Virus record (IMG/VR): IMGVR_UViG_2718218308_000001
Origin: a virus
Lineage: Duplodnaviria; Heunggongvirae; Uroviricota; Caudoviricetes
Direction: 5' to 3' (one strand)
DNA length: 44,703 nucleotides
Part shown: one piece after another, positions 1 through 44,703 of the stretch
How positions within the stretch are numbered: the first letter of the stretch is position 1
How the letters are laid out: the number at the start of each line of letters is the position of its first letter
Notes under the pieces: model-generated
Databases searched by the model: none
Seen by the model: the letters and a program-made list of their open reading frames with translations, nothing else
Told to the model about the DNA's origin: nothing
Translations under genes and position numbers: made by a program

Positions 1-19
1 CTGTTTGATAAATATTAAA

Positions 20-1315
20 TTAATTTTTCATTGCTTCGTTATGGGGCATGGTTGGGGCAAACTCGCTTAACTGTGTATTTAACAAAGCTACCTGTGCATT
101 ATTGTTTTCAGACATCCATTTTCCGTATACCTGAAATACCATTTGCGCATCTGCATGGCCCATCTGGTTTGCTATAAATGCCGGGTTAGCACCAGCTGTC
201 AGCGACCAGCAGGCATAAGTATGTCTCGACTGATATGATTTTCGATGGCGGAGTCCGGCACGTTTTATCGCTGCGTCCCACATCTGCCTTATTGAGTCAA
301 CGGTAAAATGGTCACCATAATTTTTTACTCTCGCTGACACTTCAGGTTGAAAAACAAAGGTGCATTTTTGTTTTTCTGTTCTGCCATACTCTCTGAGGTG
401 AACATCAATGATATGCTCTTTGCTCAGTCTCGTTAATGTCATCTGACTCCGGAGAGCGTCGATTGCTGGCTTAATAAGATGAATGACCCGATTGGTTCCC
501 GCCTGTGTTTTTGGTACCGTGAAACGGTCTTTTGCTAAATTTCTCCTGATCATCATTGTTCCATTTTTCAGATCTATGTCCTCCCATCCAAGTGCACACA
601 GCTCACCAGGGCGAACGCCAGTATAAACAGAAACACACCATAAATTTTTGGCTTGCTGATTTCTGCACGCATCGATAAGACGGATGAATTCCTCCCGCGA
701 AAGAGGATCCGGAATGGTTCTTGATTCCTTTAATGGCGAGATCCCCTTAAACGGATTATCTGCCAGGTAACCGTTATCAACACCAAACTGGAACACGGCG
801 TTAAGATTTGTCATGTAATTATTTACAGTTACAGCCGATCTCCCTGGTTGTGTAACAATATAGTTACTTTTGGGGATCTGGTATCCAGTCAGTAGCTCTT
901 TACGAACCTCCAGTAATTTTTCTTTATTAATCGATGAGGCAAGATTTTTTTCACCGATTATGCTCAGGATATTTTTGATGACGGCACGGTATGTGTTGAG
1001 TGATGTTTTGGCGACTTCAGTTTCTTTCAGTGCCAGAAATTTTTCAGCCAGTTCTTTTATGGTTAAATCTTGTCGGGCCTCACCAAATTTTTCCAGATTG
1101 CGTGAGGAGGGAAACTGTTTTGCATAGTCGAAAACACCAGTTTTTATTGCGTAACAAACAGAGGAGCGTAGTTCACCTGCAACGCGCCTGTTTTTTGCTG
1201 TGTCAGGAACCCCCAGATTTTCCCTGACTCTTACGCCTTTATAAACAAACCAGATACGTAATTTCCCTCCATGGTTTTCCACGCCTGTCGGATATTTCAT
1301 TTCAACTTCTCTCAT
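20..1315 (-). CDS. Phage tyrosine integrase (site-specific recombinase)
   Basis: 431-aa ORF; C-terminal region (RHTYACW...GANPAFIANQMGH...VY) fits the tyrosine recombinase catalytic domain of IntR/IntS-type prophage integrases; sits at the prophage edge next to an excisionase-like gene. Family assignment from memory, not searched. Confidence 0.85.
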   Translation of the reverse strand: MREVEMKYPTGVENHGGKLRIWFVYKGVRVRENLGVPDTAKNRRVAGELRSSVCYAIKTGVFDYAKQFPSSRNLEKFGEARQDLTIKELAEKFLALKETEVAKTSLNTYRAVIKNILSIIGEKNLASSINKEKLLEVRKELLTGYQIPKSNYIVTQPGRSAVTVNNYMTNLNAVFQFGVDNGYLADNPFKGISPLKESRTIPDPLSREEFIRLIDACRNQQAKNLWCVSVYTGVRPGELCALGWEDIDLKNGTMMIRRNLAKDRFTVPKTQAGTNRVIHLIKPAIDALRSQMTLTRLSKEHIIDVHLREYGRTEKQKCTFVFQPEVSARVKNYGDHFTVDSIRQMWDAAIKRAGLRHRKSYQSRHTYACWSLTAGANPAFIANQMGHADAQMVFQVYGKWMSENNNAQVALLNTQLSEFAPTMPHNEAMKN

Positions 1316-1334
1316 TAGTTAGTGTGGCTTTTAG

Positions 1335-1586
1335 TCAAGTAAGATGACGTCTTGGTCTCGCTGATGCCTGGCGCTCAATCCAGCGATCAATTTCTTCCAG
1401 GTTGTAAAAGCATGGACTGTTATCCCATGGCATACCGTCATGAGCGACATGCTTATATTCCCTTCCTTCCATAAACGATTTTTCCCGGGCCTTTTTTAAC
1501 GTACCTTTTTTTATTCCTTTCAGCGCAATTAACTGCTCTTCGGATACCCATTTGCCGGGAGAGACAATCATGATTACTTCGCTCAT
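1335..1586 (-). CDS. Excisionase-like small DNA-binding protein
   Basis: 83-aa ORF directly upstream of and co-oriented with the integrase, the typical xis position. Called by position and size only. Confidence 0.55.
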   Translation of the reverse strand: MSEVIMIVSPGKWVSEEQLIALKGIKKGTLKKAREKSFMEGREYKHVAHDGMPWDNSPCFYNLEEIDRWIERQASARPRRHLT

Positions 1587-1658
1587 CGATTTCTTTATCT
1601 CTTACATCAGACGAGCGCCGGTTGCAGAATACCAGTCACAACCGGCGACAGTTGAACA

Positions 1659-3113
1659 TTAAGAATCAGCCTGACTCGGGATCAGTTTTTGCCAGATAAC
1701 TGAAACGTATTTTGCCTGGTAACGGGCGTCATCAAGTGCATTATGGCGCTCACCTTCGAATGGAATAGCCGTTCTGGCATCGAAGTCTATGGCTTTCCCC
1801 AGCTCAACGATTGTGCGTACATCGCGATCGTTGTAGTAACGCCACGGGCAGGGGATCCCCTGCCGTTCGTATGAACGGCGCAAAATCGTGTTGTCGAAGT
1901 TGGCTCCATTTCCCCAAACCTGAACAAAAAATTCACCGGAGTTTTCGTCGATAAATTCCCGTAATTGTAACAGTGCATCATCTAACGGGATTTCATCGGT
2001 CATAATGGCAGATTGCGCTTCGCGTGATTGCTTAAGCCACCATTTAATGGTGTCCCGATCAATGACTCCGCCAGCAGTTTCCAGATCGATAGTCTTACTA
2101 AATTCCGGTCCCATATCTCCGGTTTGCGGATCGAAAAATATTGCACCTATTGAGATGATCGGGGCATCAGGATTTTTTCCCATGGTTTCAAGGTCGATCA
2201 TTAGATGGTCACACGTCCTGCTGGTGGATGTGATTTCGTGATGACCGTTCACCTTAATTGAGTGATCTGCCGTCTCGCCAGTTTCATTATCGCTATTGTG
2301 ATGCTGATTGCCGCCAGTGTTCTCCTTGTGTGGATGTTCAGCGCCTTCCATTTCCTCCGGATCATCTTCCTGAACTTCAACCTGATACTCTTCATCGAAT
2401 GTTTCTTGGTATGTTGCGTCGCCCATCACCGCGCCACAATCAGGGCAGTTGCCGCCGCCGGTCTGACCGCAGGCGGTGCAGACTTTTTCCACTTCCTGTT
2501 GCGCCACTGGTTCAGGCTGTTTCGTTTCTGGCTCGTTTTGTAACGCATTTGTGCTGTTTTGTTCCGCTTTTTGGTAGTTCCGTTCCGATTCATGCTGGTT
2601 CTGGTTCACAGAATCGCGGGTCTGGATCCCCTTAACCCATTTCGGATCATTCGGGTCACTAATCCCTTCAACAAATTCACCACGTGATGCAGCAAGCAAC
2701 TTATCGGCGTCAGGCTGGCTGATATTGGCTGCCTGCATAATTTTGTTTACTTCGTCAGCGGTAACTTTTATCGGCTCTGGTTGTTCTGAATCTTCAGCGG
2801 TATCTACATTTTGCGGTAAGCCCGTGTATGTGCCATTTTTTCGGGCAAAATATTCTTCTTTTGTGATTTCAGTGGCGCCAGCAGCCAGTGCCTTATCCAG
2901 ACCAGAAAGTTTGTTTGCGCGACCGTATTTTTCTCCGTCCTTATCTGCGAAGAGGAAATAGAACGGCCCCTCACGCTCTACAGATGGTTCAGCTTCCGGC
3001 GCGGTTTCATTTTTTGGGATATCAGATACCTCAGTTTCCACTGCATCAGTTTGTGTTTCTGATGACTGGAGAACATCAACAGTGCCCAGGTCTGTTTCTT
3101 CATTCTCAAACAC
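1659..3113 (-). CDS. Putative phage exonuclease with C-terminal DEDD-type 3'-5' exonuclease domain; possibly 5'-truncated
   Basis: 484-aa ORF. C-terminal half has DnaQ-like motifs (MIDLETMG ... FDxxxL ... HNALDDA); N-terminal half is acidic and low-complexity with a CxxC...CxxC cluster. The ORF start lies 60 bp from the IS3 left end. Confidence 0.55.
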
Positions 3114-3238
3114 GCCCTTTGTCGTCAGGTATTCGCAGATATATTTGTTCAGTGCTATGGGATCTTTGTGAATTGATCTTACCCAGCAATAGTGGACACG
3201 CGGCTAAGTGAGTAAACTCTCAGTCAGAGGTGACTCAC

Positions 3239-3538
3239 ATGACAAAAACAGTATCAACCAGTAAAAAACCCCGTAAACAGCATTCGCCTGAATTTCGCAG
3301 TGAAGCCCTGAAGCTTGCTGAACGCATCGGTGTTACTGCCGCAGCCCGTGAACTCAGCCTGTATGAATCACAACTCTACAACTGGCGCAGTAAACAGCAA
3401 AATCAGCAGACGTCTTCTGAACGTGAACTGGAGATGTCTACCGAGATTGCACGTCTCAAACGCCAGCTGGCAGAACGGGATGAAGAGCTGGCTATCCTCC
3501 AAAAGGCCGCGACATACTTCGCGAAGCGCCTGAAATGA
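3239..3538 (+). CDS. insE: IS3 transposase OrfA (InsE)
   Basis: 99-aa product [32 protein letters not shown]... with helix-turn-helix region; overlaps orfB as in IS3-family elements. Confidence 0.9.
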
Positions 3539-4401
3539 AGTATGTCTTTATTGAAAAACATCAGGCTGAGTTCAGCATCAAAGCAATGTGCCGCGTGCTC
3601 CGGGTGGCCCGCAGCGGCTGGTATACGTGGTGTCAGCGGCGGACAAGGATAAGCACGCGTCAGCAGTTCCGCCAACACTGCGACAGCGTTGTCCTCGCGG
3701 CTTTTACCCGGTCAAAACAGCGTTACGGTGCCCCACGCCTGACGGATGAACTGCGTGCTCAGGGTTACCCCTTTAACGTAAAAACCGTGGCGGCAAGCCT
3801 GCGCCGTCAGGGACTGAGGGCAAAGGCCTCCCGGAAGTTCAGCCCGGTCAGCTACCGCGCACACGGCCTGCCTGTGTCAGAAAATCTGTTGGAGCAGGAT
3901 TTTTACGCCAGTGGCCCGAACCAGAAGTGGGCAGGAGACATCACGTACTTACGTACAGATGAAGGCTGGCTGTATCTGGCAGTGGTCATTGACCTGTGGT
4001 CACGTGCCGTTATTGGCTGGTCAATGTCGCCACGCATGACGGCGCAACTGGCCTGCGATGCCCTGCAGATGGCGCTGTGGCGGCGTAAGAGGCCCCGGAA
4101 CGTTATCGTTCACACGGACCGTGGAGGCCAGTACTGTTCAGCAGATTATCAGGCGCAACTGAAGCGGCATAATCTGCGTGGAAGTATGAGCGCAAAAGGT
4201 TGCTGCTACGATAATGCCTGCGTGGAAAGCTTCTTTCATTCGCTGAAAGTGGAATGTATCCATGGAGAACACTTTATCAGCCGGGAAATAATGCGGGCAA
4301 CGGTGTTTAATTATATCGAATGTGATTACAATCGGTGGCGGCGGCACAGTTGGTGTGGCGGCCTCAGTCCGGAACAATTTGAAAACAAGAACCTCGCTTA
4401 G
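3535..4401 (+). CDS. insF: IS3 transposase OrfB (InsF), DDE integrase-like catalytic domain
   Basis: 288-aa ORF overlapping orfA in another frame; contains DDE-type residues (WAGDITY...HTDRGGQY...[10 protein letters not shown]). Confidence 0.9.
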
Positions 4402-4431
4402 GCCTGTGTCCATATTACGTGGGTAGGATCA

Positions 4432-4686
4432 CGTGGAAGTATGAGCGCAAAAGGTTGCTGCTACGATAATGCCTGCGTGGAAAGCTTCTTTCATTCGCTG
4501 AAAGTGGAATGTATCCATGGAGAACACTTTATCAGCCGGGAAATAATGCGGGCAACGGTGTTTAATTATATCGAATGTGATTACAATCGGTGGCGGCGGC
4601 ACAGTTGGTGTGGCGGCCTCAGTCCGGAACAATTTGAAAACAAGAACCTCGCTTAGGCCTGTGTCCATATTACGTGGGTAGGATCA
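4432..4686 (+). mobile_element. Partial IS3: tandem duplicate of the 3'-terminal 255 bp
   Basis: 4432..4686 repeats 4177..4431 (the insF 3' end plus right terminal repeat) immediately after the complete element. ORFs 4441..4656 (+) and 4429..4668 (-) are artefacts of this duplication. Confidence 0.85.
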
Positions 4687-4846
4687 CACCTCATGCCCCA
4701 GATGTTTTTTGTTTTCAGGAGAAAACTATATCGCAGAACTACGAACTAAACTTATGTCATAACTCATGCAAAAAACTCTTCGGCTAAACATTAAAAAAAT
4801 CTTATAATGCGAATCATATTTTGTTACATGTTCAGGAGCGCAAAGG

Positions 4847-5887
4847 ATGTCCCAGTACGACAAAGCCACGCAAACAGCAGGTTTAGTACGCATAACTAAT
4901 CAATTAGAGTCTATATACGGAACTTTTATTGATATGAAAGATATTAATTCCGTAGGAGAGCATAGGAAAGAAACTCTAATTACACGCTGTGTAGCTGCGC
5001 ATGCAATCAGCTTGTATGGTGATGAACCAGACCCTGAGTTAGCTGCTAATGCTGTCTGCGATGGAAAAGATGATGGCGGGATAGATGCAGTTTATGTTAA
5101 TAAAAATTCGAGAAAGATAGTAATAGTTCAGTCAAAATATATTAAAAATGGCGACGGTTCTATAACCACAAGAGAATTCGGAAGATTCAAAGACGCATGC
5201 GCAAAAGTAATAGCCAGCGACTTTACAACATTTAACGAAAGGTTTTTAAGAAACAAAGACTCCATAATTGAAGCAATCTCAGGATTTACATATAAATGTA
5301 TATGTGTATTTATATATACAGGGGTTCATGAGCCAAGCGAAGAAGTAAAATCAGACATAGAGTTTTGGGAAAAGGTTCAGAATCGGTCTCTATTATTTAA
5401 AGATATAGAGAATAGAGATGAGTATTCAGTGCTATTCGAGCCGGCAGGTATACAAGTGATAATGGATGGTCTTTCTAATGATCGATCAAAATCTATAAAT
5501 GTTAGCAATGTTCACCTTGAAAGTTATGGAGAGATAGCAGAACCTTATAAAGCAATATACGGAACAATATCCGCAAGGATCCTATACGACTGGTGGGAAA
5601 AGTACAAGTACTCTCTGTTCGAGAAAAATATAAGAAGTGTCCTCGGTAATTCATCCATAAACTCTGGGATAAAGAAAACATTAAGTGAAAAGCCGGAGAA
5701 TTTTTGGTACTATAACAATGGGATAACTGCTGTATATAGTGATGTAGAAGAAAGCATGATCAACTTAAGTACAAGCAGGAAGTACGGGCTATTTAGTTTT
5801 AAAAGTCTGAGTATAATAAATGGAGCTCAAACTGTAAGCACTATTGGTGAAGTGTTCAACTCTTTACCCGAAGAAATAAAGATCTAA
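4847..5887 (+). CDS. Candidate abortive-infection/defence protein, N-terminal part (PD-(D/E)xK nuclease-like motif; AIPR-like)
   Basis: 346-aa ORF in an AT-rich island. Motif GIDAVYVN...KIVIVQSKY fits a PD-(D/E)xK D...(E/Q)xK signature; a later NGAQT motif resembles AIPR-family Abi proteins as I recall them. Shine-Dalgarno-like AGGAG upstream. Family assignment unverified. Confidence 0.5.
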   Translation: MSQYDKATQTAGLVRITNQLESIYGTFIDMKDINSVGEHRKETLITRCVAAHAISLYGDEPDPELAANAVCDGKDDGGIDAVYVNKNSRKIVIVQSKYIKNGDGSITTREFGRFKDACAKVIASDFTTFNERFLRNKDSIIEAISGFTYKCICVFIYTGVHEPSEEVKSDIEFWEKVQNRSLLFKDIENRDEYSVLFEPAGIQVIMDGLSNDRSKSINVSNVHLESYGEIAEPYKAIYGTISARILYDWWEKYKYSLFEKNIRSVLGNSSINSGIKKTLSEKPENFWYYNNGITAVYSDVEESMINLSTSRKYGLFSFKSLSIINGAQTVSTIGEVFNSLPEEIKI

Positions 5888-5892
5888 TCAAG

Positions 5893-6621
5893 GTGAGCAT
5901 TAGATTTATCAGTGCAGCAAAAGAAGATTTTTTAACCTCTGTCACTAAATTCAACAATACACAAAACAGGGTTACTGGAAGAGATTTCTCATCACAGAGG
6001 CCCGAGCAACAAAGAATACAAAGAGAAATAAACTTTATTGGCGGATATAGCTACAAACTACTCAGGCAAGAAGACTCCAGCCAGACAGGTGGTAATACCA
6101 TTGATATTGATGATGCTTTAAACGCATTAGTGTGTGCCTCTAAAGATGAAACATTGATATCTTCCTTAAAACTAAATAGAGGACGTTTTTTTGAAAGCTG
6201 GGGAGGTCTTTATGAAAAAGTATTCCCAGCTGAAAATGGTCCTACCGGTTTAGATATAATAAATAAAGTAAATGCTTATAGATTAGCAAATGATATATTG
6301 CAAGAAAGTATAGTTAAACTACTATCAGTAGATATGGAAAATCAGAAGCAGATTCATCAAATAATGATTCATGGAAATTATGTTTTAATATCCATACTCA
6401 TGAATAAAATAGAAGTTTCCTCTGTGGAGAATCACATCTTCTCTTATAGCCGAAACGTTTCACTGGAGGAATGTATAGAGCTGGCTTCTGATACTTATAA
6501 TCACATACAGGAAGTCTTCCCCAATAGTTATATAGCAAGATTCTTCCAGAACAGAGAAAAAGTATTAAATATTATTAATCATCTACTAGGTAAAGAGCAG
6601 ATCATCGAATTGCAAGAGTAA
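5893..6621 (+). CDS. Second ORF of the candidate defence locus (C-terminal part of a frameshifted gene, or a separate partner gene)
   Basis: 242-aa ORF with GTG start 5 nt after the upstream stop, in a different frame; that frame is open from 5851, so one indel in 5851..5887 would fuse the two ORFs into about 590 aa. Followed by a strong terminator. Confidence 0.45.
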   Translation: MSIRFISAAKEDFLTSVTKFNNTQNRVTGRDFSSQRPEQQRIQREINFIGGYSYKLLRQEDSSQTGGNTIDIDDALNALVCASKDETLISSLKLNRGRFFESWGGLYEKVFPAENGPTGLDIINKVNAYRLANDILQESIVKLLSVDMENQKQIHQIMIHGNYVLISILMNKIEVSSVENHIFSYSRNVSLEECIELASDTYNHIQEVFPNSYIARFFQNREKVLNIINHLLGKEQIIELQE

Positions 6622-6623
6622 AA

Positions 6624-6657
6624 GTAAGAGCCACCTGCGGGTGGCTCTTACTTATTT
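6624..6657 (+). terminator. Rho-independent terminator after the candidate defence locus
   Basis: 12-bp perfect stem GTAAGAGCCACC / GGTGGCTCTTAC with TGCG loop, followed by TTATTT. Confidence 0.7.
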
Positions 6658-7299
6658 GACTCTACCATATGCTCGCATTTGCCATAACATATGTTGCGTA
6701 CGCTCAGAAATACGTGGAGGGCGTTTCTGGTCTAAAATCGTCAAGACACTCCATCATATATTCAGGAAATTGCTAATAATCGTGTAGGTGAATACTGCTT
6801 AAAATTCATATATATGAAATTGAACCTGTTGGCTTGCGTCGGACTTTGCGTATTAAAAGAAGTGCTGGTGGTGACTAGTGGTTGAGCTCCATTTCCACAG
6901 AAAAATCAGAGAAACCATACCCAATAGTTGTATTGAATCACGGACGAGACAGCCTCATATTTATCAGGACTGGTGTACGTCCAATACAGGAGGTTGTGGT
7001 GCTGGTTCTCAAATGTGCGCTGGCTATTACGGCTGTAATGGCGATTTATTGTCTTGCTATTGTTCTTATGGATCGCCTTTCTGACTGATTTCATATTGGC
7101 GAGGTAAAGGTAGTTAAGTAGAATGGCTGCGGGTGCTTGAGGCTATCTGCCTCGGGCATGAACACCAAAGGCAGATAGAGAAAAGCCCCAGTTAACATTA
7201 CGCGTCCTGCAAGACGCTTAACATTAATCTGAGGCCAATTTCATGCTAGACACATGTAGGTTAGCCTCTTACGTGCCGGAAGGCAAGGAGAAGCAGGCT

Positions 7300-7455
7300 A
7301 TGAAGCAGCAAAAGGCGATGTTAATCGCCCTGATCGTCATCTGTTTAACCGTCATAGTGACGGCACTGGTAACGAGGAAAGACCTCTGCGAGGTACGAAT
7401 CCGAACCGGCCAGACGGAGGTCGCTGTCTTCACAGCTTACGAACCTGAGGAGTAA
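7300..7455 (+). CDS. hokD: Hok/Gef-family membrane toxin (type I toxin)
   Basis: 51-aa product MKQQKAMLIALIVICLTVIVTALVTRKDLCEVRIRTGQTEVAVFTAYEPEE matches HokD/RelF of the K-12 Qin prophage as I recall it; AGGAGA ribosome-binding site upstream. The track ORF from 7243 is an in-frame upstream extension. Confidence 0.85.
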   Translation: MKQQKAMLIALIVICLTVIVTALVTRKDLCEVRIRTGQTEVAVFTAYEPEE

Positions 7456-7525
7456 GAGACCCGGCGAGGGAGAAATCCCTCGCCACCTCTGATGTGGCAG
7501 GCATCCTCAACGCACCCGCACTTAA

Positions 7526-7550
7526 CCCGCTTCGGCGGGTTTTTGTTTTT
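7526..7550 (+). terminator. Rho-independent terminator downstream of hok
   Basis: Hairpin CCCGC-TTCG-GCGGG followed by TTTTTGTTTTT; a second hairpin (GGCGAGGG / CCCTCGCC, 7463..7484) lies just upstream. Confidence 0.6.
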
Positions 7551-7671
7551 ATTTTCAACGCGTTTGAAGTTCTGGACGGTGCCGGAATAGAATCAAAAAT
7601 ACTTAAGTAGCGCGCAGGGATAAGAGGGATGGTCCCTTAAAGGGGAGAGCTAATTATCCGGAAGGATTCTG

Positions 7672-7923
7672 ATGATGAACATCGAAGAACTGCGTAAAAT
7701 TTTTTGTGAAGATGGCCTCTATGCTGTGTGCGTTGAAAATGGAAATCTTGTTAGTCATTACCGCATTATGTGTTTGCGAAAGAATGGGGCTGCGTTAATT
7801 AATTTTGTGGATGGTCGAGTGACAGACGGATTTATCTTGCGCGAAGGTGAGTTTGTCACTTCATTACAGGCACTGAAAGAGATCGGAATAAAAGCAGGCT
7901 TTTCAGCTTTTGCAGAAGAATAA
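7672..7923 (+). CDS. rem: Small prophage protein, Rem-like
   Basis: 83-aa ORF in the same position relative to hok and the DUF968 gene as rem in Qin. Called by size and synteny only. Confidence 0.45.
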   Translation: MMNIEELRKIFCEDGLYAVCVENGNLVSHYRIMCLRKNGAALINFVDGRVTDGFILREGEFVTSLQALKEIGIKAGFSAFAEE

Positions 7924-7989
7924 ACTCATCTACAATCTTGCGCGGGGCTGAACTCCCGCTGAGTAACACCGTGCCACCGGAGAAAACCG

Positions 7990-8268
7990 ATGGCACGCAA
8001 CGTAAAATATTACAATTCTGATAATTCGCCCGTTCTTGTCTGCACGCACGAGCGGTATTCTCACGCATTCAAGTCTGAATGGTTCCAACACCCTCCATGC
8101 ACTGAAGAGCAGGCTGAATGGATAATTCAGTGTTACCGCAGGCGCGGATACGAGGTTAAGAAAGCCCTTAGTCTCGACTACCGTCACTGGATAATCTCAG
8201 TCAGATTGCCTTACTCCGAACGCCCACCGCGTCCGTCCCGTACATTCCAGCAACGCATCTGGAGGTAA
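7990..8268 (+). CDS. Hypothetical protein
   Basis: 92-aa ORF between the rem-like and DUF968 genes, co-oriented; no recognisable motif. Confidence 0.3.
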   Translation: MARNVKYYNSDNSPVLVCTHERYSHAFKSEWFQHPPCTEEQAEWIIQCYRRRGYEVKKALSLDYRHWIISVRLPYSERPPRPSRTFQQRIWR

Positions 8269-8269
8269 C

Positions 8270-9319
8270 GTGCGGGTATTACTTCGACCTGTTCTGGTAC
8301 CGGAACTTGGGCTGGTGGTCGTTAAGCCGGGCCGTGAATCCATGCCGGTATTCCACAATACCCGGGTACTGGTGGAGCCGGAACCGAAAAGCATGCGTAA
8401 TCTGCCGTCCGGGGTCGTTCCTGCCGTTCGCCAGCCGCTGGTGGAAGACAAAACATTGCTGCCGTTTTTCAGTAACGCACGGGTAATTCGTGCTGCTGGT
8501 GGTGCTGGTGCATTGTCTGACTGGCTGTTGCGCCATATTAAATCCTGCCAGTGGCCACACGGCGATTATCATCACAGCGAAACCGTTATTCACCGATATG
8601 GTACCGGCGCAATGGTGTTGTGCTGGCACTGCGACAACCAGCTGCGTGACCAGACATCCGAATCACTCGAGCAACTTGCTCATCAAAACCTGTCAGCATG
8701 GATGATTGACGTCATCGGTCACGCAATAAGCGGTACGCAGGAGCGTGAATTATCTCTGGCTGAATTATCCTGGTGGGCGGTCCGCAATCAGCTGGCGGAC
8801 GCGCTACCGGAAGCGGTATTACGTCGCTCGCTGGGATTACCAGCGGAAAAAATCTGCTCGGTGTACCGCGAAAGCGACATCGTACCGGGAGAGCAGACCG
8901 CCACCAGCATATTGAAACAGCGCACAAAAAATCTTGCACCGTTGCCTCACGCCCACCAGCAACAAAACCCATCACAGGAAAAGACGGTGGTAAGCATCAC
9001 CGTTGATCCAGAGTCTCCGGAATCTTTCATGAAGCTGCCTAAACGTCACCGGTGGGTTAAGGAGAAATACACACGCTGGGTTAAGACACAGCCGTGTGCT
9101 TGCTGCGGTATGCCAGCCGACGATCCGCATCATCTGATTGGTCACGGGCAGGGCGGAATGGGAACCAAAGCACATGATCTCTTTGTTTTGCCTTTGTGCA
9201 GAAAGCATCACGACGAGTTGCATACGGATACCGTGGCATTTGAAGAGAAGTATGGCTCCCAACTGGAGCTGATTTTTCGATTTATCGATCGCGCGCTGGC
9301 AATTGGTGTGCTGGCCTAA
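8270..9319 (+). CDS. ydfU: DUF968-family prophage protein with HNH-like zinc-finger nuclease motif (YdfU-like)
   Basis: 349-aa ORF; C-terminus [21 protein letters not shown]...CRKHHDELH has Cys/His spacing typical of HNH modules; directly upstream of the Q-like gene as in Qin. Confidence 0.65.
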
Positions 9320-9321
9320 TT

Positions 9322-9714
9322 TTGTGGAGTAAGTTGATGCGTGATATTCAGATGGTTCTTGAGCGTTGGGGGGCATGGGCGGCTAATAATCATGAAGATG
9401 TGACCTGGTCGTCCATTGCCGCCGGTTTTAAGGGATTAATTCCTTCAAAAGTAAGATCTCGTCCGCAATGCTGTGACGATGACGCGATGATCATTTGTGA
9501 ATGTATGGCTCGCCTGAAAAAAAACAACAGCGATTTACATGATTTATTGGTGGACTATTATGTCGGCGGCATGACTTTTATGGCGCTTGCACGTAAGCAT
9601 GGGCGATCTGATTGTTGGGTTGGCAGGATGCTCCAGAAAGCTGAGGGCGTAGTGGAGGGCATGCTGATGGTGTTGGATCTCCGATTGGAGATGGATGCTG
9701 ATTGTTCGAAATAA
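9322..9714 (+). CDS. quuQ: Late-gene antiterminator Q-like protein
   Basis: 130-aa ORF immediately after the DUF968 gene and upstream of a short region ending in a terminator (PR'/tR' arrangement); Cys-rich central region. Confidence 0.65.
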
Positions 9715-9814
9715 TTAAAGGAAAAGTTGCTGTCTGATTTTCATTAGTCTAACATTTTAAATGTTGGAATCGCAACGTAGTTATTATCATATAACAGCTT
9801 ATTTCCTGATTTAG

Positions 9815-9841
9815 CCAGCCTCCCCAAAGGCTGGTTTTTTT
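9815..9841 (+). terminator. Putative late-operon terminator tR' (target of Q antitermination)
   Basis: Hairpin CCAGCC-TCCCCAAA-GGCTGG followed by TTTTTTT, about 100 bp downstream of the Q-like gene. Confidence 0.5.
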
Positions 9842-9869
9842 CTAATAAGTATCATTTCGGGTGGGGATT

Positions 9870-10394
9870 TTATTGTTTAACCCATAATAGTTCATTGACA
9901 TTGAATCCCAACTTTTGAGCGGTACGCACATAGTCTGCTTTTACATTATCTGGAATAGTTTGGGTCCTTGCCAGAATCCATAGGTATTCTCTGTTCGGAC
10001 CACTGACAAGAGCATACTTATACTCATCATCCAGTTTGATTACATTATAGCCACCATAGAAGGGGCCAAAAAACGAAACTTTCAACGCTGCAGTTTTAGT
10101 ATCTCCAGTAAAGTATGCTTTACCTTCGCTCTCGCTCCATTTGTTTTTCGTTGGATCGTATCCACGGTTAAGTACGCGAATCCCTCCGTCGTTCCGTTTT
10201 TCATAAGTAGCGCTGACCTGTTCCAGACCACGTTCGAACCAGTTCTCGAGGCGAGCTATTTCATACCATTTTCCGAGGTAGCGGTTGGCGTCAAAATTTG
10301 TAATCGGCTGCACACCTTTAGGTTGTGTCGGGGCCTTACATGCTATAAGAGTGAAAGAGAGTGCAATGCCAGTCAACACAGGCCATAACTTCAT
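9870..10394 (-). CDS. Outer-membrane lipocalin, Blc-like lipoprotein (cargo gene)
   Basis: 174-aa ORF with lipoprotein signal and lipobox (LIAC); lipocalin motifs GKWYEIAR and SFFGPFYGGYNVI; strong resemblance to E. coli Blc. Opposite strand to the phage late operon. Confidence 0.85.
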   Translation of the reverse strand: MKLWPVLTGIALSFTLIACKAPTQPKGVQPITNFDANRYLGKWYEIARLENWFERGLEQVSATYEKRNDGGIRVLNRGYDPTKNKWSESEGKAYFTGDTKTAALKVSFFGPFYGGYNVIKLDDEYKYALVSGPNREYLWILARTQTIPDNVKADYVRTAQKLGFNVNELLWVKQ

Positions 10395-10586
10395 AATAAA
10401 TCCTGTACTTTTGATAGTTGAGAGTAAGTATGAAAGATAGATGAGTACGACCGATCACTTAAAGAACTTTCCTACTATATTAGGAATAGTCAATAACAGA
10501 AAAATTGTCAGTGATGAAGCCAGAAAGGCAATTTAGTCCGTGCACTACAAAGTTTATGTGTTAATGAATTAGTCAAGGGGGAGGAA

Positions 10587-11546
10587 ATGATAAAAAAACC
10601 TGTGATTGGGATCAGCGGTTGTTTGGGCGGTTCTGCTGTTCGTTTTGATGGTGGTCACAAAAGAGATGACTTTTTAATGGACAAATTAGTGGAATGGGTA
10701 ACATTCAGACCAGTATGTCCGGAAATGGCTATAGGGCTGCCAGTTCCGCGTCCTGCTCTACGACTTGTGCGCTCGAAGCAAGGAAATATACGGATGTGTT
10801 TCAGCCACGACCAGAATGAGGATGTGACAGAGAGAATGACAGAGTTTAGTCGTTCTTATATGGACAAATTAAAGGATGTATCGGGGTTTGTGGTTTGTGC
10901 TAAATCTCCCAGCTGTGGCATGGAGCGCGTGCGTGTCTATGATGAAAATGGTAATCGAGGTCGTAAAGATGGAGTGGGACTATTTACGAGCACTTTGATG
11001 GAAAAGTTTTCCTGGCTACCGGTTGAAGAGGATGGGCGATTACATGATCCAGTGCTTCGTGAGAATTTTATTGAAAGAGTTTTTGCTTTGCATGAGCTCA
11101 ATCACCTTTACAAGGAGAAATTATCAAGAAGAGAGTTATTAGCTTTTCATAGTCGTTATAAGCTTCAGTTGTTGGCGCATAGCCAGGCAGGCTATAAAGA
11201 TATGGGACCATTTGTGGCTGCAATACACGAGTGGGCGGACCTTGAATCATACTTTGAGGTGTATCGTGATAATCTGATGGCGATTCTCAGAAAACCAGCA
11301 TCACGTAAAAATCACACGAATGTGCTGATGCATATACAGGGGTATTTTAGTAATTACTTAAGTACACGCCAGCGTAAAGAGTTGAGCGAGGTTATACTTA
11401 ACTATCGCTTTGGCACATTGCCTCTTCTTGCGCCGTTGACTCTGCTGAAGCATTATCTGGGTGAGTATCCTAATGATTACTTGCTTACACAGAATTACTT
11501 CGATCCCTATCCGGAAGAACTGGCTCTAAGACTGATGGTGAATTAA
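10587..11546 (+). CDS. YbgA-like protein (DUF523 Cys-rich domain plus DUF1722 domain) (cargo gene)
   Basis: 319-aa ORF; N-terminal conserved cysteines (GISGCLGG, CPEM, SPSCG) typical of DUF523/TudS-like Fe-S proteins; GGAGG ribosome-binding site. Domain assignment from memory. Confidence 0.6.
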   Translation: MIKKPVIGISGCLGGSAVRFDGGHKRDDFLMDKLVEWVTFRPVCPEMAIGLPVPRPALRLVRSKQGNIRMCFSHDQNEDVTERMTEFSRSYMDKLKDVSGFVVCAKSPSCGMERVRVYDENGNRGRKDGVGLFTSTLMEKFSWLPVEEDGRLHDPVLRENFIERVFALHELNHLYKEKLSRRELLAFHSRYKLQLLAHSQAGYKDMGPFVAAIHEWADLESYFEVYRDNLMAILRKPASRKNHTNVLMHIQGYFSNYLSTRQRKELSEVILNYRFGTLPLLAPLTLLKHYLGEYPNDYLLTQNYFDPYPEELALRLMVN

Positions 11547-11943
11547 CTGTATGCGATATCATCTGAAAGTGATGAGTTCCTGTATGCAGGATATTTACAA
11601 TCGTAAAAACTACGCTATGATGCTCATAGTGTCAGTTTTTATAAAAATCCTGTTCACGCTAAAGAAAACATTGAGATGCAATTTAATGTTGGTAAACATA
11701 CCAGCCCCAAAAGATTTTATTCAATCTGTTTTTATATGAAGATATTTCAAGTGAATATAAAGAGCATATAATATTATTATTGCACGCAGCTATTATAATA
11801 TAACAGATTAGTTTAATGATTTGTTTTTTGTGAGTTAAACACATGGTTTTATAGTTGTGATGCAATGAGATTTTCCTTATTGTTGAACTGGCGAATATTG
11901 ATTTTCCACCTATACTTACCTAGTGTAACCCCAATGATATCAG

Positions 11944-12666
11944 GTGGATAATATGTCATACATATGTTCTATCATTTTGGTGTTGAACTCGTTTGGTGTC
12001 CGAATTGGTAAAGAAGATATTTTGTTTAAAAAAGGAAATGCTGTCCTCATTGAATACAATTTAAAAGATCTTTTTTCGTCAAATACAGATCATCTAATGA
12101 TCGTAGATGTTGAGGAGAAAACAGTTAATGATTTCTTTAAAAACTACACACTCTCACCTTTTTCTGTAAGAAGGTTTTATCCGTCATACTTGATAGTAGA
12201 ATGTGAAGATTTTTCATTGTTAAAGAACTTGGTTGCATGCTTGAATTGTGATAGCAAAACCGTGGATGTAGTTAGAAATCAAATATCACTTGCATGTCTT
12301 GCTGTCTTATCTTCAGAGAAAATAGTGCAAAGTTTTTTGTTCGGAAGTCTTAATAGCTTAGGTTGTAAAGTTAAGGCTATTATTCACTCGGATATCTCAG
12401 CGTCATGGAGACTTTGTGATATATCTTCAAGATTATATATGAGCGAGAGTTTGTTAAAAAGAAAATTAAAAGACGAAGGATTATCGTTTAGTAAATTAAT
12501 TCTTGAAGAACGAATGATGATGGCGCAAAGATTATTGATCTACAGTAACCATACTGTCGGCAAGGTGGCGGGAATATGCGGGTATGACAATGCATCATAT
12601 TTTGTAAGTGTTTTTAGAAGATATTTTGGTGTGCCTCCGCACCAATATTTATCAAGATTTTCTTAG
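11944..12666 (+). CDS. AraC-family transcriptional regulator, AppY/EnvY-like (cargo gene)
   Basis: 240-aa ORF in very AT-rich DNA; C-terminal AraC-type helix-turn-helix (GYDNASYFVSVFRRYFGVPPHQY) resembling the prophage-borne regulator AppY. Confidence 0.75.
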   Translation: MDNMSYICSIILVLNSFGVRIGKEDILFKKGNAVLIEYNLKDLFSSNTDHLMIVDVEEKTVNDFFKNYTLSPFSVRRFYPSYLIVECEDFSLLKNLVACLNCDSKTVDVVRNQISLACLAVLSSEKIVQSFLFGSLNSLGCKVKAIIHSDISASWRLCDISSRLYMSESLLKRKLKDEGLSFSKLILEERMMMAQRLLIYSNHTVGKVAGICGYDNASYFVSVFRRYFGVPPHQYLSRFS

Positions 12667-12856
12667 AAGATATGATGTGATGGCATTTTATAAAGTTATT
12701 TTTTGAAGTGTAAGATTATACGATATTTTTAGCTACGCCAGAATAATTGCTGGCGTTTTTCTTTTTGAATAGATGTTCGGGCCTTACGCTAATGTAACTT
12801 CTTTCCTTCTTCGAACCAAACCGTGTACACCATCCGTTATCTGCGGAGGTGAGGCT

Positions 12857-13072
12857 ATGAAATCCATGGATAAGTTAACAACGGGCATCGCCTACAGCAC
12901 CTCTGCAGGCAGTGCTGGCTACTGGTTTTTACAGTTGCTCGATAAAGTCACGCCCTCACAGTGGGCGGCAATAGGTGTATTGGGTAGTCTGGTATTTGGC
13001 ATGCTGACGTATCTGACAAATCTTTATTTCAAGATTAAAGAAGACAGGCGTAAGGCTGCGAGAGGAGAGTAA
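12857..13072 (+). CDS. essQ: Holin, class II (phage 21 S-like)
   Basis: 71-aa product [71 protein letters not shown] with two transmembrane segments and a charged C-terminus; GGAGGTGAGG ribosome-binding site. Confidence 0.8.
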
Positions 13073-13076
13073 TCCA

Positions 13077-13271
13077 ATGACTCAAGACTATGAACTGGTT
13101 GTGAAAGGAGTCCGTAATTTTGAGAATAAAGTTACGGTAACTGTAGCCTTACAGGACAAAGAACGCTTTGACGGTGAAATTTTTGACCTGGATGTCGCCA
13201 TGGACCGTGTTGAAGGAGCTGCGCTGGAGTTTTATGAGGCAGCAGCCAGAAGGAGCGTCCGGCAAGTCTGA
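13077..13271 (+). pseudogene. ydfR: ydfR-like lysis-cassette gene interrupted by IS3
   Basis: 64-aa ORF whose stop codon TGA is formed by the first bases of IS3; the same frame resumes after the IS for a further 38 codons (14527..14643), restoring an ORF of about 102 aa. Confidence 0.7.
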
Positions 13272-13333
13272 TCTTACCCAGCAATAGTGGACACGCGGCT
13301 AAGTGAGTAAACTCTCAGTCAGAGGTGACTCAC

Positions 13334-13633
13334 ATGACAAAAACAGTATCAACCAGTAAAAAACCCCGTAAACAGCATTCGCCTGAATTTCGCAGTGAAG
13401 CCCTGAAGCTTGCTGAACGCATCGGTGTTACTGCCGCAGCCCGTGAACTCAGCCTGTATGAATCACAACTCTACAACTGGCGCAGTAAACAGCAAAATCA
13501 GCAGACGTCTTCTGAACGTGAACTGGAGATGTCTACCGAGATTGCACGTCTCAAACGCCAGCTGGCAGAACGGGATGAAGAGCTGGCTATCCTCCAAAAG
13601 GCCGCGACATACTTCGCGAAGCGCCTGAAATGA
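13334..13633 (+). CDS. insE: IS3 transposase OrfA (InsE), copy 2
   Basis: Same protein as copy 1. Confidence 0.9.
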
Positions 13634-14496
13634 AGTATGTCTTTATTGAAAAACATCAGGCTGAGTTCAGCATCAAAGCAATGTGCCGCGTGCTCCGGGT
13701 GGCCCGCAGCGGCTGGTATACGTGGTGTCAGCGGCGGACAAGGATAAGCACGCGTCAGCAGTTCCGCCAACACTGCGACAGCGTTGTCCTCGCGGCTTTT
13801 ACCCGGTCAAAACAGCGTTACGGTGCCCCACGCCTGACGGATGAACTGCGTGCTCAGGGTTACCCCTTTAACGTAAAAACCGTGGCGGCAAGCCTGCGCC
13901 GTCAGGGACTGAGGGCAAAGGCCTCCCGGAAGTTCAGCCCGGTCAGCTACCGCGCACACGGCCTGCCTGTGTCAGAAAATCTGTTGGAGCAGGATTTTTA
14001 CGCCAGTGGCCCGAACCAGAAGTGGGCAGGAGACATCACGTACTTACGTACAGATGAAGGCTGGCTGTATCTGGCAGTGGTCATTGACCTGTGGTCACGT
14101 GCCGTTATTGGCTGGTCAATGTCGCCACGCATGACGGCGCAACTGGCCTGCGATGCCCTGCAGATGGCGCTGTGGCGGCGTAAGAGGCCCCGGAACGTTA
14201 TCGTTCACACGGACCGTGGAGGCCAGTACTGTTCAGCAGATTATCAGGCGCAACTGAAGCGGCATAATCTGCGTGGAAGTATGAGCGCAAAAGGTTGCTG
14301 CTACGATAATGCCTGCGTGGAAAGCTTCTTTCATTCGCTGAAAGTGGAATGTATCCATGGAGAACACTTTATCAGCCGGGAAATAATGCGGGCAACGGTG
14401 TTTAATTATATCGAATGTGATTACAATCGGTGGCGGCGGCACAGTTGGTGTGGCGGCCTCAGTCCGGAACAATTTGAAAACAAGAACCTCGCTTAG
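13630..14496 (+). CDS. insF: IS3 transposase OrfB (InsF), copy 2
   Basis: Same protein as copy 1. Confidence 0.9.
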
Positions 14497-14645
14497 GCCT
14501 GTGTCCATATTACGTGGGTAGGATCAGTCTTCCTGGAAGTAGCAGAAAAATTGTCAGAAAAAGTTGAGTCTTATCTGCAGCATCAGTACTCCTTTAAGAT
14601 TGAAAATCCTGCCAATAAGCACGAGCGTCCTCATCATAAATATAT

Positions 14646-15673
<1,028 letters not shown>

Positions 15674-16036
15674 GGTAATATTAAATCGGAACATTTACAT
15701 CGCGGAATGTAAAATTTAAATAAAAAGGACTCTTCCATGAGCCAAAATTCCTGAAATCTTAAGGGTAAGATAAAAGGTCTTAATCAGAATGACACGTTAT
15801 TATTAATAAATAAAGCTATTCTTTCATTGCTGTGTTTTTCTTTACAAAAGTAATCCTTGCTATGGGTGGTTAATCATGCGTTAATGGTGTTCTGGTTTGT
15901 TACAAATTTATCTGAAGCAGTCATTGTTATAATTTTATTATTTGTACCTCTTGAGATTTCCTTGTTGGTTTTTCTCTCTGATATTTTTTTTCGGACCATT
16001 CTGCCCAAGGGCTAATTTCTTCAAAAGGTAATAATT

Positions 16037-16249
16037 ATGTCTAACAAAATGACTGGTTTAGTGAAATGGTTTAACCCTGAAAAAGGTTTTGGTTTCATCA
16101 CGCCGAAAGATGGCAGCAAAGATGTGTTTGTCCATTTCTCAGCAATTCAGAGCAACGATTTCAAAACATTAACTGAGAATCAGGAAGTTGAATTTGGTAT
16201 TGAGAACGGACCTAAAGGTCCTGCCGCTGTTCATGTAGTGGCGCTTTGA
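16037..16249 (+). CDS. cspI: Cold-shock protein, CspA family
   Basis: 70-aa product with RNA-binding motifs [12 protein letters not shown] and VFVHFSAI; preceded by a long AT-rich leader typical of csp genes. Confidence 0.9.
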
Positions 16250-16456
16250 GGTAGACAATATTACAAACCATATTCACTTTAGATGCCCGTGTTGTCATGG
16301 TTCCCAGTATAGAACATCATCTTTTGATGTTTCTGACATGAATCCTTTCGGGGCAAAATGTATCTTTTGTAAATCAATGATGATTACATTTGATAATATT
16401 TCACAATACTTAAATGCCAGCCGTCTGTCGTTGGATTTAAAAAAGTGAAAATGAAG

Positions 16457-16476
16457 GCTCCTTCGGGAGCTTTTTT
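16457..16476 (+). terminator. Rho-independent terminator
   Basis: Hairpin GCTCC-TTCG-GGAGC followed by TTTTTT. Confidence 0.55.
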
Positions 16477-16478
16477 GC

Positions 16479-16751
16479 TTGGTATCTATTCGATGGATAC
16501 TCACATACTACGGTAACATCATGAAAAAAATCATAGTTTTTTTTAACTCTGAACCTGCAGTGGTAGTGCCAGCGATGACTGGAGTTAACACCATCATGCG
16601 TGAATATCCAAATGGTGAAAAAACACACCTTACTGTAATGGCCGCAGGGTTTCCATCTCTGACCGGAGATCATAAAGTCATTTATGTAGCCGCGGATCGA
16701 CATGTTACTTCAGAAGAAATTCTGGAAGCAGCAATAAGGCTCTTGAGTTGA
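16479..16751 (+). CDS. Hypothetical small protein (possibly ynfN-like)
   Basis: ORF with TTG start at 16479 or ATG at 16521 (MKKIIVFF...); position matches ynfN in the Qin layout; no motif recognised. Confidence 0.35.
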   Translation: MVSIRWILTYYGNIMKKIIVFFNSEPAVVVPAMTGVNTIMREYPNGEKTHLTVMAAGFPSLTGDHKVIYVAADRHVTSEEILEAAIRLLS

Positions 16752-16919
16752 TTTGATGCTATTGTATTGATAATTCAGGAAAATTTTCTTTGTCTGTTTG
16801 TGTAAAATTTAGACTATCGTATGTTGATTATTGCGATGTTTCATCTTATCTTTTACACGTTTGCACCATATAATCGACTTACTGTGTAACTGGAAAGTCA
16901 TAACAGACTAAAAGAGGAA

Positions 16920-17096
16920 ATGATGAATATTGAAAACTTAAAAACAAAAGCAGAAGCAGATATTTCTGAATATATAACAAAAAAAATTATTGAACTTAAG
17001 AAAAAGACCGGGAAAGAAGTTACCAGTATTCAGTTTACCGCACGGGAAAAAATGACGGGTCTTGAAAGCTATGATGTCAAGATTAATTTAATCTGA
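16920..17096 (+). CDS. gnsB: GnsA/GnsB-family small protein
   Basis: 58-aa ORF found by manual translation (below the track size cut-off): MMNIENLKTKAEADISEYITKKIIELKKKTGKEVTSIQFTAREKMTGLESYDVKINLI, close to GnsB as I recall it; AAGAGGAAA ribosome-binding site. Confidence 0.7.
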   Translation: MMNIENLKTKAEADISEYITKKIIELKKKTGKEVTSIQFTAREKMTGLESYDVKINLI

Positions 17097-17247
17097 TGTA
17101 TTCAATAATAAAATTTATCCATAAACCTCGTTTTTACGGGGTTTTGTTATATTTGAATGGTTCCGAATATCTAAATCACAATTGTTGATGGTTTTTATTA
17201 AACCAATGCAGTCCGGCTCAGGAGTGAGAGAAGCCGGACGTTATGGT

Positions 17248-17673
17248 TTAGCGTGGTAAGATCTGTGTAGTTTTCTGGATGCTTTCAGTAAATAGTAATG
17301 AATTATCAAAGGTATAGTAATATCTTTTTTGTTCGTGGATATTTGTAACCCACCGAAAAACTCCTGCTTTAGCAAGGTTTCTTCTGTATTCCTGAAATGT
17401 GATCTCTCTGGATTTCAGCTTATTAGAGGTCGTTTCTATAAGATGCCTATCCTTTGAAAATTTGACAGACACAATGTTTTTTAGGCCCTTTAATAACACT
17501 GTATTATCATTTTTTAATACAATATGAACATTCTCTGTGGCTAAATAGTAAATGTAATGTGAGACATTGTGACGTTTTAGCTCAGAATAAAACCATTGAT
17601 AGTTTAAATCGTTTCGAACTTTATCAAATATTTGTTTAAAAATGACTACCTGATCCATAGATAAACCTTCCAT
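17248..17673 (-). CDS. ydfO: DUF1398-family prophage protein (YdfO-like)
   Basis: 141-aa ORF on the minus strand in the Qin-like position between gnsB and ynfO. Called by synteny and size. Confidence 0.5.
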
Positions 17674-17715
17674 GTGATATGAGGGGGCGTAGTCTGCACG
17701 ATTATCTAAATTGCT

Positions 17716-17949
17716 TCAATCTGGTCTGACCTGATTTCTGAGCAATTCAGTAATGTCACTCTTTTCTTTGTTTGCTTCAGAAGAAACTCTTTTTTCTGAG
17801 CACAGTCTCCGGCGGCAGGCTTCAATGACCCAGGCTGAGAAATTCCCGGACCCTTTTTGCTCAAGAGCGATGTTAATTTGTTCAATCATTTGGTTAGGAA
17901 AGCGGATGTTGCGGGTTGTTGTTCTGCGGGTTCTGTTCTTCGTTGACAT
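17716..17949 (-). CDS. ynfO: Small putative DNA-binding protein (YnfO-like)
   Basis: 77-aa ORF with basic N-terminus, same size as Qin YnfO. Called by synteny. Confidence 0.5.
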   Translation of the reverse strand: MSTKNRTRRTTTRNIRFPNQMIEQINIALEQKGSGNFSAWVIEACRRRLCSEKRVSSEANKEKSDITELLRNQVRPD

Positions 17950-18148
17950 GAGGTTGTCCCGTATTCAGTGTCGCTGATTTGTATTGTCTGAAGTTGTTTT
18001 TACGTTAAGTTGATGCAGATCAATTAATACGATATCTGCGTCATAATTGATTATTTGACGTGGTTTGATGGCGTAGATGCACGTTGTGACATGCAGATGA
18101 TAATTATTATCATTTTGCGGGTCCTTTCCGGCGATCCGACAGGTTACG

Positions 18149-18337
18149 GGGCGGCGACCTCGCGGGTTTTCGCTATTTATGAAAATTTTCCGGTTTAAGG
18201 CATTTCCGTTCTTCTTCATCGTAACTTAATGTTTTTATTTAAAATACCCCCTGAAAAGAAAGGAAACGACAGGTGCTGAAAACGAGCTTTTGGGCCTCTG
18301 TCGTTTCCTTTCTCTGTTTTTGGCCGTGGAATGAACA
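18149..18337 (+). other. cos: Lambda-type cos site: cosN cohesive-end sequence GGGCGGCGACCT followed by the cosB terminase-binding region
   Basis: GGGCGGCGACCTCGCGGGTTTTCGCTATTTATGAAAATTTTCCGG... at 18149 onward closely matches the lambda cos region as I recall it, and lies directly upstream of Nu1. Confidence 0.8.
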
Positions 18338-18857
18338 ATGGAAGTCAACAAAAAGCAGCTGGCTGACATTTTCGGTGCGAGTATCCGTACCATTCAGAAC
18401 TGGCAGGAACAGGGAATGCCCGTTCTGCGAGGCGGTGGCAAGGGTAATGAGGTGCTTTATGACTCTGCCGCCGTTATAAGATGGTATGCCGAAAGGGATG
18501 CTGAAATTGAGAACGAAAAGCTGCGCCGGGAAGTTGAAGAACTGCGGCAGGCCAGCGAGACAGATCTCCAGCCAGGGACTATTGAGTACGAACGCCATCG
18601 ACTTACGCGTGCGCAGGCCGACGCACAGGAGCTGAAAAATGCCAGAGACTCCGCTGAAGTGGTGGAAACCGCATTCTGTACTTTCGTGCTGTCGCGGATC
18701 GCAGGTGAAATTGCCAGTATTCTCGACGGGATCCCCCTGTCGGTGCAGCGGCGTTTTCCGGAACTGGAAAACCGACATGTTGATTTCCTGAAACGGGATA
18801 TCATCAAAGCCATGAACAAAGCAGCCGCGCTGGATGAACTGATACCGGGGTTGCTGA

Positions 18858-18883
<26 letters not shown>
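18338..18883 (+). CDS. nu1: Terminase small subunit (lambda Nu1 homolog)
   Basis: 181-aa product MEVNKKQLADIFGASIRTIQNWQEQGMP... with winged helix-turn-helix; near identical to lambda gpNu1 from memory. Confidence 0.9.
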
Positions 18884-22564
<3,681 letters not shown>

Positions 22565-22584
<20 letters not shown>

Positions 22585-23884
22585 TCTCCCGCATATTGCC
22601 AGTATGGCCTTTAATGAGCCGCTGATGCTTGAACCCGCCTATGCGCGGGTTTTCTTTTGTGCGCTTGCAGGCCAGCTTGGGATCAGCCGCCTGACGGATG
22701 CGGTGTCCGGCGACAGCCTGACTGCCGGAGAGGCACCCGCGGCGCTGGCGTTATCCGTTGATGATGACGGACCACGACAGGCCCGCAGTTATCAGGTCAT
22801 GAACGGCATCGCCGTGCTGCCGGTGTCCGGCACGCTGGTCAGCCGGACGCGGGCGCTGCAGCCGTATTCGGGGATGACCGGTTACAACGGCATTATCGCC
22901 CGTCTGCAACAGGCTGCCAGCGATCCGATGGTGGACGGCATTCTGCTGGATATGGACACACCGGGCGGGATGGTGGCGGGAGCATTTGACTGTGCTGACA
23001 TCATCGCCCGTGTGCGAGACATAAAACCGGTATGGGCGCTGGCCAACGACATGAACTGCAGTGCAGGTCAGCTGCTTGCCAGCGCCGCCTCCCGGCGTCT
23101 GGTCACGCAGACCGCCCGGACAGGCTCCATCGGCGTCATGATGGCTCACAGTAATTACGGTGCTGCGCTGGAGAAACAGGGCGTGGAAATCACGCTGATT
23201 TACAGCGGCAGCCATAAGGTGGATGGCAACCCCTACAGCCATCTACCGGATGATGTCCGGGAAACATTGCAGTCCCGGATGGATGCAACCCGCCGGATGT
23301 TTGCACAGAAGGTGTCGGCATATACCGGCCTGTCCGTGCAGGCTGTGCTGGATACCGAGGCTGCAGTGTACAGCGGTCAGGAGGCCATTGATGCCGGACT
23401 GGCTGATGAACTTGTCAACAGCACCGATGCGATCACCGTTATGCGTGATGCACTGGATGCACGTAAATCCCGTCTCTCAGGAGGGCGAATGACCAAAGAG
23501 ACTCAATCAACAACTGTTTCAGCCACTGCTTCGCAGGCTGACGTTACTGGCGTGGTGCAAGCGACGGAGGGCGAGAACGCCAGCGCTGCGCAGCCGGACG
23601 TGAACGCGCAGATCACCGCAGCGGTTGCGGCAGAAAACAGTCGCATTATGGGGATCCTCAACTGTGAGGAGGCTCACGGACGCGAAGAACAGGCATGCGT
23701 GCTGGCCGAAACCCCCGGTATGACCGTGGAAACGGCCCGCCGTATTCTGGCCGCAGCACCACAGAGTGCACAGGCGCGCAGTGACACTGCGCTGGATCGT
23801 CTGATGCAGGGGGCACCGGCACCGCTGGCTGCAGGTAACCCGGCATCTGATGCCGTTAACGATTTGCTGAACACACCAGTGTAA
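22565..23884 (+). CDS. C: Head maturation protease C (S49 family) with nested in-frame scaffold Nu3
   Basis: GTG start at 22565 gives VTAELRNLPHIASMAFNEPLML..., matching lambda gpC; the C-terminal portion corresponds to Nu3 in the same frame. Confidence 0.9.
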
Positions 23885-23893
23885 GGGATGTTT

Positions 23894-24226
23894 ATGACGA
23901 GCAAAGAAACCTTTACCCATTACCAGCCGCTGGGCAACAGTGACCCGGCTCATACCGCAACCGCGCCCGGCGGGTTGAGTGCGAAAGCGCCTGCAATGAC
24001 CCCGCTGATGCTGGACACCTCCACCCGTAAGCTGGTTGCGTGGGATGGCACCACCGACGGTGCTGCCGTTGGCATTCTTGCAGTTGCTGCTGACCAGACC
24101 AGCACCACACTGACGTTCTACAAGTCCGGCACGTTCCGTTATGAGGATGTGCTCTGGCCGGAGGCTGCCAGCGACGAGACGAAAAAACGGACCGCGTTTG
24201 CCGGAACGGCAATCAGCATCGTTTAA
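23894..24226 (+). CDS. D: Head decoration protein D
   Basis: 110-aa product [27 protein letters not shown]... matches lambda gpD. Confidence 0.9.
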
Positions 24227-24281
24227 CCTGACCCTTCATCACTAAAGGCCGCCTGTGCGGCTTTTTTTACGGGATTTTTTT

Positions 24282-25307
24282 ATGTCGATGTACACAACCG
24301 CCCAGCTGCTGGCGGCAAATGAGCAGAAATTTAAGTTTGATCCGCTGTTTCTGCGTCTCTTTTTCCGTGAGAGCTATCCCTTCACCACGGAGAAAGTCTA
24401 TCTCTCACAAATTCCTGGACTGGTAAACATGGCGCTGTACGTTTCGCCAATTGTTTCCGGTGAGGTTATCCGTTCCCGTGGCGGCTCCACCTCTGAATTT
24501 ACGCCGGGTTATGTCAAGCCGAAGCATGAGGTGAATCCGCAGATGACCCTGCGTCGCCTGCCGGATGAAGATCCGCAGAATCTGGCGGACCCGGCTTACC
24601 GCCGCCGTCGCATCATCCTGCAGAACATGCGTGACGAAGAGCTGGCCATTGCTCAGGTCGAAGAGATGCAGGCAGTTTCTGCCGTGCTCAAGGGCAAATA
24701 CACCATGACCGGTGAAGCCTTCGATCCGGTTGAGGTGGATATGGGCCGCAGTGCGGCGAACAACATCACGCAGTCCGGCGGCACGGAGTGGAGCAAGCGT
24801 GACAAGTCCACGTATGACCCGACCGACGATATCGAAGCCTACGCGCTGAACGCTAGCGGCGTGGTGAATATCATCGTGTTTGATCCGAAAGGCTGGGCGC
24901 TGTTCCGTTCCTTCAAAGCCGTCAAGGAGAAGCTGGATACCCGTCGCGGCTCTAATTCCGAGCTGGAGACAGCGGTAAAAGACCTGGGCGAAGCGGTGTC
25001 CTATAAGGGGATGTATGGCGATACGGCGATCGTCGTGTATTCCGGACAGTACGTGGAAAACGACGTCAAAAAGAACTTCCTGCCGGACAACACGATGGTG
25101 CTGGGGAACACTCAGGCACGCGGTCTGCGCACCTATGGCTGCATTCAGGATGCGGACGCACAGCGCGAAGGTATTAACGCCTCTGCCCGCTACCCGAAAA
25201 ACAGGGTGACCACCGGCGATCCGGCGCGTGAGTTCACCATGATTCAGTCAGCACCGCTGATGCTGCTGGCTGATCCTGATGCGTTCGTGTCCGTACAACT
25301 GGCGTAA
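24282..25307 (+). CDS. E: Major capsid protein E
   Basis: 341-aa product starting MSMYTTAQLLAANEQKFKFDPLF..., matching lambda gpE. Confidence 0.95.
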   Translation: MSMYTTAQLLAANEQKFKFDPLFLRLFFRESYPFTTEKVYLSQIPGLVNMALYVSPIVSGEVIRSRGGSTSEFTPGYVKPKHEVNPQMTLRRLPDEDPQNLADPAYRRRRIILQNMRDEELAIAQVEEMQAVSAVLKGKYTMTGEAFDPVEVDMGRSAANNITQSGGTEWSKRDKSTYDPTDDIEAYALNASGVVNIIVFDPKGWALFRSFKAVKEKLDTRRGSNSELETAVKDLGEAVSYKGMYGDTAIVVYSGQYVENDVKKNFLPDNTMVLGNTQARGLRTYGCIQDADAQREGINASARYPKNRVTTGDPAREFTMIQSAPLMLLADPDAFVSVQLA

Positions 25308-25348
25308 TCATGGCCCTTCGGGGCCATTTTCTCTCTGTGGAGGAGTCC

Positions 25349-25744
25349 ATGACGAAAGATGAACTGATTGCCCGTCTTCAGGTGCTGGGTGAGCAACTGA
25401 ACCGTGATGTCAGCCTGACGGGGACGAAAGAAGAACTGGTGCTCCGTGTGGCAGAGCTGGAAGAGGAGCTTGATGACACGGATGACGCTGCCGGTCAGGA
25501 CACATCTGTCAGCCCGGAAAATGCGCTGACCGGACATGAAAATGAGGTGGTATCAGCGCAGCCGGATACCGTGATTGATACGGCTGCTCTGGTCACGGTC
25601 GTGGCACTGGTGACGCTGCATACTGATGCACTTCACGCCACGCGGGATGAGCCTGTGGCATTTGTGCTGCCGGGAACGGCGTTTCGTGTCTCTGCCGGTG
25701 TGGCAGCCGAAATGACAGAACATGGCCTGGCCAGAATGCAATAA
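25349..25744 (+). CDS. FI: DNA-packaging protein FI
   Basis: Product starting MTKDELIARLQVLGEQLNRDVSLTGTKEEL... matches lambda gpFI. Confidence 0.85.
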   Translation: MTKDELIARLQVLGEQLNRDVSLTGTKEELVLRVAELEEELDDTDDAAGQDTSVSPENALTGHENEVVSAQPDTVIDTAALVTVVALVTLHTDALHATRDEPVAFVLPGTAFRVSAGVAAEMTEHGLARMQ

Positions 25745-25755
25745 CGGGAGGCGCT

Positions 25756-26109
25756 GTGGCTGATTCCGATAACCTGTTCGATGCTGCCATTGCCCGCGCC
25801 GATGAAACGATACGCGGGTACATGGGAACGTCAGCCACCATGACATCCGGTGAGCTGTCCGGTGCTGTGATACGTGGTGTTTTTGATGACCCTGAAAATA
25901 TCAGCTATGCCGGACAGGGGGTGCGCGTTGAAGGCTCCAGCCCGTCCCTGTTTGTCCGGACTGATGATGTGCGGCAGCTGCGGCGTGGAGACACACTGAC
26001 CATCGGCGAGGAAAACTTCTGGGTGGACCGGATTTCGCCGGATGATGGCGGAAGCTGTCATCTCTGGCTTGGGCGTGGCGTGCCGCCTGCCGTTAACCGT
26101 CGCCGCTGA
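25756..26109 (+). CDS. FII: Head-tail connector protein FII
   Basis: 117-aa product MADSDNLFDAAIARADETIRGYMG... matches lambda gpFII. Confidence 0.9.
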   Translation: MADSDNLFDAAIARADETIRGYMGTSATMTSGELSGAVIRGVFDDPENISYAGQGVRVEGSSPSLFVRTDDVRQLRRGDTLTIGEENFWVDRISPDDGGSCHLWLGRGVPPAVNRRR

Positions 26110-26120
26110 AAGGGGGATGT

Positions 26121-26699
26121 ATGGCCATAAAAGGTCTTGAGCAGGCCGTTGAAAACCTCAGCCGTATCAGCAAAACGGCGGTGCCTGGTGCCGCCGCAAT
26201 GGCCATTAACCGCGTTGCGTCATCCGCGATATCGCAGTCTGCGTCACAGGTTGCCCGTGAGACAAAGGTACGCCGGAAACTGGTAAAGGAAAGGGCCAGG
26301 CTGAAAAGGGCCACGGTCAAAAATCCGCAGGCCAGAATCAGGGTTAACCGGGGGGATTTGCCCGTAATCAAGCTGGGTAACGCGCGGGTTGTCCTTTCCC
26401 GCCGCAGACGTCGTAAAAAGGGGCAGCGTTCATCCCTGAAAGGTGGCGGCAGCGTGCTTGTGGTGGGAAACCGTCGTATTCCCGGCGCGTTTATTCAGCA
26501 ACTGAAAAATGGCCGGTGGCATGTCATGCAGCGTGTGGCCGGGAAAAACCGTTACCCCATTGATGTGGTGAAAATCCCGATGGCGGTGCCGCTTACCACG
26601 GCGTTTAAACAGAATATTGAACGGATACGGCGTGAACGTCTTCCGAAAGAGCTGGGCTATGCGCTGCAGCATCAACTGAGAATGGTAATAAAGCGATGA
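26121..26699 (+). CDS. Z: Tail completion protein Z
   Basis: 192-aa ORF in the lambda gene order after FII. Confidence 0.9.
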   Translation: MAIKGLEQAVENLSRISKTAVPGAAAMAINRVASSAISQSASQVARETKVRRKLVKERARLKRATVKNPQARIRVNRGDLPVIKLGNARVVLSRRRRRKKGQRSSLKGGGSVLVVGNRRIPGAFIQQLKNGRWHVMQRVAGKNRYPIDVVKIPMAVPLTTAFKQNIERIRRERLPKELGYALQHQLRMVIKR

Positions 26700-27091
26700 A
26701 ACATACTGAACTCCGTGCAGCCGTACTGGATGCACTGGAGAAGCATGACACCGGGGCGACGCTTTTTGATGGTCGCCCCGCTGTTTTTGATGAGGCGGAT
26801 TTTCCGGCAATTGCCGTTTATCTCACCGGCGCTGAATACACGGGCGAAGAGCTGGACAGTGATACCTGGCAGGCGGAGCTGCATATTGAAGTTTTCCTGC
26901 CTGCTCAGGTGCCGGATTCAGAGCTGGATTCGTGGATGGAGTCCCGGATTTATCCGGTGATGAGCGATGTCCCGGCACTGTCAGATTTGATCACCAGTAT
27001 GGTGGCCAGTGGCTATGACTACCGGCGCGACGATGATGCGGGCCTGTGGAGTTCAGCCGATCTGACTTATGTCATTACCTATGAAATGTGA
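26696..27091 (+). CDS. U: Tail terminator protein U
   Basis: 131-aa ORF overlapping the Z stop; lambda gpU position and size. Confidence 0.9.
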
Positions 27092-27098
27092 GGACGAT

Positions 27099-27839
27099 AT
27101 GCCTGTACCAAATCCAGTAATGCCGGTGAAAGGGGCCGGGACCACACTGTGGGTTTATAAGGGGAACGGTGACCCTTATGCGAACCCGCTTTCAGACGTT
27201 GACTGGTCGCGTCTGGCTAAAGTTAAAGACCTGACGCCCGGCGAACTGACCGCTGAGTCCTATGACGACAGCTATCTCGATGATGAAGATGCGGACTGGA
27301 CTGCGACCGGGCAGGGGCAGAAATCTGCCGGAGATACCAGCTTCACGCTGGCGTGGATGCCCGGAGAGCAGGGGCAGCAGGCGCTGCTGGCGTGGTTTAA
27401 TGAAGGGGATACCCGTGCCTATAAAATCCGCTTCCCGAACGGCACGGTCGATGTGTTCCGCGGCTGGGTCAGCAGTATCGGTAAGGCGGTGACGGCGAAG
27501 GAAGTGATCACCCGCACGGTGAAAGTCACCAACGTGAGACGTCCGTCGATGGCAGAAGATCGCAGCACGGTAACAGCGGCAACCGGCATGACCGTGACGC
27601 CTGCCAGCACTTCGGTGGTGAAAGGGCAGAGCACCACGCTGACCGTGGCATTCCAGCCGGAAGGCGCAACCGACAAGAGCTTCCGTGCGGTGTCTGCGGA
27701 TAAAACAAAAGCCACCGTGTCGGTCAGTGGTATGACCATCACCGTGAAAGGTGTTGCTGCAGGCAAGGTCAACATTCCGGTTGTATCCGGTAATGGTGAA
27801 CTTGCTGTGGTTGCAGAAATCACCGTCACCGACAGTTAA
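27099..27839 (+). CDS. V: Major tail tube protein V (with C-terminal Ig-like domain)
   Basis: 246-aa product [22 protein letters not shown]... matches lambda gpV. Confidence 0.9.
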
Positions 27840-27854
27840 TCCGGAGAGTCAGCG

Positions 27855-28277
27855 ATGTTCCTGAAAACCGAATCATTTGAATATAACGGTGTGAGCGTCA
27901 CGCTTTCTGAACTGTCAGCCCTGCAGCGAATTGAGCATCTCGCCCTGCTGAAACGACAGGCAGAACAGGCGGGATCCAGTCTCAATCGACAGGTGAGCGT
28001 GGAAGATCTCGTCAGAACCGGTGCTTTTCTGGTGGCGATGTCCCTGTGGCATAGCCATCCGCAGAAGACAAAGATGCCGTCCATGAATGAAGCCGTTAAA
28101 CAAATTGAGCAGGAAGTGCTTACCACCTGGCCCACAGAGGCAATTGCTCAGGCTGAAAATGTGGTAATGCGTCTGTCCGGTATGTCTGAGTTTGTTGTGA
28201 ATGATGCACCTGAACAGGCAGATGACGCCGGGCCAGCAGAGCCTGTTTCTGCGGGAAAGTGTTCGACGGTGAGCTGA
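27855..28277 (+). CDS. G: Tail assembly chaperone G
   Basis: 140-aa ORF; lambda gpG position; slippery GGGAAAG near the 3' end. Confidence 0.9.
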   Translation: MFLKTESFEYNGVSVTLSELSALQRIEHLALLKRQAEQAGSSLNRQVSVEDLVRTGAFLVAMSLWHSHPQKTKMPSMNEAVKQIEQEVLTTWPTEAIAQAENVVMRLSGMSEFVVNDAPEQADDAGPAEPVSAGKCSTVS

Positions 28278-28693
28278 GTTTTGCCCTGAAACTGGCGCGT
28301 GAGATGGGGCGACCCGACTGGCGCGCCATGCTTGCCGGGATGTCATCCACGGAGTATGCCGACTGGCACCGCTTTTACAGTACCCATTATTTTCATGATG
28401 TTCTGCTGGATATGCACTTTTCCGGGCTGACGTACACCGTACTCAGCCTGTTTTTCAGCGATCCGGATATGCATCCGCTGGATTTCAGTCTGCTGAACCG
28501 GCGCGAGGCTGACGAAGAGCCTGAAGATGATGTGCTGATGCAGAAAGCGGCAGGGCTTGCCGGAGGCGTCCGCTTTGGCCCGGACGGGAATGAAGTTATC
28601 CCCGCTTCCCCGGATGTGGCGGACATGACGGAGGATGACGTAATGCTGATGACAGTATCAGAAGGGATCGCAGGAGGAGTCCGGTATGGCTGA
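28259..28693 (+). CDS. T: Tail assembly chaperone T (expressed as a G-T fusion by programmed -1 frameshift)
   Basis: ORF in the -1 frame overlapping the end of G; slippery heptamer GGGAAAG at about 28252..28258, as in lambda. Confidence 0.85.
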   Translation: MFDGELSFALKLAREMGRPDWRAMLAGMSSTEYADWHRFYSTHYFHDVLLDMHFSGLTYTVLSLFFSDPDMHPLDFSLLNRREADEEPEDDVLMQKAAGLAGGVRFGPDGNEVIPASPDVADMTEDDVMLMTVSEGIAGGVRYG

Positions 28694-31265
28694 ACCGGTA
28701 GGCGATCTGGTCGTTGATTTAAGTCTGGATGCGGCCAGATTTGACGAGCAGATGGCCAGAGTCAGGCGTCATTTTTCCGGTACGGAAACTGATGCGAAAA
28801 AAACAGCGGCAGTCGTTGAACAGTCGCTGAGCCGACAGGCGCTGGCTGCACAGAAAGCGGGGATTTCCGTCGGGCAGTATAAAGCCGCCATGCGTATGCT
28901 GCCTGCACAGTTCACCGACGTGGCCACGCAGCTTGCAGGCGGGCAAAGTCCGTGGCTGATCCTGCTGCAACAGGGTGGTCAGGTTAAGGACTCCTTCGGC
29001 GGGATGATCCCCATGTTCAGGGGGCTTGCCGGTGCGATCACCCTGCCGATGGTGGGGGCCACCTCGCTGGCGGTGGCGACCGGTGCGCTGGCGTATGCCT
29101 GGTATCAGGGCAACTCAACCCTGTCCGATTTCAACAAAACGCTGGTCCTTTCCGGCAATCAGGCGGGACTGACGGCAGATCGTATTCTGGCCCTGTCCAG
29201 AGCCGGGCAGGCGGCAGGGCTGACGTTTAACCAGACCAGCGAGTCACTGACGGCGCTGGTGAATGCCGGTGTGCGTGGTGGTGAGCAGTTTGAGGCGATC
29301 AGCCAGAGTGTGGCGCGTTTCTCCTCTGCATCCGGCGTGGAGGTGGACAAGGTCGCTGAAGCCTTCGGGAAGCTGACCACAGACCCGACGTCGGGACTGA
29401 CAGCGATGGCACGTCAGTTCCATAACGTGACGGCGGAGCAGATTGCGTATGTTGCTCAGTTGCAGCGTTCCGGAGATGAAGCCGGGGCATTGCAGGCGGC
29501 GAACGAGGCCGCAACGAAAGGGTTTGATGACCAGACCCGCCGCCTGAAAGAGAACATGGGCACGCTGGAGACCTGGGCAGACAGGACAGCACGGGCATTC
29601 AAATCCATGTGGGATTCGGTGCTGGATATTGGTCGCCCGGACACTGCCCAGGGAATGCTGGAGAAAGCAGAAAAGGCTTTTGATGAGGCGGACAAAAAAT
29701 GGCAGTGGTATCAGAGCCGAAGCCACCGGCGCGGTAAAACCTCAGCATTTCTTGCCAATCTCCGGGGAGCATGGGAGGACAGAGCGAATGCGCAACTTGG
29801 GCTTTCAGCCGCCACGTTGCAGGCCGATCTTGAAAAGGCCAGAGAGATGGCAGCAAAGGACTGGGCCGAGTCTGAGGCATCACGGCTGAAATATACCGAA
29901 GAGGCGCAGAAGGCTTACGAACGCCTGCAGACGCCGCTGGAGAAATATACCGCCCGTCAGGAAGAACTGAACAAGGCACTGAAAGACGGGAAAATCCTGC
30001 AGGCAGATTACAACACGCTGATGGCGGCGGCGAAAAAGGATTATGAAGCGACGCTGAAAAAGCCGAAACAGTCCGGCGTGAAAGTGTCTGCGGGCGATCG
30101 TCAGGAAGACAGTGCTCATGCTGCCCTGCTGACGCTTCAGGCTGAACTCCGGACGCTGGAGAAGCATGCCGGAGCAAATGAGAAAATCAGCCAGCAGCGC
30201 CGGGATTTGTGGAAGGCGGAGAGTCAGTTCGCGGTACTGGAGGAGGCGGCGCAACGTCGCCAGCTGTCCGCACAGGAGAAATCCCTGCTGGCGCATAAAG
30301 ATGAGACGCTGGAGTACAAACGCCAGCTGGCTGCACTTGGCGACAAGGTTACGTATCAGGAGCGCCTGAACGCGCTGGCGCAGCAGGCGGATAAGTTCGC
30401 ACAGCAACAACGGGCAAAACGGGCAGCCATTGAGGCGAAAAACCGGGGGCTTACTGACCGGCAGGCAGCGCGGGAAGCCACAGAACAGCGCCTGAAGGAA
30501 CAGTATGGCGATAATTCGCTGGCGCTGAATAACGTCATGTCAGAGCAGAAAAAGACCTGGGCGGCTGAAGACCAGCTTCGCGGGAGCTGGATGGCAGGCC
30601 TCAGGTCCGGCTGGAGTGAGTGGGAAGAGAGCGCCACGGACAGTATGTCGCAGGTTAAAAGTGCAGCCACGCAGACCTTTGATGGTATTGCGCAGAATAT
30701 GGCGGCGATGCTGACCGGCAGTGAGCAGAACTGGCGCAGCTTCACCCGTTCCGTGCTGTCCATGATGACAGAAATTCTGCTTAAGCAGGCAATGGTGGGG
30801 ATTGTCGGGAGTATCGGTAGCGCCATTGGCGGGGCTGTTGGTGGCGGCGCATCCGCATCAGGCGGTACAGCCATTCAGGCCGCTGCGGCGAAATTCCATT
30901 TTGCAACCGGAGGATTTACGGGAACCGGCGGCAAATATGAGCCAGCGGGGATTGTTCACCGTGGTGAATTTGTCTTCACGAAGGAGGCAACCAGCCGAAT
31001 TGGTGTTGGCAACCTGTACCGCCTGATGCGGGGCTATGCGGAAGGTGGTTATGTGGGCGGTGCCGGAAGTCCGGCGCAGATGCGGCGGGCTGAAGGCATT
31101 AATTTTAATCAGAACAATCACGTGGTGATTCAGAACGACGGTACGAATGGTCTGCCAGGTCCACAGATGATGAAGGCAGTGTATGACATGGCCCGCAAGG
31201 GTGCCCGTGATGAAATTCAGGCACAGATGCGCGATGGTGGTCTGTTCTCCGGAGGTGGACGATGA
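28686..31265 (+). CDS. H: Tail tape-measure protein H
   Basis: 859-aa largely helical ORF in the lambda gpH position. Confidence 0.9.
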   Translation: MAEPVGDLVVDLSLDAARFDEQMARVRRHFSGTETDAKKTAAVVEQSLSRQALAAQKAGISVGQYKAAMRMLPAQFTDVATQLAGGQSPWLILLQQGGQVKDSFGGMIPMFRGLAGAITLPMVGATSLAVATGALAYAWYQGNSTLSDFNKTLVLSGNQAGLTADRILALSRAGQAAGLTFNQTSESLTALVNAGVRGGEQFEAISQSVARFSSASGVEVDKVAEAFGKLTTDPTSGLTAMARQFHNVTAEQIAYVAQLQRSGDEAGALQAANEAATKGFDDQTRRLKENMGTLETWADRTARAFKSMWDSVLDIGRPDTAQGMLEKAEKAFDEADKKWQWYQSRSHRRGKTSAFLANLRGAWEDRANAQLGLSAATLQADLEKAREMAAKDWAESEASRLKYTEEAQKAYERLQTPLEKYTARQEELNKALKDGKILQADYNTLMAAAKKDYEATLKKPKQSGVKVSAGDRQEDSAHAALLTLQAELRTLEKHAGANEKISQQRRDLWKAESQFAVLEEAAQRRQLSAQEKSLLAHKDETLEYKRQLAALGDKVTYQERLNALAQQADKFAQQQRAKRAAIEAKNRGLTDRQAAREATEQRLKEQYGDNSLALNNVMSEQKKTWAAEDQLRGSWMAGLRSGWSEWEESATDSMSQVKSAATQTFDGIAQNMAAMLTGSEQNWRSFTRSVLSMMTEILLKQAMVGIVGSIGSAIGGAVGGGASASGGTAIQAAAAKFHFATGGFTGTGGKYEPAGIVHRGEFVFTKEATSRIGVGNLYRLMRGYAEGGYVGGAGSPAQMRRAEGINFNQNNHVVIQNDGTNGLPGPQMMKAVYDMARKGARDEIQAQMRDGGLFSGGGR

Positions 31266-31591
31266 AGACCTTCCGCTGGAAAGTGAAACCCGGTATGGAT
31301 GTGGCTTCGGCCCCTTCCGTCAGGAAAGTGCGCTTTGGTGATGGCTATTCCCAGCGAGCGCCTGCCGGGCTGAATGCCGACCTGAAAACGTACAGCGTGA
31401 CGTTTTCTGTTCCCCGTTGGGAGGCCACGGCGCTGGAGTCGTTTCTGGCTGAGCACGGGGGCTGGAAAGCCTTTCTGTGGACGCCGCCTTATGAGTGGCG
31501 GCAGATAAAGGTGACCTGCGCAAAATGGTCGTCGCGGGTCAGTATGCTGCGTGTTGAGTTCAGCGCAGAGTTTGAACAGGTGGTGAACTGA
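31262..31591 (+). CDS. M: Tail tip protein M
   Basis: 109-aa ORF, lambda gpM position and size. Confidence 0.9.
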   Translation: MKTFRWKVKPGMDVASAPSVRKVRFGDGYSQRAPAGLNADLKTYSVTFSVPRWEATALESFLAEHGGWKAFLWTPPYEWRQIKVTCAKWSSRVSMLRVEFSAEFEQVVN

Positions 31592-32289
31592 TGCAGGATA
31601 TCCGGCAGGAAACACTGAATGAATGCACCCGTGCGGAGCAGTCGGCCAGCGTGGTGCTCTGGGAAATCGACCTGACAGAGGTCGGTGGAGAACGTTATTT
31701 TTTCTGTAATGAGCAGAACGAAAAAGGTGAGCCGGTCACCTGGCAGGGGCGACAGTATCAGCCGTATCCCATTCAGGGGAGTGGTTTTGAACTGAATGGC
31801 AAAGGCACCAGTACGCGCCCCACACTGACGGTTTCTAACCTGTACGGTATGGTCACCGGGATGGCGGAAGATCTGCAGAGTCTGGTCGGTGGAACGGTGG
31901 TCCGGCGTAAGGTTTACGCCCGTTTTCTGGATGCGGTGAACTTCGTCAACGGAAACAGTGGCGCCGATCCGGAGCAGGAGGTGATCAGCCGCTGGCGCAT
32001 TGAGCAGTGCAGCGAACTGAGCGCGGTGAGTGCCTCTTTTGTACTGTCCACGCCGACGGAAACGGATGGCGCTGTTTTTCCGGGACGTATCATGCTGGCC
32101 AACACCTGCACCTGGACCTATCGCGGTGACGAGTGCGGTTATAGCGGTCCGGCTGTCGCGGATGAATATGACCAGCCAACGTCCGATATCACGAAGGATA
32201 AATGCAGCAAATGCCTGAGCGGTTGTAAGTTCCGCAATAACGTCGGCAACTTTGGCGGCTTCCTTTCCATTAACAAACTTTCGCAGTAA
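31591..32289 (+). CDS. L: Tail tip protein L
   Basis: 232-aa ORF with Cys cluster, lambda gpL position and size. Confidence 0.9.
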   Translation: MQDIRQETLNECTRAEQSASVVLWEIDLTEVGGERYFFCNEQNEKGEPVTWQGRQYQPYPIQGSGFELNGKGTSTRPTLTVSNLYGMVTGMAEDLQSLVGGTVVRRKVYARFLDAVNFVNGNSGADPEQEVISRWRIEQCSELSAVSASFVLSTPTETDGAVFPGRIMLANTCTWTYRGDECGYSGPAVADEYDQPTSDITKDKCSKCLSGCKFRNNVGNFGGFLSINKLSQ

Positions 32290-32294
32290 ATCCC

Positions 32295-33038
32295 ATGACA
32301 CAGACAGAATCTGCGATTCTGGCGCACGCCCGGCGATGTGCGCCAGCGGAGTCGTGCGGCTTCGTGGTAAGCACGCCGGAGGGGGAAAGATATTTCCCCT
32401 GCGTGAATATCTCCGGTGAGCCGGAGGCGTATTTCCGTATGTCGCCGGAAGACTGGCTGCAGGCAGAAATGCAGGGTGAGATTGTGGCGCTGGTCCACAG
32501 CCACCCCGGTGGTCTGCCCTGGCTGAGTGAGGCCGACCGGCGGCTGCAGGTGCAGAGTGATTTGCCGTGGTGGCTGGTCTGCCGGGGGACGATTCATAAG
32601 TTCCGCTGTGTGCCGCATCTCACCGGGCGGCGCTTTGAGCACGGTGTGACGGACTGTTACACACTGTTCCGGGATGCTTATCATCTGGCGGGGATTGAGA
32701 TGCCGGACTTTCATCGTGAGGATGACTGGTGGCGTAACGGCCAGAATCTCTATCTGGATAATCTGGAGGCGACGGGGCTGTATCAGGTGCCGTTGTCAGC
32801 GGCACAGCCGGGCGATGTGCTGCTGTGCTGTTTTGGTTCATCGGTGCCGAATCACGCCGCAATTTACTGCGGCGACGGCGAGCTGCTGCACCATATTCCT
32901 GAACAACTGAGCAAACGAGAGAGGTACACCGACAAATGGCAGCGACGCACACACTCCCTCTGGCGTCACCGGGCATGGCGCGCATCTGCCTTTACGGGGA
33001 TTTACAACGATTTGGTCGCCGCATCGACCTTCGTGTGA
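32295..33038 (+). CDS. K: Tail tip assembly protein K (JAB/MPN and NlpC/P60-like motifs)
   Basis: ORF with HSHPGG-type motif; lambda gpK position; overlaps the start of I. Confidence 0.85.
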   Translation: MTQTESAILAHARRCAPAESCGFVVSTPEGERYFPCVNISGEPEAYFRMSPEDWLQAEMQGEIVALVHSHPGGLPWLSEADRRLQVQSDLPWWLVCRGTIHKFRCVPHLTGRRFEHGVTDCYTLFRDAYHLAGIEMPDFHREDDWWRNGQNLYLDNLEATGLYQVPLSAAQPGDVLLCCFGSSVPNHAAIYCGDGELLHHIPEQLSKRERYTDKWQRRTHSLWRHRAWRASAFTGIYNDLVAASTFV

Positions 33039-33607
33039 AAACGGGGGCTGAAGCCATCCGGGCACTGGCCACACAGCTCCCGGCGTTTCGTCAGAAACTG
33101 AGCGACGGCTGGTATCAGGTACGGATTGCCGGGCGGGACGTCAGCACGTCCGGGTTAACGGCGCAGTTACATGAGACTCTGCCTGATGGCGCTGTGATTC
33201 ATATTGTTCCCAGAGTCGCCGGGGCCAAGTCAGGTGGCGTATTCCAGATTGTCCTGGGGGCTGCCGCCATTGCCGGATCATTCTTTACCGCCGGAGCCAC
33301 CCTTGCAGCATGGGGGGCAGCCATTGGGGCCGGTGGTATGACCGGCATCCTGTTTTCTCTCGGTGCCAGTATGGTGCTCGGTGGTGTGGCGCAGATGCTG
33401 GCACCGAAAGCCAGAACTCCCCGTACACAGACAACGGATAACGGCAAACAGAACACCTATTTCTCCTCACTGGATAACATGGTTGCCCAGGGCAATGTTC
33501 TGCCGGTTCTGTACGGTGAAATGCGCGTGGGGTCACGCGTGGTTTCTCAGGAGATCAGCACGGCAGACGAAGGGGACGGTGGTCAGGTTGTGGTGATTGG
33601 TCGCTGA
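32936..33607 (+). CDS. I: Tail tip assembly protein I
   Basis: 223-aa ORF, lambda gpI position and size. Confidence 0.85.
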   Translation: MAATHTLPLASPGMARICLYGDLQRFGRRIDLRVKTGAEAIRALATQLPAFRQKLSDGWYQVRIAGRDVSTSGLTAQLHETLPDGAVIHIVPRVAGAKSGGVFQIVLGAAAIAGSFFTAGATLAAWGAAIGAGGMTGILFSLGASMVLGGVAQMLAPKARTPRTQTTDNGKQNTYFSSLDNMVAQGNVLPVLYGEMRVGSRVVSQEISTADEGDGGQVVVIGR

Positions 33608-33664
33608 TGCAAAATGTTTTATGTGAAACCGCCTGCGGGCGGTTTTGTCGTTTATGGAGCGTGA

Positions 33665-37066
<3,402 letters not shown>

Positions 37067-37084
37067 ATTTTATAACCCAGAACG

Positions 37085-37108
37085 GGCGTCAGAAATGACG
37101 CCTTTTTT
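37085..37108 (+). terminator. Rho-independent terminator between J and lom
   Basis: Hairpin GGCGTCA-GAAA-TGACGCC followed by TTTTTT. Confidence 0.6.
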
Positions 37109-37132
37109 ATTGCAGAAAAGCGAGAGGTAATT

Positions 37133-37732
37133 ATGCGTAAACTTTATGCCGCCATTTTGTCCGCAGCCATTTGTCTGGCCGTATCCGGTGCGCCTGCATG
37201 GGCGTCTGAACATCAGTCCACGCTGAGCGCGGGCTATCTTCATGCCTCGACGAACGTTTCCGGCAGCGATGATCTGAACGGGATTAACGTGAAATACCGT
37301 TATGAGTTTACGGACACGCTGGGAATGGTGACGTCATTCAGCTATGCAGGAGACAAGAATCGCCAGCTTACCCGTTACAGCGATACCCGCTGGCATGAAG
37401 ATTCCGTGCGTAACCGCTGGTTCAGCGTAATGGCGGGGCCGTCTGTGCGCGTGAATGAATGGTTCAGCGCGTATGCGATGGCGGGTGTGGCTTACAGCCG
37501 TGTGTCGACTTTCTCCGGGGATTATCTCCGCGTAATTGACAACAAGGGGAAAACGCACGACGTGCTGACCGGAAGTGATGACGGTCGCCACAGCAACACG
37601 TCTCTGGCGTGGGGAGCTGGCGTGCAGTTTAACCCGACCGAATCCGTGGCCATTGATATTGCTTATGAAGGCTCCGGCAGTGGTGACTGGCGCACTGACG
37701 GTTTCATCGTGGGTGTCGGTTATAAATTCTGA
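37133..37732 (+). CDS. lom: Outer-membrane beta-barrel protein Lom (Ail/OmpX family)
   Basis: 199-aa ORF with signal peptide and C-terminal aromatic residue (YKF); lambda lom position. Confidence 0.9.
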
Positions 37733-37759
37733 TTAGCCAGGTAACACAGTGTTATGACA

Positions 37760-37785
37760 GCCCGCCGGTTCAGGCGGGCTTTTTT
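37760..37785 (+). terminator. Rho-independent terminator after lom
   Basis: Hairpin GCCCGCC-GGTTCAG-GCGGGC followed by TTTTTT. Confidence 0.6.
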
Positions 37786-37790
37786 GTGGG

Positions 37791-40700
37791 ATGAATATGG
37801 CAGTAAAGATTTCAGGTGTACTGAAAGACGGCACAGGAAAACCGGTACAGAACTGCACAATCCAGCTGAAAGCAAAACGTAACAGTACCACTGTGGTGGT
37901 GAACACGCTGGCCTCAGAAAATCCGGATGAAGCCGGGCGTTACAGCATGGACGTTGAGTACGGTCAGTACAGCGTTATTCTGTTGGTGGAAGGATTCCCG
38001 CCGTCACATGCCGGGACCATCACCGTGTATGAAGATTCTCAACCCGGTACGCTGAATGATTTTCTCGGTGCCATGACGGAGGATGATGCCCGTCCGGAGG
38101 CACTGCGCCGTTTTGAACTGATGGTGGAAGAGGTGGCGCGTAACGCGTCCGCGGTGGCACAGAACACGGCAGCCGCGAAGAAGTCAGCCAGTGATGCCAG
38201 CACATCAGCCCGTGAGGCGGCAACCCATGCGGCTGATGCTGCGGACTCAGCACGCGCAGCCAGCACGTCAGCCGGACAGGCCGCGTCGTCGGCTCAGTCA
38301 GCGTCTTCCAGCGCAGGAACGGCATCAACAAAGGCCACTGAAGCCTCAAAAAGTGCTGCCGCTGCAGAGTCCTCAAAAAGCGCGGCGGCCACCAGTGCCG
38401 GTGCGGCGAAAACGTCAGAAACGAATGCGGCAGCGTCAGAACAATCAGCCGCCACTTCTGCATCCACCGCGACCACGAAAGCGTCAGAAGCAGCCACTTC
38501 AGCACGGGATGCGTCGGCTTCAAAAGAGGCGGCAAAATCATCAGAAACGAGCGCAGCCTCGAGCGCCAGTAGTGCAGCCTCCTCGGCAACAGCGGCAGGA
38601 AATTCCGCGAAGGCGGCAAAAACGTCCGAGACGAACGCCAGGTCTTCTGAGACGGCAGCGGGACAGAGCGCCTCAGCTGCGGCAGGCTCAAAAACAGCGG
38701 CTGCGTCGTCTGCCAGTGCCGCGTCAACAAGTGCCGGGCAGGCCTCAATCAGTGCCACCGCAGCCGGAAAATCGGCAGAAAGCGCCGCATCATCCGCTTC
38801 AACAGCCACAACGAAGGCTGGCGAAGCCGCTGAACAGGCCAGCGCAGCAGCGAGGTCTGCATCCGCAGCGATGACATCCGAAACGAACGCGAAAGCCTCG
38901 GAAACCAGTGCAGAATCCTCAAAAATGGCAGCTGCATCGTCCGCCAGTTCGGCGGCGTCATCGGCATCATCTGCGTCTGCTTCAAAAGATGAGGCGAGCA
39001 GACAGGCATCAGCAGCGAAAGGCAGCGCCACGACGGCATCCACGAAGGCGACAGAGGCAGCTGGTAGTGCGACGGCGGCAGCTCAGAGCAAAAGTACGGC
39101 GGAATCCGCGGCAACGCGCGCCGAGACAGCAGCAAAACGGGCAGAGGATATTGCATCCGCCGTGGCGCTTGAGGATGCGAGCACGACGAAAAAGGGGATA
39201 GTACAGCTCAGCAGTGCGACCAACAGCACTTCCGAGTCACTGGCGGCAACGCCAAAAGCCGTTAAGGCCGCGTATGACCTGGCTAACGGGAAATACACCG
39301 CACAGGATGCAACGACAGCACAGAAAGGGATAATCCAGCTAAGCAGCGCGACCAACAGCACGTCTGAAACGCTGGCGGCAACGCCAAAGGCAGTAAAAGC
39401 AGCCAATGACAATGCTGAGAAACGTCTGCAGAAAGATCAGAACGGTGCGGATATCCCTGGCAAAGACACCTTTACGAAAAATATTGGTGCCTGCCGTGCC
39501 TTCGGTGGGTCAGTAAGCACAACAACAGGAAACTGGACGACTGCACAGTTTATCGAGTGGCTGGATTCTCAGGGAGCATTTAACCATCCATACTGGATGT
39601 GCAAGGGTTCCTGGTCTTATGGCAATAATAAAATCATTACTGATACTGGCTGCGGTAATATTCATCTCGCCGGAGCTGTCATTGAAGTAATGGGGATAAA
39701 GTCAGCGATGACGATCCGCATTACCACACCGACCACCTCCACTGGTGGTGGAACAACTAACGCCCAGTTTACCTATATTAATCACGGAACAGATTATTCA
39801 CCTGGCTGGCGAAGGGACTATAACTCCAGAAATAAGCCAACGGCATCAGAGATCGGGGCGTTACCGTCAGGTGGAACAGCAGTATCATCAGTTAATCTGT
39901 CTTCAAAAGGTCGGGTAACCGCGCTGACAGACAATACGCAGGGGGCAACAGGTCTTGAGTTATACGAGGTGTATAACAACGGATATCCAACAGCGTATGG
40001 AAATATCATTCACCTGAAAGGGATGACAGCCGTTGGCGAAGGTGAGTTACTCATCGGCTGGAGTGGTACAAGCGGTGCTCATGCTCCGGCATTTATTCGT
40101 TCACGACGGGATACGACCGACGCAAACTGGTCGCCGTGGGCGCAGCTTTACACCTCGGCTCATCCTCCTGCAGAGTTTTATCCAGTCGGTGCACCAATCC
40201 CGTGGCCATCAGATACCGTTCCGTCTGGTTATGCCCTGATGCAGGGGCAGACTTTTGACAAATCTGCTTACCCGAAACTTGCAGCCGCTTATCCGTCAGG
40301 CGTGATCCCTGATATGCGTGGCTGGACGATTAAGGGCAAGCCCGCCAGTGATCGAGCCGTATTGTCTCAGGAACAGGACGGCATTAAATCACACACCCAC
40401 AGCGCCAGCGTATCCAGTACGGATTTGGGGACGAAAACCACATCGTCGTTTGATTACGGCACTAAATCCACGAATAACACTGGTGCGCATACCCATAGTG
40501 TTAGCGGTACGGCTGCTTCAGCCGGTGCACATACCCATTCGATGACATTTGTTTCAGGTGGTTCCAGTGGTGCTCCGGGAAGTGGATCACCTGATTATTC
40601 TAAATACAGTGTTAACACTTCTTCTGCAGGCGCTCATACGCACTCTGTATCGGGTACTGCTGCAAGCGCAGGTGCACACGCACATACTGTCGGTATTGGT

Positions 40701-40820
40701 GCTCATACGCACTCCGTTGCGATTGGTTCACATGGACATACCATCACCGTTAACGCTGCTGGTAACGCGGAAAACACCGTCAAAAACATCGCATTTAACT
40801 ATATTGTGAGGCTTGCATAA
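37791..40820 (+). CDS. stf: Side tail fibre protein Stf
   Basis: 1009-aa ORF after lom; long Ala/Ser/Thr-rich repetitive shaft; C-terminal region with repeated GAHTHS / HxH motifs. Confidence 0.9.
38100..39130 (+). repeat. Coding low-complexity tandem-repeat region inside stf (Ala/Ser/Thr-rich units)
   Basis: Recurring units such as SASSAS...AAKTSETNA...SE(T/S)SA; every frame on both strands is open here, which generates the long spurious ORFs in the track. Confidence 0.8.
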
Positions 40821-41395
40821 TGGCATTCAGAATGAGTGAACAACCACGGACCATAAAAATTTATAATCTGCTGGCCGGAACTAATGAATTTATTGGTGAA
40901 GGTGACGCATATATTCCGCCTCATACAGGTCTGCCAGCAAACAGTATCGATATTGCACCGCCAGATATTCCGGCAGGCTTCGTGGCTGTTTTCAACAGTG
41001 ATGAGGCATCGTGGCATCTCGTTGAAGATCATCGGGGTAAAACGGTTTATGACGTGGCTTCCGGCGACGCGTTATTTATTTCTGAACTCGGTCCGTTACC
41101 GGAAAATGTTACCTGGTTATCGCCGGGAGGGGAATATCAGAAGTGGAACGGCACAGCCTGGGTGAAGGATACGGAAGCAGAAAAACTGTTCCGGATCCGG
41201 GAGGCGGAAGAAACAAAAAACAGCCTGATGCAGGTAGCCAGTGAGCATATTGCGCCGCTTCAGGATGCTGCAGATCTGGAAATTGCAACGGAGGAAGAAA
41301 TCTCGTTGCTGGAAGCATGGAAAAAGTATCGGGTATTGCTGAACCGTGTTGATACGTCAACTGAACAGGATATTGAATGGCCAGCACTGCCGTAG
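40820..41395 (+). CDS. tfa: Tail fibre assembly protein Tfa
   Basis: 191-aa ORF immediately after stf with overlapping stop/start. Confidence 0.85.
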
Positions 41396-41492
41396 GGTAA
41401 AACATATAAATTCTATAATTAGATGTATCTTTCCATTTACGGCAAGGAAGGTGGCTTGGAAGACGTAAAGCATCTCACACCGAGATTATTTT

Positions 41493-42083
41493 TTATATGT
41501 CAGGTGTCTGAAGTTTTGCTTTGGCTCTTAAAATGGTTTGCCGCGAGGTTTTGAATTCCCGGGCAATGGCACTTATACTTACACCTGACTTAATTCGTTC
41601 GAATACCACCTGTTTCTGTTCTTCATTTAACACAGGTGGTCGACCAAAACGTTTCCCTGCGCCCCGGGCTCTTACTATCCCGGAATGAGTGCGTTCAAGT
41701 AAAAGGTCTCGTTCAAATTCAGCGACTGCTGAAATTACTTGCATCATCATTTTTCCTGTTGGACTGGTCAGGTCAATGCCCCCCAATGCTAAGCAATGCA
41801 CTCTGATACCTGTTTCGGTCAGTTGTTCCACTGTTTTCCTGATATCCATTGCATTACAACCAAGGCGATCCAGTTTTGTCACAATCAATTGATCACCACA
41901 TTTCAGGCGAGCAAGCAACCGGTTAAAACCAGGACGCTCACTGGTTGCTGCTGAGCCGCTAATGTGTTCTTCGATTATTTGCTGAGGTTTGATTTTAAAA
42001 CCTGCACTTTCGATTTCCCGGCGTTGATTTTCGGTGGTCTGATCCAGCGTTGATATCCGACAGTAAGCAAAAATTCGAGACAT
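41493..42083 (-). CDS. pin: Serine DNA invertase, Pin family
   Basis: 196-aa product [29 protein letters not shown]... with N-terminal catalytic serine motif and C-terminal helix-turn-helix; matches PinQ/PinR as I recall them. Confidence 0.9.
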
Positions 42084-42399
42084 AGTGAGACTCTATACGA
42101 AATTGGTGTTCATATCATAATGCATCTCAGAAAATAATTTTGATTATTTTTGTGCATATTTGTATGTACACGTTCGAAAATAAACGAATGCGTATGCAAC
42201 CCCGTAATTTTGGTGAGACCCAAAATCGATTTTGTGAAAAATGGCTTTAACTCGGTTTGTTTTTCGAGTTCCGGGCGGACTCAAGGAAGAAGAATAGTGT
42301 TGCGTGTTATTTTAACCAGATTTCAAGTTGTTTGGTCGTGGAAAAGTGGAGCAAAATGTTGTTAAAGTGGAAAAATGATAAAAAAGTAAGTTTATTATA

Positions 42400-42666
42400 T
42401 TACATTTTACCATTTAAATTTTGGTTGTCTTTAAGAACTGATATCGCTGTTTGTAATAATTCTTTGTTATCCAGCCATGATTTTTTCTTTATGTTTCCTT
42501 CAATGTAATCAAGCAATGTTCTGGTATTGATAGGTCTTCCCTGTTTTGCTACTTCCACTACAGCATCCCCTAGGATAATTCTTACTTCAGGAAGCTGCGC
42601 AGGGAACCACTTTAGGGTGTCTTTTGATTTCATGAAGATATTCCTTAAAATATTATTGATTTTCAT
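42400..42666 (-). CDS. ydfK: Small prophage protein YdfK/YnaE-like
   Basis: ORF containing MKSKDTLKWFPAQLPEVRIILGDAVVEVAKQG...; the true start is probably the internal Met (giving 42400..42633). Confidence 0.6.
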   Translation of the reverse strand: MKINNILRNIFMKSKDTLKWFPAQLPEVRIILGDAVVEVAKQGRPINTRTLLDYIEGNIKKKSWLDNKELLQTAISVLKDNQNLNGKM

Positions 42667-43419
42667 TGCGATATTGTATGTCTGATTCAGGATATGTTGA
42701 CTTATACATCGGTTTTGTCTGGGTTATTGGATATGCCAATCCCTAATTTTATTAGGGCATGACTAAAAATGCTGAATATGATAAGGAGAGATGTGATTAT
42801 CAGTATGCTGTTCATATAGCCTCGAATTAGTAATGTGTTATATATGATATAGTTGACAATTTTTATCTTGGGTGTTCTTAAAGTTCGTAGATAAACATTG
42901 TCGTTTCAGGTATACAGGAATGCTAACAGGTGGCAGCAAAAATCAGGCGGTTTATGGCGCAAGCTGAAGCGGCAACTGCAAACTATCTTATGCAGAGACT
43001 CTACACGGATTGGGTTTAAAAGTATACATAGATAACAGTTTTTATCTGAAAAATAAAAATATCAAGGTGATATAGCCTATATGCCTTTGATGCGGAGGAA
43101 TGAATGTGATGGGAGTGATGTATCTGAATAGTTGAAAAACCGCAGACACGCCTTATGCAAGAACGTGCTGCGGTTGGCTGGTAAATTTTTCGATAGTGTG
43201 AGTATTGAATGATTTCCAGCCGTTCTTGATTTTACGCATAAATCCATGAAAAAACTACTTATCTGTTGGGGAGTTTTTTTTGGGGCATATATGGGACAGA
43301 AATAGGCCCCAGATAGACACTGAGATCGAACTTAGGATGCTTTTTAAAAAATGCAACTATCTGAAAAAACCTAGAAAACGCCAAGGAAACCACAGGATGG
43401 GAAAAAACACCTGTGAATT

Positions 43420-44703
43420 ATGGATTTCCAGTTATATTCGCTCGGCGCAGCGTTAGTGTTTCATGAAATATTTTTTCCTGAATCATCAACGGCAATGGCG
43501 TTAATTCTGGCAATGGGAACCTACGGTGCAGGTTATGTGGCGCGTATTGTCGGAGCATTTATTTTCGGCAAAATGGGCGACAGAATAGGGCGTAAAAAAG
43601 TGCTCTTTATTACCATCACCATGATGGGGATCTGTACCACCTTAATTGGTGTGTTACCGACCTATGCACAGATTGGTATTTTTGCACCCATCTTGCTGGT
43701 GACGTTGCGTATTATTCAGGGGTTGGGTGCAGGTGCGGAAATTTCCGGTGCCGGTACGATGCTGGCGGAATATGCGCCAAAAGGTAAGCGCGGAATTATC
43801 TCCTCATTTGTGGCTATGGGAACTAACTGCGGAACCTTGAGCGCAACGGCAATCTGGGCCTTTATGTTCTTCATTCTCAGTAAAGAGGAACTGCTGGCGT
43901 GGGGATGGCGTATACCGTTCCTGGCGAGCGTTGTCGTGATGGTCTTTGCTATCTGGTTGCGTATGAATCTGAAAGAAAGCCCGGTCTTTGAGAAGGTTAA
44001 CGACAGTAACCAACCGACAGCAAAACCTGCACCTGCTGGTAGCATGTTCCAGAGCAAATCCTTCTGGCTGGCAACAGGGCTGCGTTTTGGTCAGGCGGGT
44101 AACTCCGGGTTAATTCAGACTTTCCTTGCAGGCTATTTAGTGCAGACGTTATTGTTTAACAAAGCAATTCCAACAGATGCATTGATGATCAGTTCGATTC
44201 TCGGCTTTATGACCATTCCGTTCCTTGGTTGGTTATCCGATAAAATTGGTCGCCGGATCCCGTATATTATTATGAATACCTCCGCGATTGTGCTGGCATG
44301 GCCAATGCTTTCTATCATTGTAGATAAAAGCTATGCCCCGAGCACCATTATGGTTGCACTGATTGTGATTCATAACTGTGCGGTGCTGGGATTATTTGCT
44401 CTGGAAAACATTACCATGGCAGAAATGTTCGGCTGTAAAAACCGCTTTACCCGGATGGCTATTTCTAAAGAAATTGGTGGTCTTATCGCTTCCGGTTTTG
44501 GTCCTATCCTGGCGGGTATTTTCTGCACCATGACGGAATCCTGGTATCCGATCGCCATTATGATCATGGCATATTCAGTGATTGGTTTAATCTCTGCGCT
44601 GAAAATGCCAGAGGTGAAAGACCGTGATTTAAGTGCGCTGGAAGACGCTGCGGAAGATCAACCGCGTGTTGTAAGAGCTGCGCAACCTTCCAGAAGTCTG
44701 TAA
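43420..44703 (+). CDS. ydfJ: MFS transporter (YdfJ-like), 5'-truncated at the prophage junction
   Basis: 427-aa ORF with the MFS signature GDRIGRKK after only about one and a half transmembrane segments, so the first helix is missing. Confidence 0.8.
   Translation: MDFQLYSLGAALVFHEIFFPESSTAMALILAMGTYGAGYVARIVGAFIFGKMGDRIGRKKVLFITITMMGICTTLIGVLPTYAQIGIFAPILLVTLRIIQGLGAGAEISGAGTMLAEYAPKGKRGIISSFVAMGTNCGTLSATAIWAFMFFILSKEELLAWGWRIPFLASVVVMVFAIWLRMNLKESPVFEKVNDSNQPTAKPAPAGSMFQSKSFWLATGLRFGQAGNSGLIQTFLAGYLVQTLLFNKAIPTDALMISSILGFMTIPFLGWLSDKIGRRIPYIIMNTSAIVLAWPMLSIIVDKSYAPSTIMVALIVIHNCAVLGLFALENITMAEMFGCKNRFTRMAISKEIGGLIASGFGPILAGIFCTMTESWYPIAIMIMAYSVIGLISALKMPEVKDRDLSALEDAAEDQPRVVRAAQPSRSL

Follow-up and report, generated by a model that had tools for sequence, protein, structure and literature searches.

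The window, that is, the whole stretch of 44,703 nucleotides that was analysed, begins at the end of a prophage. The first genes are all encoded on the minus strand and follow the gene order of the phages HannyBb, PhiR42_1 and Tritos: a tyrosine integrase gene (20..1315), recognized by the Pfam domains Arm-DNA-bind_2 and Phage_integrase and by the phage annotations; an excisionase gene (1335..1586), which matches DUF1233 (Pfam, E=1.6e-31) and is annotated as an excisionase in the intact phages; and, upstream of the excisionase gene, a sequence coding for an exonuclease. The excisionase gene is the downstream neighbor of the exonuclease gene in an operon that the two formerly shared. Called mechanically, the exonuclease frame gives a 484-codon open reading frame (ORF) at 1659-3113, of which the GTG at 3113-3111 is the first possible start after a TAG located inside an IS3 element. 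The homology data indicate that this ORF is not a chance one, since thousands of homologues exist. Between the GTG and the IS3 lie exactly 60 bases (3114-3173), a spacing already given by an earlier inspection of the letters and ORFs (the sequence-only reading), which had ended the gene at 3174, the first base of the IS3.

Translation across the junction shows that the exonuclease frame stays open up to base 3173, adjoining the first IS3 base at 3174, and then runs through ten further codons inside the IS3, none of them a start codon, before reaching the TAG. When the 823-aa protein of HannyBb was compared with the 44.7-kb window by tblastn, only residues 320-824 were found, at 3173..1659, with 99.4% identity, which corresponds to three amino-acid differences over 505 positions with no internal stop and no frameshift. 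The DNA identity to the temperate phages HannyBb, PhiR42_1 and Tritos is 99.4-99.6% over the integrase gene, the excisionase gene and the ORF, and it ends precisely at 3173. The first 319 codons, which encode the YdfE_N (PF27430) and YdfE_C (PF27432) domains, are absent from the whole window in the same tblastn search. Based on tblastn, DNA homology and the junction translation, the feature at 1659..3173 on the minus strand comprises codons 320-823 and the stop codon of the exonuclease gene, and GTG 3113 is not the native start of that gene. The supposition that an IS-linked rearrangement had removed the native 5' end is thus borne out, with only residues 320-823 present and the homology stopping at the end of the IS3.

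The intact gene measures 2472 nt (823 aa) in HannyBb, PhiR42_1 and Tritos and has the same length in E. coli prophages located by rspB. Lengths of 823-824 aa are dominant among the 120 best database matches, where most shorter entries are flagged as "partial", and one cluster of 823-aa proteins has 23,183 member sequences. The HannyBb protein matches positions 1-822 of the 823 positions of the phrog_2082 profile, and the window sequence is a fragment of a member of this family that does not match the profile end to end. The YdfE_N and YdfE_C domains (Pfam) occupy the first 320 residues of the homologues. Alignment with full-length homologues, which had been suggested as a check, gives 823-824 aa in intact contexts and leaves 319 N-terminal codons missing here; no family of full-length homologues beginning at the same start with the same acidic region was seen with an intact context. 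A 508-aa entry from a draft assembly flagged as "partial" (P0003) was considered as a second instance of the same junction and rejected, as it starts four codons further upstream in the exonuclease sequence, at a contig edge. An identical 484-aa product called on two other public contigs was likewise rejected as a natural short form, one call resulting from a 13-bp frameshift and the other from a scaffold gap (a run of N). In the Logan contig ERR3328804_34 (4997-7455), which represents the closest relative of this prophage without the IS3-linked deletion, a 13-bp deletion near codon 227 splits the gene into a 320-aa ORF and the same 484-aa ORF, a lesion that is either an independent decay of the exonuclease gene or an assembly error.

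The C-terminal part of the remnant contains a DEDDh 3'-5' exonuclease domain of the Rv2179c-like type (1692..2207, minus strand; Pfam PF16473), matched by residues 303-474 of the ORF over profile positions 2-177 of 177 (E=1e-67; 227.7 bits versus a cut-off of 27). The RNase_T model and the PADLOC DEDDh model match the same ORF weakly. All five DEDDh residues are legible in the motifs MIDLET (D and E), NFDNT (D) and HNALDD (H-x4-D), and in the numbering of the remnant the predicted catalytic residues are D327 (2195-2193), E329 (2189-2187), D427 (1895-1893), H477 (1745-1743) and D482 (1730-1728), all encoded on the minus strand. The motif residues are invariant in 15 aligned homologues. The DEDD-type motifs that had been recognized by eye in the C-terminal half are therefore confirmed, both by the full-profile match and by the presence of all five residues. 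At E<=0.001, 12,120 representative sequences are related to the catalytic domain. The closest of them are long multidomain proteins too, while many of the listed relatives with 40-50% identity are stand-alone proteins of approximately 180-200 aa whose first residue falls at the MIDLET methionine. An AlphaFold2 model of the 504-residue remnant, built from a shallow alignment of 15 sequences, has a mean pLDDT of 36.5, and its exonuclease domain lies below 50.

The 322 residues between the IS3 junction and the exonuclease domain are markedly acidic, with a pI of 4.39, 20.8% Asp and Glu versus 8.4% Lys and Arg, and a net charge of -40. Their mean entropy in 30-residue segments is 3.48 bits versus 3.70 bits in the catalytic domain, and hydrophobic residues make up 19.6% of this region versus 33% of the catalytic domain. 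The sequence-only reading had described roughly 250 acidic residues of low complexity; the acidic character holds, but the region is longer (about 300 residues) and its reduction in complexity is only mild. The CxxC...CxxC cluster reported within the acidic part is present as CTAC-x7-CPDC (2436..2480, minus strand), read directly from the sequence, with CTAC and CPDC seven residues apart. Its four cysteines are invariant in the 15 aligned homologues and also conserved in RecE, and they may form a putative zinc ribbon or zinc knuckle. In addition, residues 474-621 of the full-length protein (2268..2711, minus strand) align by BLASTP with residues 471-611 of the Rac-SA53 RecE protein at 74% identity (E=8e-66), including the cysteine cluster and the acidic run. 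The NCBIfam model for exodeoxyribonuclease VIII (NF007259) matches full-length residues 246-623 through its positions 271-600 of 877, with a score of 282.7 bits that falls well below the cut-off of 1269 set for the whole protein. The C-terminal part of RecE has no similarity in the Qin-type exonuclease by BLASTP. The only part of the acidic region that is confidently modeled lies at 2838-2966 on the minus strand (remnant residues ~70-112, pLDDT 76-84), where two hairpin strands and helices are predicted in a sequence that is invariant among the homologues; these residues may constitute a small folded module. Judging from these alignments, the acidic region is a conserved middle segment, homologous to a central part of RecE that precedes its C-terminal nuclease domain, rather than junk. 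It had earlier been taken for the N-terminal half of the protein, a view that does not hold, as the acidic CxxC region lies in the middle of an 823-aa protein.

According to the homologies, the intact protein would be a mosaic of a YdfE-type N-terminus, a RecE-type linker that looks mostly unstructured, and a DexA-type exonuclease. The intact protein, encoded in the slot of the recombination module, would be expected to process DNA ends as a 3'-5' DNA exonuclease during lytic growth. In the literature searched, no biochemical test of the intact 823-aa protein was found, nor any report on the function of ydfE or of Rv2179c-like proteins in phages.

The element that adjoins codon 320 by its left end is a complete IS3 of 1258 bp on the plus strand (3174..4431), encoding orfA (3230-3538) and orfB (3535-4401), with the Pfam domains HTH_Tnp_1 and rve. 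Its terminal inverted repeats begin with TGATC, and its ends, read directly, are TGATCTTACCC... and ...GGGTAGGATCA. A second copy in the window (13269-14526) and the IS3 annotated in E. coli VG12A2 are both 100% identical to it. Self-BLAST reveals that the right end of the complete element is followed without a gap by a 255-bp 3'-terminal fragment of IS3 (IS3 positions 1004-1258; window 4432..4686, plus strand), and the prophage homology resumes at 4687; this tandem of a full IS3 and a 255-bp IS3 fragment is an unusual arrangement. The fragment marks the far side of a deletion. The Logan contig ERR3328804_34 matches window positions 1-3173 without a mismatch, is 100% identical to 4687-5049, and carries 5,577 extra bp between these two segments, which encode DUF977, an O-like gene, a YdaT/cII-like gene, a cro-like gene, DUF1391, dicB, a ydfD homologue (DUF1482) and the 5' part of the exonuclease gene. 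E. coli STLEFF_47 has the same map, with 5,608 bp between the flanks. The lost block of ~5.6 kb is found nowhere else in the 44.7-kb window, where both flanks are present in the expected order. The three bases that flank the IS3 block are AAT on the left versus CAC on the right; since they differ, there is no target-site duplication, and the arrangement is not a simple insertion.

An IS3-associated deletion of ~5.6 kb connected codon 320 with the left end of the complete IS3, while the right end of this element was linked to another IS3 copy at position 1004. The arrangement suggests that the end of one IS3 attacked a neighboring copy at 1003/1004 and deleted everything in between. Gone with the deletion are the first 319 codons of the exonuclease gene, ydfD and dicB, the remainder of the early-left operon, the cro-like/immunity region, the O-like replication gene and DUF977. 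We infer that this adjacent deletion was made by transposase acting at the right end of IS3. Homologous recombination is disfavored, since the joint links a complete IS end with an internal IS3 site that has no evident sequence in common with it (as judged by eye), and since recombined copies would leave a single IS3.

In K-12, the homologous remnant ydfE is the last cistron of the dicBF transcript (ydfABC-dicF-dicB-ydfDE), which is transcribed from dicBp, a promoter located upstream of ydfA, under repression by DicA (PMC10448788). The region equivalent to K-12 dicBp falls inside the deleted block, and by analogy the lost operon promoter would be the dicBp counterpart. A crude consensus scan, which could miss weak promoters, non-sigma-70 promoters and read-through from further right, found no sigma-70-like site on the minus strand between 1300 and 4900, including 3113-3174, in agreement with the earlier proposal that the native promoter had been lost in the rearrangement. 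Directly before GTG 3113 there is an AAAGGGC sequence whose purine run lies 1 nt from the start, too close to serve as a usable Shine-Dalgarno sequence, and the internal ATG of MIDLET (2201) has an AGGA 13 bases away, which is not a working distance either. Because the start codon, the ribosome-binding site and the operon promoter were all lost, the remnant is most likely silent, or at most weakly and aberrantly expressed. With respect to the earlier description of a truncated or silenced gene, the truncation is established by its breakpoints, while the silencing is deduced from these losses.

The alternative that the remnant is expressed as a shortened but active 3'-5' exonuclease, through fortuitous transcription from or across IS3, and may be kept because it is useful to the host, draws on the integrity of all five DEDDh residues and of the 484-codon frame, on the physical possibility of translation from GTG 3113 or from the internal ATG, on the stand-alone form of many of the listed relatives with 40-50% identity (~180-200 aa from the internal Met position), and on the report that the stand-alone protein EcD protects against T4 when provided from a plasmid (PMC12153337). 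However, no promoter-like site was found in the 1.7 kb upstream on the minus strand, neither candidate start has a Shine-Dalgarno sequence at a working distance, EcD is a different protein (with a MIDTET start and a different C-terminus), and the Trp by which DexA would recognize 5hmC aligns with a Tyr. Moreover, the near-identity to intact copies makes the intactness of the remnant uninformative on selection, and the gene is broken by IS1, IS2 and a 13-bp deletion in other strains, as would be seen in neutral decay. This alternative is considered very unlikely, and it is most unlikely that a shortened protein (484 aa from GTG 3113 or ~180 aa from ATG 2201) acts as an exonuclease that benefits the host, for instance against phages with modified DNA. 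If that were true, the ~180-aa product would be co-linear with stand-alone DexA-, EcD- and Rv2179c-like enzymes and freed of its N-terminal regulatory part.

An assembly artefact, in which identical IS3 copies were falsely joined while the real gene is intact or simply interrupted by IS3, also has to be weighed, given that two 100% identical IS3 copies and a fragment occur within 11 kb and that a complete IS3 followed by a 255-bp fragment is an uncommon structure. The junctions were not recovered elsewhere either: neither the left junction (a 240-bp query) nor the right junction found a place covering >=80% of the query in 5,426 complete E. coli genomes, and exact 33-42-mers across both junctions had no match in the GTDB species representatives. 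These searches also yielded no intermediate that carries just one of the two IS3 copies. The absence of the junctions from those genomes is read as an event private to the source lineage. On the other hand, the left junction coincides with the outermost base of IS3, the outcome expected of a genuine insertion, the 5.6-kb block is absent from the 44.7-kb window although its flanks are there in the expected order, and the collapse of a repeat would give one IS3, not a complete copy plus a fragment that begins at position 1004. A false join is thus regarded as extremely unlikely. Finally, the notion that the 484-codon ORF is a complete functional gene with a natural GTG start at 3113 and its own promoter in 3114-3173 is scarcely credible, for although the ORF is long and undamaged and an identical 484-aa product was called separately on two other public contigs, both of those calls are artefacts (the 13-bp frameshift and the N run) in otherwise full-length genes, the gene has 2472 nt in every intact context examined, the homology extends upstream of the GTG to the exact end of IS3, no promoter-like site was found, and the purine run lies 1 nt from the GTG.

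Taken together, the window sequence 1659-3173 is, with a probability of about 0.9, a recent pseudogene that retains the 3' 61% of an 823-codon exonuclease gene of Qin/mEp460-type lambdoid prophages of E. coli, cut by an IS3-associated deletion. The pseudogene is considered recent because it is nearly identical to intact copies. The gene is truncated at exact breakpoints, a defined block has been lost, and the catalytic motifs are intact in what remains. IS-mediated truncation of the Qin-type exonuclease gene represents ordinary prophage decay: the gene is broken elsewhere too, by IS1 in SEV1, by IS2 in K-12 and by the 13-bp deletion in ERR3328804, and it has been repeatedly destroyed in cryptic prophages. 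In annotations, the ORF should appear not as a gene but as a pseudogene, derived from a Qin-type prophage exonuclease gene by truncation at the 5' end.

The prophage as a whole carries other lesions. The second complete IS3 (13269-14526, plus strand) interrupts, as a simple insertion, the DUF1327 gene that comes directly after the holin gene in the lysis cassette, and HannyBb positions 41101-41105 are matched on both sides of it, as is typical of the duplicated target of a simple insertion. At 4847-6621 (plus strand), an abortive-infection gene of the AIPR family (AbiU-like) has lost 1 bp from an A-run near 5873 when compared to the intact 591-aa gene of E. coli STLEFF_47, and it is thereby split into ORFs of 346 aa and 242 aa. 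The split reflects either a further pseudogene or a sequencing error in the homopolymer. The 5.6-kb deletion and the IS3 in the lysis cassette make the prophage clearly defective, and it should be described as such, given the loss of its immunity and replication block, the additional IS3 among the lysis genes and the frameshift in the AIPR gene. Between 9320 and 12828, the similarity to HannyBb stops after a ydfU-like gene. From there to the lysis genes, the window resembles E. coli SEV1 in having lipocalin-like, YbgA-like and HTH ORFs, which suggests a mosaic exchange within the late-regulatory region. At the opposite end of the window (43420-44703, plus strand), an ORF of 427 aa encodes an MFS transporter that is ydfJ-like, as judged by its position beside a Qin-type prophage, and it starts 12 nt inside phage-derived sequence, whose homology extends to 43431. 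This host gene thus seems to owe its first four codons to the end of the prophage.

Several known systems share parts of this architecture. Rv2179c of Mycobacterium tuberculosis, the founder of PF16473, is a small stand-alone exoribonuclease. The profile of its family is matched end to end by the domain of the remnant (E=1e-67), and in the PDB sequence search Rv2179c gave no match to the query at E<=0.01. The solved structure that is best matched by sequence is T4 DexA (PDB 8KEL; E=1.5e-6), an enzyme of the same DEDDh class. Its D7, E9 and D119 align with the D, E and D residues of the remnant, where the H-x4-D motif is also present, but DexA W152 aligns with a Tyr and the alignment ends before DexA D169. 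DexA and its stand-alone E. coli homologue EcD (HREX) were described in 2025 as discriminating 5hmC DNA, and a Trp together with an Asp or Glu, equivalent to DexA W152 and D169, was proposed to recognize 5hmC (PMC12153337). EcD was considered as a possible counterpart of the Qin-type exonuclease and rejected, since the primers used for its cloning show a different sequence (MIDTET... and a different C-terminus). Because EcD is a different protein and the Trp of DexA, which is also that of the HREX/EcD type, is replaced by a Tyr here, the 5hmC function of EcD and DexA is not transferable to this protein. DexA and EcD are also free-standing, whereas the exonuclease domain is here the tail of an 823-aa protein.

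In the case of RecE from the Rac prophage, the middle segment is common (74% identity over ~148 residues, with the CxxC-x7-CxxC cluster and the acidic stretch) and the early-left position by the int and xis genes is the same as that of the Qin-type exonuclease. In contrast, the C-terminal 5'-3' nuclease domain of RecE is unmatched, and the Qin-type exonuclease has a DEDDh 3'-5' domain in its place. Unlike recE, the Qin-type exonuclease genes of HannyBb, PhiR42_1 and Tritos have no recT-like partner after them. The name "exodeoxyribonuclease VIII" often given to this family is a misnomer, because the nuclease domain of RecE is unmatched and only its middle segment is common.

The full-length relatives of the phrog_2082 family are represented by the HannyBb protein XNS40216.1, the Tritos protein CAH1234810.1 and the E. 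coli protein WP_016247243.1, whose residues 320-823 are 99.4% identical to the window sequence. The position by the int and xis genes, the DEDDh domain, the acidic linker and the cysteine cluster are the same in all of them, whereas the window copy has lost its first 319 codons, together with the start codon and all that lay upstream of it, as far as the DUF977 gene. The K-12 gene ydfE (b1577), a pseudogene of the cryptic prophage Qin and the last gene of the dicBF operon, belongs to the same family, occupies the same site by rspB and was also cut by an IS element. An IS hot spot common to both copies was considered and rejected, with the break at codon 255 in K-12 and at codon 320 here. In K-12 ydfE, the first 255 codons remain, as far as IS2E, and the exonuclease domain is gone; the window copy, in contrast, lacks the front of the gene and its operon and keeps codons 320-823, thus being the mirror image of its K-12 counterpart.

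Follow-up and report, generated by a model that had tools for sequence, protein, structure and literature searches.

The window, meaning the whole 44.7-kb stretch of DNA that was analysed, is a Qin-type lambda-like prophage of E. coli at the rspB/ydfJ site. It has the gene order of the Qin family, int-xis-exo...hok-rem-ydfU-Q...S-ydfR-R-Rz-cspI-gnsB...Nu1...tfa-pin, at a site between rspB and ydfJ. Its features are as follows:

20-1315, minus strand: integrase, full length, 431 aa (tblastn against PhiR42_1: residues 1-431, 99.8% identity)
1335-1586, minus strand: excisionase, full length, 100% identical to PhiR42_1 Xis
1659-3173, minus strand: exonuclease gene, 3' two-thirds (codons 320-823 of 823), with the 5' end and promoter side cut by IS3 copy A
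3174-4431, plus strand: IS3 copy A, 1,258 bp, at the left edge of a 5.59-kb deletion, 100% identical to 13269-14526
4432-4686, plus strand: orphan IS3 3' fragment, 255 bp, IS positions 1004-1258 including IRR
4847-6621, plus strand: AIPR/AbiU-like abortive-infection gene, broken into ORFs of 346 and 242 aa
7131-7455, plus strand: hokD/sok type I toxin-antitoxin (sok RNA 7131-7305; hokD 7300-7455)
7672-9714, plus strand: rem, a small hypothetical gene, ydfU (DUF968/HNH) and the Q antiterminator (Pfam, PHROGs)
9870-12666: cargo between Q and the lysis genes, namely blc lipocalin (minus strand), ybgA (plus strand) and an AraC-type regulator (plus strand)
12857-13072, plus strand: holin (essD, P21-type S; Pfam Phage_holin_2_1), with a full-length tblastn match to the PhiR42_1 holin
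13077-14646, plus strand: ydfR (DUF1327), codons 1-64 (13077-13268) and codons 61-103 (14518-14646), with IS3 copy B between
13269-14526, plus strand: IS3 copy B, a simple insertion, with GTC duplicated at 13266-13268 and 14527-14529
14646-15673, plus strand: lysozyme rrrQ and spanin rzpQ, 100% identical to PhiR42_1 R and RzpQ, outside the IS3 bracket
18149-41395, plus strand: lambda-type cosN (18149) and complete head/tail module from Nu1 to Tfa, all genes full length
43420-44703, plus strand: host ydfJ in the 5'-truncated form that flanks Qin (ORF list)

The left chromosomal flank, rspB, would lie beyond the window, where it is placed by relatives of 99.9% identity; in one of them, LR-48, the integrase homologue adjoins rspB. 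The right flank is ydfJ, which puts the end of the prophage at about 42.8-43.4 kb, and the order pinQ-ydfK-ynfT-ydfJ' matches N9 and H2. The cosN sequence at 18149 is GGGCGGCGACCT. The structural proteins of phage PhiR42_1 give 24 full-length single-HSP matches in the window, and the head/tail region is 99.2% identical to that of strain N9 over 24.9 kb. At least 80% of this lambda-type module is found in ~2,100 of 5,426 E. coli genomes. An earlier note on this DNA had suggested a mosaic in which a Qin-like backbone carries a complete lambda-type head/tail module. The Qin-like backbone stands, whereas the head/tail genes are native rather than foreign, as plaque-forming PhiR42_1 has the same layout. 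Exchange of modules among lambdoid prophages does exist, since LR-48 and H2 share a left arm and differ in terminase and portal.

IS3 is an element of ~1,258 bp with imperfect terminal inverted repeats of ~39 bp (5'-TG...CA-3'). It encodes an OrfAB transposase with a DDE (rve) domain via a programmed -1 frameshift, and a simple insertion creates a 3-bp target-site duplication. Self-BLAST of the window aligned 3174-4431 with 13269-14526 over 1,258 bp at 100% identity on the same strand, with a start-to-start spacing of 10,095 bp; the earlier note had placed two identical, co-oriented IS3 copies at exactly these coordinates. Both copies are 1,258 bp long and end in imperfect IS3 inverted repeats. 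Their outer letters start with TGATCTTACCC... and end with ...GGGTAGGATCA, and the terminal repeats are IRL = TGATCTTACCCAGC... and IRR (reverse complement) = TGATCCTACCCACG.... Each copy contains overlapping orfA and orfB (3230-3538 and 3535-4401 in copy A), shows 99.8% identity to the RefSeq 'IS3-like element IS3 family transposase, programmed frameshift', and has a Pfam match to rve_2/rve_3 at the orfB C-terminus. This coding content agrees with that of IS3, the frameshift being predicted. Of the two sites, the one with copy B has the target duplication and the one with copy A plus its adjoining fragment does not; the earlier note records neither point.

Copy B lies within ydfR and parts the holin from the lysozyme and spanin. 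The split gene is recovered as two tblastn pieces, with Pfam DUF1327 matched over positions 1-64 of 93, and in LR-48 the insertion site is uninterrupted and has a single GTC. The exact copy B junction was found in none of the 5,426 genomes.

The site of copy A has a different structure. The bases flanking copy A and the fragment are AAT and CAC, with no target duplication, and the 255-bp IS3 fragment, overlooked in the earlier note, directly abuts the IRR of copy A. This fragment (4432-4686) is 100% identical to 4177-4431 and 14272-14526, and its 71-aa ORF matches the C-terminus of the rve_2/rve_3 integrase core. No such junction of a full IS3 with an IS3 fragment was found in the 5,426 E. coli genomes or the JGI metagenomes. 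Because it lacks a target duplication and adjoins this fragment, copy A is read as a rearrangement scar. LR-48, which is IS-free, is 99.9% identical to the window on both sides of this site. Window 1-3173 corresponds to positions 1002-4174 of the LR-48 locus (L001) and window 4687-13268 to positions 9765-18349, so positions 4175-9764 of that locus are missing from the window. The alignment to related prophages that the earlier note had proposed therefore defines the loss as a 5,590-bp early region relative to LR-48. The note had the space filled by IS3 and a candidate defence locus; instead, 5,590 bp were deleted and replaced by IS3 and the fragment. When the LR-48 exonuclease was used as tblastn query, only residues 320-823 matched, stopping exactly at 3173; the remnant retains a Pfam Rv2179c-like 3'-5' exonuclease domain and a PHROGs exonuclease assignment.

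The lost segment comprises the 5' third of the exonuclease gene, ydfD, dicB, the DicF sRNA, three small ORFs, a cI/DicA-like repressor, Cro/DicC, YdaT ('cII'), an O-like replication initiator and DUF977. In LR-48, PHROGs assigns the O-like initiator of this segment to phrog_391 (E = 3e-91) and also detects transcriptional repressor families. The 5.59-kb early segment is present in 653 of the 5,426 genomes. To search for these genes, we used the Qin-type prophage family's own proteins as tblastn queries against the whole window, and the repressor, Cro/DicC, YdaT/cII, O-like initiator, DUF977, DicB and YdfD gave no match anywhere in it. All sizeable ORFs between the IS3 copies were scanned with Pfam and PHROGs and yielded no repressor or replication families, and Rfam detects DicF in the LR-48 relative and not in the window. 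The earlier note had reported neither a cI/cro-like repressor pair nor an O-like replication gene, and the window-wide tblastn together with the scans of the interval bears this out. A functional temperate lambdoid phage has a repressor with cro and a replication initiator. As these genes are truly absent here, the prophage must be defective, as the note had also proposed.

The interval between the IS3 copies begins, after the fragment, with the AIPR gene. Both pieces of this gene match Pfam PF10592 (AIPR), at 79.7 and 26.4 bits; PADLOC calls the gene AbiU and PHROGs 'Abi alpha-like'. The lesion, which the earlier note does not mention, lies in an A8 run at about 5871-5877, where one base is lost and another substituted. 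An AIPR/AbiU protein is a single uninterrupted chain of ~590 aa with PF10592, and the gene is intact at 591 aa in LR-48, YZ_2_1 and H2; in the window, the domain is present and the ORF is broken. Judging from its sequence, the gene is a homologue that has become a pseudogene. In IS-free relatives the gene likewise follows the replication module, so that the candidate defence locus of the earlier note comes down to one frameshifted AIPR/AbiU-like gene in its native position. Downstream, sok is detected by Rfam (RF01794, 117 bits), and hokD is a Pfam HOK_GEF protein 100% identical to PhiR42_1 Hok. The 7672-9714 region has Pfam matches to DUF968 and Phage_antitermQ and is collinear with LR-48 at 99.9% identity. 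The cargo at 9870-12666 is low in GC (38%), with Pfam matches to Lipocalin_2, 2-thiour_desulf+DUF1722 and HTH_18/HTH_AraC, and the same blc, ybgA and AraC-type genes occur in relatives that still hold cI/cro.

As both IS3 copies are full, identical and co-oriented, with orfA/orfB and ends intact, the 11.35-kb IS3-flanked segment might be taken for a composite transposon that arrived with the defence gene, hok/sok, Q and cargo and is still mobile; the IRL of copy A and the IRR of copy B would in principle be usable jointly. Such an origin implies a shared outer duplication and a foreign interior, and both are contradicted. The outer flanks are AAT and GTC, with no common 3-bp duplication, and the GTC duplication belongs to copy B by itself. 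IS-free prophages at the same chromosomal site match the interior (4687-13268) collinearly at 99.9% identity, so the segment is resident phage DNA rather than imported DNA. In addition, no junction of the segment was found elsewhere in the 5,426 genomes, the GTDB representatives or the JGI metagenomes. We therefore give almost no credence to a composite transposon, and the earlier suggestion that the IS3 pair could mobilise the segment lacks support in that form, since the outer flanks share no duplication and the interior is not foreign.

An artefact of repeat resolution during assembly, above all at the junction of copy A with the fragment, with a true structure that differs at one or both IS3 sites, also seems improbable. 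It would fit the 100% identity of all three IS3 pieces, the uniqueness of the IS3/IS3-fragment junction among all collections searched, and the position of the AIPR frameshift in a homopolymer, a typical place for sequencing errors. However, the insertion site of copy B is unbroken in relatives and shows a clean 3-bp target duplication here, and the deletion endpoints fall exactly on IS3 ends, like those of real IS-mediated events. A misassembly would not yield a precise junction of IRR to an internal IS position without other inconsistencies, and the AIPR change includes a substitution in addition to the 1-bp loss.

We consider it very probable that a Qin-type prophage lost its early region in a 5.6-kb deletion tied to IS3 and that a second IS3 entered its lysis cassette. 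Recent local transposition is suggested by the 100% identity of the three IS3 pieces. Deletions between IS elements are documented, as is local hopping, which explains nearby copies (PMC5009759). The left site would once have held at least two IS3 elements. In one possible route, IS3 would have inserted into IS3 upstream of the AIPR gene, with another IS3 in the exonuclease gene, and homologous recombination between direct copies would then have removed the early region. In another, the deletion would have been mediated by an IS end. Both routes would end in a complete IS3 joined to an IS3 3' fragment, without a target duplication. How many IS3 events there were, and in what order, we infer only, since no intermediate with an IS3 at either breakpoint was found in the 5,426 E. 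coli genomes, the GTDB representatives or the JGI metagenomes. The IS3 junctions of the window were likewise found nowhere else in these collections, and their absence from the 5,426 complete E. coli genomes makes the configuration appear strain-private.

Further loss may be expected from the same pair, as a routine kind of instability. RecA-dependent recombination between copies A and B would delete 10,095 bp, taking the broken AIPR gene, hok/sok, rem, ydfU, Q, blc-ybgA-araC and the holin. The earlier note's proposal that recombination between the copies could delete the intervening 10.1 kb is sound, with a direct experimental precedent in IS1A x IS1A recombination in CP4-6. No such deletion derivative was observed, and the event may be rare, because IS3 was rarely active in a K-12 mutation-accumulation study, which recorded 10 new insertions and no recombination events for it (PMC5009759).

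With no pL/pR, repressor, cII-like activator or replication initiator, the prophage would be non-inducible and non-replicating, and would not express xis or Q by the normal cascade. Going by gene content, this would hold despite intact int, xis, Q, lysis genes, cos and head/tail genes. The same full-length genes (24 structural genes, cosN, int, xis, Q, holin, lysozyme and spanin) might be taken to mean that the prophage is not dead but helper-dependent or domesticated, being packaged or making particles when a related superinfecting phage supplies early functions, or else serving mainly as a recombination reservoir. There is no repressor to block an incoming homologous phage, and it is established that recombination can rescue genes from defective lambdoid prophages. 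But a recent deletion, which would fit IS3 pieces that are 100% identical and relatives that are 99.9% identical, would equally leave the late genes intact, and copy B breaks the late operon between holin and lysozyme. As the configuration is private to one genome, nothing points to selection for a helper-dependent state, which we regard as very unlikely. If the IS3 pair were an 11.35-kb translocatable unit, or the prophage a helper-dependent or particle-producing element, IS3 would have made a temperate phage into a new mobilisable or domesticated module with hok/sok, Q and cargo; this we find scarcely credible.

The IS3-driven loss of the early region is ordinary, routine prophage decay and poses no challenge to current understanding. 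Its main value is for annotation, as a base-by-base view of an IS element making a complete Qin-type lambdoid phage cryptic. One step took out the repressor together with the toxic genes under its control (dicB, DicF, ydfD), and this joint loss fits the expectation that removing only the repressor would do harm. In practice, this prophage is not to be scored as inducible, nor its AIPR gene counted among active defence genes, and the IS3 pair delimits DNA that is liable to lose a further 10.1 kb.

Among known systems, the plaque-forming Qin-type lambdoid phage PhiR42_1 (PV340562) has the overall architecture of the window: int-xis-exo...cI-cro-cII-O...hok-rem-ydfU-Q...S-ydfR-R-Rz...Nu1-A...J-lom-stf-tfa-pin. 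Int, Xis, exonuclease, Hok, Rem, YdfU, the lysis proteins and all virion proteins are 83-100% identical between the two. PhiR42_1 keeps cI, Cro, cII/YdaT, O and LygF/DUF977, whereas the window lacks all of them; it also differs in its nin/Q region (relBE, 250-aa Q) and carries no IS3. K-12 Qin occupies the same chromosomal site (rspB/ydfJ) and shares with the window hokD/sok, rem, ydfU, essD, ydfR, rrrQ, rzpQ, cspI, ynfN, gnsB, ydfO-like, nohA/Nu1, tfaQ and pinQ. It has relBE, a ydfT-type Q and cspB/F where the window has AIPR, a short Q and the blc-ybgA-araC cargo. K-12 Qin retains dicA-dicC-dicB-DicF and has lost nearly all head/tail genes, and is a deleted form of a phage with a lambda-type head/tail module; conversely, in the window the early region is gone and the virion module is complete. 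As the two are mirror images, comparing them side by side helps to reconstruct the ancestral phage.

The Qin-site prophages of LR-48 (NZ_AP027543), H2 and YZ_2_1 are 99.9% identical to the window over 1-3173 and 4687-13268 and 97% identical up to 17.1 kb, with the same AIPR, hok, Q, cargo and lysis genes. In these prophages the 5.59-kb early region is present, the AIPR gene is unbroken, and neither of the window's IS3 sites is occupied; their late module is of another type (DUF1441 + large terminase), partly deleted in H2. In other strains, IS elements have eroded the same prophage in different ways: in PEC148 an IS3 adjoins hokD and the entire left arm is lost, in VG12A2 an IS3 lies in the O-like gene and an IS1 in int, in 23CRST007 an IS1 replaces dicB-to-flxA, and in H2 the portal-to-tfa region is lost. 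Qin-site prophages vary widely in size (PMC6379469). A parallel for the IS3 pair is CP4-6, in which an 11-12 kb deletion between two IS1A copies is recurrent (PMC5009759). In both prophages, direct IS copies ~10 kb apart in a defective prophage are substrates for deletion; in CP4-6 the IS1A deletion has been seen, whereas in the window the deletion between the IS3 copies is predicted and an earlier event left the unusual scar of a full copy plus a fragment.

Two IS3 copies are present in the window, and the window self-comparison confirmed exactly the positions and the shared orientation that an earlier note had assigned to them. Each copy is 1,258 bp long; the two are 100% identical, lie on one strand and start 10,095 bp apart. 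Imperfect IS3 inverted repeats form their ends, and both copies are 99.8% identical to elements that carry the RefSeq annotation 'IS3-like element IS3 family transposase, programmed frameshift'. Each contains an overlapping pair of orfA and orfB. The self-comparison also revealed a feature absent from the earlier note, a shorter IS3 piece right behind copy A.

IS3 features at the left site and copy B
3174-4431, copy A, full IS3, same strand as copy B
3230-3538, orfA, overlapping orfB
3535-4401, orfB, overlapping orfA
4432-4686, IS3 3' fragment of 255 bp (IS positions 1004-1258), 100% identical, abutting the IRR of copy A
13269-14526, copy B, full IS3, same strand as copy A

Copy B has the triplet GTC directly repeated at its two ends (13266-13268 and 14527-14529), whereas copy A with its fragment has AAT on the left flank and CAC on the right, with no target duplication. 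This identifies copy B as a simple insertion and copy A as a rearrangement scar. The loss at this scar was defined by comparison with Qin-type prophages, as the earlier note had proposed. When 3000-14700 was compared by megablast with 5,426 complete E. coli genomes, IS-free relatives were recovered, the best of which is a locus of strain LR-48 (L001).

Alignment of the window with the LR-48 locus
Window 1-3173, L001 1002-4174, 99.9% identity
Window 4687-13268, L001 9765-18349, 99.88% identity, 6 substitutions and two 1-bp gaps
Window 14527-17094, continued alignment with L001, 97% identity

From these coordinates, 5,590 bp of the LR-48 locus (L001 4175-9764) lack a counterpart in the window, and IS3 plus the fragment occupy their place. 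The deletion endpoints coincide with IS3 ends, and the missing segment is the early region of the prophage.

Content of the lost segment in LR-48 (annotation, unless another source is named)
5' part of an 823-codon exonuclease gene
ydfD and dicB
Two hypothetical ORFs and one DUF1391 ORF
135-aa HTH protein, in transcriptional repressor families of PHROGs
Cro/CI-family protein, named DicC in strain YZ_2_1
YdaT-family protein
321-aa protein annotated as hypothetical, replication initiation O-like in PHROGs (phrog_391, E = 3e-91)
DUF977 protein
DicF RNA, L001 5776-5827 (Rfam)

The proteins of this segment, together with cI, Cro, cII, O, LygF and the methyltransferase of PhiR42_1, a Qin-type lambdoid phage, were searched against the whole window by tblastn. 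The sole match was the retained part of the exonuclease (residues 320-823), which stops precisely at base 3173. DicF was not found in the window by Rfam, and Pfam and PHROGs detected no repressor, cro, N-like or replication protein among the ORFs between the IS3 copies. The proposed absence of immunity and replication genes was thus borne out by all three protein searches for repressor, cro and replication functions, and by Pfam and PHROGs for an N-like protein. Homology searches for repressor and replication genes in the interval found none, which supports the view of a defective prophage lacking both functions. An AraC-type HTH gene (11944-12666) was rejected as a substitute repressor, as it is AraC-family cargo also found in relatives that retain cI/cro.

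With the loss of the divergent early promoters, of both regulators (repressor and Cro), of the cII-like protein and of the initiator, lambdoid biology would predict that the prophage can neither be induced nor replicate. The early-to-late cascade that expresses xis and Q should likewise be unable to run, and copy B is predicted to part the holin from the lysozyme, spanin and virion genes in the late transcription unit. The joint loss of dicB, DicF and ydfD with the repressor would avoid the toxicity expected from repressor loss alone.

The fragment at 4432-4686 was left by one of two events, insertion of an IS3 into another IS3 or a deletion mediated by an IS end, and we infer that at least two IS3 elements were formerly present at the left site. 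By the first route, an IS3 would have inserted upstream of AIPR, a second IS3 would have entered it near position 1004-1006, and the exonuclease gene would have received a further IS3. This last copy would then have recombined with the nested full copy, removing 5.59 kb and the left part of the disrupted IS3; such a nested insertion followed by recombination gives exactly the observed sequence. By the second route, transposase would have joined the IRR of the exonuclease-borne IS3 to a target inside the downstream IS3, with the same product. No intermediate to choose between the two routes was found in the 5,426 genomes, the GTDB representatives or the JGI metagenomes. The type of event, IS-driven prophage decay, is well known.

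Both outer junctions of copy A are absent from the 5,426 E. coli genomes. In exact-pattern scans, the left one was not found in GTDB species representatives, and neither the right one nor the IS3/IS3-fragment junction was found in JGI metagenomes. The IS3/IS3-fragment junction also had 0 matches in the 5,426 genomes when a 48-bp query was used and a junction-spanning 28-mer was required; the 3,574 'hits' of a 240-bp query are uninformative, as the two halves of any normal IS3 get joined. For the copy B junction, a 48-bp query matched none of the 5,426 genomes. A 240-bp query (13149-13388) matched 13 genomes, but these do not carry the same insertion, the 8 listed being two-piece matches that span 423 bp. 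Among these matches listed (8 of 13, e.g. NZ_CP019005), an IS3 in the same orientation lies ~180 bp from the copy B site, within the same ydfR/lysozyme region, which hints that this stretch is a recurrent IS3 target. The exact IS3 configuration, as assembled at identical repeats, appears to be private to this genome.

RecA-dependent deletion typically acts on perfect direct repeats such as these, 1,258 bp long and separated by 10.1 kb. Recombination between copies A and B would join the truncated exonuclease gene to 'ydfR via a single IS3, with loss of the frameshifted AIPR gene, hok/sok, rem, ydfU, Q, blc-ybgA-araC and the holin gene. No such derivative occurs in the collections searched, because the junction of the truncated exonuclease gene with IS3 was not found there. 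The suggestion that the pair could delete the intervening segment is therefore reasonable, if unremarkable, but we found no evidence for a mobilisable bracket. Two co-oriented copies might also reflect a composite transposon; the outer flanks do not match and the interior is collinear with IS-free prophages, which excludes this origin. New IS insertions are reported to favour nearby sites, and 10 insertions and 0 recombinations were recorded for IS3 (PMC5009759).

According to Pfam and PHROGs, the ORFs between the copies encode AIPR, Hok, Rem, a small PHROG of unknown function, DUF968/HNH, the Q antiterminator, lipocalin Blc, YbgA, an AraC-type regulator, a P21-type holin and a truncated DUF1327 protein.

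Features between the IS3 copies
4847-5887 and 5893-6621, ORFs forming two halves of a single AIPR-family gene (PF10592; PADLOC AbiU; PHROGs 'Abi alpha-like')
5871-5877, AAATAAA in place of the A8 run of relatives (1-bp loss and substitution)
6622-6653, near-perfect 32-nt palindrome with a 14-bp stem directly after the AIPR stop codon, T-runs nearby; likely a bidirectional terminator
7243-7455, hokD frame of 70 open codons that contains the annotated 51-codon hokD in frame; upstream relBE absent
9715-12700, low-GC (38%) cargo block between Q and holin, with blc lipocalin (opposite strand), ybgA (2-thiouracil desulfurase and DUF1722) and the AraC-type regulator
9813-9836, terminator-like hairpin just after Q that looks like tR'

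The AIPR gene is uninterrupted in LR-48, YZ_2_1 and H2 (591 codons). In the window its frame shifts after codon 343, yielding ORFs of 346 and 242 aa, and the gene could be a pseudogene or could reflect a homopolymer sequencing error. It had been taken for a defence gene filling vacated space, but it lies, frameshifted, at its native position, with the deletion endpoint 160 bp to its left and the former site of the replication module just upstream. In Stx phages, the Stx genes occupy the same position as the cargo block. The 70-codon hokD frame without upstream relBE fits a published remark that relBE insertion in K-12 Qin shortened an ancestral hokD of ~70 codons (PMC6379469).

Erosion is a common fate of this Qin-type prophage. 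Qin-site prophages ranged from 11 to 97 kb across 189 strains in one survey (PMC6379469), and related strains show various losses and insertions. The LR-48 exonuclease gene (L001 2660-5131) contains an internal stop.

Erosion in related strains
PEC148 and many top matches, IS3 directly upstream of hokD, entire left arm and part of rspB lost
VG12A2, IS3 in the O-like replication gene (L009 16958-18120) and IS1 in int
23CRST007, IS1 in place of the dicB-to-flxA region, IS3 between hokD and rem
N9, left arm with IS1, ISEsa1 and IS3
H2, early region retained, portal-to-tfa lost (L008 37774-39171)

The window ends on the right in a truncated ydfJ, preceded by pinQ and ydfK-like genes, and the integrase adjoins rspB in 99.9%-identical relatives; together these place the prophage at the Qin site. 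A scan found zero tRNA genes. A direct repeat of 107 nt, with 77-81% identity and a spacing of 132 nt, occurs in the side tail fibre gene (39172-39410) and is probably a structural motif that recurs. Rfam IS009 (RF02111) matches at full length with 221 bits at 41163-41361, where the tail fibre assembly gene has its 3' end, close to the pin invertase.

Strains such as N9 match 16500-41400 from end to end at 99.2% identity. Some 2,100 of the 5,426 E. coli genomes contain 80% or more of this segment, which is also 96-97% identical to sequenced phages from ECOR strains. Literature searches for PhiR phages returned only irrelevant 'EcoRI'-type matches, so the basis for regarding PhiR42_1 as a live phage is its GenBank record, which gives a complete genome and names ECOR13 as host.

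Gene order of PhiR42_1 (48.7 kb)
Left part: int, xis, exonuclease, ydfD, cI, Cro/DicC, cII/YdaT, O, LygF
Middle: relBE, hok, rem, ydfU, Q ... S, ydfR, R, Rz, cspI, ynfN, gnsB
Late: Nu1, A, W, B, C, D, E, FI, FII, Z, U, V, G, T, H, M, L, K, I, J
Right end after J: lom, stf, tfa, pin

All 24 of the 24 PhiR42_1 virion proteins match the window at full length in a single piece, as do its Int, Xis, holin, lysozyme and RzpQ, and the lambda cosN sequence is present at 18149. These matches, together with the PhiR42_1 plan, indicate that the lambda-type head and tail module is native to the Qin family and not a sign of mosaicism, as had been claimed; a foreign module is ruled out by N9-like genomes and by the PhiR42_1 layout. 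K-12 Qin is a form that has lost this module. Ordinary lambdoid module exchange is visible in LR-48 and H2: their left arm is that of the window, but beyond gnsB they have another type of terminase/portal module.

Follow-up and report, generated by a model that had tools for sequence, protein, structure and literature searches.

A probable scar of IS3 activity at the breakpoint of an early-region deletion in a Qin-type lambdoid prophage

In the Qin-type lambdoid prophage recorded as IMGVR_UViG_2718218308_000001 (44,703 nucleotides; the whole of this stretch is referred to below as the window), a complete IS3 element is followed immediately by a second copy of that element's own last 255 base pairs, and this composite occupies the position at which related prophages carry an early region. 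The arrangement is probably a real scar of IS3 activity, involving at least two IS3 copies and an IS3-mediated deletion of the early region. The composite displays three exact joints at IS ends (the exonuclease gene to the left end of the element, its right end to nucleotide 1004 of IS3, and a right end to a flanking CAC), it lacks a target duplication, and its ends match those of a gap of 5589-5591 bp relative to uninterrupted prophages; from these observations we infer a route of formation. The composite is read as a private and recent IS3 scar that marks the IS-mediated loss of the early region, with some residual chance that its 255-bp stump reflects an error of assembly.

The integrase end of the window corresponds to the end that adjoins rspB in related prophages, and the features of the window that bear on the composite are as follows.

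20..1315, minus strand: integrase, intact, on the attachment-site side (open reading frame list; tyrosine recombinase annotation in the aligned region of loci L002, L003 and L028)
1335..1586, minus strand: excisionase, intact (open reading frame list; annotation of relatives)
1659..3173, minus strand: 3' part of the prophage exonuclease gene, 505 codons of an 823-aa protein (translation of the open reading frame; alignment)
3171..3173, no strand: left flank AAT, the left deletion breakpoint (prophage TUM9757 runs on here as ...GAAT/GTCGATCGG)
3174..4431, plus strand: complete IS3 (copy 1), 1258 bp, identical at 1258/1258 positions to K-12 IS3C and to copy 2
4431..4432, no strand: inner junction, without a spacer, joining the terminal A of the right inverted repeat (IS3 nt 1258) to IS3 nt 1004 (CGT...)
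4432..4686, plus strand: putative remnant of a second IS3, nt 1004..1258, exactly identical to 4177..4431
4687..4846, no strand: right flank beginning with CAC, the right deletion breakpoint; last 160 bp of the DUF977-AIPR intergenic region (window 4687 = position 10001 of L002)
4847..6621, plus strand: AIPR-family gene, as two open reading frames of 346 and 242 aa; the first gene kept to the right of the deletion
13269..14526, plus strand: IS3 copy 2, which interrupts ydfR (DUF1327) as a simple insertion flanked on both sides by the GTC duplication

Rightward of the composite, the AIPR-family gene is followed by hokD, rem, ydfU, the Q antiterminator gene, the genes for lysis and a complete complement of head and tail genes. 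The division of the AIPR-family gene into two reading frames reflects a frameshift in an A-run near position 5877, where the A8 of TUM9757 is replaced by AAATAAA in the window. An identical split is found in the prophage VTB96935v and in more than 20 other contigs, all of which retain the early region, and the frameshift therefore predates the deletion. The late region of the window (from terminase to the tail genes, about 17100..40290) is also present in LT883142.1 and other sequences at 99.2% identity and is absent from the Qin remnant of VTB96935v, the relatives having decayed at different places. Within the tail-gene region lies a 107-nt direct repeat (39172..39278 and 39304..39410), the two units of which are 77% identical and 132 nt apart.

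Copy 1 displays the properties expected of an IS3 element, including a length of 1258 bp, imperfect terminal inverted repeats of about 39 bp that run 5'-TG...CA-3', and two overlapping frames, orfA (3239..3538) and orfB (3535..4401), both of which are open in translation. In its OrfB product 35 residues separate the D of an HTD motif from the E of a VES motif, corresponding to a DD(35)E triad, and an identical copy of the element in locus L001 is annotated as a transposase with a programmed frameshift. Its flanks, in contrast, are not those of a simple insertion: the AAT on the left is repeated neither by the CGT that follows the element directly (4432..4434, which is itself IS3 nt 1004..1006) nor by the CAC that lies beyond the additional 255 bp (4687..4689), and no 3-bp duplication can be drawn from either pairing.

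The 255-bp repeat was recovered by reading of the sequence, by a repeat finder, by string comparison and by Tandem Repeats Finder, the last of which reported positions 4177..4687 with a period of 255, 2.0 copies, 100% matches and 0 indels; string comparison extended the repeat by 0 nt to the left and by 1 nt (C) to the right. An exact tandem repeat of this kind cannot be the product of chance. The first-pass annotation had described positions 4432..4686 as an exact repeat of 4177..4431 that leaves two right ends in tandem, which these four comparisons confirm, and had read the segment as a tandem duplicate of the element's own tail. That reading has been refined: because the joint coincides precisely with the last nucleotide of the right inverted repeat, the 255 bp are better regarded as the remnant of a second IS3 copy that was struck by an IS3 right end. 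The remnant encodes residues 215-288 of OrfB, among them the E of the DD(35)E triad, and its right inverted repeat is complete; a 71-aa open reading frame lies within it (4441..4656), the product of which carries Pfam rve_3/rve_2.

The inner junction reads GGGTAGGATCA/CGTGGAAGTATG (its right side is also given as CGTGGAAGTATGAG), and there are two natural sources for a joint of this type: transposase-mediated strand transfer from the right end of one IS3 into a second IS3, or an untrimmed join between assembly contigs whose ends fall at repeat borders. The structure is not that of a tandem dimer of the form (IS)2, in that the second copy is without nt 1-1003 and the right end of the first meets nt 1004 with no 2-4 bp spacer, nor is it that of a nested insertion, in that only nt 1004..1258 of the second copy are present and no IS3 nt 1..1006 is found to the left of position 3174. 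Direct comparison of the three IS3 segments in the window, made in search of polymorphisms that would reveal their parentage, found none (100% identity).

Comparison with two uninterrupted relatives, TUM9757 and VTB96935v, established the relationship of the composite to the missing DNA. In TUM9757 (L002), window positions 1..3173 correspond to 1237..4409 and the window from 4687 onward is matched from position 10001, leaving 5591 bp unmatched; in VTB96935v (L028), the closest relative found, which matches the 8.6 kb rightward of the composite at 99.72% identity without gaps, the corresponding figure is 5589 bp. In both comparisons the outer limits of the composite fall, to the base, on the two edges of the gap. 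The left breakpoint lies within the exonuclease gene, the N-terminal 319 codons of which have been severed by the IS3 left end such that translation begins at residue 320 (IHKDP...) of the full-length TUM9757 protein, and the right breakpoint lies 160 bp upstream of the AIPR-family gene. The genes contained in the gap comprise, in addition to those first 319 exonuclease codons, ydfD, dicB, small genes resembling ydfA/B/C, cI-like and cro-like regulators, a ydaT-family gene, a replication gene and a DUF977 gene. This DNA was sought in the rest of the window and is absent from it. Intact IS ends thus abut sequences that are distant from one another in relatives, and the intervening DNA is gone, as is observed for IS-associated adjacent deletions. 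Two earlier proposals, that the locus records a deletion or rearrangement mediated by an IS and not a simple insertion, and that the composite marks the breakpoint at which the early region was lost, are both borne out, in that the flanks lie 5589-5591 bp apart in relatives and window positions 3173 and 4687 are the two gap ends in TUM9757 and VTB96935v.

The second IS3 copy in the same window serves as an internal control. Copy 2 is bounded on both sides by a 3-bp GTC duplication, and the corresponding site in VTB96935v is empty and contiguous, with a single GTC. The missing duplication at copy 1, which had been pointed out in the first-pass annotation (AAT versus CAC or CGT) and is borne out here, is meaningful because the other copy in the window possesses a normal 3-bp duplication and an empty counterpart. 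The truncated 64-aa ydfR product created by copy 2 (window 13077..14526; loci L029-L035) is also encoded on 17 other contigs, several of which represent a different prophage backbone (with a 250-aa antiterminator and two cold-shock genes), which indicates that the IS3-ydfR junction is older and has spread or been recombined between prophages.

The possibility of an assembly artefact, raised from the outset, still applies to the inner junction; the right outer junction, on the other hand, is represented in independent reads. The corresponding rival reading holds that the 255-bp duplicate is an overlap left untrimmed during assembly, and that a single real IS3 lies between the exonuclease stump and the leader of the AIPR-family gene, with the deletion itself being real. 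We regard this as rather unlikely, while noting that several observations speak for it. Many draft assemblies contain contigs that start within IS3, about 248 nt from its right end, so that ends of this sort are common; the duplicate is 100% identical; and an untrimmed join produces the same exact joint between an IS end and an internal IS position as does a transposase. When the 71-aa OrfB fragment was looked up, most of the hits lay at contig edges in draft assemblies, a result informative only about assembly breaks in IS3. Many unrelated E. coli draft contigs (L010-L017) begin exactly at IS3 nt 1011, which corresponds to 248 nt of right end, although a look-up of the exact 71-aa product itself selects for contigs that start at that nucleotide.

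The inner junction was furthermore found in no other sequence searched. Queries of 56 nt (28 nt on either side of each joint), used with an E-value cut-off that shuts out half-matches, returned no match for any of the three junctions among 5426 complete E. coli genomes, in searches that did report matches of 34-37 nt and would thus have revealed a complete one; the inner junction was likewise absent from plasmids and phages, and neither it nor the right junction turned up in exact-pattern scans of GTDB representative genomes, IMG/VR and JGI metagenomes. A k=31 Logan unitig across the inner junction would be only 60 nt in length, which is too short for look-up. For the left junction, protein look-ups with the truncated exonuclease as 484, 513 or 514 aa returned no contig that contains it.

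Against the same reading, an untrimmed overlap should have duplicated the left end of copy 1 and the ends of copy 2 as well, and neither the repeat finder nor string comparison detected a matching duplicate at any of those three ends. In addition, the window resolves two identical 1258-bp repeats and displays 0 indels over 8.6 kb, which suggests that it was assembled from long or finished reads, for which joins of this type are unusual. Independent read support is confined to the right outer junction, and is provided by a Logan short-read unitig (L005, SRR29504238) that encodes the same 346-aa AIPR fragment and opens with 29 nt from the right end of IS3, continuing as CACCTCATG; since the unitig spans that joint, the right junction exists in independent reads. 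The start of this unitig at 29 nt rather than 30 nt inside the IS3 end implies that its genome contains a further IS3 right end, one that continues with C and, next, a base other than A. An inner junction, at which the right inverted repeat is followed by CG, would supply that second right end and hints faintly at its reality, as an IS3 copy elsewhere could do the same.

A more far-reaching error, in which separate simple insertions in the exonuclease gene and upstream of the AIPR-family gene, with the early region still between them, were collapsed during assembly into a single join, is improbable. Two direct IS3 copies 5.6 kb apart would form a classic substrate for collapse, and no contig with the left junction was found by the protein look-ups. 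The expected product of such a collapse, however, is one clean IS3 rather than an IS3 with a 255-bp stump, the early region is found nowhere else in the window, and the remaining assembly is of high quality. The two separate insertions would be expected to display the precursor junctions GGGTAGGATCA/AATGTCGATCGG and GGAGCTCAC/TGATCTTACCC. Finally, a tandem duplication independent of transposase, by replication slippage or unequal sister exchange, with the 255 bp ending at the IS3 terminus by chance, was rejected as scarcely credible: although tandem duplications with little homology do occur, and the right flank shares 1 nt (C) with the beginning of the repeated unit, the coincidence to within 1 nt of the right boundary with the terminal nucleotide of IS3 would be very unlikely at random, that single nucleotide is the only homology (which, together with the boundary, indicates a transposase rather than slippage), and the missing target duplication and the 5.6-kb gap would both be left unexplained.

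With regard to the origin of the composite as a product of IS3 activity, the 255-bp segment would be what remains of a resident IS3 that had occupied the CAC site between DUF977 and AIPR. Transposase would have linked the right end of a different IS3 to nt 1004 within the resident one, and the surviving full copy would have become attached to the exonuclease gene through its left end, with the accompanying loss of the 5.6 kb of early region between the two sites and of nt 1-1003 of the resident copy. The presence of two IS3 copies in one early region is not far-fetched, given that IS3 is found at other sites in the Qin-type prophages of other E. coli, including the replication gene (VG12A2) and the interval between hokD and rem (23CRST012, PK13); the positions recorded for IS3 in such loci are 7998..9255 in L001, 7445..8702 in L003, 14638..15895 in L004 and about 2837 in L021. 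Prophages of the Qin type appear to be a recurrent target of IS3.

Several routes could lead to this outcome. In the route that we favour, (i) two IS3 copies would have been present in direct orientation, at the exonuclease site and at the CAC site; (ii) the right end of the left copy would have been joined to the left end of the right copy, forming a tandem dimer and deleting the intervening 5.6 kb; (iii) the very reactive end-to-end junction so created would have attacked the nearest DNA, that is, the second copy, at nt 1004-1006; and (iv) nt 1-1006 would have been excised, destroying the junction and leaving a stable product. Alternatively, a newly inserting IS3 could have generated a deletion in the same event, its right end coming to lie within the resident copy; or an IS3 could have inserted into another IS3 at nt 1004-1006 (with CGT as the duplication), followed either by an adjacent deletion or, in a variant of that route, by homologous recombination with a third IS3 in the exonuclease gene. 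The second and third of these routes fit the sequence equally as well as the first, and the data do not rank them, because all of the IS3 segments are identical and because no precursor was found in any database searched, including the 5426 complete E. coli genomes, none of which contained either outer junction. The preference for the dimer route is based on mechanistic economy, since the IS itself is what lies nearest to a dimer junction, and since a stable product results. It is suggested only tentatively, as a possibility of lesser likelihood than its opposite, that the composite is what a chromosomal (IS3)2 tandem dimer, having deleted the early region, left behind in nature on decaying to a stable form. 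If that were the case, the locus would represent a rare field record of the IS3 dimer pathway, and a 1513-bp derivative of IS3 with two usable right ends.

For the prophage, the consequences of the deletion are considerable. The integrase, excisionase and late genes are retained, while the repressor/cro pair, the replication gene, dicB and ydfD have been lost and the exonuclease has been beheaded, which implies that the prophage is no longer inducible or able to replicate. Together with copy 2 in ydfR, the composite indicates a prophage that is being dismantled by IS3, and it adds one more documented case to those of insertion sequences eroding prophages. For annotation of the locus, its recognition explains the absence of the immunity, replication and dicB region, shows that the prophage is locked in, and flags a site at which an intact IS3 and a spare right end are able to drive further rearrangement. 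In the composite the intact IS3 is accompanied, 255 bp farther out, by a second right end of identical sequence, and this outer right end and the left end could in principle pair to move a unit of 1513 bp; no sign of such movement was detected, and the inner junction is unique among the collections searched. If it is real, that junction also constitutes a tidy natural example of the integration of an IS3 end into another IS3 copy.

Deletions adjacent to IS3 have been described, according to passages in PMC11708052 and PMC8860574 that cite Sekine, Eisaki and Ohtsubo 1994, and of 83 IS events recorded in the long-term evolution experiment, 14 consisted of movements of IS150, a member of the IS3 family, that were accompanied by deletions of 14 bp to 49 kb (PMC11708052). 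The composite resembles the adjacent deletions of this family in possessing an intact IS, the ends of which abut sequences that lie kilobases apart in relatives, with no duplication and with loss of the DNA between. It differs from them in that they leave a single IS, whereas here a 255-bp remnant of the right end of a second copy is attached. It is an ordinary footprint of IS-driven prophage decay, a well-known kind of event, and not a new kind of element.

Tandem dimers with an active end-to-end junction have been reported for IS911, IS2, IS21 and IS256, and tandem duplications of IS3 itself were reportedly described by Spielmann-Ryser in 1991. The dimer route has been documented stepwise for IS30, a copy-out-paste-in element with the same chemistry as IS3, for which end-to-end junctions were found to form between distant copies, and for which decay deletions start at the edge of the inverted repeat (PMC9333248). 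The composite is similar to such dimers and their decay products in that the right inverted repeat is the reactive element and in that the product may consist of an intact copy joined to a truncated one; the junction that defines a dimer (a right end, a 2-4 bp spacer and a left end) is absent, however, and the composite could correspond only to a product of its decay.

The copy of IS3 that resides in the K-12 cryptic prophage DLP12 (IS3C; L036, NC_000913.3, 566777..568034) is the same element (1258/1258), likewise within a defective lambdoid prophage of E. coli; its flanks, ...ATC and ACC..., give no perfect 3-bp duplication as annotated. It was considered as an analogue in which IS3 had replaced the interval from exo to ren, and was dropped, as its annotation shows renD simply interrupted, both parts of the gene being present, and no deletion breakpoint is marked by it. 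E. coli K-12 also carries IS30B, a remnant composed of the last 184 bp of IS30 (PMC9333248). IS30B is comparable to the stump in the window in being a short right-end fragment with an intact inverted repeat, located in the chromosome near a full copy, and unlike it in not being abutted to the right end of that copy. Solo IS ends such as IS30B are the nearest described relics to the structure reported here.

Follow-up and report, generated by a model that had tools for sequence, protein, structure and literature searches.

What are the genes lodged between the late antiterminator gene and the lysis genes of a lambdoid prophage, and do they serve the phage or its lysogenic host? The stretch of DNA analyzed here (44,703 nucleotides, IMG/VR record IMGVR_UViG_2718218308_000001, hereafter the window) contains a decayed lambda-like prophage of E. 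coli located at the Qin site. In it, the interval 9715-12700 holds three cargo genes, each intact. The left flank of this slot is the gene of a QuuD-type late antiterminator Q of 125 aa (9337..9714, plus strand; PF06530, E 8e-51), and the right border is the first lysis gene, encoding an S21-type holin of 71 aa (12857..13072, plus strand; PF04971, E 6e-34). The start of Q was placed at ATG 9337, while the mechanical ORF begins at TTG 9322; that of the holin begins at 12773, and RefSeq calls the identical gene essD. The features noted in the first-pass annotation were confirmed at their coordinates, and chance cannot account for any of them. The cargo block is real and conserved but largely known: each part is of an already described kind, and nothing in it is a new kind of system. 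We consider it likely that the three genes form a moron cassette, which accompanies a QuuD-type Q gene in E. coli lambdoid phages.

The genes for Shiga toxin (stx) in Stx phages occupy the same slot downstream of Q, as do different genes in other prophages. In DLP12 a Q 86% identical at the amino acid level (QuuD of K-12) is followed by a minus-strand gene for an outer-membrane protein (nmpC), K-12 Qin, which lies at the same chromosomal site as the window prophage, beside rspB, carries cspF/cspB, and Sakai Sp4 carries PsrA and tRNAs. This variable presence, expected of morons, bears out the first-pass annotation, which had described the interval as an accessory cargo site. Base composition also deviates from that of the neighbours, the GC content being 29–35% for the regulator gene with its leader, 41–47% for blc and rudS, and 45–55% for the flanking phage genes. 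The same annotation had counted three non-phage genes; the count holds, but all three belong to established PHROG families and are also known from phages in culture, so that "non-phage" is too simple a label.

The first cargo gene (blc, 9870..10394, minus strand) encodes a Blc-like outer-membrane lipoprotein lipocalin of 174 aa, with a Lipocalin_2 domain (PF08212, E 7.5e-43), a score of 308.6 bits against the NCBIfam Blc subfamily NF007786 (cut-off 267) and a match to the Blc structure 3MBT in the PDB (E 1e-65). Its N-terminus reads as a signal peptide, MKLWPVLTGIALSFTLIA-C19-K, with the lipobox LIAC, and the +2 residue is Lys and not Asp, as expected for sorting to the outer membrane. Fold, lipoprotein signal and lipobox are common to this protein and E. 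coli Blc, whose gene is linked to ampC. However, the window lipocalin was only 58% identical to K-12 Blc (b4149), as against 78–79% to the second, rudS-linked lipocalins of E. cloacae and C. sedlakii, which are encoded divergently to rudS in Enterobacter, Citrobacter and Leclercia; the Enterobacter/Citrobacter protein is itself 64–66% identical to K-12 Blc. The gene was therefore rejected as an ortholog of the chromosomal blc beside ampC, and by these identities the protein is a Blc family member of a different lineage. The earlier description as a minus-strand, Blc-like lipoprotein lipocalin is thus right in family, strand and lipobox, provided that it is not taken to mean the ampC-linked Blc. 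Even for Blc, the function is poorly defined. The Blc of phage Lambda_2E9 is closely related (95% identity), and blc has already been listed as a frequent moron of infant-gut lambda phages, more than 50% of which carry it (PMC6969025).

The second gene (rudS, 10587..11546, plus strand) encodes a protein of 319 aa in which a TudS (DUF523) domain (PF04463, residues 7–149; E 5.8e-40, 137 bits, cut-off 34.7) is fused to a C-terminal, tRNA-binding DUF1722 domain (PF08349, residues 192–309; E 9.4e-40, 136 bits, cut-off 22.5). Alignment to TudS (6Z92) showed that Cys12, Cys44, Glu46, Ser107, Ser109 and Cys110 are kept, within the motifs Cys44-Pro-Glu46 and Ser107-Pro-Ser109-Cys110, so that the [4Fe-4S] cysteine ligands and the catalytic Glu and Ser residues are all present. 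The cysteine positions also match those listed for RudS_vir and RudS_ST (PMC11417400). The DUF1722 part is 49% identical to K-12 YbgA, and the first-pass annotation had named the gene after this relationship, as a Cys-rich protein of DUF523/DUF1722 type. The domains were correctly read, but the label is to be replaced: the full protein is 92% identical to gp66 of phage 1H12 (H3V29_gp66), which is RudS_vir, and homology identifies it as a RudS tRNA 4-thiouridine (s4U) desulfidase. RudS_vir has the same length, domain architecture and Cys12/Cys44/Cys110 ligands, and its gene likewise lies downstream of Q with blc on one side and an AraC-like gene on the other; the window protein is an allele with 26 substitutions, carried on a defective Qin-site prophage. 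[quoted passage not shown]

The blc-rudS pair matches the divergent chromosomal pair of Enterobacter, Citrobacter and Leclercia. Because the window lipocalin is so similar to the chromosomal neighbour of rudS, the two genes were probably captured together from a chromosome. Of 41 chromosomal loci with lipocalin and rudS genes, 33 have a spacer of about 1.4 kb between the two, and in the one such locus examined, that of E. cloacae, this spacer holds a MerR/MlrA-like regulator. The divergent intergenic region in the window (10395..10586), the putative site of the blc and rudS promoters, had no recognisable homology to the chromosomal blc-rudS intergenic regions.

The third gene (11953..12666, plus strand) encodes an AraC/XylS family regulator of 237 aa. 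The start was set at ATG 11953, as in RefSeq for identical loci; the alternative at 11944 would give 240 aa. A C-terminal AraC/XylS double helix-turn-helix domain made family membership clear, with matches to HTH_18 (E 1.8e-17, 63.8 bits, cut-off 33.6) and HTH_AraC (47.9 bits, cut-off 26.6). The AF2 model (pLDDT 86) places the C-terminal domain close to that of GadX (3MKL; TM 0.88–0.92, rmsd 1.2–1.5 Å), and the full-length model matches CsvR, Rns and ToxT. Full-length identity was 48% to PatE (237 aa, E 1e-78) and 39% to PsrA (237 aa), followed by GadW (33%), AppY (30%) and YdeO (30%); as a group, AppY of DLP12, YdeO, GadW and GadX belong to the same AraC/XylS subgroup at 27–33%. Orthology with AppY, YdeO, GadX or GadW was rejected, as the equivalog scores were far under their NCBIfam cut-offs (YdeO 115.4 bits against 348, GadX 90 against 500) and identity to AppY was low. 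Thus, the earlier placement in the AraC family stands, "AppY-like" having been imprecise, and sequence comparison assigns the protein to the PatE/Psr group as an uncharacterised member of the GadW/YdeO/AppY/PatE/Psr clade.

PatE (Z0321, EDL933 OI-8) is the closest characterised relative and is likewise prophage-borne. It shares an N-terminal xxCS(I/V)I motif with the window regulator, but its gene sits past the tail-fibre genes at the prophage end and not in the Q-lysis slot. PsrA (ECs1087) is more distant, yet its AT-rich gene is located in this very slot in Sakai Sp4; Psr genes are associated with type III secretion effector loci and Pch regulators, both of which are absent from the window. 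PatE and PsrA are prophage-encoded activators of acid-resistance genes in EHEC, PatE and PsrB activate gadE and hdeAB and bind the hdeA promoter between -132 and -45, and, according to the same source, prophage members of this clade rewire acid-resistance and LEE genes of the host (PMC10877973). AppY, also prophage-borne, feeds into acid resistance as well (PMC10057817). The psrA gene is reported to be down-regulated on deletion of the sRNA HnrS and up-regulated on HnrS pulse expression, an effect judged indirect by the authors (PMC13502914). In the window regulator the DNA-binding half is 66% identical to that of PatE, the recognition helices are nearly identical and the first of them (SESLLKRKLK) is the same in both, which is no more than suggestive of targets of the hdeA-promoter type. 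The N-terminal half is only 35% identical to PatE (24% to PsrA), and with 48% identity overall the signals and targets of the two may differ. The homologues of this regulator are confined to E. coli sequences, where they are prophage-borne. The regulator itself occurs chiefly in commensal and livestock strains, as opposed to EHEC.

The arrangement of terminators indicated how these genes may be expressed. Downstream of Q lies a presumed PR'/Q-utilisation region, the late-operon leader (9715..9812, plus strand; role by analogy with lambda), which is 95% conserved among four alleles. Weak sigma-70-like candidates occur at 9686-9715 (TGGAGA-18-AATAAT, from the scan) and 9728-9756 (TTGCTG-17-TAACAT, read from the sequence), and to place PR' in this leader is only a guess by analogy. 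The leader is followed by a strong intrinsic terminator (9813..9845, plus strand) with a 9-bp GC-rich stem and T7 (9813-9836 plus the T run), located 99 nt past the Q stop codon and invariant in the four alleles; folding of 9757-9850 gave -26.2 kcal/mol (z -4.95). These properties are consistent with tR'. A second hairpin (11603-11642, plus strand), with an A tract, stem and T tract, terminates rudS (-17.6 kcal/mol, z -6.3). It overlaps a promoter-like site at 11594-11621 (plus strand, TTTACA-16-TATGAT) that is invariant across alleles, and the combined element (11594..11642) is kept in five alleles despite diverging flanks. Between the regulator gene and the holin gene, a third intrinsic terminator was detected at 12735..12764 (plus strand; -15.3 kcal/mol, z -2.0). 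A terminator of its own, another mark of morons, was therefore found for rudS and the regulator gene, and was not clear for blc. The two plus-strand genes fit the moron pattern and would be insulated units when Q is absent; the stx genes differ from them in this respect.

Promoter evidence was less distinct. The scan across the region returned 13 sites where 11.2 were expected by chance, and no candidate for blc or rudS passed in 10395-10586. The regulator gene is preceded by an AT-rich leader (11643..11952, plus strand; about 29–30% GC) with a promoter-like site at 11828-11855 and an invariant pair formed by CCACCT (11907-11912) and the AGGTGG Shine-Dalgarno sequence (11942-11947). A hairpin between these two is a lead only, given its weak folding (z -0.9 to -1.5). 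The frame of a 62-aa ORF at 11551-11739 was not conserved among the alleles compared.

A homology search for the trio as a recurring unit had been proposed in the first-pass annotation, and the unit does recur in E. coli genomes, cultured phages and IMG/VR contigs. Of 5426 complete E. coli genomes, 1153 have the Q-blc-rudS-araC-holin block; in 880 the match spans 80% or more of the query, and the cargo ORFs are intact in most of these roughly 1150 genomes. The trio is present in the cultured, plaque-forming phages IdasGreatGrand, Lambda_2E9 and 1H12. Twelve phage records, that of Lambda_2E9 among them, carry the block, all but one from the LR59xxxx Lambda series, which we take to be the collection of PMC6969025. 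Among rudS-bearing IMG/VR contigs the full gene order was observed in 72 of 80, and blc and rudS were present in every one of the 72 contigs that carry the regulator and extend far enough upstream; at least one contig (L082) has blc-rudS without the regulator. The block is tied to one Q allele (97–100% identical in 77 contigs; 97–98% to Q of IdasGreatGrand and Lambda_2E9), and the trio also occurs in prophages at different attachment sites and in remnants that have decayed. All three cargo genes are under purifying selection, with dN/dS of 0.13–0.28 against other alleles (dS up to 0.59).

In the window prophage, an IS3 has taken the place of the whole immunity/early region, a second IS3 lies inside ydfR, and the AIPR gene is split. 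With that region the normal cascade leading to Q is gone, so that expression driven by PR' and Q, as the first-pass annotation had envisaged for the plus-strand genes, is doubtful here. Nevertheless, the cargo genes remain intact in this and another lytic-incompetent prophage, that of strain 99-3165.

Under the moron reading, the cassette sits within the late-operon leader. In a lysogen, PR' transcripts would end at tR' and each cargo gene would use its own promoter. The lipocalin would be exported to the outer membrane and handle lysophospholipids or damaged lipids, while RudS would remove s4U8 from host tRNA; as E. coli itself lacks RudS, this would weaken the near-UV tRNA cross-link, the growth delay and the stringent response. 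H-NS would probably keep the regulator silent until stress, to judge from its AT content, and the regulator would bind AT-rich promoters such as those of hdeA and gadE and raise acid resistance in the manner of PatE and PsrB. In intact relatives growing lytically, polymerase modified by Q would pass all three terminators and transcribe rudS and the regulator gene together with the lysis genes, running antisense across blc. In the window only the autonomous mode is likely, as the prophage is defective.

The plus-strand genes might instead be chiefly lytic-cycle helpers on the Q-antiterminated late transcript, RudS remodelling tRNA so that UV-induced cells keep translating and the regulator acting in late development. 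Their late-operon orientation between Q and holin, the strict linkage to one Q allele and the retention of the block in plaque-forming phages speak for such a role, but we regard it as unlikely to be the chief one: each plus-strand gene has its own terminator, blc is oriented against them, prophages no longer capable of lytic growth still carry the genes intact and under purifying selection, and the nearest characterised regulators, PatE and PsrA/B, work in uninduced lysogens (PMC10877973). Lytic and lysogenic roles are compatible with each other.

It is also rather improbable that the AraC-like protein is chiefly a local regulator of blc-rudS, substituting for the chromosomal MerR/MlrA-type regulator, and not a regulator of host acid resistance. 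The phage version lacks the MerR/MlrA-like gene seen in the E. cloacae spacer, and an AraC gene is always adjacent. However, the regulator has a history different from that of blc-rudS, as seen in its lower GC content (30–35% against 41–47%), in the break of inter-allele DNA similarity between rudS and the regulator gene and in its confinement to E. coli prophages. Moreover, contig L082 has the pair alone, PatE and PsrB bind host promoters (PMC10877973), and no repeated candidate operator common to the blc-rudS intergenic region and the region upstream of the regulator was found. That the three genes are functionless hitch-hikers, captured host DNA kept by linkage to Q and lysis, is highly improbable: no phenotype is known, the window prophage is decaying, and in E. 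coli B REL606 rudS is interrupted by IS3 with no known consequence, but all three genes show the low dN/dS ratios given above, most genomes with the block and 72 of 80 viral contigs have intact ORFs, the RudS catalytic residues are conserved, and phage RudS is enzymatically active on expression (PMC11417400).

The moron cassette thus remains the preferred reading. A more speculative extension of it, which we advance with little confidence, is that the cassette is a co-selected "sunlight and stomach" hardening module and not three unrelated morons. The phage would have taken a chromosomal light-stress pair (lipocalin and RudS) that E. coli lacks. By erasing the near-UV sensor s4U8 in the lysogen, RudS would prevent the UVA-triggered cross-link, stringent response and growth arrest, and loss of s4U8 would also keep translation available during UV induction of the prophage. 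The PatE-like regulator would couple the pair to acid resistance, and perhaps to the pair's own expression.

Roughly every fifth complete E. coli genome carries the block. Many E. coli strains therefore do own a RudS, of prophage origin, contrary to what the paper defining the family states (PMC11417400), and differences in near-UV growth delay, in the sunlight stringent response and in solar disinfection could partly be prophage-dependent. The regulator is a widespread, uncharacterised addition to the PatE/Psr/AppY set, whose prophage-encoded members feed into the GAD network of acid resistance. The chromosomal linkage of lipocalin and rudS, together with their probable joint transfer to phage, hints that the bacterial lipocalin shares the stress context of RudS.

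The interval between the late antiterminator gene Q and the holin gene (9715-12700) carries three cargo genes, as the first-pass annotation had described with correct coordinates; the ORF list for 7500-15000, Pfam searches, a dip in GC content and a strong intrinsic terminator with a T run at 9813-9836, 99 nt past the Q stop, all bore this out. The DUF968/YdfU gene (8270-9319) is followed by Q (ending at 9714; PF06530, E 8e-51), a minus-strand lipocalin gene (9870-10394; Lipocalin_2, E 7.5e-43), a gene for a 319-aa TudS(DUF523)+DUF1722 protein (10587-11546; each domain about E 1e-40), an AraC-family gene (11944/11953-12666; HTH_18, E 1.8e-17) and an S21-type holin gene (Pfam, E 6e-34). Downstream of the holin are a DUF1327/YdfR gene, truncated and interrupted by IS3, and then lysozyme. 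GC content is 29-35% across 11550-12750, compared with 45-55% in adjacent phage genes. The best explanation, which we consider probable, is that the trio is a moron cassette giving lysogens a lipocalin, an eraser of 4-thiouridine (s4U) in tRNA and a PatE-like activator.

The window is collinear (99.9%) with the prophage of strain LR-48, whose copy is integrated beside rspB, the chromosomal site of K-12 Qin. An IS3 element (3171-4431) and a 255-bp partial IS3 copy (3171-4686 overall) stand where LR-48 (L001, 3380-8965) has an early block comprising dicB, ydfD, the repressor, cro, ydaT, replication genes and DUF977, so that the window prophage is without immunity or early region. A second IS3 (13269-14526) splits ydfR (DUF1327, cut to 64 aa) between holin and lysozyme and breaks up the lysis cassette. 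The AIPR (abortive-infection-type) gene at 4847-6621, possibly a former defence gene of the prophage, is present as two ORFs of 346 and 242 aa, compared with one intact gene of 591 aa in LR-48. None of the complete genomes in the collection searched had the exact arrangement of the window, the best match covering 87%. A second accessory cluster lies 3' of the lysis genes (about 16000-17700) and contains cspI, ynfQ, ynfR, ynfN and gnsB, assigned by collinearity with LR-48, as well as a minus-strand DUF1398/YdfO-like gene (17248-17673). Also present were a Lom/Ail outer-membrane protein gene after the tail-tip gene (37133-37732), a Pin-type serine invertase gene after the tail-fibre genes (41493-42083) and, at the right end, an MFS transporter gene (43420-44703) that probably marks the chromosomal flank.

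The tR'-like terminator stretch past Q had a predicted fold of -26.2 kcal/mol (z -4.95) and was invariant across four alleles. A hairpin 3' of rudS, the middle gene (11603-11642; A tract, stem, T tract; -17.6 kcal/mol, z -6.3), was also kept across alleles, and a further terminator lies downstream of the regulator gene (12735-12764). With these three terminators in place, only antiterminated polymerase is expected to get from PR' to the holin. Candidates for PR' itself were weak and the promoter was not pinned down. Two promoter-like sites were detected 5' of the regulator gene, TTTACA-16-TATGAT (11594-11621, invariant) and TTGTGA-16-TATAGT (11828-11855); no convincing site was found ahead of blc or rudS. 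Because the early region is lost, Q-dependent expression is unlikely in the window prophage; it is plausible for the cassette in intact relatives, where the late transcript would additionally read the plus-strand cargo genes. A mainly lytic helper role for the plus-strand cargo genes was considered. With their own terminators, rudS and the regulator gene each look like an autonomous unit, as in the moron reading.

Several other elements of this slot were examined. The rudS-regulator gap contains a 62-aa ORF (11551-11739), which was rejected as coding because indels in other alleles break its frame. An Rfam search returned one sub-threshold match, the tR' hairpin itself (23.8 bits against 50, E 0.11), and no tRNA was found, whereas the corresponding slot of Sakai Sp4 has tRNAs. 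In every allele an invariant CCACCT is complementary to the AGGTGG Shine-Dalgarno of the regulator gene (11907-11947), with a diverging loop between them. This pair could form a hairpin that sequesters the Shine-Dalgarno and controls translation, a lead only, as its stability was no better than that of shuffled sequences (z -0.9 to -1.5). A direct repeat of 30 nt (9775-9804 and 11784-11813; 83% identical, or about 36 nt if extended) flanks tR'-blc-rudS and could be the scar of an insertion or a regulatory element common to both sites. Its second copy is missing from the allele of the type found in phage Lambda_2E9, and none of 72 contigs showed a Q-regulator arrangement without blc-rudS.

The middle gene had been called YbgA-like; its DUF523 and DUF1722 domains stand, and its identity can be refined to RudS. 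The name RudS has been given to fusions of TudS with DUF1722, which strip 4-thiouridine from tRNA (PMC11417400). When the window protein was aligned to the TudS structure 6Z92, Cys12, Cys44-Pro-Glu46 and Ser107-Pro-Ser109-Cys110 matched the key residues. RudS_vir, which also has Cys12/44/110, is gp66 of Escherichia phage 1H12 (PMC11417400), and the window protein is 92% identical to it. Phage 1H12 was among the DNA matches to the window, and its gp66 gene lies 3' of Q, with a Blc gene on one side and a 'hypothetical' gene of 243 aa on the other. Upon overexpression in E. coli every RudS variant tested reduced tRNA s4U; RudS_vir was among the weaker enzymes on tRNA, yet had the shortest lag on 4-thiouracil, and RudS_KT cut the UVA-induced growth delay (PMC11417400). 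The same study states that E. coli is without RudS. According to the present data, RudS is encoded on the prophage module in about one in five complete E. coli genomes. E. coli B REL606 (L003, 6383-8603) carries an IS3 inside rudS and a truncated ydfU; the insertion, read in REL606 only, is relevant because the RudS study, with its statement on E. coli, had the related B strain BL21(DE3) as host.

The window lipocalin scored above the NCBIfam cut-off for the Blc subfamily and matched Blc crystal structures, with only 58% identity to K-12 Blc. A scan of RudS relatives, using one genome per species, detected 62 chromosomal loci with 65-76% identity in Citrobacter, Enterobacter, Leclercia, Kluyvera, Klebsiella oxytoca, Pectobacterium and others. 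A divergent lipocalin gene lay upstream of rudS in 41 of these, usually at a distance of about 1.4 kb. In Enterobacter cloacae (L039, 3021-5960), the sole locus with such a gap that was examined, the gap holds a MerR/MlrA-like regulator gene and a small transthyretin-like gene, while in Citrobacter sedlakii (L024, 4283-5960) lipocalin and rudS are directly adjacent, as in the phage. The rudS-linked lipocalins shared 78-79% identity with the phage protein, against 64-66% with K-12 Blc. We infer that the phage acquired lipocalin and rudS jointly from the chromosome of an enterobacterium and that the AT-rich regulator gene had an origin of its own; in the rudS-regulator gap, the DNA similarity of the alleles is broken. 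The chromosomal linkage suggests that the lipocalin acts in the context of RudS, possibly in light stress. The RudS paper does not mention a lipocalin (PMC11417400). Among infant-gut lambda phages, over half have been counted as carrying a 'blc' moron (PMC6969025). The blc-rudS intergenic region had no similarity to its chromosomal counterparts, and an MlrA/MerR-type operator within it was rejected, there being just an inverted repeat of 6 nt whose spacing does not fit.

The third gene had been described as AppY-like, which is imprecise. The protein was compared at full length with PatE (Z0321 equivalent) from ATCC 43894, PsrA (ECs1087) from Sakai Sp4 and paralogues from K-12, and was 48% identical to PatE, 39% to PsrA, 33% to GadW and 30% to both AppY and YdeO. 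Its nearest NCBIfam models were YdeO, GadX and HilD, far under all equivalog cut-offs. In the alignment with PatE the first recognition helix (SESLLKRKLK) was the same and the second differed at two positions; identity was 66% in the DNA-binding half and 35% in the N-terminal half. The AlphaFold model (pLDDT 86) matched the GadX DNA-binding domain (TM 0.9) and, over its full length, the two-domain architecture of CsvR/Rns/ToxT, in agreement with matches at the sequence level. A search of 5.8 billion proteins returned a narrow family with clusters at 99, 86, 76, 59, 51 and 48% identity, all source-named members being labelled E. coli. PsrA occupies the identical Q-to-lysis slot in Sakai Sp4. 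This shared slot and the homology to PatE/Psr place the regulator, as an uncharacterised member, in this group of prophage regulators and not among AppY orthologs. Targets activated by PatE and PsrB are gadE and hdeAB, with both regulators binding the hdeA promoter, and PsrA and PsrB repress type III secretion via GadE (review PMC10877973). A role of the AraC protein as a local regulator was considered as an alternative to a PatE-like activator. The potB/potC-site prophage of ATCC 43894, inspected for PsrA, had no AraC gene there. The PsrA gene of Sakai Sp4 (L011, 28677-29390) is annotated as 195 aa; the ORF reaches upstream to 237 aa and then carries the conserved N-terminus of the family (MVVVCSVI), which suggests that the annotation starts too far downstream.

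Recurrence of the trio as a unit, raised in the first-pass annotation, was confirmed. Of 5426 complete E. coli genomes, 1153 matched the 2986-bp interval, and in 880 the match spanned 80% or more of its length. It lies at the Qin site, at the lambda attachment site beside ybhC/bioA and elsewhere; one remnant prophage keeps the module and little else. The cultured phages IdasGreatGrand, Lambda_2E9 and 1H12 carry it as well. The order Q-blc-rudS-regulator-holin was seen in 72 of 80 rudS-bearing IMG/VR contigs, the exceptions being mostly contig ends and two real variants without the regulator. Conversely, all 72 regulator-bearing contigs with sufficient upstream DNA had blc and rudS. The module was also found, at 85-98% amino acid identity, on two short contigs of the GTDB MAG 'Candidatus Nanosynbacter sp. 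D148_maxbin.008' (L070, L075), which are almost certainly E. coli phage DNA placed in the wrong bin. Between alleles, amino acid identity was 76-86% for the regulator, which evolves faster, compared with 95-97% for Blc and 92-97% for RudS. Each cargo gene falls in a PHROG family of unknown function; that the genes are inert passengers was also considered, and dN/dS values of 0.13-0.28 indicated purifying selection on all three.

The cluster is real and its outline was read correctly, and its parts are of kinds already known from assays of RudS_vir, an earlier record of the blc moron and descriptions of the PatE/Psr family. The literature search found no description of the trio as a unit. Modestly new are what exactly each of the three genes encodes, the apparent joint capture of lipocalin and rudS from a chromosome, how tightly the trio is linked to a single Q allele, how common RudS is in E. 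coli, and the finding that the window copy is defective. As a moron, the cassette would give the lysogen an outer-membrane lipocalin, a tRNA s4U eraser otherwise absent from E. coli, with which the near-UV sensitivity of translation is predicted to drop, and a PatE-like activator that probably feeds the GAD/Hde acid-resistance regulon.

Follow-up and report, generated by a model that had tools for sequence, protein, structure and literature searches.

The DNA analysed here (the window) is a 44,703-nucleotide stretch of viral origin (IMGVR_UViG_2718218308_000001), and the region described forms the right-hand end of the tail module in a lambdoid prophage of the Rac/Qin type that is integrated at ydfJ. 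It contains stf, which encodes a 1009-residue side tail fibre (positions 37791..40820, + strand; Pfam phage_tail_N, Phage_fiber_2 and Collar), and tfa, which encodes a 191-residue tail fibre assembly chaperone (40820..41395, + strand; Pfam Caudo_TAP, E=1.4e-41). These are followed on the opposite strand by 'pin', encoding a 196-residue small serine recombinase (41493..42083, - strand; Pfam Resolvase, PF00239, E=2.5e-36, and HTH_7, PF02796, E=3.8e-11), and by a ydfK/ynaE homologue (42400..42666, - strand), a phage gene that lies beyond the inserted element described below and is not part of it. The order stf, tfa (rightward), pin, ydfK (leftward) is common to the K-12 prophages Rac and Qin and to the live phages 2H10 and Kati, and the stretch from tfa to ydfK is colinear in every E. 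coli, Shigella and phage copy that was fetched; E. coli EC-107 is 100% identical to the window at pinQ/tfaQ/ydfK/ydfJ. The window Pin protein is 100% identical to K-12 PinR (Rac) and 99% identical to PinQ (Qin), which differs from it by carrying Gln at the position equivalent to Arg2, and both K-12 loci agree with the window in their flanks, in Cys76 and in the decay of res and of the terminal repeats. There is no difference of substance between the window and the K-12 loci; they hold the same module, here within an apparently complete prophage.

The side tail fibre ends in a T4 gp37-like tip

Stf is a mosaic in which a lambda-Stf N-terminus is followed by an Ala/Ser-rich shaft, Phage_fiber_2 repeats, a middle region resembling Mu S / S', and a T4 gp37-like tip. 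Segments of lambda stf are 87-94% identical to the window gene at the DNA level, and lambda tfa is 94% identical to the window tfa. Stf is longer than lambda Stf, as the sequence-only reading stated, yet its length is unremarkable because K-12 StfR has 1120 residues. The receptor-binding tip domain (residues 796-1009; 40176..40817, + strand) is homologous to the T4 gp37 tip: the last 214 residues of Stf align end-to-end with PDB 2XGF (phmmer, E=1.1e-86; residues 326-539 of the Stf C-terminal-half query against residues 28-242 of the chain). The same reading had pointed to HxH repeats in the tip, and seven are found (residues 868-983; nucleotides 40392-40745), all seven of which align with the metal-binding motifs of T4 gp37; lambda Stf has eight. 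On the strength of this homology, the HxH tip is a known module, and its HxH units are the predicted metal-binding motif of a T4 gp37-type fibre tip. T4 gp37 holds seven iron ions (PMC11705849), and the seven motifs from the three Stf chains are expected to coordinate metal ions. Tfa is the folding chaperone of Stf and is encoded directly downstream of it, as in the pairs lambda Stf/Tfa and T4 gp37/gp38. Unlike in T4 gp37, the tip is carried by a shaft of the lambda Stf type, with a middle domain resembling Mu S', and the central loop of the tip (residues about 920-950) differs from that of T4 gp37, so that receptor specificity may differ as well.

The recombinase belongs to the Tn3-family TnpR lineage

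The sequence-only reading had named the recombinase a Pin-family invertase, a label that does not survive comparison with its relatives, as the protein is only 37.7% identical to e14 PinE, in contrast to 77-84% identity to the TnpR proteins of Tn3-family transposons and plasmids. Members of the Din family (Gin/Cin/Pin/Hin) are mutually about 60-70% identical. Bit scores were 105 to Gin and 83 to gamma-delta resolvase. The closest protein relatives adjoin DDE_Tnp_Tn3 transposases, as is the case in Tn3-family modules: a Shewanella homologue (77% identical; locus L017) has as its divergent neighbour a transposase matching DDE_Tnp_Tn3 (E=1.4e-148) and DUF4158, and three further homologues (L035, L019 and L020) also lie next to a Tn3-family transposase. 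Homologues from E. coli plasmids, at 84% identity, are found in the arrangements tnpA-res-tnpR-IR (L035) and IR-res-tnpR-IR (L007). Judged by these comparisons, 'Pin' is the resolvase of a decayed Tn3-family transposon and not an invertase of the Gin/Cin/Pin/Hin family. A serine recombinase is present on the - strand downstream of the fibre genes, as had been described, but it is not the relic of a fibre-inversion system; because it appears to be the resolvase of a transposon that landed behind these genes, there would be no fibre-switching system here.

The recombinase gene lies within the remains of a transposon

The pin gene is enclosed by an 834-bp element (41450-42283) that contains no transposase gene. 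Its ends are decayed Tn3-family terminal inverted repeats, one proximal to tnpR (41450..41484, + strand) and one proximal to res (42245..42283, - strand), which are respectively the best and second-best ungapped matches in the window to the L017 repeat (24/38 and 23/38). Profile searches with nhmmer, using res and terminal-repeat models that were built from foreign loci only, recovered the same two ends (41454-41495, E=3.2e-3, aligning with the right-end repeats of L007 and L017; 42237-42280, E=8.5e-4). In the entire 44.7 kb there are exactly two terminal-repeat matches, inverted and flanking pin, and the next nhmmer match has E=4. Immediately outside the repeats are two copies of AGGAA, a putative target-site duplication, at 41445..41449, where the 8-bp identity CAAGGAAG spans 41443-41450, and at 42284..42288, abutting the res-proximal repeat; the probability of an 8-mer common to both element ends is about 0.005. 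A less decayed allele (L037) has the repeat tip …CCCC directly before TTCCT. Fitting a 5-bp duplication requires the loss of 3 bp from one repeat tip, and the ungapped alignment shifts that end by 3 bp; because the tips are decayed, the exact boundaries of the element and the 5-bp duplication are conditional. A search of 5426 E. coli genomes and 50,697 phage records for an empty site, with tfa joined directly to the ydfK side, found none, which is why insertion by transposition is inferred from these repeats and the putative duplication.

Upstream of pin, a three-subsite res array (42093-42197) is colinear with the family array, in which the half-site TGT[A/C]CGAAA recurs at -115, -98, -75, -52, -34 and -21. 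The array gives the sole nhmmer res match in the window (42091-42179, E=2.8e-7). Four of the six half-sites are kept in register, each with 1-2 mismatches compared with 0-1 in transposon copies. Subsite III (42093..42115, - strand) retains the half-site TATACGAAA with one mismatch and adjoins the -10-like TATGAT of the pin promoter, and subsite II (42124..42157, - strand) has two mismatches per half-site around the dyad centre AAAATAAT-TTTG-ATTATTTT. In the crossover subsite I (42170..42197, - strand), the right half survives with two mismatches; the left is destroyed (4/9 mismatches). Relative to the plasmid element L007, identity is 69% and 72% in the terminal repeats, 71% in res, 54% in the spacer and 83% in the coding sequence.

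This anatomy resembles that of TIME-RES elements, in which a resolvase gene and res lie between Tn3-type 38-bp repeats flanked by 5-bp duplications (PMC4133298, Szuplewska et al. 2014). Shared features are the ~38-bp terminal repeats of the GGGG…TAAG type, the putative 5-bp flanking duplication, the AT-rich target, the lack of a transposase gene, and a three-subsite res that precedes a small serine resolvase gene and overlaps its promoter, as also seen in Tn3 res-tnpR modules. Unlike TIME-RES, the window element is a fossil: its terminal repeats match the consensus at about 61-63% identity, its res site I lacks the left half, and its resolvase carries Cys for Arg71 and Lys for Glu56. Whereas TIME-RES elements are multicopy, this one occupies a single fixed position within a phage module.

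The two overlapping palindromes (42207..42234) that had been proposed as an operator or a degenerate recombination site both exist. One is ATTTTGG-N6-CCAAAAT (42207-42226), the other a perfect 14-mer, CAAAATCGATTTTG (42221-42234), and they lie within the spacer that separates res site I from the res-proximal terminal repeat. A degenerate recombination site does exist upstream of pin, but it is the res array; the palindromes lie beyond the coverage of the res model and differ from the recombinase half-site by 3-4/9 mismatches, even though the recognition helix of the protein is unchanged. A role as a functional operator, for autoregulation by Pin or for another regulator, or as an accessory protein site of the element, would fit the mild enrichment of inverted repeats in the 317-bp AT-rich region upstream of pin (P about 0.01-0.04, in a count to which the dyad centre of res subsite II contributes one element), the weaker dyad at the same place in the homologous L007 spacer, and the 100% conservation of the palindromes in L037, whose coding sequence is 85% identical in protein. 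We nevertheless regard such a role as improbable, since perfect palindromes of at least 14 bp are no commoner across the window than chance predicts (3 against an expected 2.8 +/- 1.5), those at pin are broken in a diverged E. coli copy (L028), their RNA folds no better than shuffled sequences (z = -0.93), and no terminator-like site was found at them. The palindromes are part of a dead transposon end.

Lesions and selection in the Pin protein

Compared with the reference catalytic set (Y6, R8, S10, D36, R68 and R71), Pin retains Y7, R9, S11 and R73 and has E39 in place of D36, as does its clade throughout, and its HTH recognition helix is conserved. At the position of the catalytic Arg71 of gamma-delta resolvase it has Cys76; the motif reads DRLGR in 112/120 homologues and DRLGC only in E. 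coli prophage alleles. In addition, Lys61 occupies the position of Glu56, a residue of the 2-3' interface. Mutants of R71 in Tn3 resolvase lose recombination and cleave about 1000-fold more slowly (PMC2794168), and the R2A/E56K combination in an otherwise wild-type resolvase abolishes res x res recombination (PMC2602789). Given Cys at the Arg71 position and Lys at the Glu56 position, we infer that pin, like K-12 PinR and PinQ, probably encodes a crippled resolvase that is an orphan in cis. The ORF of pin is unbroken and hardly varies across thousands of genomes and among live phages. Against the plasmid allele dN/dS is 0.16, with a range of 0.16-0.38 over the comparisons made, and Cys76 is kept in two alleles that are dS 0.21 apart. 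This intact, widespread ORF with its retained Cys76 argues for a kept function over a dead gene.

Search for an invertible fibre segment

Searches of both strands of the window by tblastn with Stf and Tfa returned single copies only, with no second Stf C-terminal/tfa set, whereas both sets were found in e14. No inverted repeats flanking stf/tfa were found in the window. The sequence-only reading had failed to find a convincing pair of gix-like sites there and allowed that pin might be an orphan, and our scans bear out both suspicions: the gix motif search that it suggested gave no match to the consensus at up to 3 mismatches, the best pix-type (12+2+12) dyad in the window has 7 mismatches, equal to random expectation (two sites with 0 mismatches were found in e14, the positive control), and the best res-type dyad is at the level of random sequence, with no partner site above chance. 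The position homologous to Mu gix and e14 pix, identified by alignment to Mu S/S' (8JU3, 5YVQ), lies at 39469..39494 (+ strand) and covers the codons F-T-K-N-I-G-A; its Mu/e14 counterpart reads …NLGL…, and e14 pix encodes ENLGLGE. Because only a single half-site-like stretch is left, this position is not usable as a crossover site.

Discussion

We consider it likely that the locus is an ordinary Rac/Qin-type fibre end beside a decayed Tn3-family res/tnpR element, with no fibre switching in cis. The fibre repeats, Tfa, the recombinase and the palindromes that first drew attention to this region are all there, but the palindromes are no more than chance provides and the invertase label was wrong. 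An 834-bp non-autonomous Tn3-family element would have entered the AT-rich spacer between tfa and ydfK, probably through transposition, with AGGAA as its putative 5-bp duplication and with a 'TIME-RES-like' layout of terminal inverted repeat, short spacer, res (I, II, III), tnpR and terminal inverted repeat. The pin gene would be its resolvase gene; the terminal repeats and res would since have decayed at an about neutral rate, with crossover subsite I losing one half-site and the protein losing Arg71 (to Cys) and, in this allele, Glu56 (to Lys). Given these decayed sites and protein lesions, nothing in cis would be invertible or resolvable, and the fibre genes would be without recombinational control.

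The original proposal was that Pin is a Din-family enzyme that inverts, or once inverted, a C-terminal segment of stf-tfa in cis as a host-range switch, as in Mu, P1 and e14, with crossover sites too degenerate to see. The Din systems (Mu Gin/gix, P1 Cin/cix, e14 Pin/pix and Salmonella Hin/hix) likewise have a Resolvase + HTH_7 recombinase adjoining tail-fibre genes; Mu S/S' shares a module with Stf, which is homologous to it across the constant/variable junction where gix lies, and the best pix-type dyad of the window falls at this very place. However, that dyad scores no better than the best of random sequence, there is no Sv'/tfa' alternative on either strand, and the window lacks an invertible segment with its pair of 26-bp crossover sites. 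Din invertase systems also depend on a Fis-bound recombinational enhancer in cis, usually in the 5' part of the invertase gene. Instead of this architecture of two sites and a Fis enhancer, the ancestral sites of pin are of the res type with three subsites; the gene points towards tfa, is enclosed with its own res by Tn3-type terminal repeats, and encodes a protein 38% identical to PinE against 77-84% to TnpR proteins. A published BLAST survey reported inversions in e14 only and none in Qin or Rac (PMC12529663). The proposal is largely refuted, and we find it barely credible. Only slightly less remote is the notion that res and pin form a still-working multimer or cointegrate resolution system of the phage or prophage, for which the intact ORF under dN/dS of 0.16-0.38, the four of six half-sites in register, and a homologue with an intact-looking res in Erwinia phage LS-2018a can be cited. 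Subsite I is without its left half, the kept half-sites carry more mismatches than those of transposon copies, and the protein has the R71C- and E56K-equivalent changes; lambdoid phages, moreover, are not known to need dimer resolution for packaging.

Pin could instead be a fully active invertase that works in trans on a P segment located elsewhere in the genome, within an e14-like element, so that a chimeric Stf blocks T2 adsorption. Over-production of PinQ inverted the P segment to 88%, compared with about 26-30% in controls, and protected against T2 (PMC12529663, Kirigo et al. 2025), with resistance depending on stfP/stfE and with pinQ/pinR induced 14-fold by T2 (PMC12529663). This action on pix is a likeness to the Din enzymes, and the conserved recognition helix is in keeping with it; if PinQ is the catalyst of the reported e14 inversion, Cys76 leaves activity unabolished. 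In the same study, however, deletion of pinE left 1.5% inverted with pinQ and pinR present, and deletion of pinQ gave 22% compared with 30% in wild type (PMC12529663, Table S4), so PinE does essentially all inversion at native levels, and over-production of PinQ in a pinE deletion background is unreported there (PMC12529663). The replacement of catalytic Arg71 by Cys and of Glu56 by Lys, and the 9+8+9 half-site spacing of res site I as opposed to the 12+2+12 of pix, also speak against an active invertase, which we hold to be possible but doubtful.

Beside the reading of pin as the crippled resolvase of a decayed element, we tentatively suggest, with rather low confidence, that PinR/PinQ-type proteins of lambdoid phages like Rac and Qin are domesticated Tn3-family resolvases kept by selection. 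Such proteins would have lost their own sites and the catalytic Arg71, and most alleles also the 2-3' synaptosome contact; they may persist as DNA-binding 'pseudo-recombinases'. A protein of this kind could modulate PinE-catalysed inversion at pix or repress transcription, without itself catalysing inversion. If true, such a role would alter how the reported anti-T2 defence by PinQ is understood in mechanistic terms.

Relationship of Pin to Tn3-family resolvases

The pin gene of Rac/Qin-type prophages, including K-12 pinR and pinQ, has been annotated 'Pin invertase' for decades. The sequence-only reading likewise placed its product in the window (41493-42083, minus strand; Resolvase and HTH_7 domains) among the Pin-family invertases, a placement that was not upheld, as the protein is only 37.7% identical to PinE, the invertase of prophage e14. 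The score of Pin is 105 bits with Gin and 83 bits with gamma-delta resolvase, and NCBIfam offers no specific family for it, all matches lying under cut-off. In a scan of one genome per species, relatives with 60-78% identity were found in Shewanella, Photorhabdus, Erwinia, Budvicia, Mycoavidus and others, none of them with a fibre gene beside it, and an 84% relative is carried on E. coli ColV-type plasmids. At a Shewanella locus (L017) a 77% Pin homologue is divergent from a 1033-residue DDE_Tnp_Tn3 (E=1e-148) and DUF4158 protein, and this transposase-resolvase unit is bounded by 56-nt inverted repeats beginning GGGGTCCGCTTGGAAAACGGAAAATATCCTACGCTAAG. On E. coli plasmid pUTAK-18-1 (L035) an 84% homologue lies within the arrangement tnpA-res-tnpR-IR, where tnpR is the resolvase gene and res the three-subsite resolvase-binding array of Tn3-family transposons (subsite I being the crossover site). 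An 84% homologue also occupies the plasmid element L007, a minimal 852-bp unit with the order IR-spacer-res-tnpR-IR. Erwinia oleae (L021, 1280-2649) carries two divergent paralogous resolvase genes, 72% and 78% identical to Pin and ~200 bp apart; within this gap lie two complete res arrays placed back to back, visible as an inverted repeat (566 nt, 74%).

A decayed transposon around pin

The genes for these Pin relatives are all preceded by six TGT[A/C]CGAAA half-sites whose positions are constant: -115/-98, -75/-52 and -34/-21. Each pair makes up one of three subsites, and a TATAAT-like -10 element separates subsites II and III. This six-half-site array has the layout of Tn3-family res. The pin upstream region of the window is colinear with it: four half-sites are in register with one to two mismatches each, and the left half of crossover subsite I contains 4/9 mismatches. 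When the 44.7-kb window was searched with a profile built from nine foreign res regions only, the single match was at 42091-42179 (E=2.8e-7). With a profile of eleven foreign terminal repeats there were exactly two matches, at 42237-42280 (minus strand, E=8.5e-4) and 41454-41495 (plus strand, E=3.2e-3), with the next match at E=4, and the same two places were the best in the window in an ungapped scan (23/38 and 24/38). The two terminal repeats flank pin in inverted orientation, their outer ends facing outward, and delimit an element of 834 bp (41450-42283). AGGAA adjoins both of its ends, and the sequence shared there is 8 bp long in all (CAAGGAAG); for a pair of 20-mers with the local base composition, P is ~0.005. 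The putative boundary is supported by L037, an E. coli prophage allele with 85% protein identity in the same context, because its repeat tip (…CCCC) is kept directly before TTCCT. Tn3-family elements have 38-bp repeats and 5-bp duplications, and their non-autonomous derivatives termed TIME-RES carry only res and the resolvase gene (PMC4133298).

These comparisons show pin inside a Tn3-type shell, together with its own decayed res. The element would have arrived by transposition, in trans, into the AT-rich spacer between tfa and ydfK, and would no longer be able to move or resolve. An empty site, represented by a synthetic junction of the tfa and ydfK flanks, was found in none of 5426 E. coli genomes and 50,697 phage records. 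Lambda was considered as an empty site and rejected, as its sequence diverges 10 bp before the tfa stop, and around the L007-type element the plasmids contain too many insertion sequences for independent duplications to be recognised. The insertion is old and fixed in this phage module.

Palindromes upstream of pin

The two overlapping palindromes noted earlier upstream of pin are present, one with 7-bp arms and a 6-nt spacer at 42207-42226 and the other a perfect 14-mer at 42221-42234. They had been put forward as an operator or a degenerate recombination site; we regard them as part of the decayed transposon end and not as a site, because of their position, their state in related copies, the mismatches in their arms and the unchanged recognition helix of Pin. 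Specifically, a 47-bp spacer separates the res-proximal terminal repeat (42245-42283) from res subsite I (42170-42197), and the palindromes sit in it. The first part of this spacer is the counterpart of the stretch that, in intact transposons, extends the terminal repeat inward. The homologous spacer of L007 contains a weak dyad only, and both palindromes are broken in L028, a diverged E. coli copy. The arms (CA[C/A]AAAA) differ from the family half-site at 3-4/9 positions, and the recognition helix of Pin essentially equals that of the transposon relatives (TTRQTILRVK). Perfect palindromes of at least 14 bp number three in the window versus 2.8 ± 1.5 expected. It is only in the AT-rich pin upstream region (317 bp, 34% G+C) that inverted repeats are mildly enriched (P 0.01-0.04), one of those counted being the dyad centre of res subsite II. 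An RNA hairpin or terminator was rejected as a reading of the palindromes, with folding no better than shuffles (z = -0.93) and no terminator-like site. The window as a whole contains 55 short perfect inverted repeats of hairpin type (arms ≥7 bp, spacer ≤8 nt) versus 26 ± 6 in first-order Markov simulations, an excess to which the terminators and operators of the prophage likely contribute.

Decay of the sites and lesions in the protein

Identity to L007 is 69% and 72% in the terminal repeats, 71% in res, 54% in the spacer and 83% in the coding sequence, for which dS is 0.59 and dN/dS 0.16; the DNA sites have therefore drifted about as silent sites do, and the ORF has been conserved. With L017 as outgroup, dN distances place ~2.6 times more amino-acid changes on the prophage branch than on the plasmid branch, and dN/dS is 0.38 within the prophage clade. 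Twelve positions that are at least 97% conserved among 106 relatives are altered in the window's Pin. Its DRLGR motif, found in 112/120 retrieved homologues, reads DRLGC, and the residue concerned, Cys76, falls opposite Arg71 when Pin is aligned with gamma-delta and Tn3 resolvase. DRLGC occurs in five sequences, all of them E. coli prophage-type alleles that are 85-100% identical to the window's Pin, and K-12 PinR and PinQ have it also. In Tn3 resolvase the R71A and R71K substitutions abolish recombination and cut the cleavage rate ~1000-fold (PMC2794168). Cys76 is common to two alleles dS 0.21 apart and is therefore old and tolerated.

A further substitution, Lys61, affects the 2-3' interface, where it takes the place of the Glu that corresponds to Glu56. 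As it matches the 'E56K' of activated Tn3 resolvases, Pin was considered as a hyperactive, accessory-site-independent variant. In wild-type resolvase R2A/E56K abolishes res x res recombination (PMC2602789), and the hyperactive reading was dropped because this pair breaks up the 2-3' interface without being activating in its own right, and because E61K is not fixed in the clade, where Lys at residue 61 is polymorphic. Considering its lesions together, we infer that Pin would be a very weak catalyst at best.

K-12 PinQ (L002) has, besides Lys61 and Cys76, a Gln at codon 3, the equivalent of Arg2 in the 2-3' interface of Tn3 resolvase, a position at which PinR and the window's Pin keep Arg. The L037 allele (E. 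coli contig ABGHOB010000148.1) also keeps Cys76 and Lys61. Aligned with window 41390-42250, its pin has 85% protein identity (dS 0.21) and its flanks are ~98% identical; that the coding region has diverged far more than the DNA around it suggests gene conversion, or recombination limited to the ORF.

Gene order and the side tail fibre

The 4 kb at 39400-43420 are 100% identical to E. coli O80:H26 strain EC-107, where they are annotated as phage tail protein, tfaQ, pinQ, ydfK, ynfT and ydfJ, and 5402 of 5426 complete E. coli genomes match parts of this stretch. The genes are J (33668-37066, plus strand), lom (37133-37732, plus), stf (37791-40820, plus), tfa (40820-41395, plus; a Caudo_TAP chaperone), pin, ydfK (42400-42666, minus) and a truncated ydfJ (from 43420, plus). 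The same order is found in K-12 Rac (stfR-tfaR-pinR-ynaE) and Qin (stfQ-tfaQ-pinQ-ydfK) and in two live phages, 2H10 and Kati, which have a 99-100% identical recombinase, and the DNA from tfa to ydfK is colinear in every fetched E. coli, Shigella and phage copy. Phage Kati (L005) contains at 3921-4073 a second, partial tfa 3' end (residues 141-191, 80% identity), located ~2.6 kb past pin and ydfK in the orientation of the full tfa, and in many E. coli genomes homology to the window breaks inside the tfa 3' end (~41276-41284). Because of these two observations, the tfa 3' end seems to be a recombination joint for exchange of the pin-ydfK module. Between ydfK/ynfT and the ydfJ junction, 96 bp (43140-43235) are 82% identical to the lambda b-region (24162-24256), an isolated island in otherwise unrelated DNA. 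Elsewhere, positions 3174-4431 and 13269-14526 are 1258-bp direct repeats, 100% identical, both of which code for a pair of IS3-family transposase proteins (HTH_Tnp_1 orfA and rve orfB), and the first copy is adjoined by a 256-bp tandem duplication of the element end (4177-4432 / 4432-4687). Identical insertion sequences 10 kb apart within the prophage could permit deletion of the intervening segment.

Stf contains 1009 residues with the Pfam domains phage_tail_N, Phage_fiber_2 and Collar. The HxH-rich tip described earlier was confirmed, with seven motifs at residues 868-983 (KSHTHS, four GAHTHS, GAHAHT and GSHGHT). The final 214 residues align end to end with the crystal structure of the T4 gp37 receptor-binding tip (2XGF, E=1.1e-86), and all seven gp37 HxH motifs have a counterpart in this alignment. 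The fibre tip is thereby shown to be an HxH needle of gp37 type, accompanied by its chaperone. Seven iron ions are bound by the motifs in T4, and lambda too has already been noted to have HxH motifs (PMC11705849). The lambda Stf C-terminal ORF contains eight, and its DNA is 86-94% identical to parts of the window's tip and tfa. Upstream of the tip, Stf has matches to the constant region of Mu S and to the variable domain of Mu S' (8JU3, 5YVQ). Owing to these T4, lambda and Mu matches, Stf is best described as a mosaic of known modules. Its length, remarked upon as exceeding that of lambda Stf, is nothing unusual and lies within the family range (StfR has 1120 residues). The fibre part of the finding is known, textbook biology, and the finding as first written amounts to ordinary known biology plus chance-level palindromes.

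Search for an invertible fibre segment

Tblastn against both strands of the window detected neither another Stf C-terminus nor another Tfa, and an inverted-repeat search of 37000-43500 and a self-BLAST (word size 7) returned only chance-level pairs. Neither stf-tfa nor pin is flanked by inverted repeats. A motif search with the gix/hix consensus gave nothing at up to three mismatches, as the sequence-only reading had suspected. When the whole window was scanned for dyads of pix type (12+2+12) and of res type (9+8+9 and 9+14+9), the best scores equalled those of Markov-shuffled sequence. In the e14 positive control the two pix crossover sites, a 21-nt, 95% inverted repeat 1797 nt apart, both had zero mismatches in the same scan. 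The window's best pix-type dyad (39455-39480) has seven mismatches, the level of random sequence, and falls where Stf is homologous to the constant/variable junction of Mu and e14 (…NLGL… there, …KNIGA… here); the likeness, which leaves one half-site-like stretch, is explained by protein homology. BLAST analysis of Qin and Rac by Kirigo et al. reported inversions only in e14 (PMC12529663). The window is thus shown to contain no invertible segment, no partner site and no alternative fibre segment. The stf codons F-T-K-N-I-G-A-C (39469-39494) are the homologue of the Mu S / e14 StfP junction where gix and pix lie, and the sole surviving half-site-like stretch there is TTTACGAAAA, which has the look of a relic of the crossover position in fibre genes, unrelated to the neighbouring pin.

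Discussion

The Rac/Qin 'Pin' is, on the evidence of sequence comparison, a fossil Tn3-family res-tnpR cassette with a predicted crippled active site, and this re-identification is the worthwhile result of the analysis. No publication linking pinR or pinQ with Tn3 was found in the literature searched. To our knowledge, an invertible segment next to pinR or pinQ has never been found, which would be explained by the gene being the resolvase of a dead Tn3-derived mini-transposon.

Kirigo et al. (2025) reported that over-produced PinQ drives inversion of the P segment, the invertible fibre segment of e14, and T2 resistance, and they read PinQ itself as the inversion catalyst in anti-phage defence (PMC12529663). 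In their Table S4, a strain that lacks pinE but keeps pinQ and pinR shows 1.5% inversion, and one that lacks pinQ shows 22%, versus 30% in the wild type (PMC12529663); PinE is therefore the catalyst at native levels. Over-produced PinQ may be a weak enzyme, or may act indirectly. The decayed crossover site and the catalytic Arg-to-Cys change pose a testable question for the 2025 claim of PinQ-catalysed P-segment inversion. They also carry a caution for prophage annotation, in that an 'invertase next to tail fibre' should not be read as host-range switching, and the gene re-identified here occurs in almost all E. coli genomes.

Follow-up and report, generated by a model that had tools for sequence, protein, structure and literature searches.

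At the right end of the 44,703-nt stretch of viral DNA analyzed here (the window), an AT-rich interval (42667–43430) separates a ydfK-like gene from an ORF resembling the transporter gene ydfJ, which raises the question of where the prophage stops and the bacterial chromosome begins, and whether that ORF is a whole gene. An earlier note on the sequence had proposed that the prophage is inserted in ydfJ and that the ORF starts inside its first membrane helix, and had suggested aligning the region with uninterrupted alleles. We ran this comparison; it defined the prophage boundary and the att core, and its outcome favors truncation. Intact ydfJ in strains L6-21, HB42, and M00057 is 1368 bp long (455 aa) and lies in the order rspA-rspB-ydfJ-ydfI in all three genomes. 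Residues 29–455 of the L6-21 protein differ from the product of the 427-aa window ORF (43420–44703, plus strand) by a single substitution, V115I. The window ORF begins at the native internal Met29 of the 455-aa protein and 28 codons are gone; the full-length alleles do not start at this Met but 28 codons upstream of it. Homology between the window and the uninterrupted alleles, taken from the BLAST break point, starts at 43414, ~6 nt ahead of the ATG, which bears out the proposed insertion. Across 5426 complete E. coli genomes, the uninterrupted ydfJ site was found in 2012, and most of the remaining genomes match one side only.

The att core region of attR, delimited by a four-way att alignment together with the BLAST break points, spans 43414–43431 on the plus strand (TGAATTATGGATTTCCAG). 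The alignment comprised attR (window and K-12), attL (Ecol_224 and K-12), attB (L6-21), and attP (mEp460 and Tritos). A perfect 11-bp block, TTATGGATTTC, at 43418–43428 is common to all four and includes the ATG of the truncated ydfJ. The core is identical in attP and attB and is duplicated at both prophage ends, perfectly over 11 bp and imperfectly over 18/19 bp. Since the phage spelling TGAATT-ATGG is retained in attR and the bacterial spelling TGAATTTATGG in attL, strand exchange would have taken place to the right of that difference, and we infer that its position lies inside the 11-bp block. At the left junction, the BLAST break points fall at ydfJ nt 93 or 96. The insertion is located at the TTATGGATTTC core within ydfJ codons 27–32, as in a Qin-type prophage. 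We are nearly certain that the feature is the right end of a lambda-like prophage in ydfJ, the same well-documented junction as that of Qin in K-12. The expectation that the AT-rich 750 bp would contain the attachment site held in part: the interval is indeed AT-rich (37.3% GC for 42667–43430 vs. 50.1% for the whole window; ydfJ itself has 47.0%) and att is present, but att is confined to the right edge of the interval, where it overlaps the ATG.

The other half of the transporter gene had been placed beyond the integrase, outside the window, and near-identical prophages in other genomes agree with this. Where the int-xis-exo end of another genome matches that of the window at 99.9% identity, the left junction consists of ydfJ nt 1–93 followed by phage DNA, and the ydfJ 5′ fragment ends 37 bp past the int stop codon. 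The attL of both Ecol_224 and K-12 runs from ydfJ nt 1–93 into AAGAGTCATGCGTGTTAA and then into the sequence from window position 1 onward. Position 1 is thus 18 nt after the core (window 1–20 equals L004 1501–1520); window positions 1–19 form the inner part of the P′ arm, and the attL core and the adjoining 18 nt, AAGAGTCATGCGTGTTAA, lie just outside the window. The missing 5′ part of ydfJ should accordingly sit ~18 nt to the left of position 1, and the attL predicted for the window's genome reads TGAATTTATGGATTTC AAGAGTCATGCGTGTTAA, preceded by ydfJ nt 1–77 and rspB. The exo::IS3 junction of the window had no match among the 5426 complete E. coli genomes or the GTDB species representatives, and this attL is accordingly deduced from the near-identical prophage ends. 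Excision would restore attB as CTTGAATTTATGGATTTCCAG. We also reconstructed attP by joining window 43000–43428, the 18 nt, and window 1–400. The resulting sequence is contiguous in four free phages (mEp460_ev081, PhiR42_1, HannyBb, and Tritos) at 98.5–99.5% identity, and its neighbors there are ydfK and ynfT at one end and int and xis at the other.

The ~750-bp interval is phage DNA apart from its last 17–18 bp, which belong to the att core. To its left lies ydfK (42400–42633, minus strand), annotated in matching genomes as the 77-aa cold shock protein YdfK, in keeping with the earlier reading of this gene as ydfK-like; the longest ORF reaches 42666. Within the interval, 42702–42815 (minus strand) encodes YnfT, a member of the YnaM/YnfT family of small proteins; its 37-aa translation is identical to that of the K-12 protein (PMC6001520), and the gene is annotated in K-12. 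A mosaic module common to HK97 and other lambdoid phages follows at 43137–43242 (minus strand; 88.8% identity to HK97 20943–21048). The module contains a minus-strand hairpin (43145–43182) followed by UUUUUCAAC, which is terminator-like (dG −20.7 kcal/mol, z −3.4) and may terminate int read-through. The HK97 segment adjoins the annotated sib site of that phage (“sib retroregulation site”) but is distinct from it, and we rejected the hairpin as a lambda-style sib/tI element: its HK97 homologue overlaps the annotated sib (21042–21091) by only 7 nt. An Rfam scan of 42000–43600 gave only sub-threshold chance matches (CssrB, which scored 24 bits where the cut-off is 76, and mir-263), and a promoter and terminator scan stayed at chance level, with 5 promoter-like sites where 4.6 were expected. 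The remainder of the interval up to the core (43281–43413, plus strand; ~135 bp) is the conserved P arm of attP and attR, common to all three prophage classes found at ydfJ. Its predicted fold on the minus strand (43200–43415) was no better than that of shuffled sequences (z −0.7).

The gene at the left end of the window (20–1315, minus strand) encodes a tyrosine integrase with an N-terminal arm-binding domain (Pfam Arm-DNA-bind_2, PF12167, 1.6e-23; Phage_integrase, PF00589, 4e-18). Its translation contains the motifs VRPGE, SRHT, MGH, and QVYGKW, read by eye rather than from a residue alignment to a solved integrase, and these, with the PF00589 match, agree with the conserved R..HxxR..H..Y catalytic domain of tyrosine recombinases. 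The neighboring gene (1335–1586, minus strand) is an excisionase gene whose homologue is annotated as such in Ecol_224, mEp460, Tritos, HannyBb, and PhiR42_1. Two tandem motifs on the plus strand are candidate arm-type integrase sites. The one in the P arm (43281–43298) reads TGGGGCA-N4-TGGGACA, with its copies 11 bp apart; the one in the P′ arm (42–59) reads TGGGGCA-N4-TGGGGCA, lies inside the 3′ end of int, and is ~60 nt from the core in the reconstituted attP. The pattern TGGGRCAN4TGGGRCA, which was chosen after seeing the data, occurs only at these two places in the 44.7 kb when both strands are counted, in the same orientation, where shuffled sequences give an expectation of 0.00. The P-arm pair is invariant across three diverged attR classes, and the attR homology of the O157 Al Ain prophage starts exactly at 43281; the 42–59 motif lies within int coding sequence, for which conservation alone is uninformative. 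The tandem TGGGRCA pairs may be arm-type Int sites, and the P arm probably holds such sites. To our knowledge, integrases of the Arm-DNA-bind_2 class have been little studied.

A core-like sequence, TTGAATGATTTCCAG, occurs at 43208–43222, inside the widely shared phage module. We looked for homology between this part of the module and the ydfJ attB and rejected any beyond the 9-mer GATTTCCAG, as 62 of 300 shuffles scored equally well. At the junctions in 15 Stx2a phage records, the P arm is missing and the module runs straight into the core and P′ arm. A combined proposal, that the TGGGRCA pairs are the arm-type elements of Arm-DNA-bind_2 integrases and that TTGAATGATTTCCAG served as a secondary att site behind these Stx2a junctions, seems to us rather unlikely. 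If it were true, integration of one prophage into another, or Int-mediated rearrangement, could also proceed through TTGAATGATTTCCAG.

We conclude that a lambda-like prophage was inserted into ydfJ codons 27–32 by site-specific recombination catalyzed by a tyrosine integrase, and that exchange within TTATGGATTTC, common to attP and attB, split the gene. The first ~93 nt would have stayed beside int at attL, where the K-12 version is the 36-aa ORF ynfP, while everything from Met29 on lies at attR, as in the window. In the process, the 3′ part of ydfJ has been deprived of its start codon and ribosome-binding site, has been separated from the rspAB promoter, and no longer encodes the cytoplasmic N-terminus or the initial half of helix 1. 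Left of the core, the AT-rich sequence is phage DNA, made up of the ydfK-ynfT cargo, the hairpin module, and the ~135-bp P arm, probably with its arm-type Int sites. With the early region gone and IS3 copies present, this copy of the prophage could not repeat the integration unaided, which makes integration an ancestral event.

What remains of ydfJ is recognizable as an MFS transporter gene (Pfam MFS_1, E = 1.5e-36) and corresponds to residues 29–455 of the MHS-family protein. In the intact protein, the N-terminus consists of a charged stretch, MTIEKHERSTKDLVK, followed by AAVSGWLGTALEF|MDFQLYSLGAALVFHEIFFP. These last two pieces form one continuous, moderately hydrophobic segment (Kyte-Doolittle 19-residue mean of ~1.0), the first of two hydrophobic segments ahead of the MFS loop motif GDRIGRKK. 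The alignment to the MFS_1 profile starts at profile position 2 for the intact protein vs. position 33 for the truncated one, a loss of ~31 positions. A PDB sequence search returned no solved YdfJ homologue with which to place helix 1; from the hydrophobic segment, the Met29 start is predicted to fall within the first membrane helix, as the earlier note had held. Set against the family hallmarks of 12 transmembrane helices and a loop 2-3 motif, the window protein has the MFS_1 match and GDRIGRKK and lacks residues 1–28. This makes it a truncated family remnant and not a complete MHS/MFS member.

Two other placements of the boundary have to be weighed against an insertion within ydfJ. One takes the 427-aa ORF for a natural, complete allele with the prophage lying beside the gene; the ORF does have an ATG start, and in the K-12 RefSeq annotation “putative transporter YdfJ,” at 427 aa, is a normal CDS entry. 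The 2012 uninterrupted genes, however, carry the 28 extra codons and are contiguous with rspB, the upstream 84 nt of the intact gene occur at the opposite end of the prophage, and it is the short form that misses the first MFS_1 profile positions. In other genomes, RefSeq gives the corresponding gene the name “MHS family MFS transporter YdfJ,” and PGAP marks the short form as “incomplete; missing N-terminus.” The intact-allele comparison and the att alignment already refute the natural-allele reading, to which we give next to no probability. We regard as equally implausible a junction at some other point of the AT-rich 750 bp, such as close to ydfK; the DNA from there to the ORF would then be an islet of its own or left over from the chromosome. 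The region does have a mosaic structure, in that other genomes' matches to the window start only at 43140, 43154, or 43281, and the 43137–43242 module is shared by HK97 and further phages whose integrases differ; these break points, however, are boundaries of phage modules and not a chromosome junction. In the free phages, ydfK and ynfT through 43428 are joined straight to the P′ arm and int, and intact chromosomes have no part of the interval.

A right junction within ydfJ leaves the question of whether the truncated gene still functions, with a prophage-borne promoter, translation from Met29, and retention as an 11.5-helix transporter or a regulator. Such a role would explain why the ORF has stayed open in ~2000 genomes, and in the window it is intact, with one substitution in 427 residues relative to the full-length protein. 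The K-12 annotators (EcoCyc/RefSeq) retain the 427-aa ydfJ as a CDS, and ydfJ was among the genes differentially expressed after DicC induction in K-12 (bioRxiv 10.1101/2024.09.21.614188). Against this, an in-frame TGA (43414–43416) stands two codons 5′ of the ATG, no Shine-Dalgarno-like sequence was seen within 20 nt of the ATG when the sequence was read directly, and the promoter scan found no plus-strand promoter-like site from 42651 to the ATG. Half of transmembrane helix 1 is also absent, at least one genome has an additional frameshift in the remnant, and an open ORF can be explained by a recent, clonally inherited insertion. We therefore consider a live ydfJ very unlikely. Because its start codon, ribosome-binding site, rspAB promoter link, N-terminus, and half of helix 1 have been lost, the truncated ydfJ is most likely a dead remnant.

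The parallel with Qin in K-12 that the earlier note had drawn proved correct. In MG1655 (NC_000913.3), “cryptic prophage Qin” (1632277..1652745) overlaps the first 9 nt of the 427-aa ydfJ, and ynfP is annotated as the 5′ fragment. K-12 Qin has the same core, the same truncated ydfJ, and an attR identical to that of the window over the aligned 110 nt; window 42300–44703 is 99.7% identical to MG1655 over its full length. The order at the right end, stfQ-tfaQ-pinQ-ydfK-ynfT-attR, is also shared, as is the type of attL with its ynfP fragment, the attL of the window being deduced from other genomes. Qin in K-12 is, however, a 20.5-kb remnant without head and tail genes and with intQ disrupted by IS2, whereas the window element, at ~44.7 kb, retains int and xis intact as well as all of the late region, which matches phage PhiR42_1 at 97% identity. 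The early region of the window element is lost, and two IS3 copies are present. The junction, the 28-codon loss, the att sequence, and the YnfP fragment are already known from the K-12 annotation and three papers, and nothing in them is new. Qin has been located at the 5′ end of ydfJ, with loss of the promoter and 28 codons (PMC6379469); the att of prophages at ydfJ has been defined as 18 or 19 bp from a comparison of attP, attB, attL, and attR (Nakamura et al. 2021, PMC8112680, S7 Fig); and YnfP has been reported as MTIEKHERSTKDLVKAAVSGWLGTALEFMDFKSHAC (PMC6001520).

In mEp460_ev081, PhiR42_1, HannyBb, and Tritos, the unrecombined attP runs from the P arm through TGAATTATGGATTTC and AAGAGTC into int, with one substitution in the Tritos core (ATGCATTTC); the neighboring genes are the same as in the window, but these are complete, propagating phage genomes. 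The PPydfJ prophages of Shiga-toxin-producing E. coli share the locus, the P arm from 43281 onward, and the core, but have DinI-like and DUF1076 (nleG-type) genes beside attR in place of ydfK and ynfT, and they often occur in tandem clusters (PMC8112680). The likeness to lambda lies in a tyrosine integrase with a separate arm-binding domain, in int and xis beside attP with int reading toward attP, in a short core identical in phage and host, and in the geometry of the candidate arm sites (~130–140 bp out in P; ~60–80 bp out and tandem in P′). Lambda differs in the family of the arm-binding domain (Arm-DNA-bind_2 here), in the core sequence, and in the candidate arm motif, and the window has nothing equivalent to its sib hairpin. 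The target also differs, being intergenic (the gal-bio site) for lambda and inside a coding sequence, which is probably inactivated, for the window element.

The main value of these results is for annotation. The right prophage boundary is fixed to the base, at 43414–43431; the ydfJ gene call in the window is to be treated as a 5′-truncated remnant; and the 750-bp “intergenic” stretch is to be read as phage cargo and an attP arm rather than as chromosome. The locus ranks among the most heavily used lambdoid integration sites in E. coli: ~62% of complete genomes carry an interruption there. Each insertion separates ydfJ-ydfI from rspAB; the presumed substrates of the rspAB-ydfJ-ydfI gene set are L-gulonate and D-mannonate-type sugar acids. 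The Qin-type right end seen in the window was present in 1985 of the 5426 genomes (~37%).

Strains L6-21, HB42 and M00057 carry a prophage-free ydfJ site, in which the intact gene (1368 bp, 455 aa) lies 57 bp downstream of rspB and is followed by ydfI. The 427-aa ORF that ends the window (43420-44703) corresponds to residues 29-455 of intact YdfJ with one substitution, as expected from the earlier note's proposal that a prophage had inserted within this transporter gene. The intact N-terminus reads MTIEKHERSTKDLVKAAVSGWLGTALEF up to the cut point and MDFQLYSLGAALVFHEIFFP beyond it. This cut lies within the first of two hydrophobic segments ahead of the MFS loop motif GDRIGRKK, and the Pfam MFS_1 alignment starts at profile position 33 in the truncated form versus position 2 in intact YdfJ, consistent with an ORF predicted to begin partway through its first membrane helix, as the note had it.

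Integration cuts ydfJ-ydfI off from rspAB, strips ydfJ of its start codon, ribosome-binding site and 28 codons, and leaves a 5' ydfJ fragment reading into phage DNA; in K-12 this fragment is ynfP (36 aa, C-terminus ...EFMDFKSHAC). The promoter loss and the loss of 28 N-terminal codons upon Qin integration at the ydfJ 5' end have been described (PMC6379469). The ATG at 43420 is native codon 29 and, lying inside the core, is also part of phage attP; upstream of it, the phage arm brings an in-frame TGA (43414-43416) and lacks a Shine-Dalgarno sequence. The 3' part of ydfJ is called a pseudogene by PGAP, and in one genome this remnant is additionally frameshifted. We infer that truncation led to loss of YdfJ function; that the truncated gene, with residues 29-455 and a native ATG, keeps a function is very improbable.

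E. coli strain Ecol_224 supplied the left junction; its int-xis-exo end and window 1-2500 share 99.9% identity. The order in that strain is rspB, ydfJ nt 1-93, AAGAGTCATGCGTGTTAA and, immediately next, window position 1, which places the other half of ydfJ beyond the integrase as anticipated; the attL of the window's own prophage is presumably that of an Ecol_224-type left end. The empty bacterial site, attB, reads GCGCTTGAATTTATGGATTTC CAGTTATATT; attP of the free phage mEp460 reads CACCTGTGAATT-ATGGATTTC AAGAGTCATA; the ydfJ-side junction attR, in the window and in K-12 Qin, reads CACCTGTGAATT-ATGGATTTC CAGTTATATT; and the int-side junction attL, in Ecol_224 and K-12, reads GCGCTTGAATTTATGGATTTC AAGAGTCATG. 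A four-way alignment yielded a perfect block common to all, TTATGGATTTC, at 43418-43428. Counting the imperfect flanks, att spans 18/19 bp (43414-43431), matching the "18- or 19-bp att sequence" published for prophages at ydfJ (PMC8112680). Since attR has the phage spelling left of the block and attL the bacterial spelling, strand exchange takes place inside the block. In attP, an inverted repeat TGAA/TTCA frames the block around the 7 bp TTATGGA, which may be the overlap region. The attP core of phage Tritos has ATGCATTTC in place of the ATGGATTTC of the others, and this mismatch with attB in the presumed overlap might make its integration at ydfJ less efficient.

A predicted attP, assembled from window 43000-43428, 18 nt of attL and window 1-400, was searched for in 50,697 phage records and was contiguous in four free phage genomes: PhiR42_1 (99.5%), mEp460_ev081 (99.4%), HannyBb (98.9%) and Tritos (98.5%). 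In all four it is flanked by the invertase, ydfK and ynfT on one side and by int and xis on the other. All DNA left of 43414 is therefore phage. The earlier note had placed the attachment site in the AT-rich ~750 bp before the truncated ORF: the interval 42667-43430 is indeed AT-rich (37.3% GC; window, 50.1%; ydfJ ORF, 47.0%) and the att region lies at its end, but the remainder is phage DNA. Alignment to uninterrupted ydfJ alleles, which the note had suggested and which we ran for both flanks (the left via Ecol_224), gave the att core and the boundary; its observation is confirmed and its interpretation supported.

This junction is that of K-12 Qin, the parallel drawn in the note, and is already known: in NC_000913.3, the annotated Qin (1632277..1652745) overlaps ATGGATTTC of ydfJ. 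By megablast against 5426 complete E. coli genomes, the whole 42300-44703 stretch, a Qin-type right end, was matched in 1985 (~37%), including K-12 MG1655 (99.7%). In smaller groups the match starts only at 43140, 43154 or 43281, and in a large group, including L6-21, HB42 and M00057, only at 43414. A 136-bp probe centred on attB was uninterrupted in 2012 of the 5426 genomes; nearly all of the remaining 3357 matching genomes match just one side of the core, so about 62% of complete genomes have an interrupted ydfJ site. For Qin itself, a previous survey of 638 strains gave a frequency of 48% (PMC6379469). A single genome, EC21Z-137, is 100% identical to window 42300-44703; it carries an IS1 between pinQ and ydfK and an extra ISKpn26 (IS5-like) inside the ynfT-attR interval (2144-3124 of its locus), so the AT-rich stretch is itself a target for IS insertion.

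Within the interval, ynfT (42702-42815, minus strand) encodes a small protein of 37 aa, identical in sequence to its K-12 counterpart in PMC6001520. A mosaic module at roughly 43000-43242 also occurs in Turner, Kati, PhiR63_1 and HK97, phages whose integrases are different. It holds a 12-15 bp minus-strand hairpin (43145-43182; dG -20.7, z -3.4) followed by a U run, UUUUUCAAC, conserved in HK97 and other lambdoid phages; with a loop of more than 8 nt, it escaped a simple terminator scan. In the prophage the hairpin lies upstream of ynfT-ydfK; in the free phage it would be the first terminator-like structure for transcripts leaving int across attP, and it could terminate int transcripts there. 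Its identification as the lambda/HK97 sib hairpin was rejected: in HK97 sib adjoins the homologous stretch, and the window has no sib hairpin.

The P arm (43281-43413) begins exactly where homology of the diverged O157-type attR starts; 43281 is the first base of TGGGGCATATATGGGACA, which does not vary among the three attR classes. The 44.7-kb window (both strands searched) has just two copies of the motif TGGGRCA-N4-TGGGRCA, at 43281-43298 and 42-59 in the same orientation, against a shuffle expectation of 0.00 for a motif picked after seeing the data. In reconstituted attP the copies are some 120-140 bp from the core on the P side and some 60-80 bp from it on the P' (int) side, a lambda-like geometry, making them candidate arm-type Int sites. 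As in lambda, the element has a lambda-type Int/Xis system; unlike lambda, its integrase has a different arm-binding domain family and its target lies inside a gene.

A core-like sequence, TTGAATGATTTCCAG, occurs at 43208-43222, ~200 bp to the left of the actual core, in the module that HK97 also has; similarity of this region to ydfJ beyond a shared 9-mer is at chance level. In 15 Stx2a-phage records (e.g. Stx2a_EH1535, 640-670) the module runs straight into TATGGATTTC-AAGAGTC and the 3' end of int, which leaves no P arm at all. Their junction sequence, GAGTATT+TATGGAT+TTCAAG, is the product that attP x pseudo-core exchange would give if the overlap were phage-derived.

The window runs from just inside the left end of a lambda-like prophage to the ydfJ stop codon. 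After the integrase (20-1315, minus; Arm-DNA-bind_2 and Phage_integrase domains) come the excisionase ORF (1335-1586, minus) and an exonuclease gene that has been cut short. At the right end lie genes for a tail fibre (37791-40820), tail fibre assembly (40820-41395) and a Pin-type invertase (41493-42083, minus), and ydfK (42400-42633/42666, minus), beyond which come the interval and the MFS ORF. All that sets the element apart from K-12 Qin is how far it has decayed: int and xis are intact and the late region is complete (97% identity to PhiR42_1 across 25 kb), but the immunity and replication region appears lost and two IS3 copies are present. Between int-xis-exo' and the DUF968 (8270-9319) and Q-antiterminator (9322-9714) genes, a family scan of ORFs of at least 50 aa other than those at 6878-7923 found no repressor, cro or replication genes in window 4700-9700. 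This early region appears deleted, so that even with its late region complete the prophage is probably defective.

The IS3 copies (3174-4431 and 13269-14526) are identical, 1258 bp long and in direct orientation; directly after the first, the right end of IS3 is repeated in tandem (256 bp, 4432-4687). The first copy cuts the exonuclease gene to 484 aa, versus 2472 bp for the annotated exonuclease gene in Ecol_224, and the exo::IS3 junction had no match in the 5426 complete E. coli genomes or GTDB representatives. Just past this copy, two adjacent same-strand ORFs (4847-5887 and 5893-6621) match Pfam AIPR (abortive-infection phage resistance) at profile positions 1-75 and 94-159, and look like a single defence gene broken by a stop codon or frameshift. 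Cargo between Q and the holin (9870-12666) comprises a lipocalin (9870-10394, minus), a 2-thiouracil desulfurase/DUF1722 protein (10587-11546) and an AraC-family regulator (11944-12666); the P21-type holin gene (12773-13072) is directly followed by the second IS3 copy.
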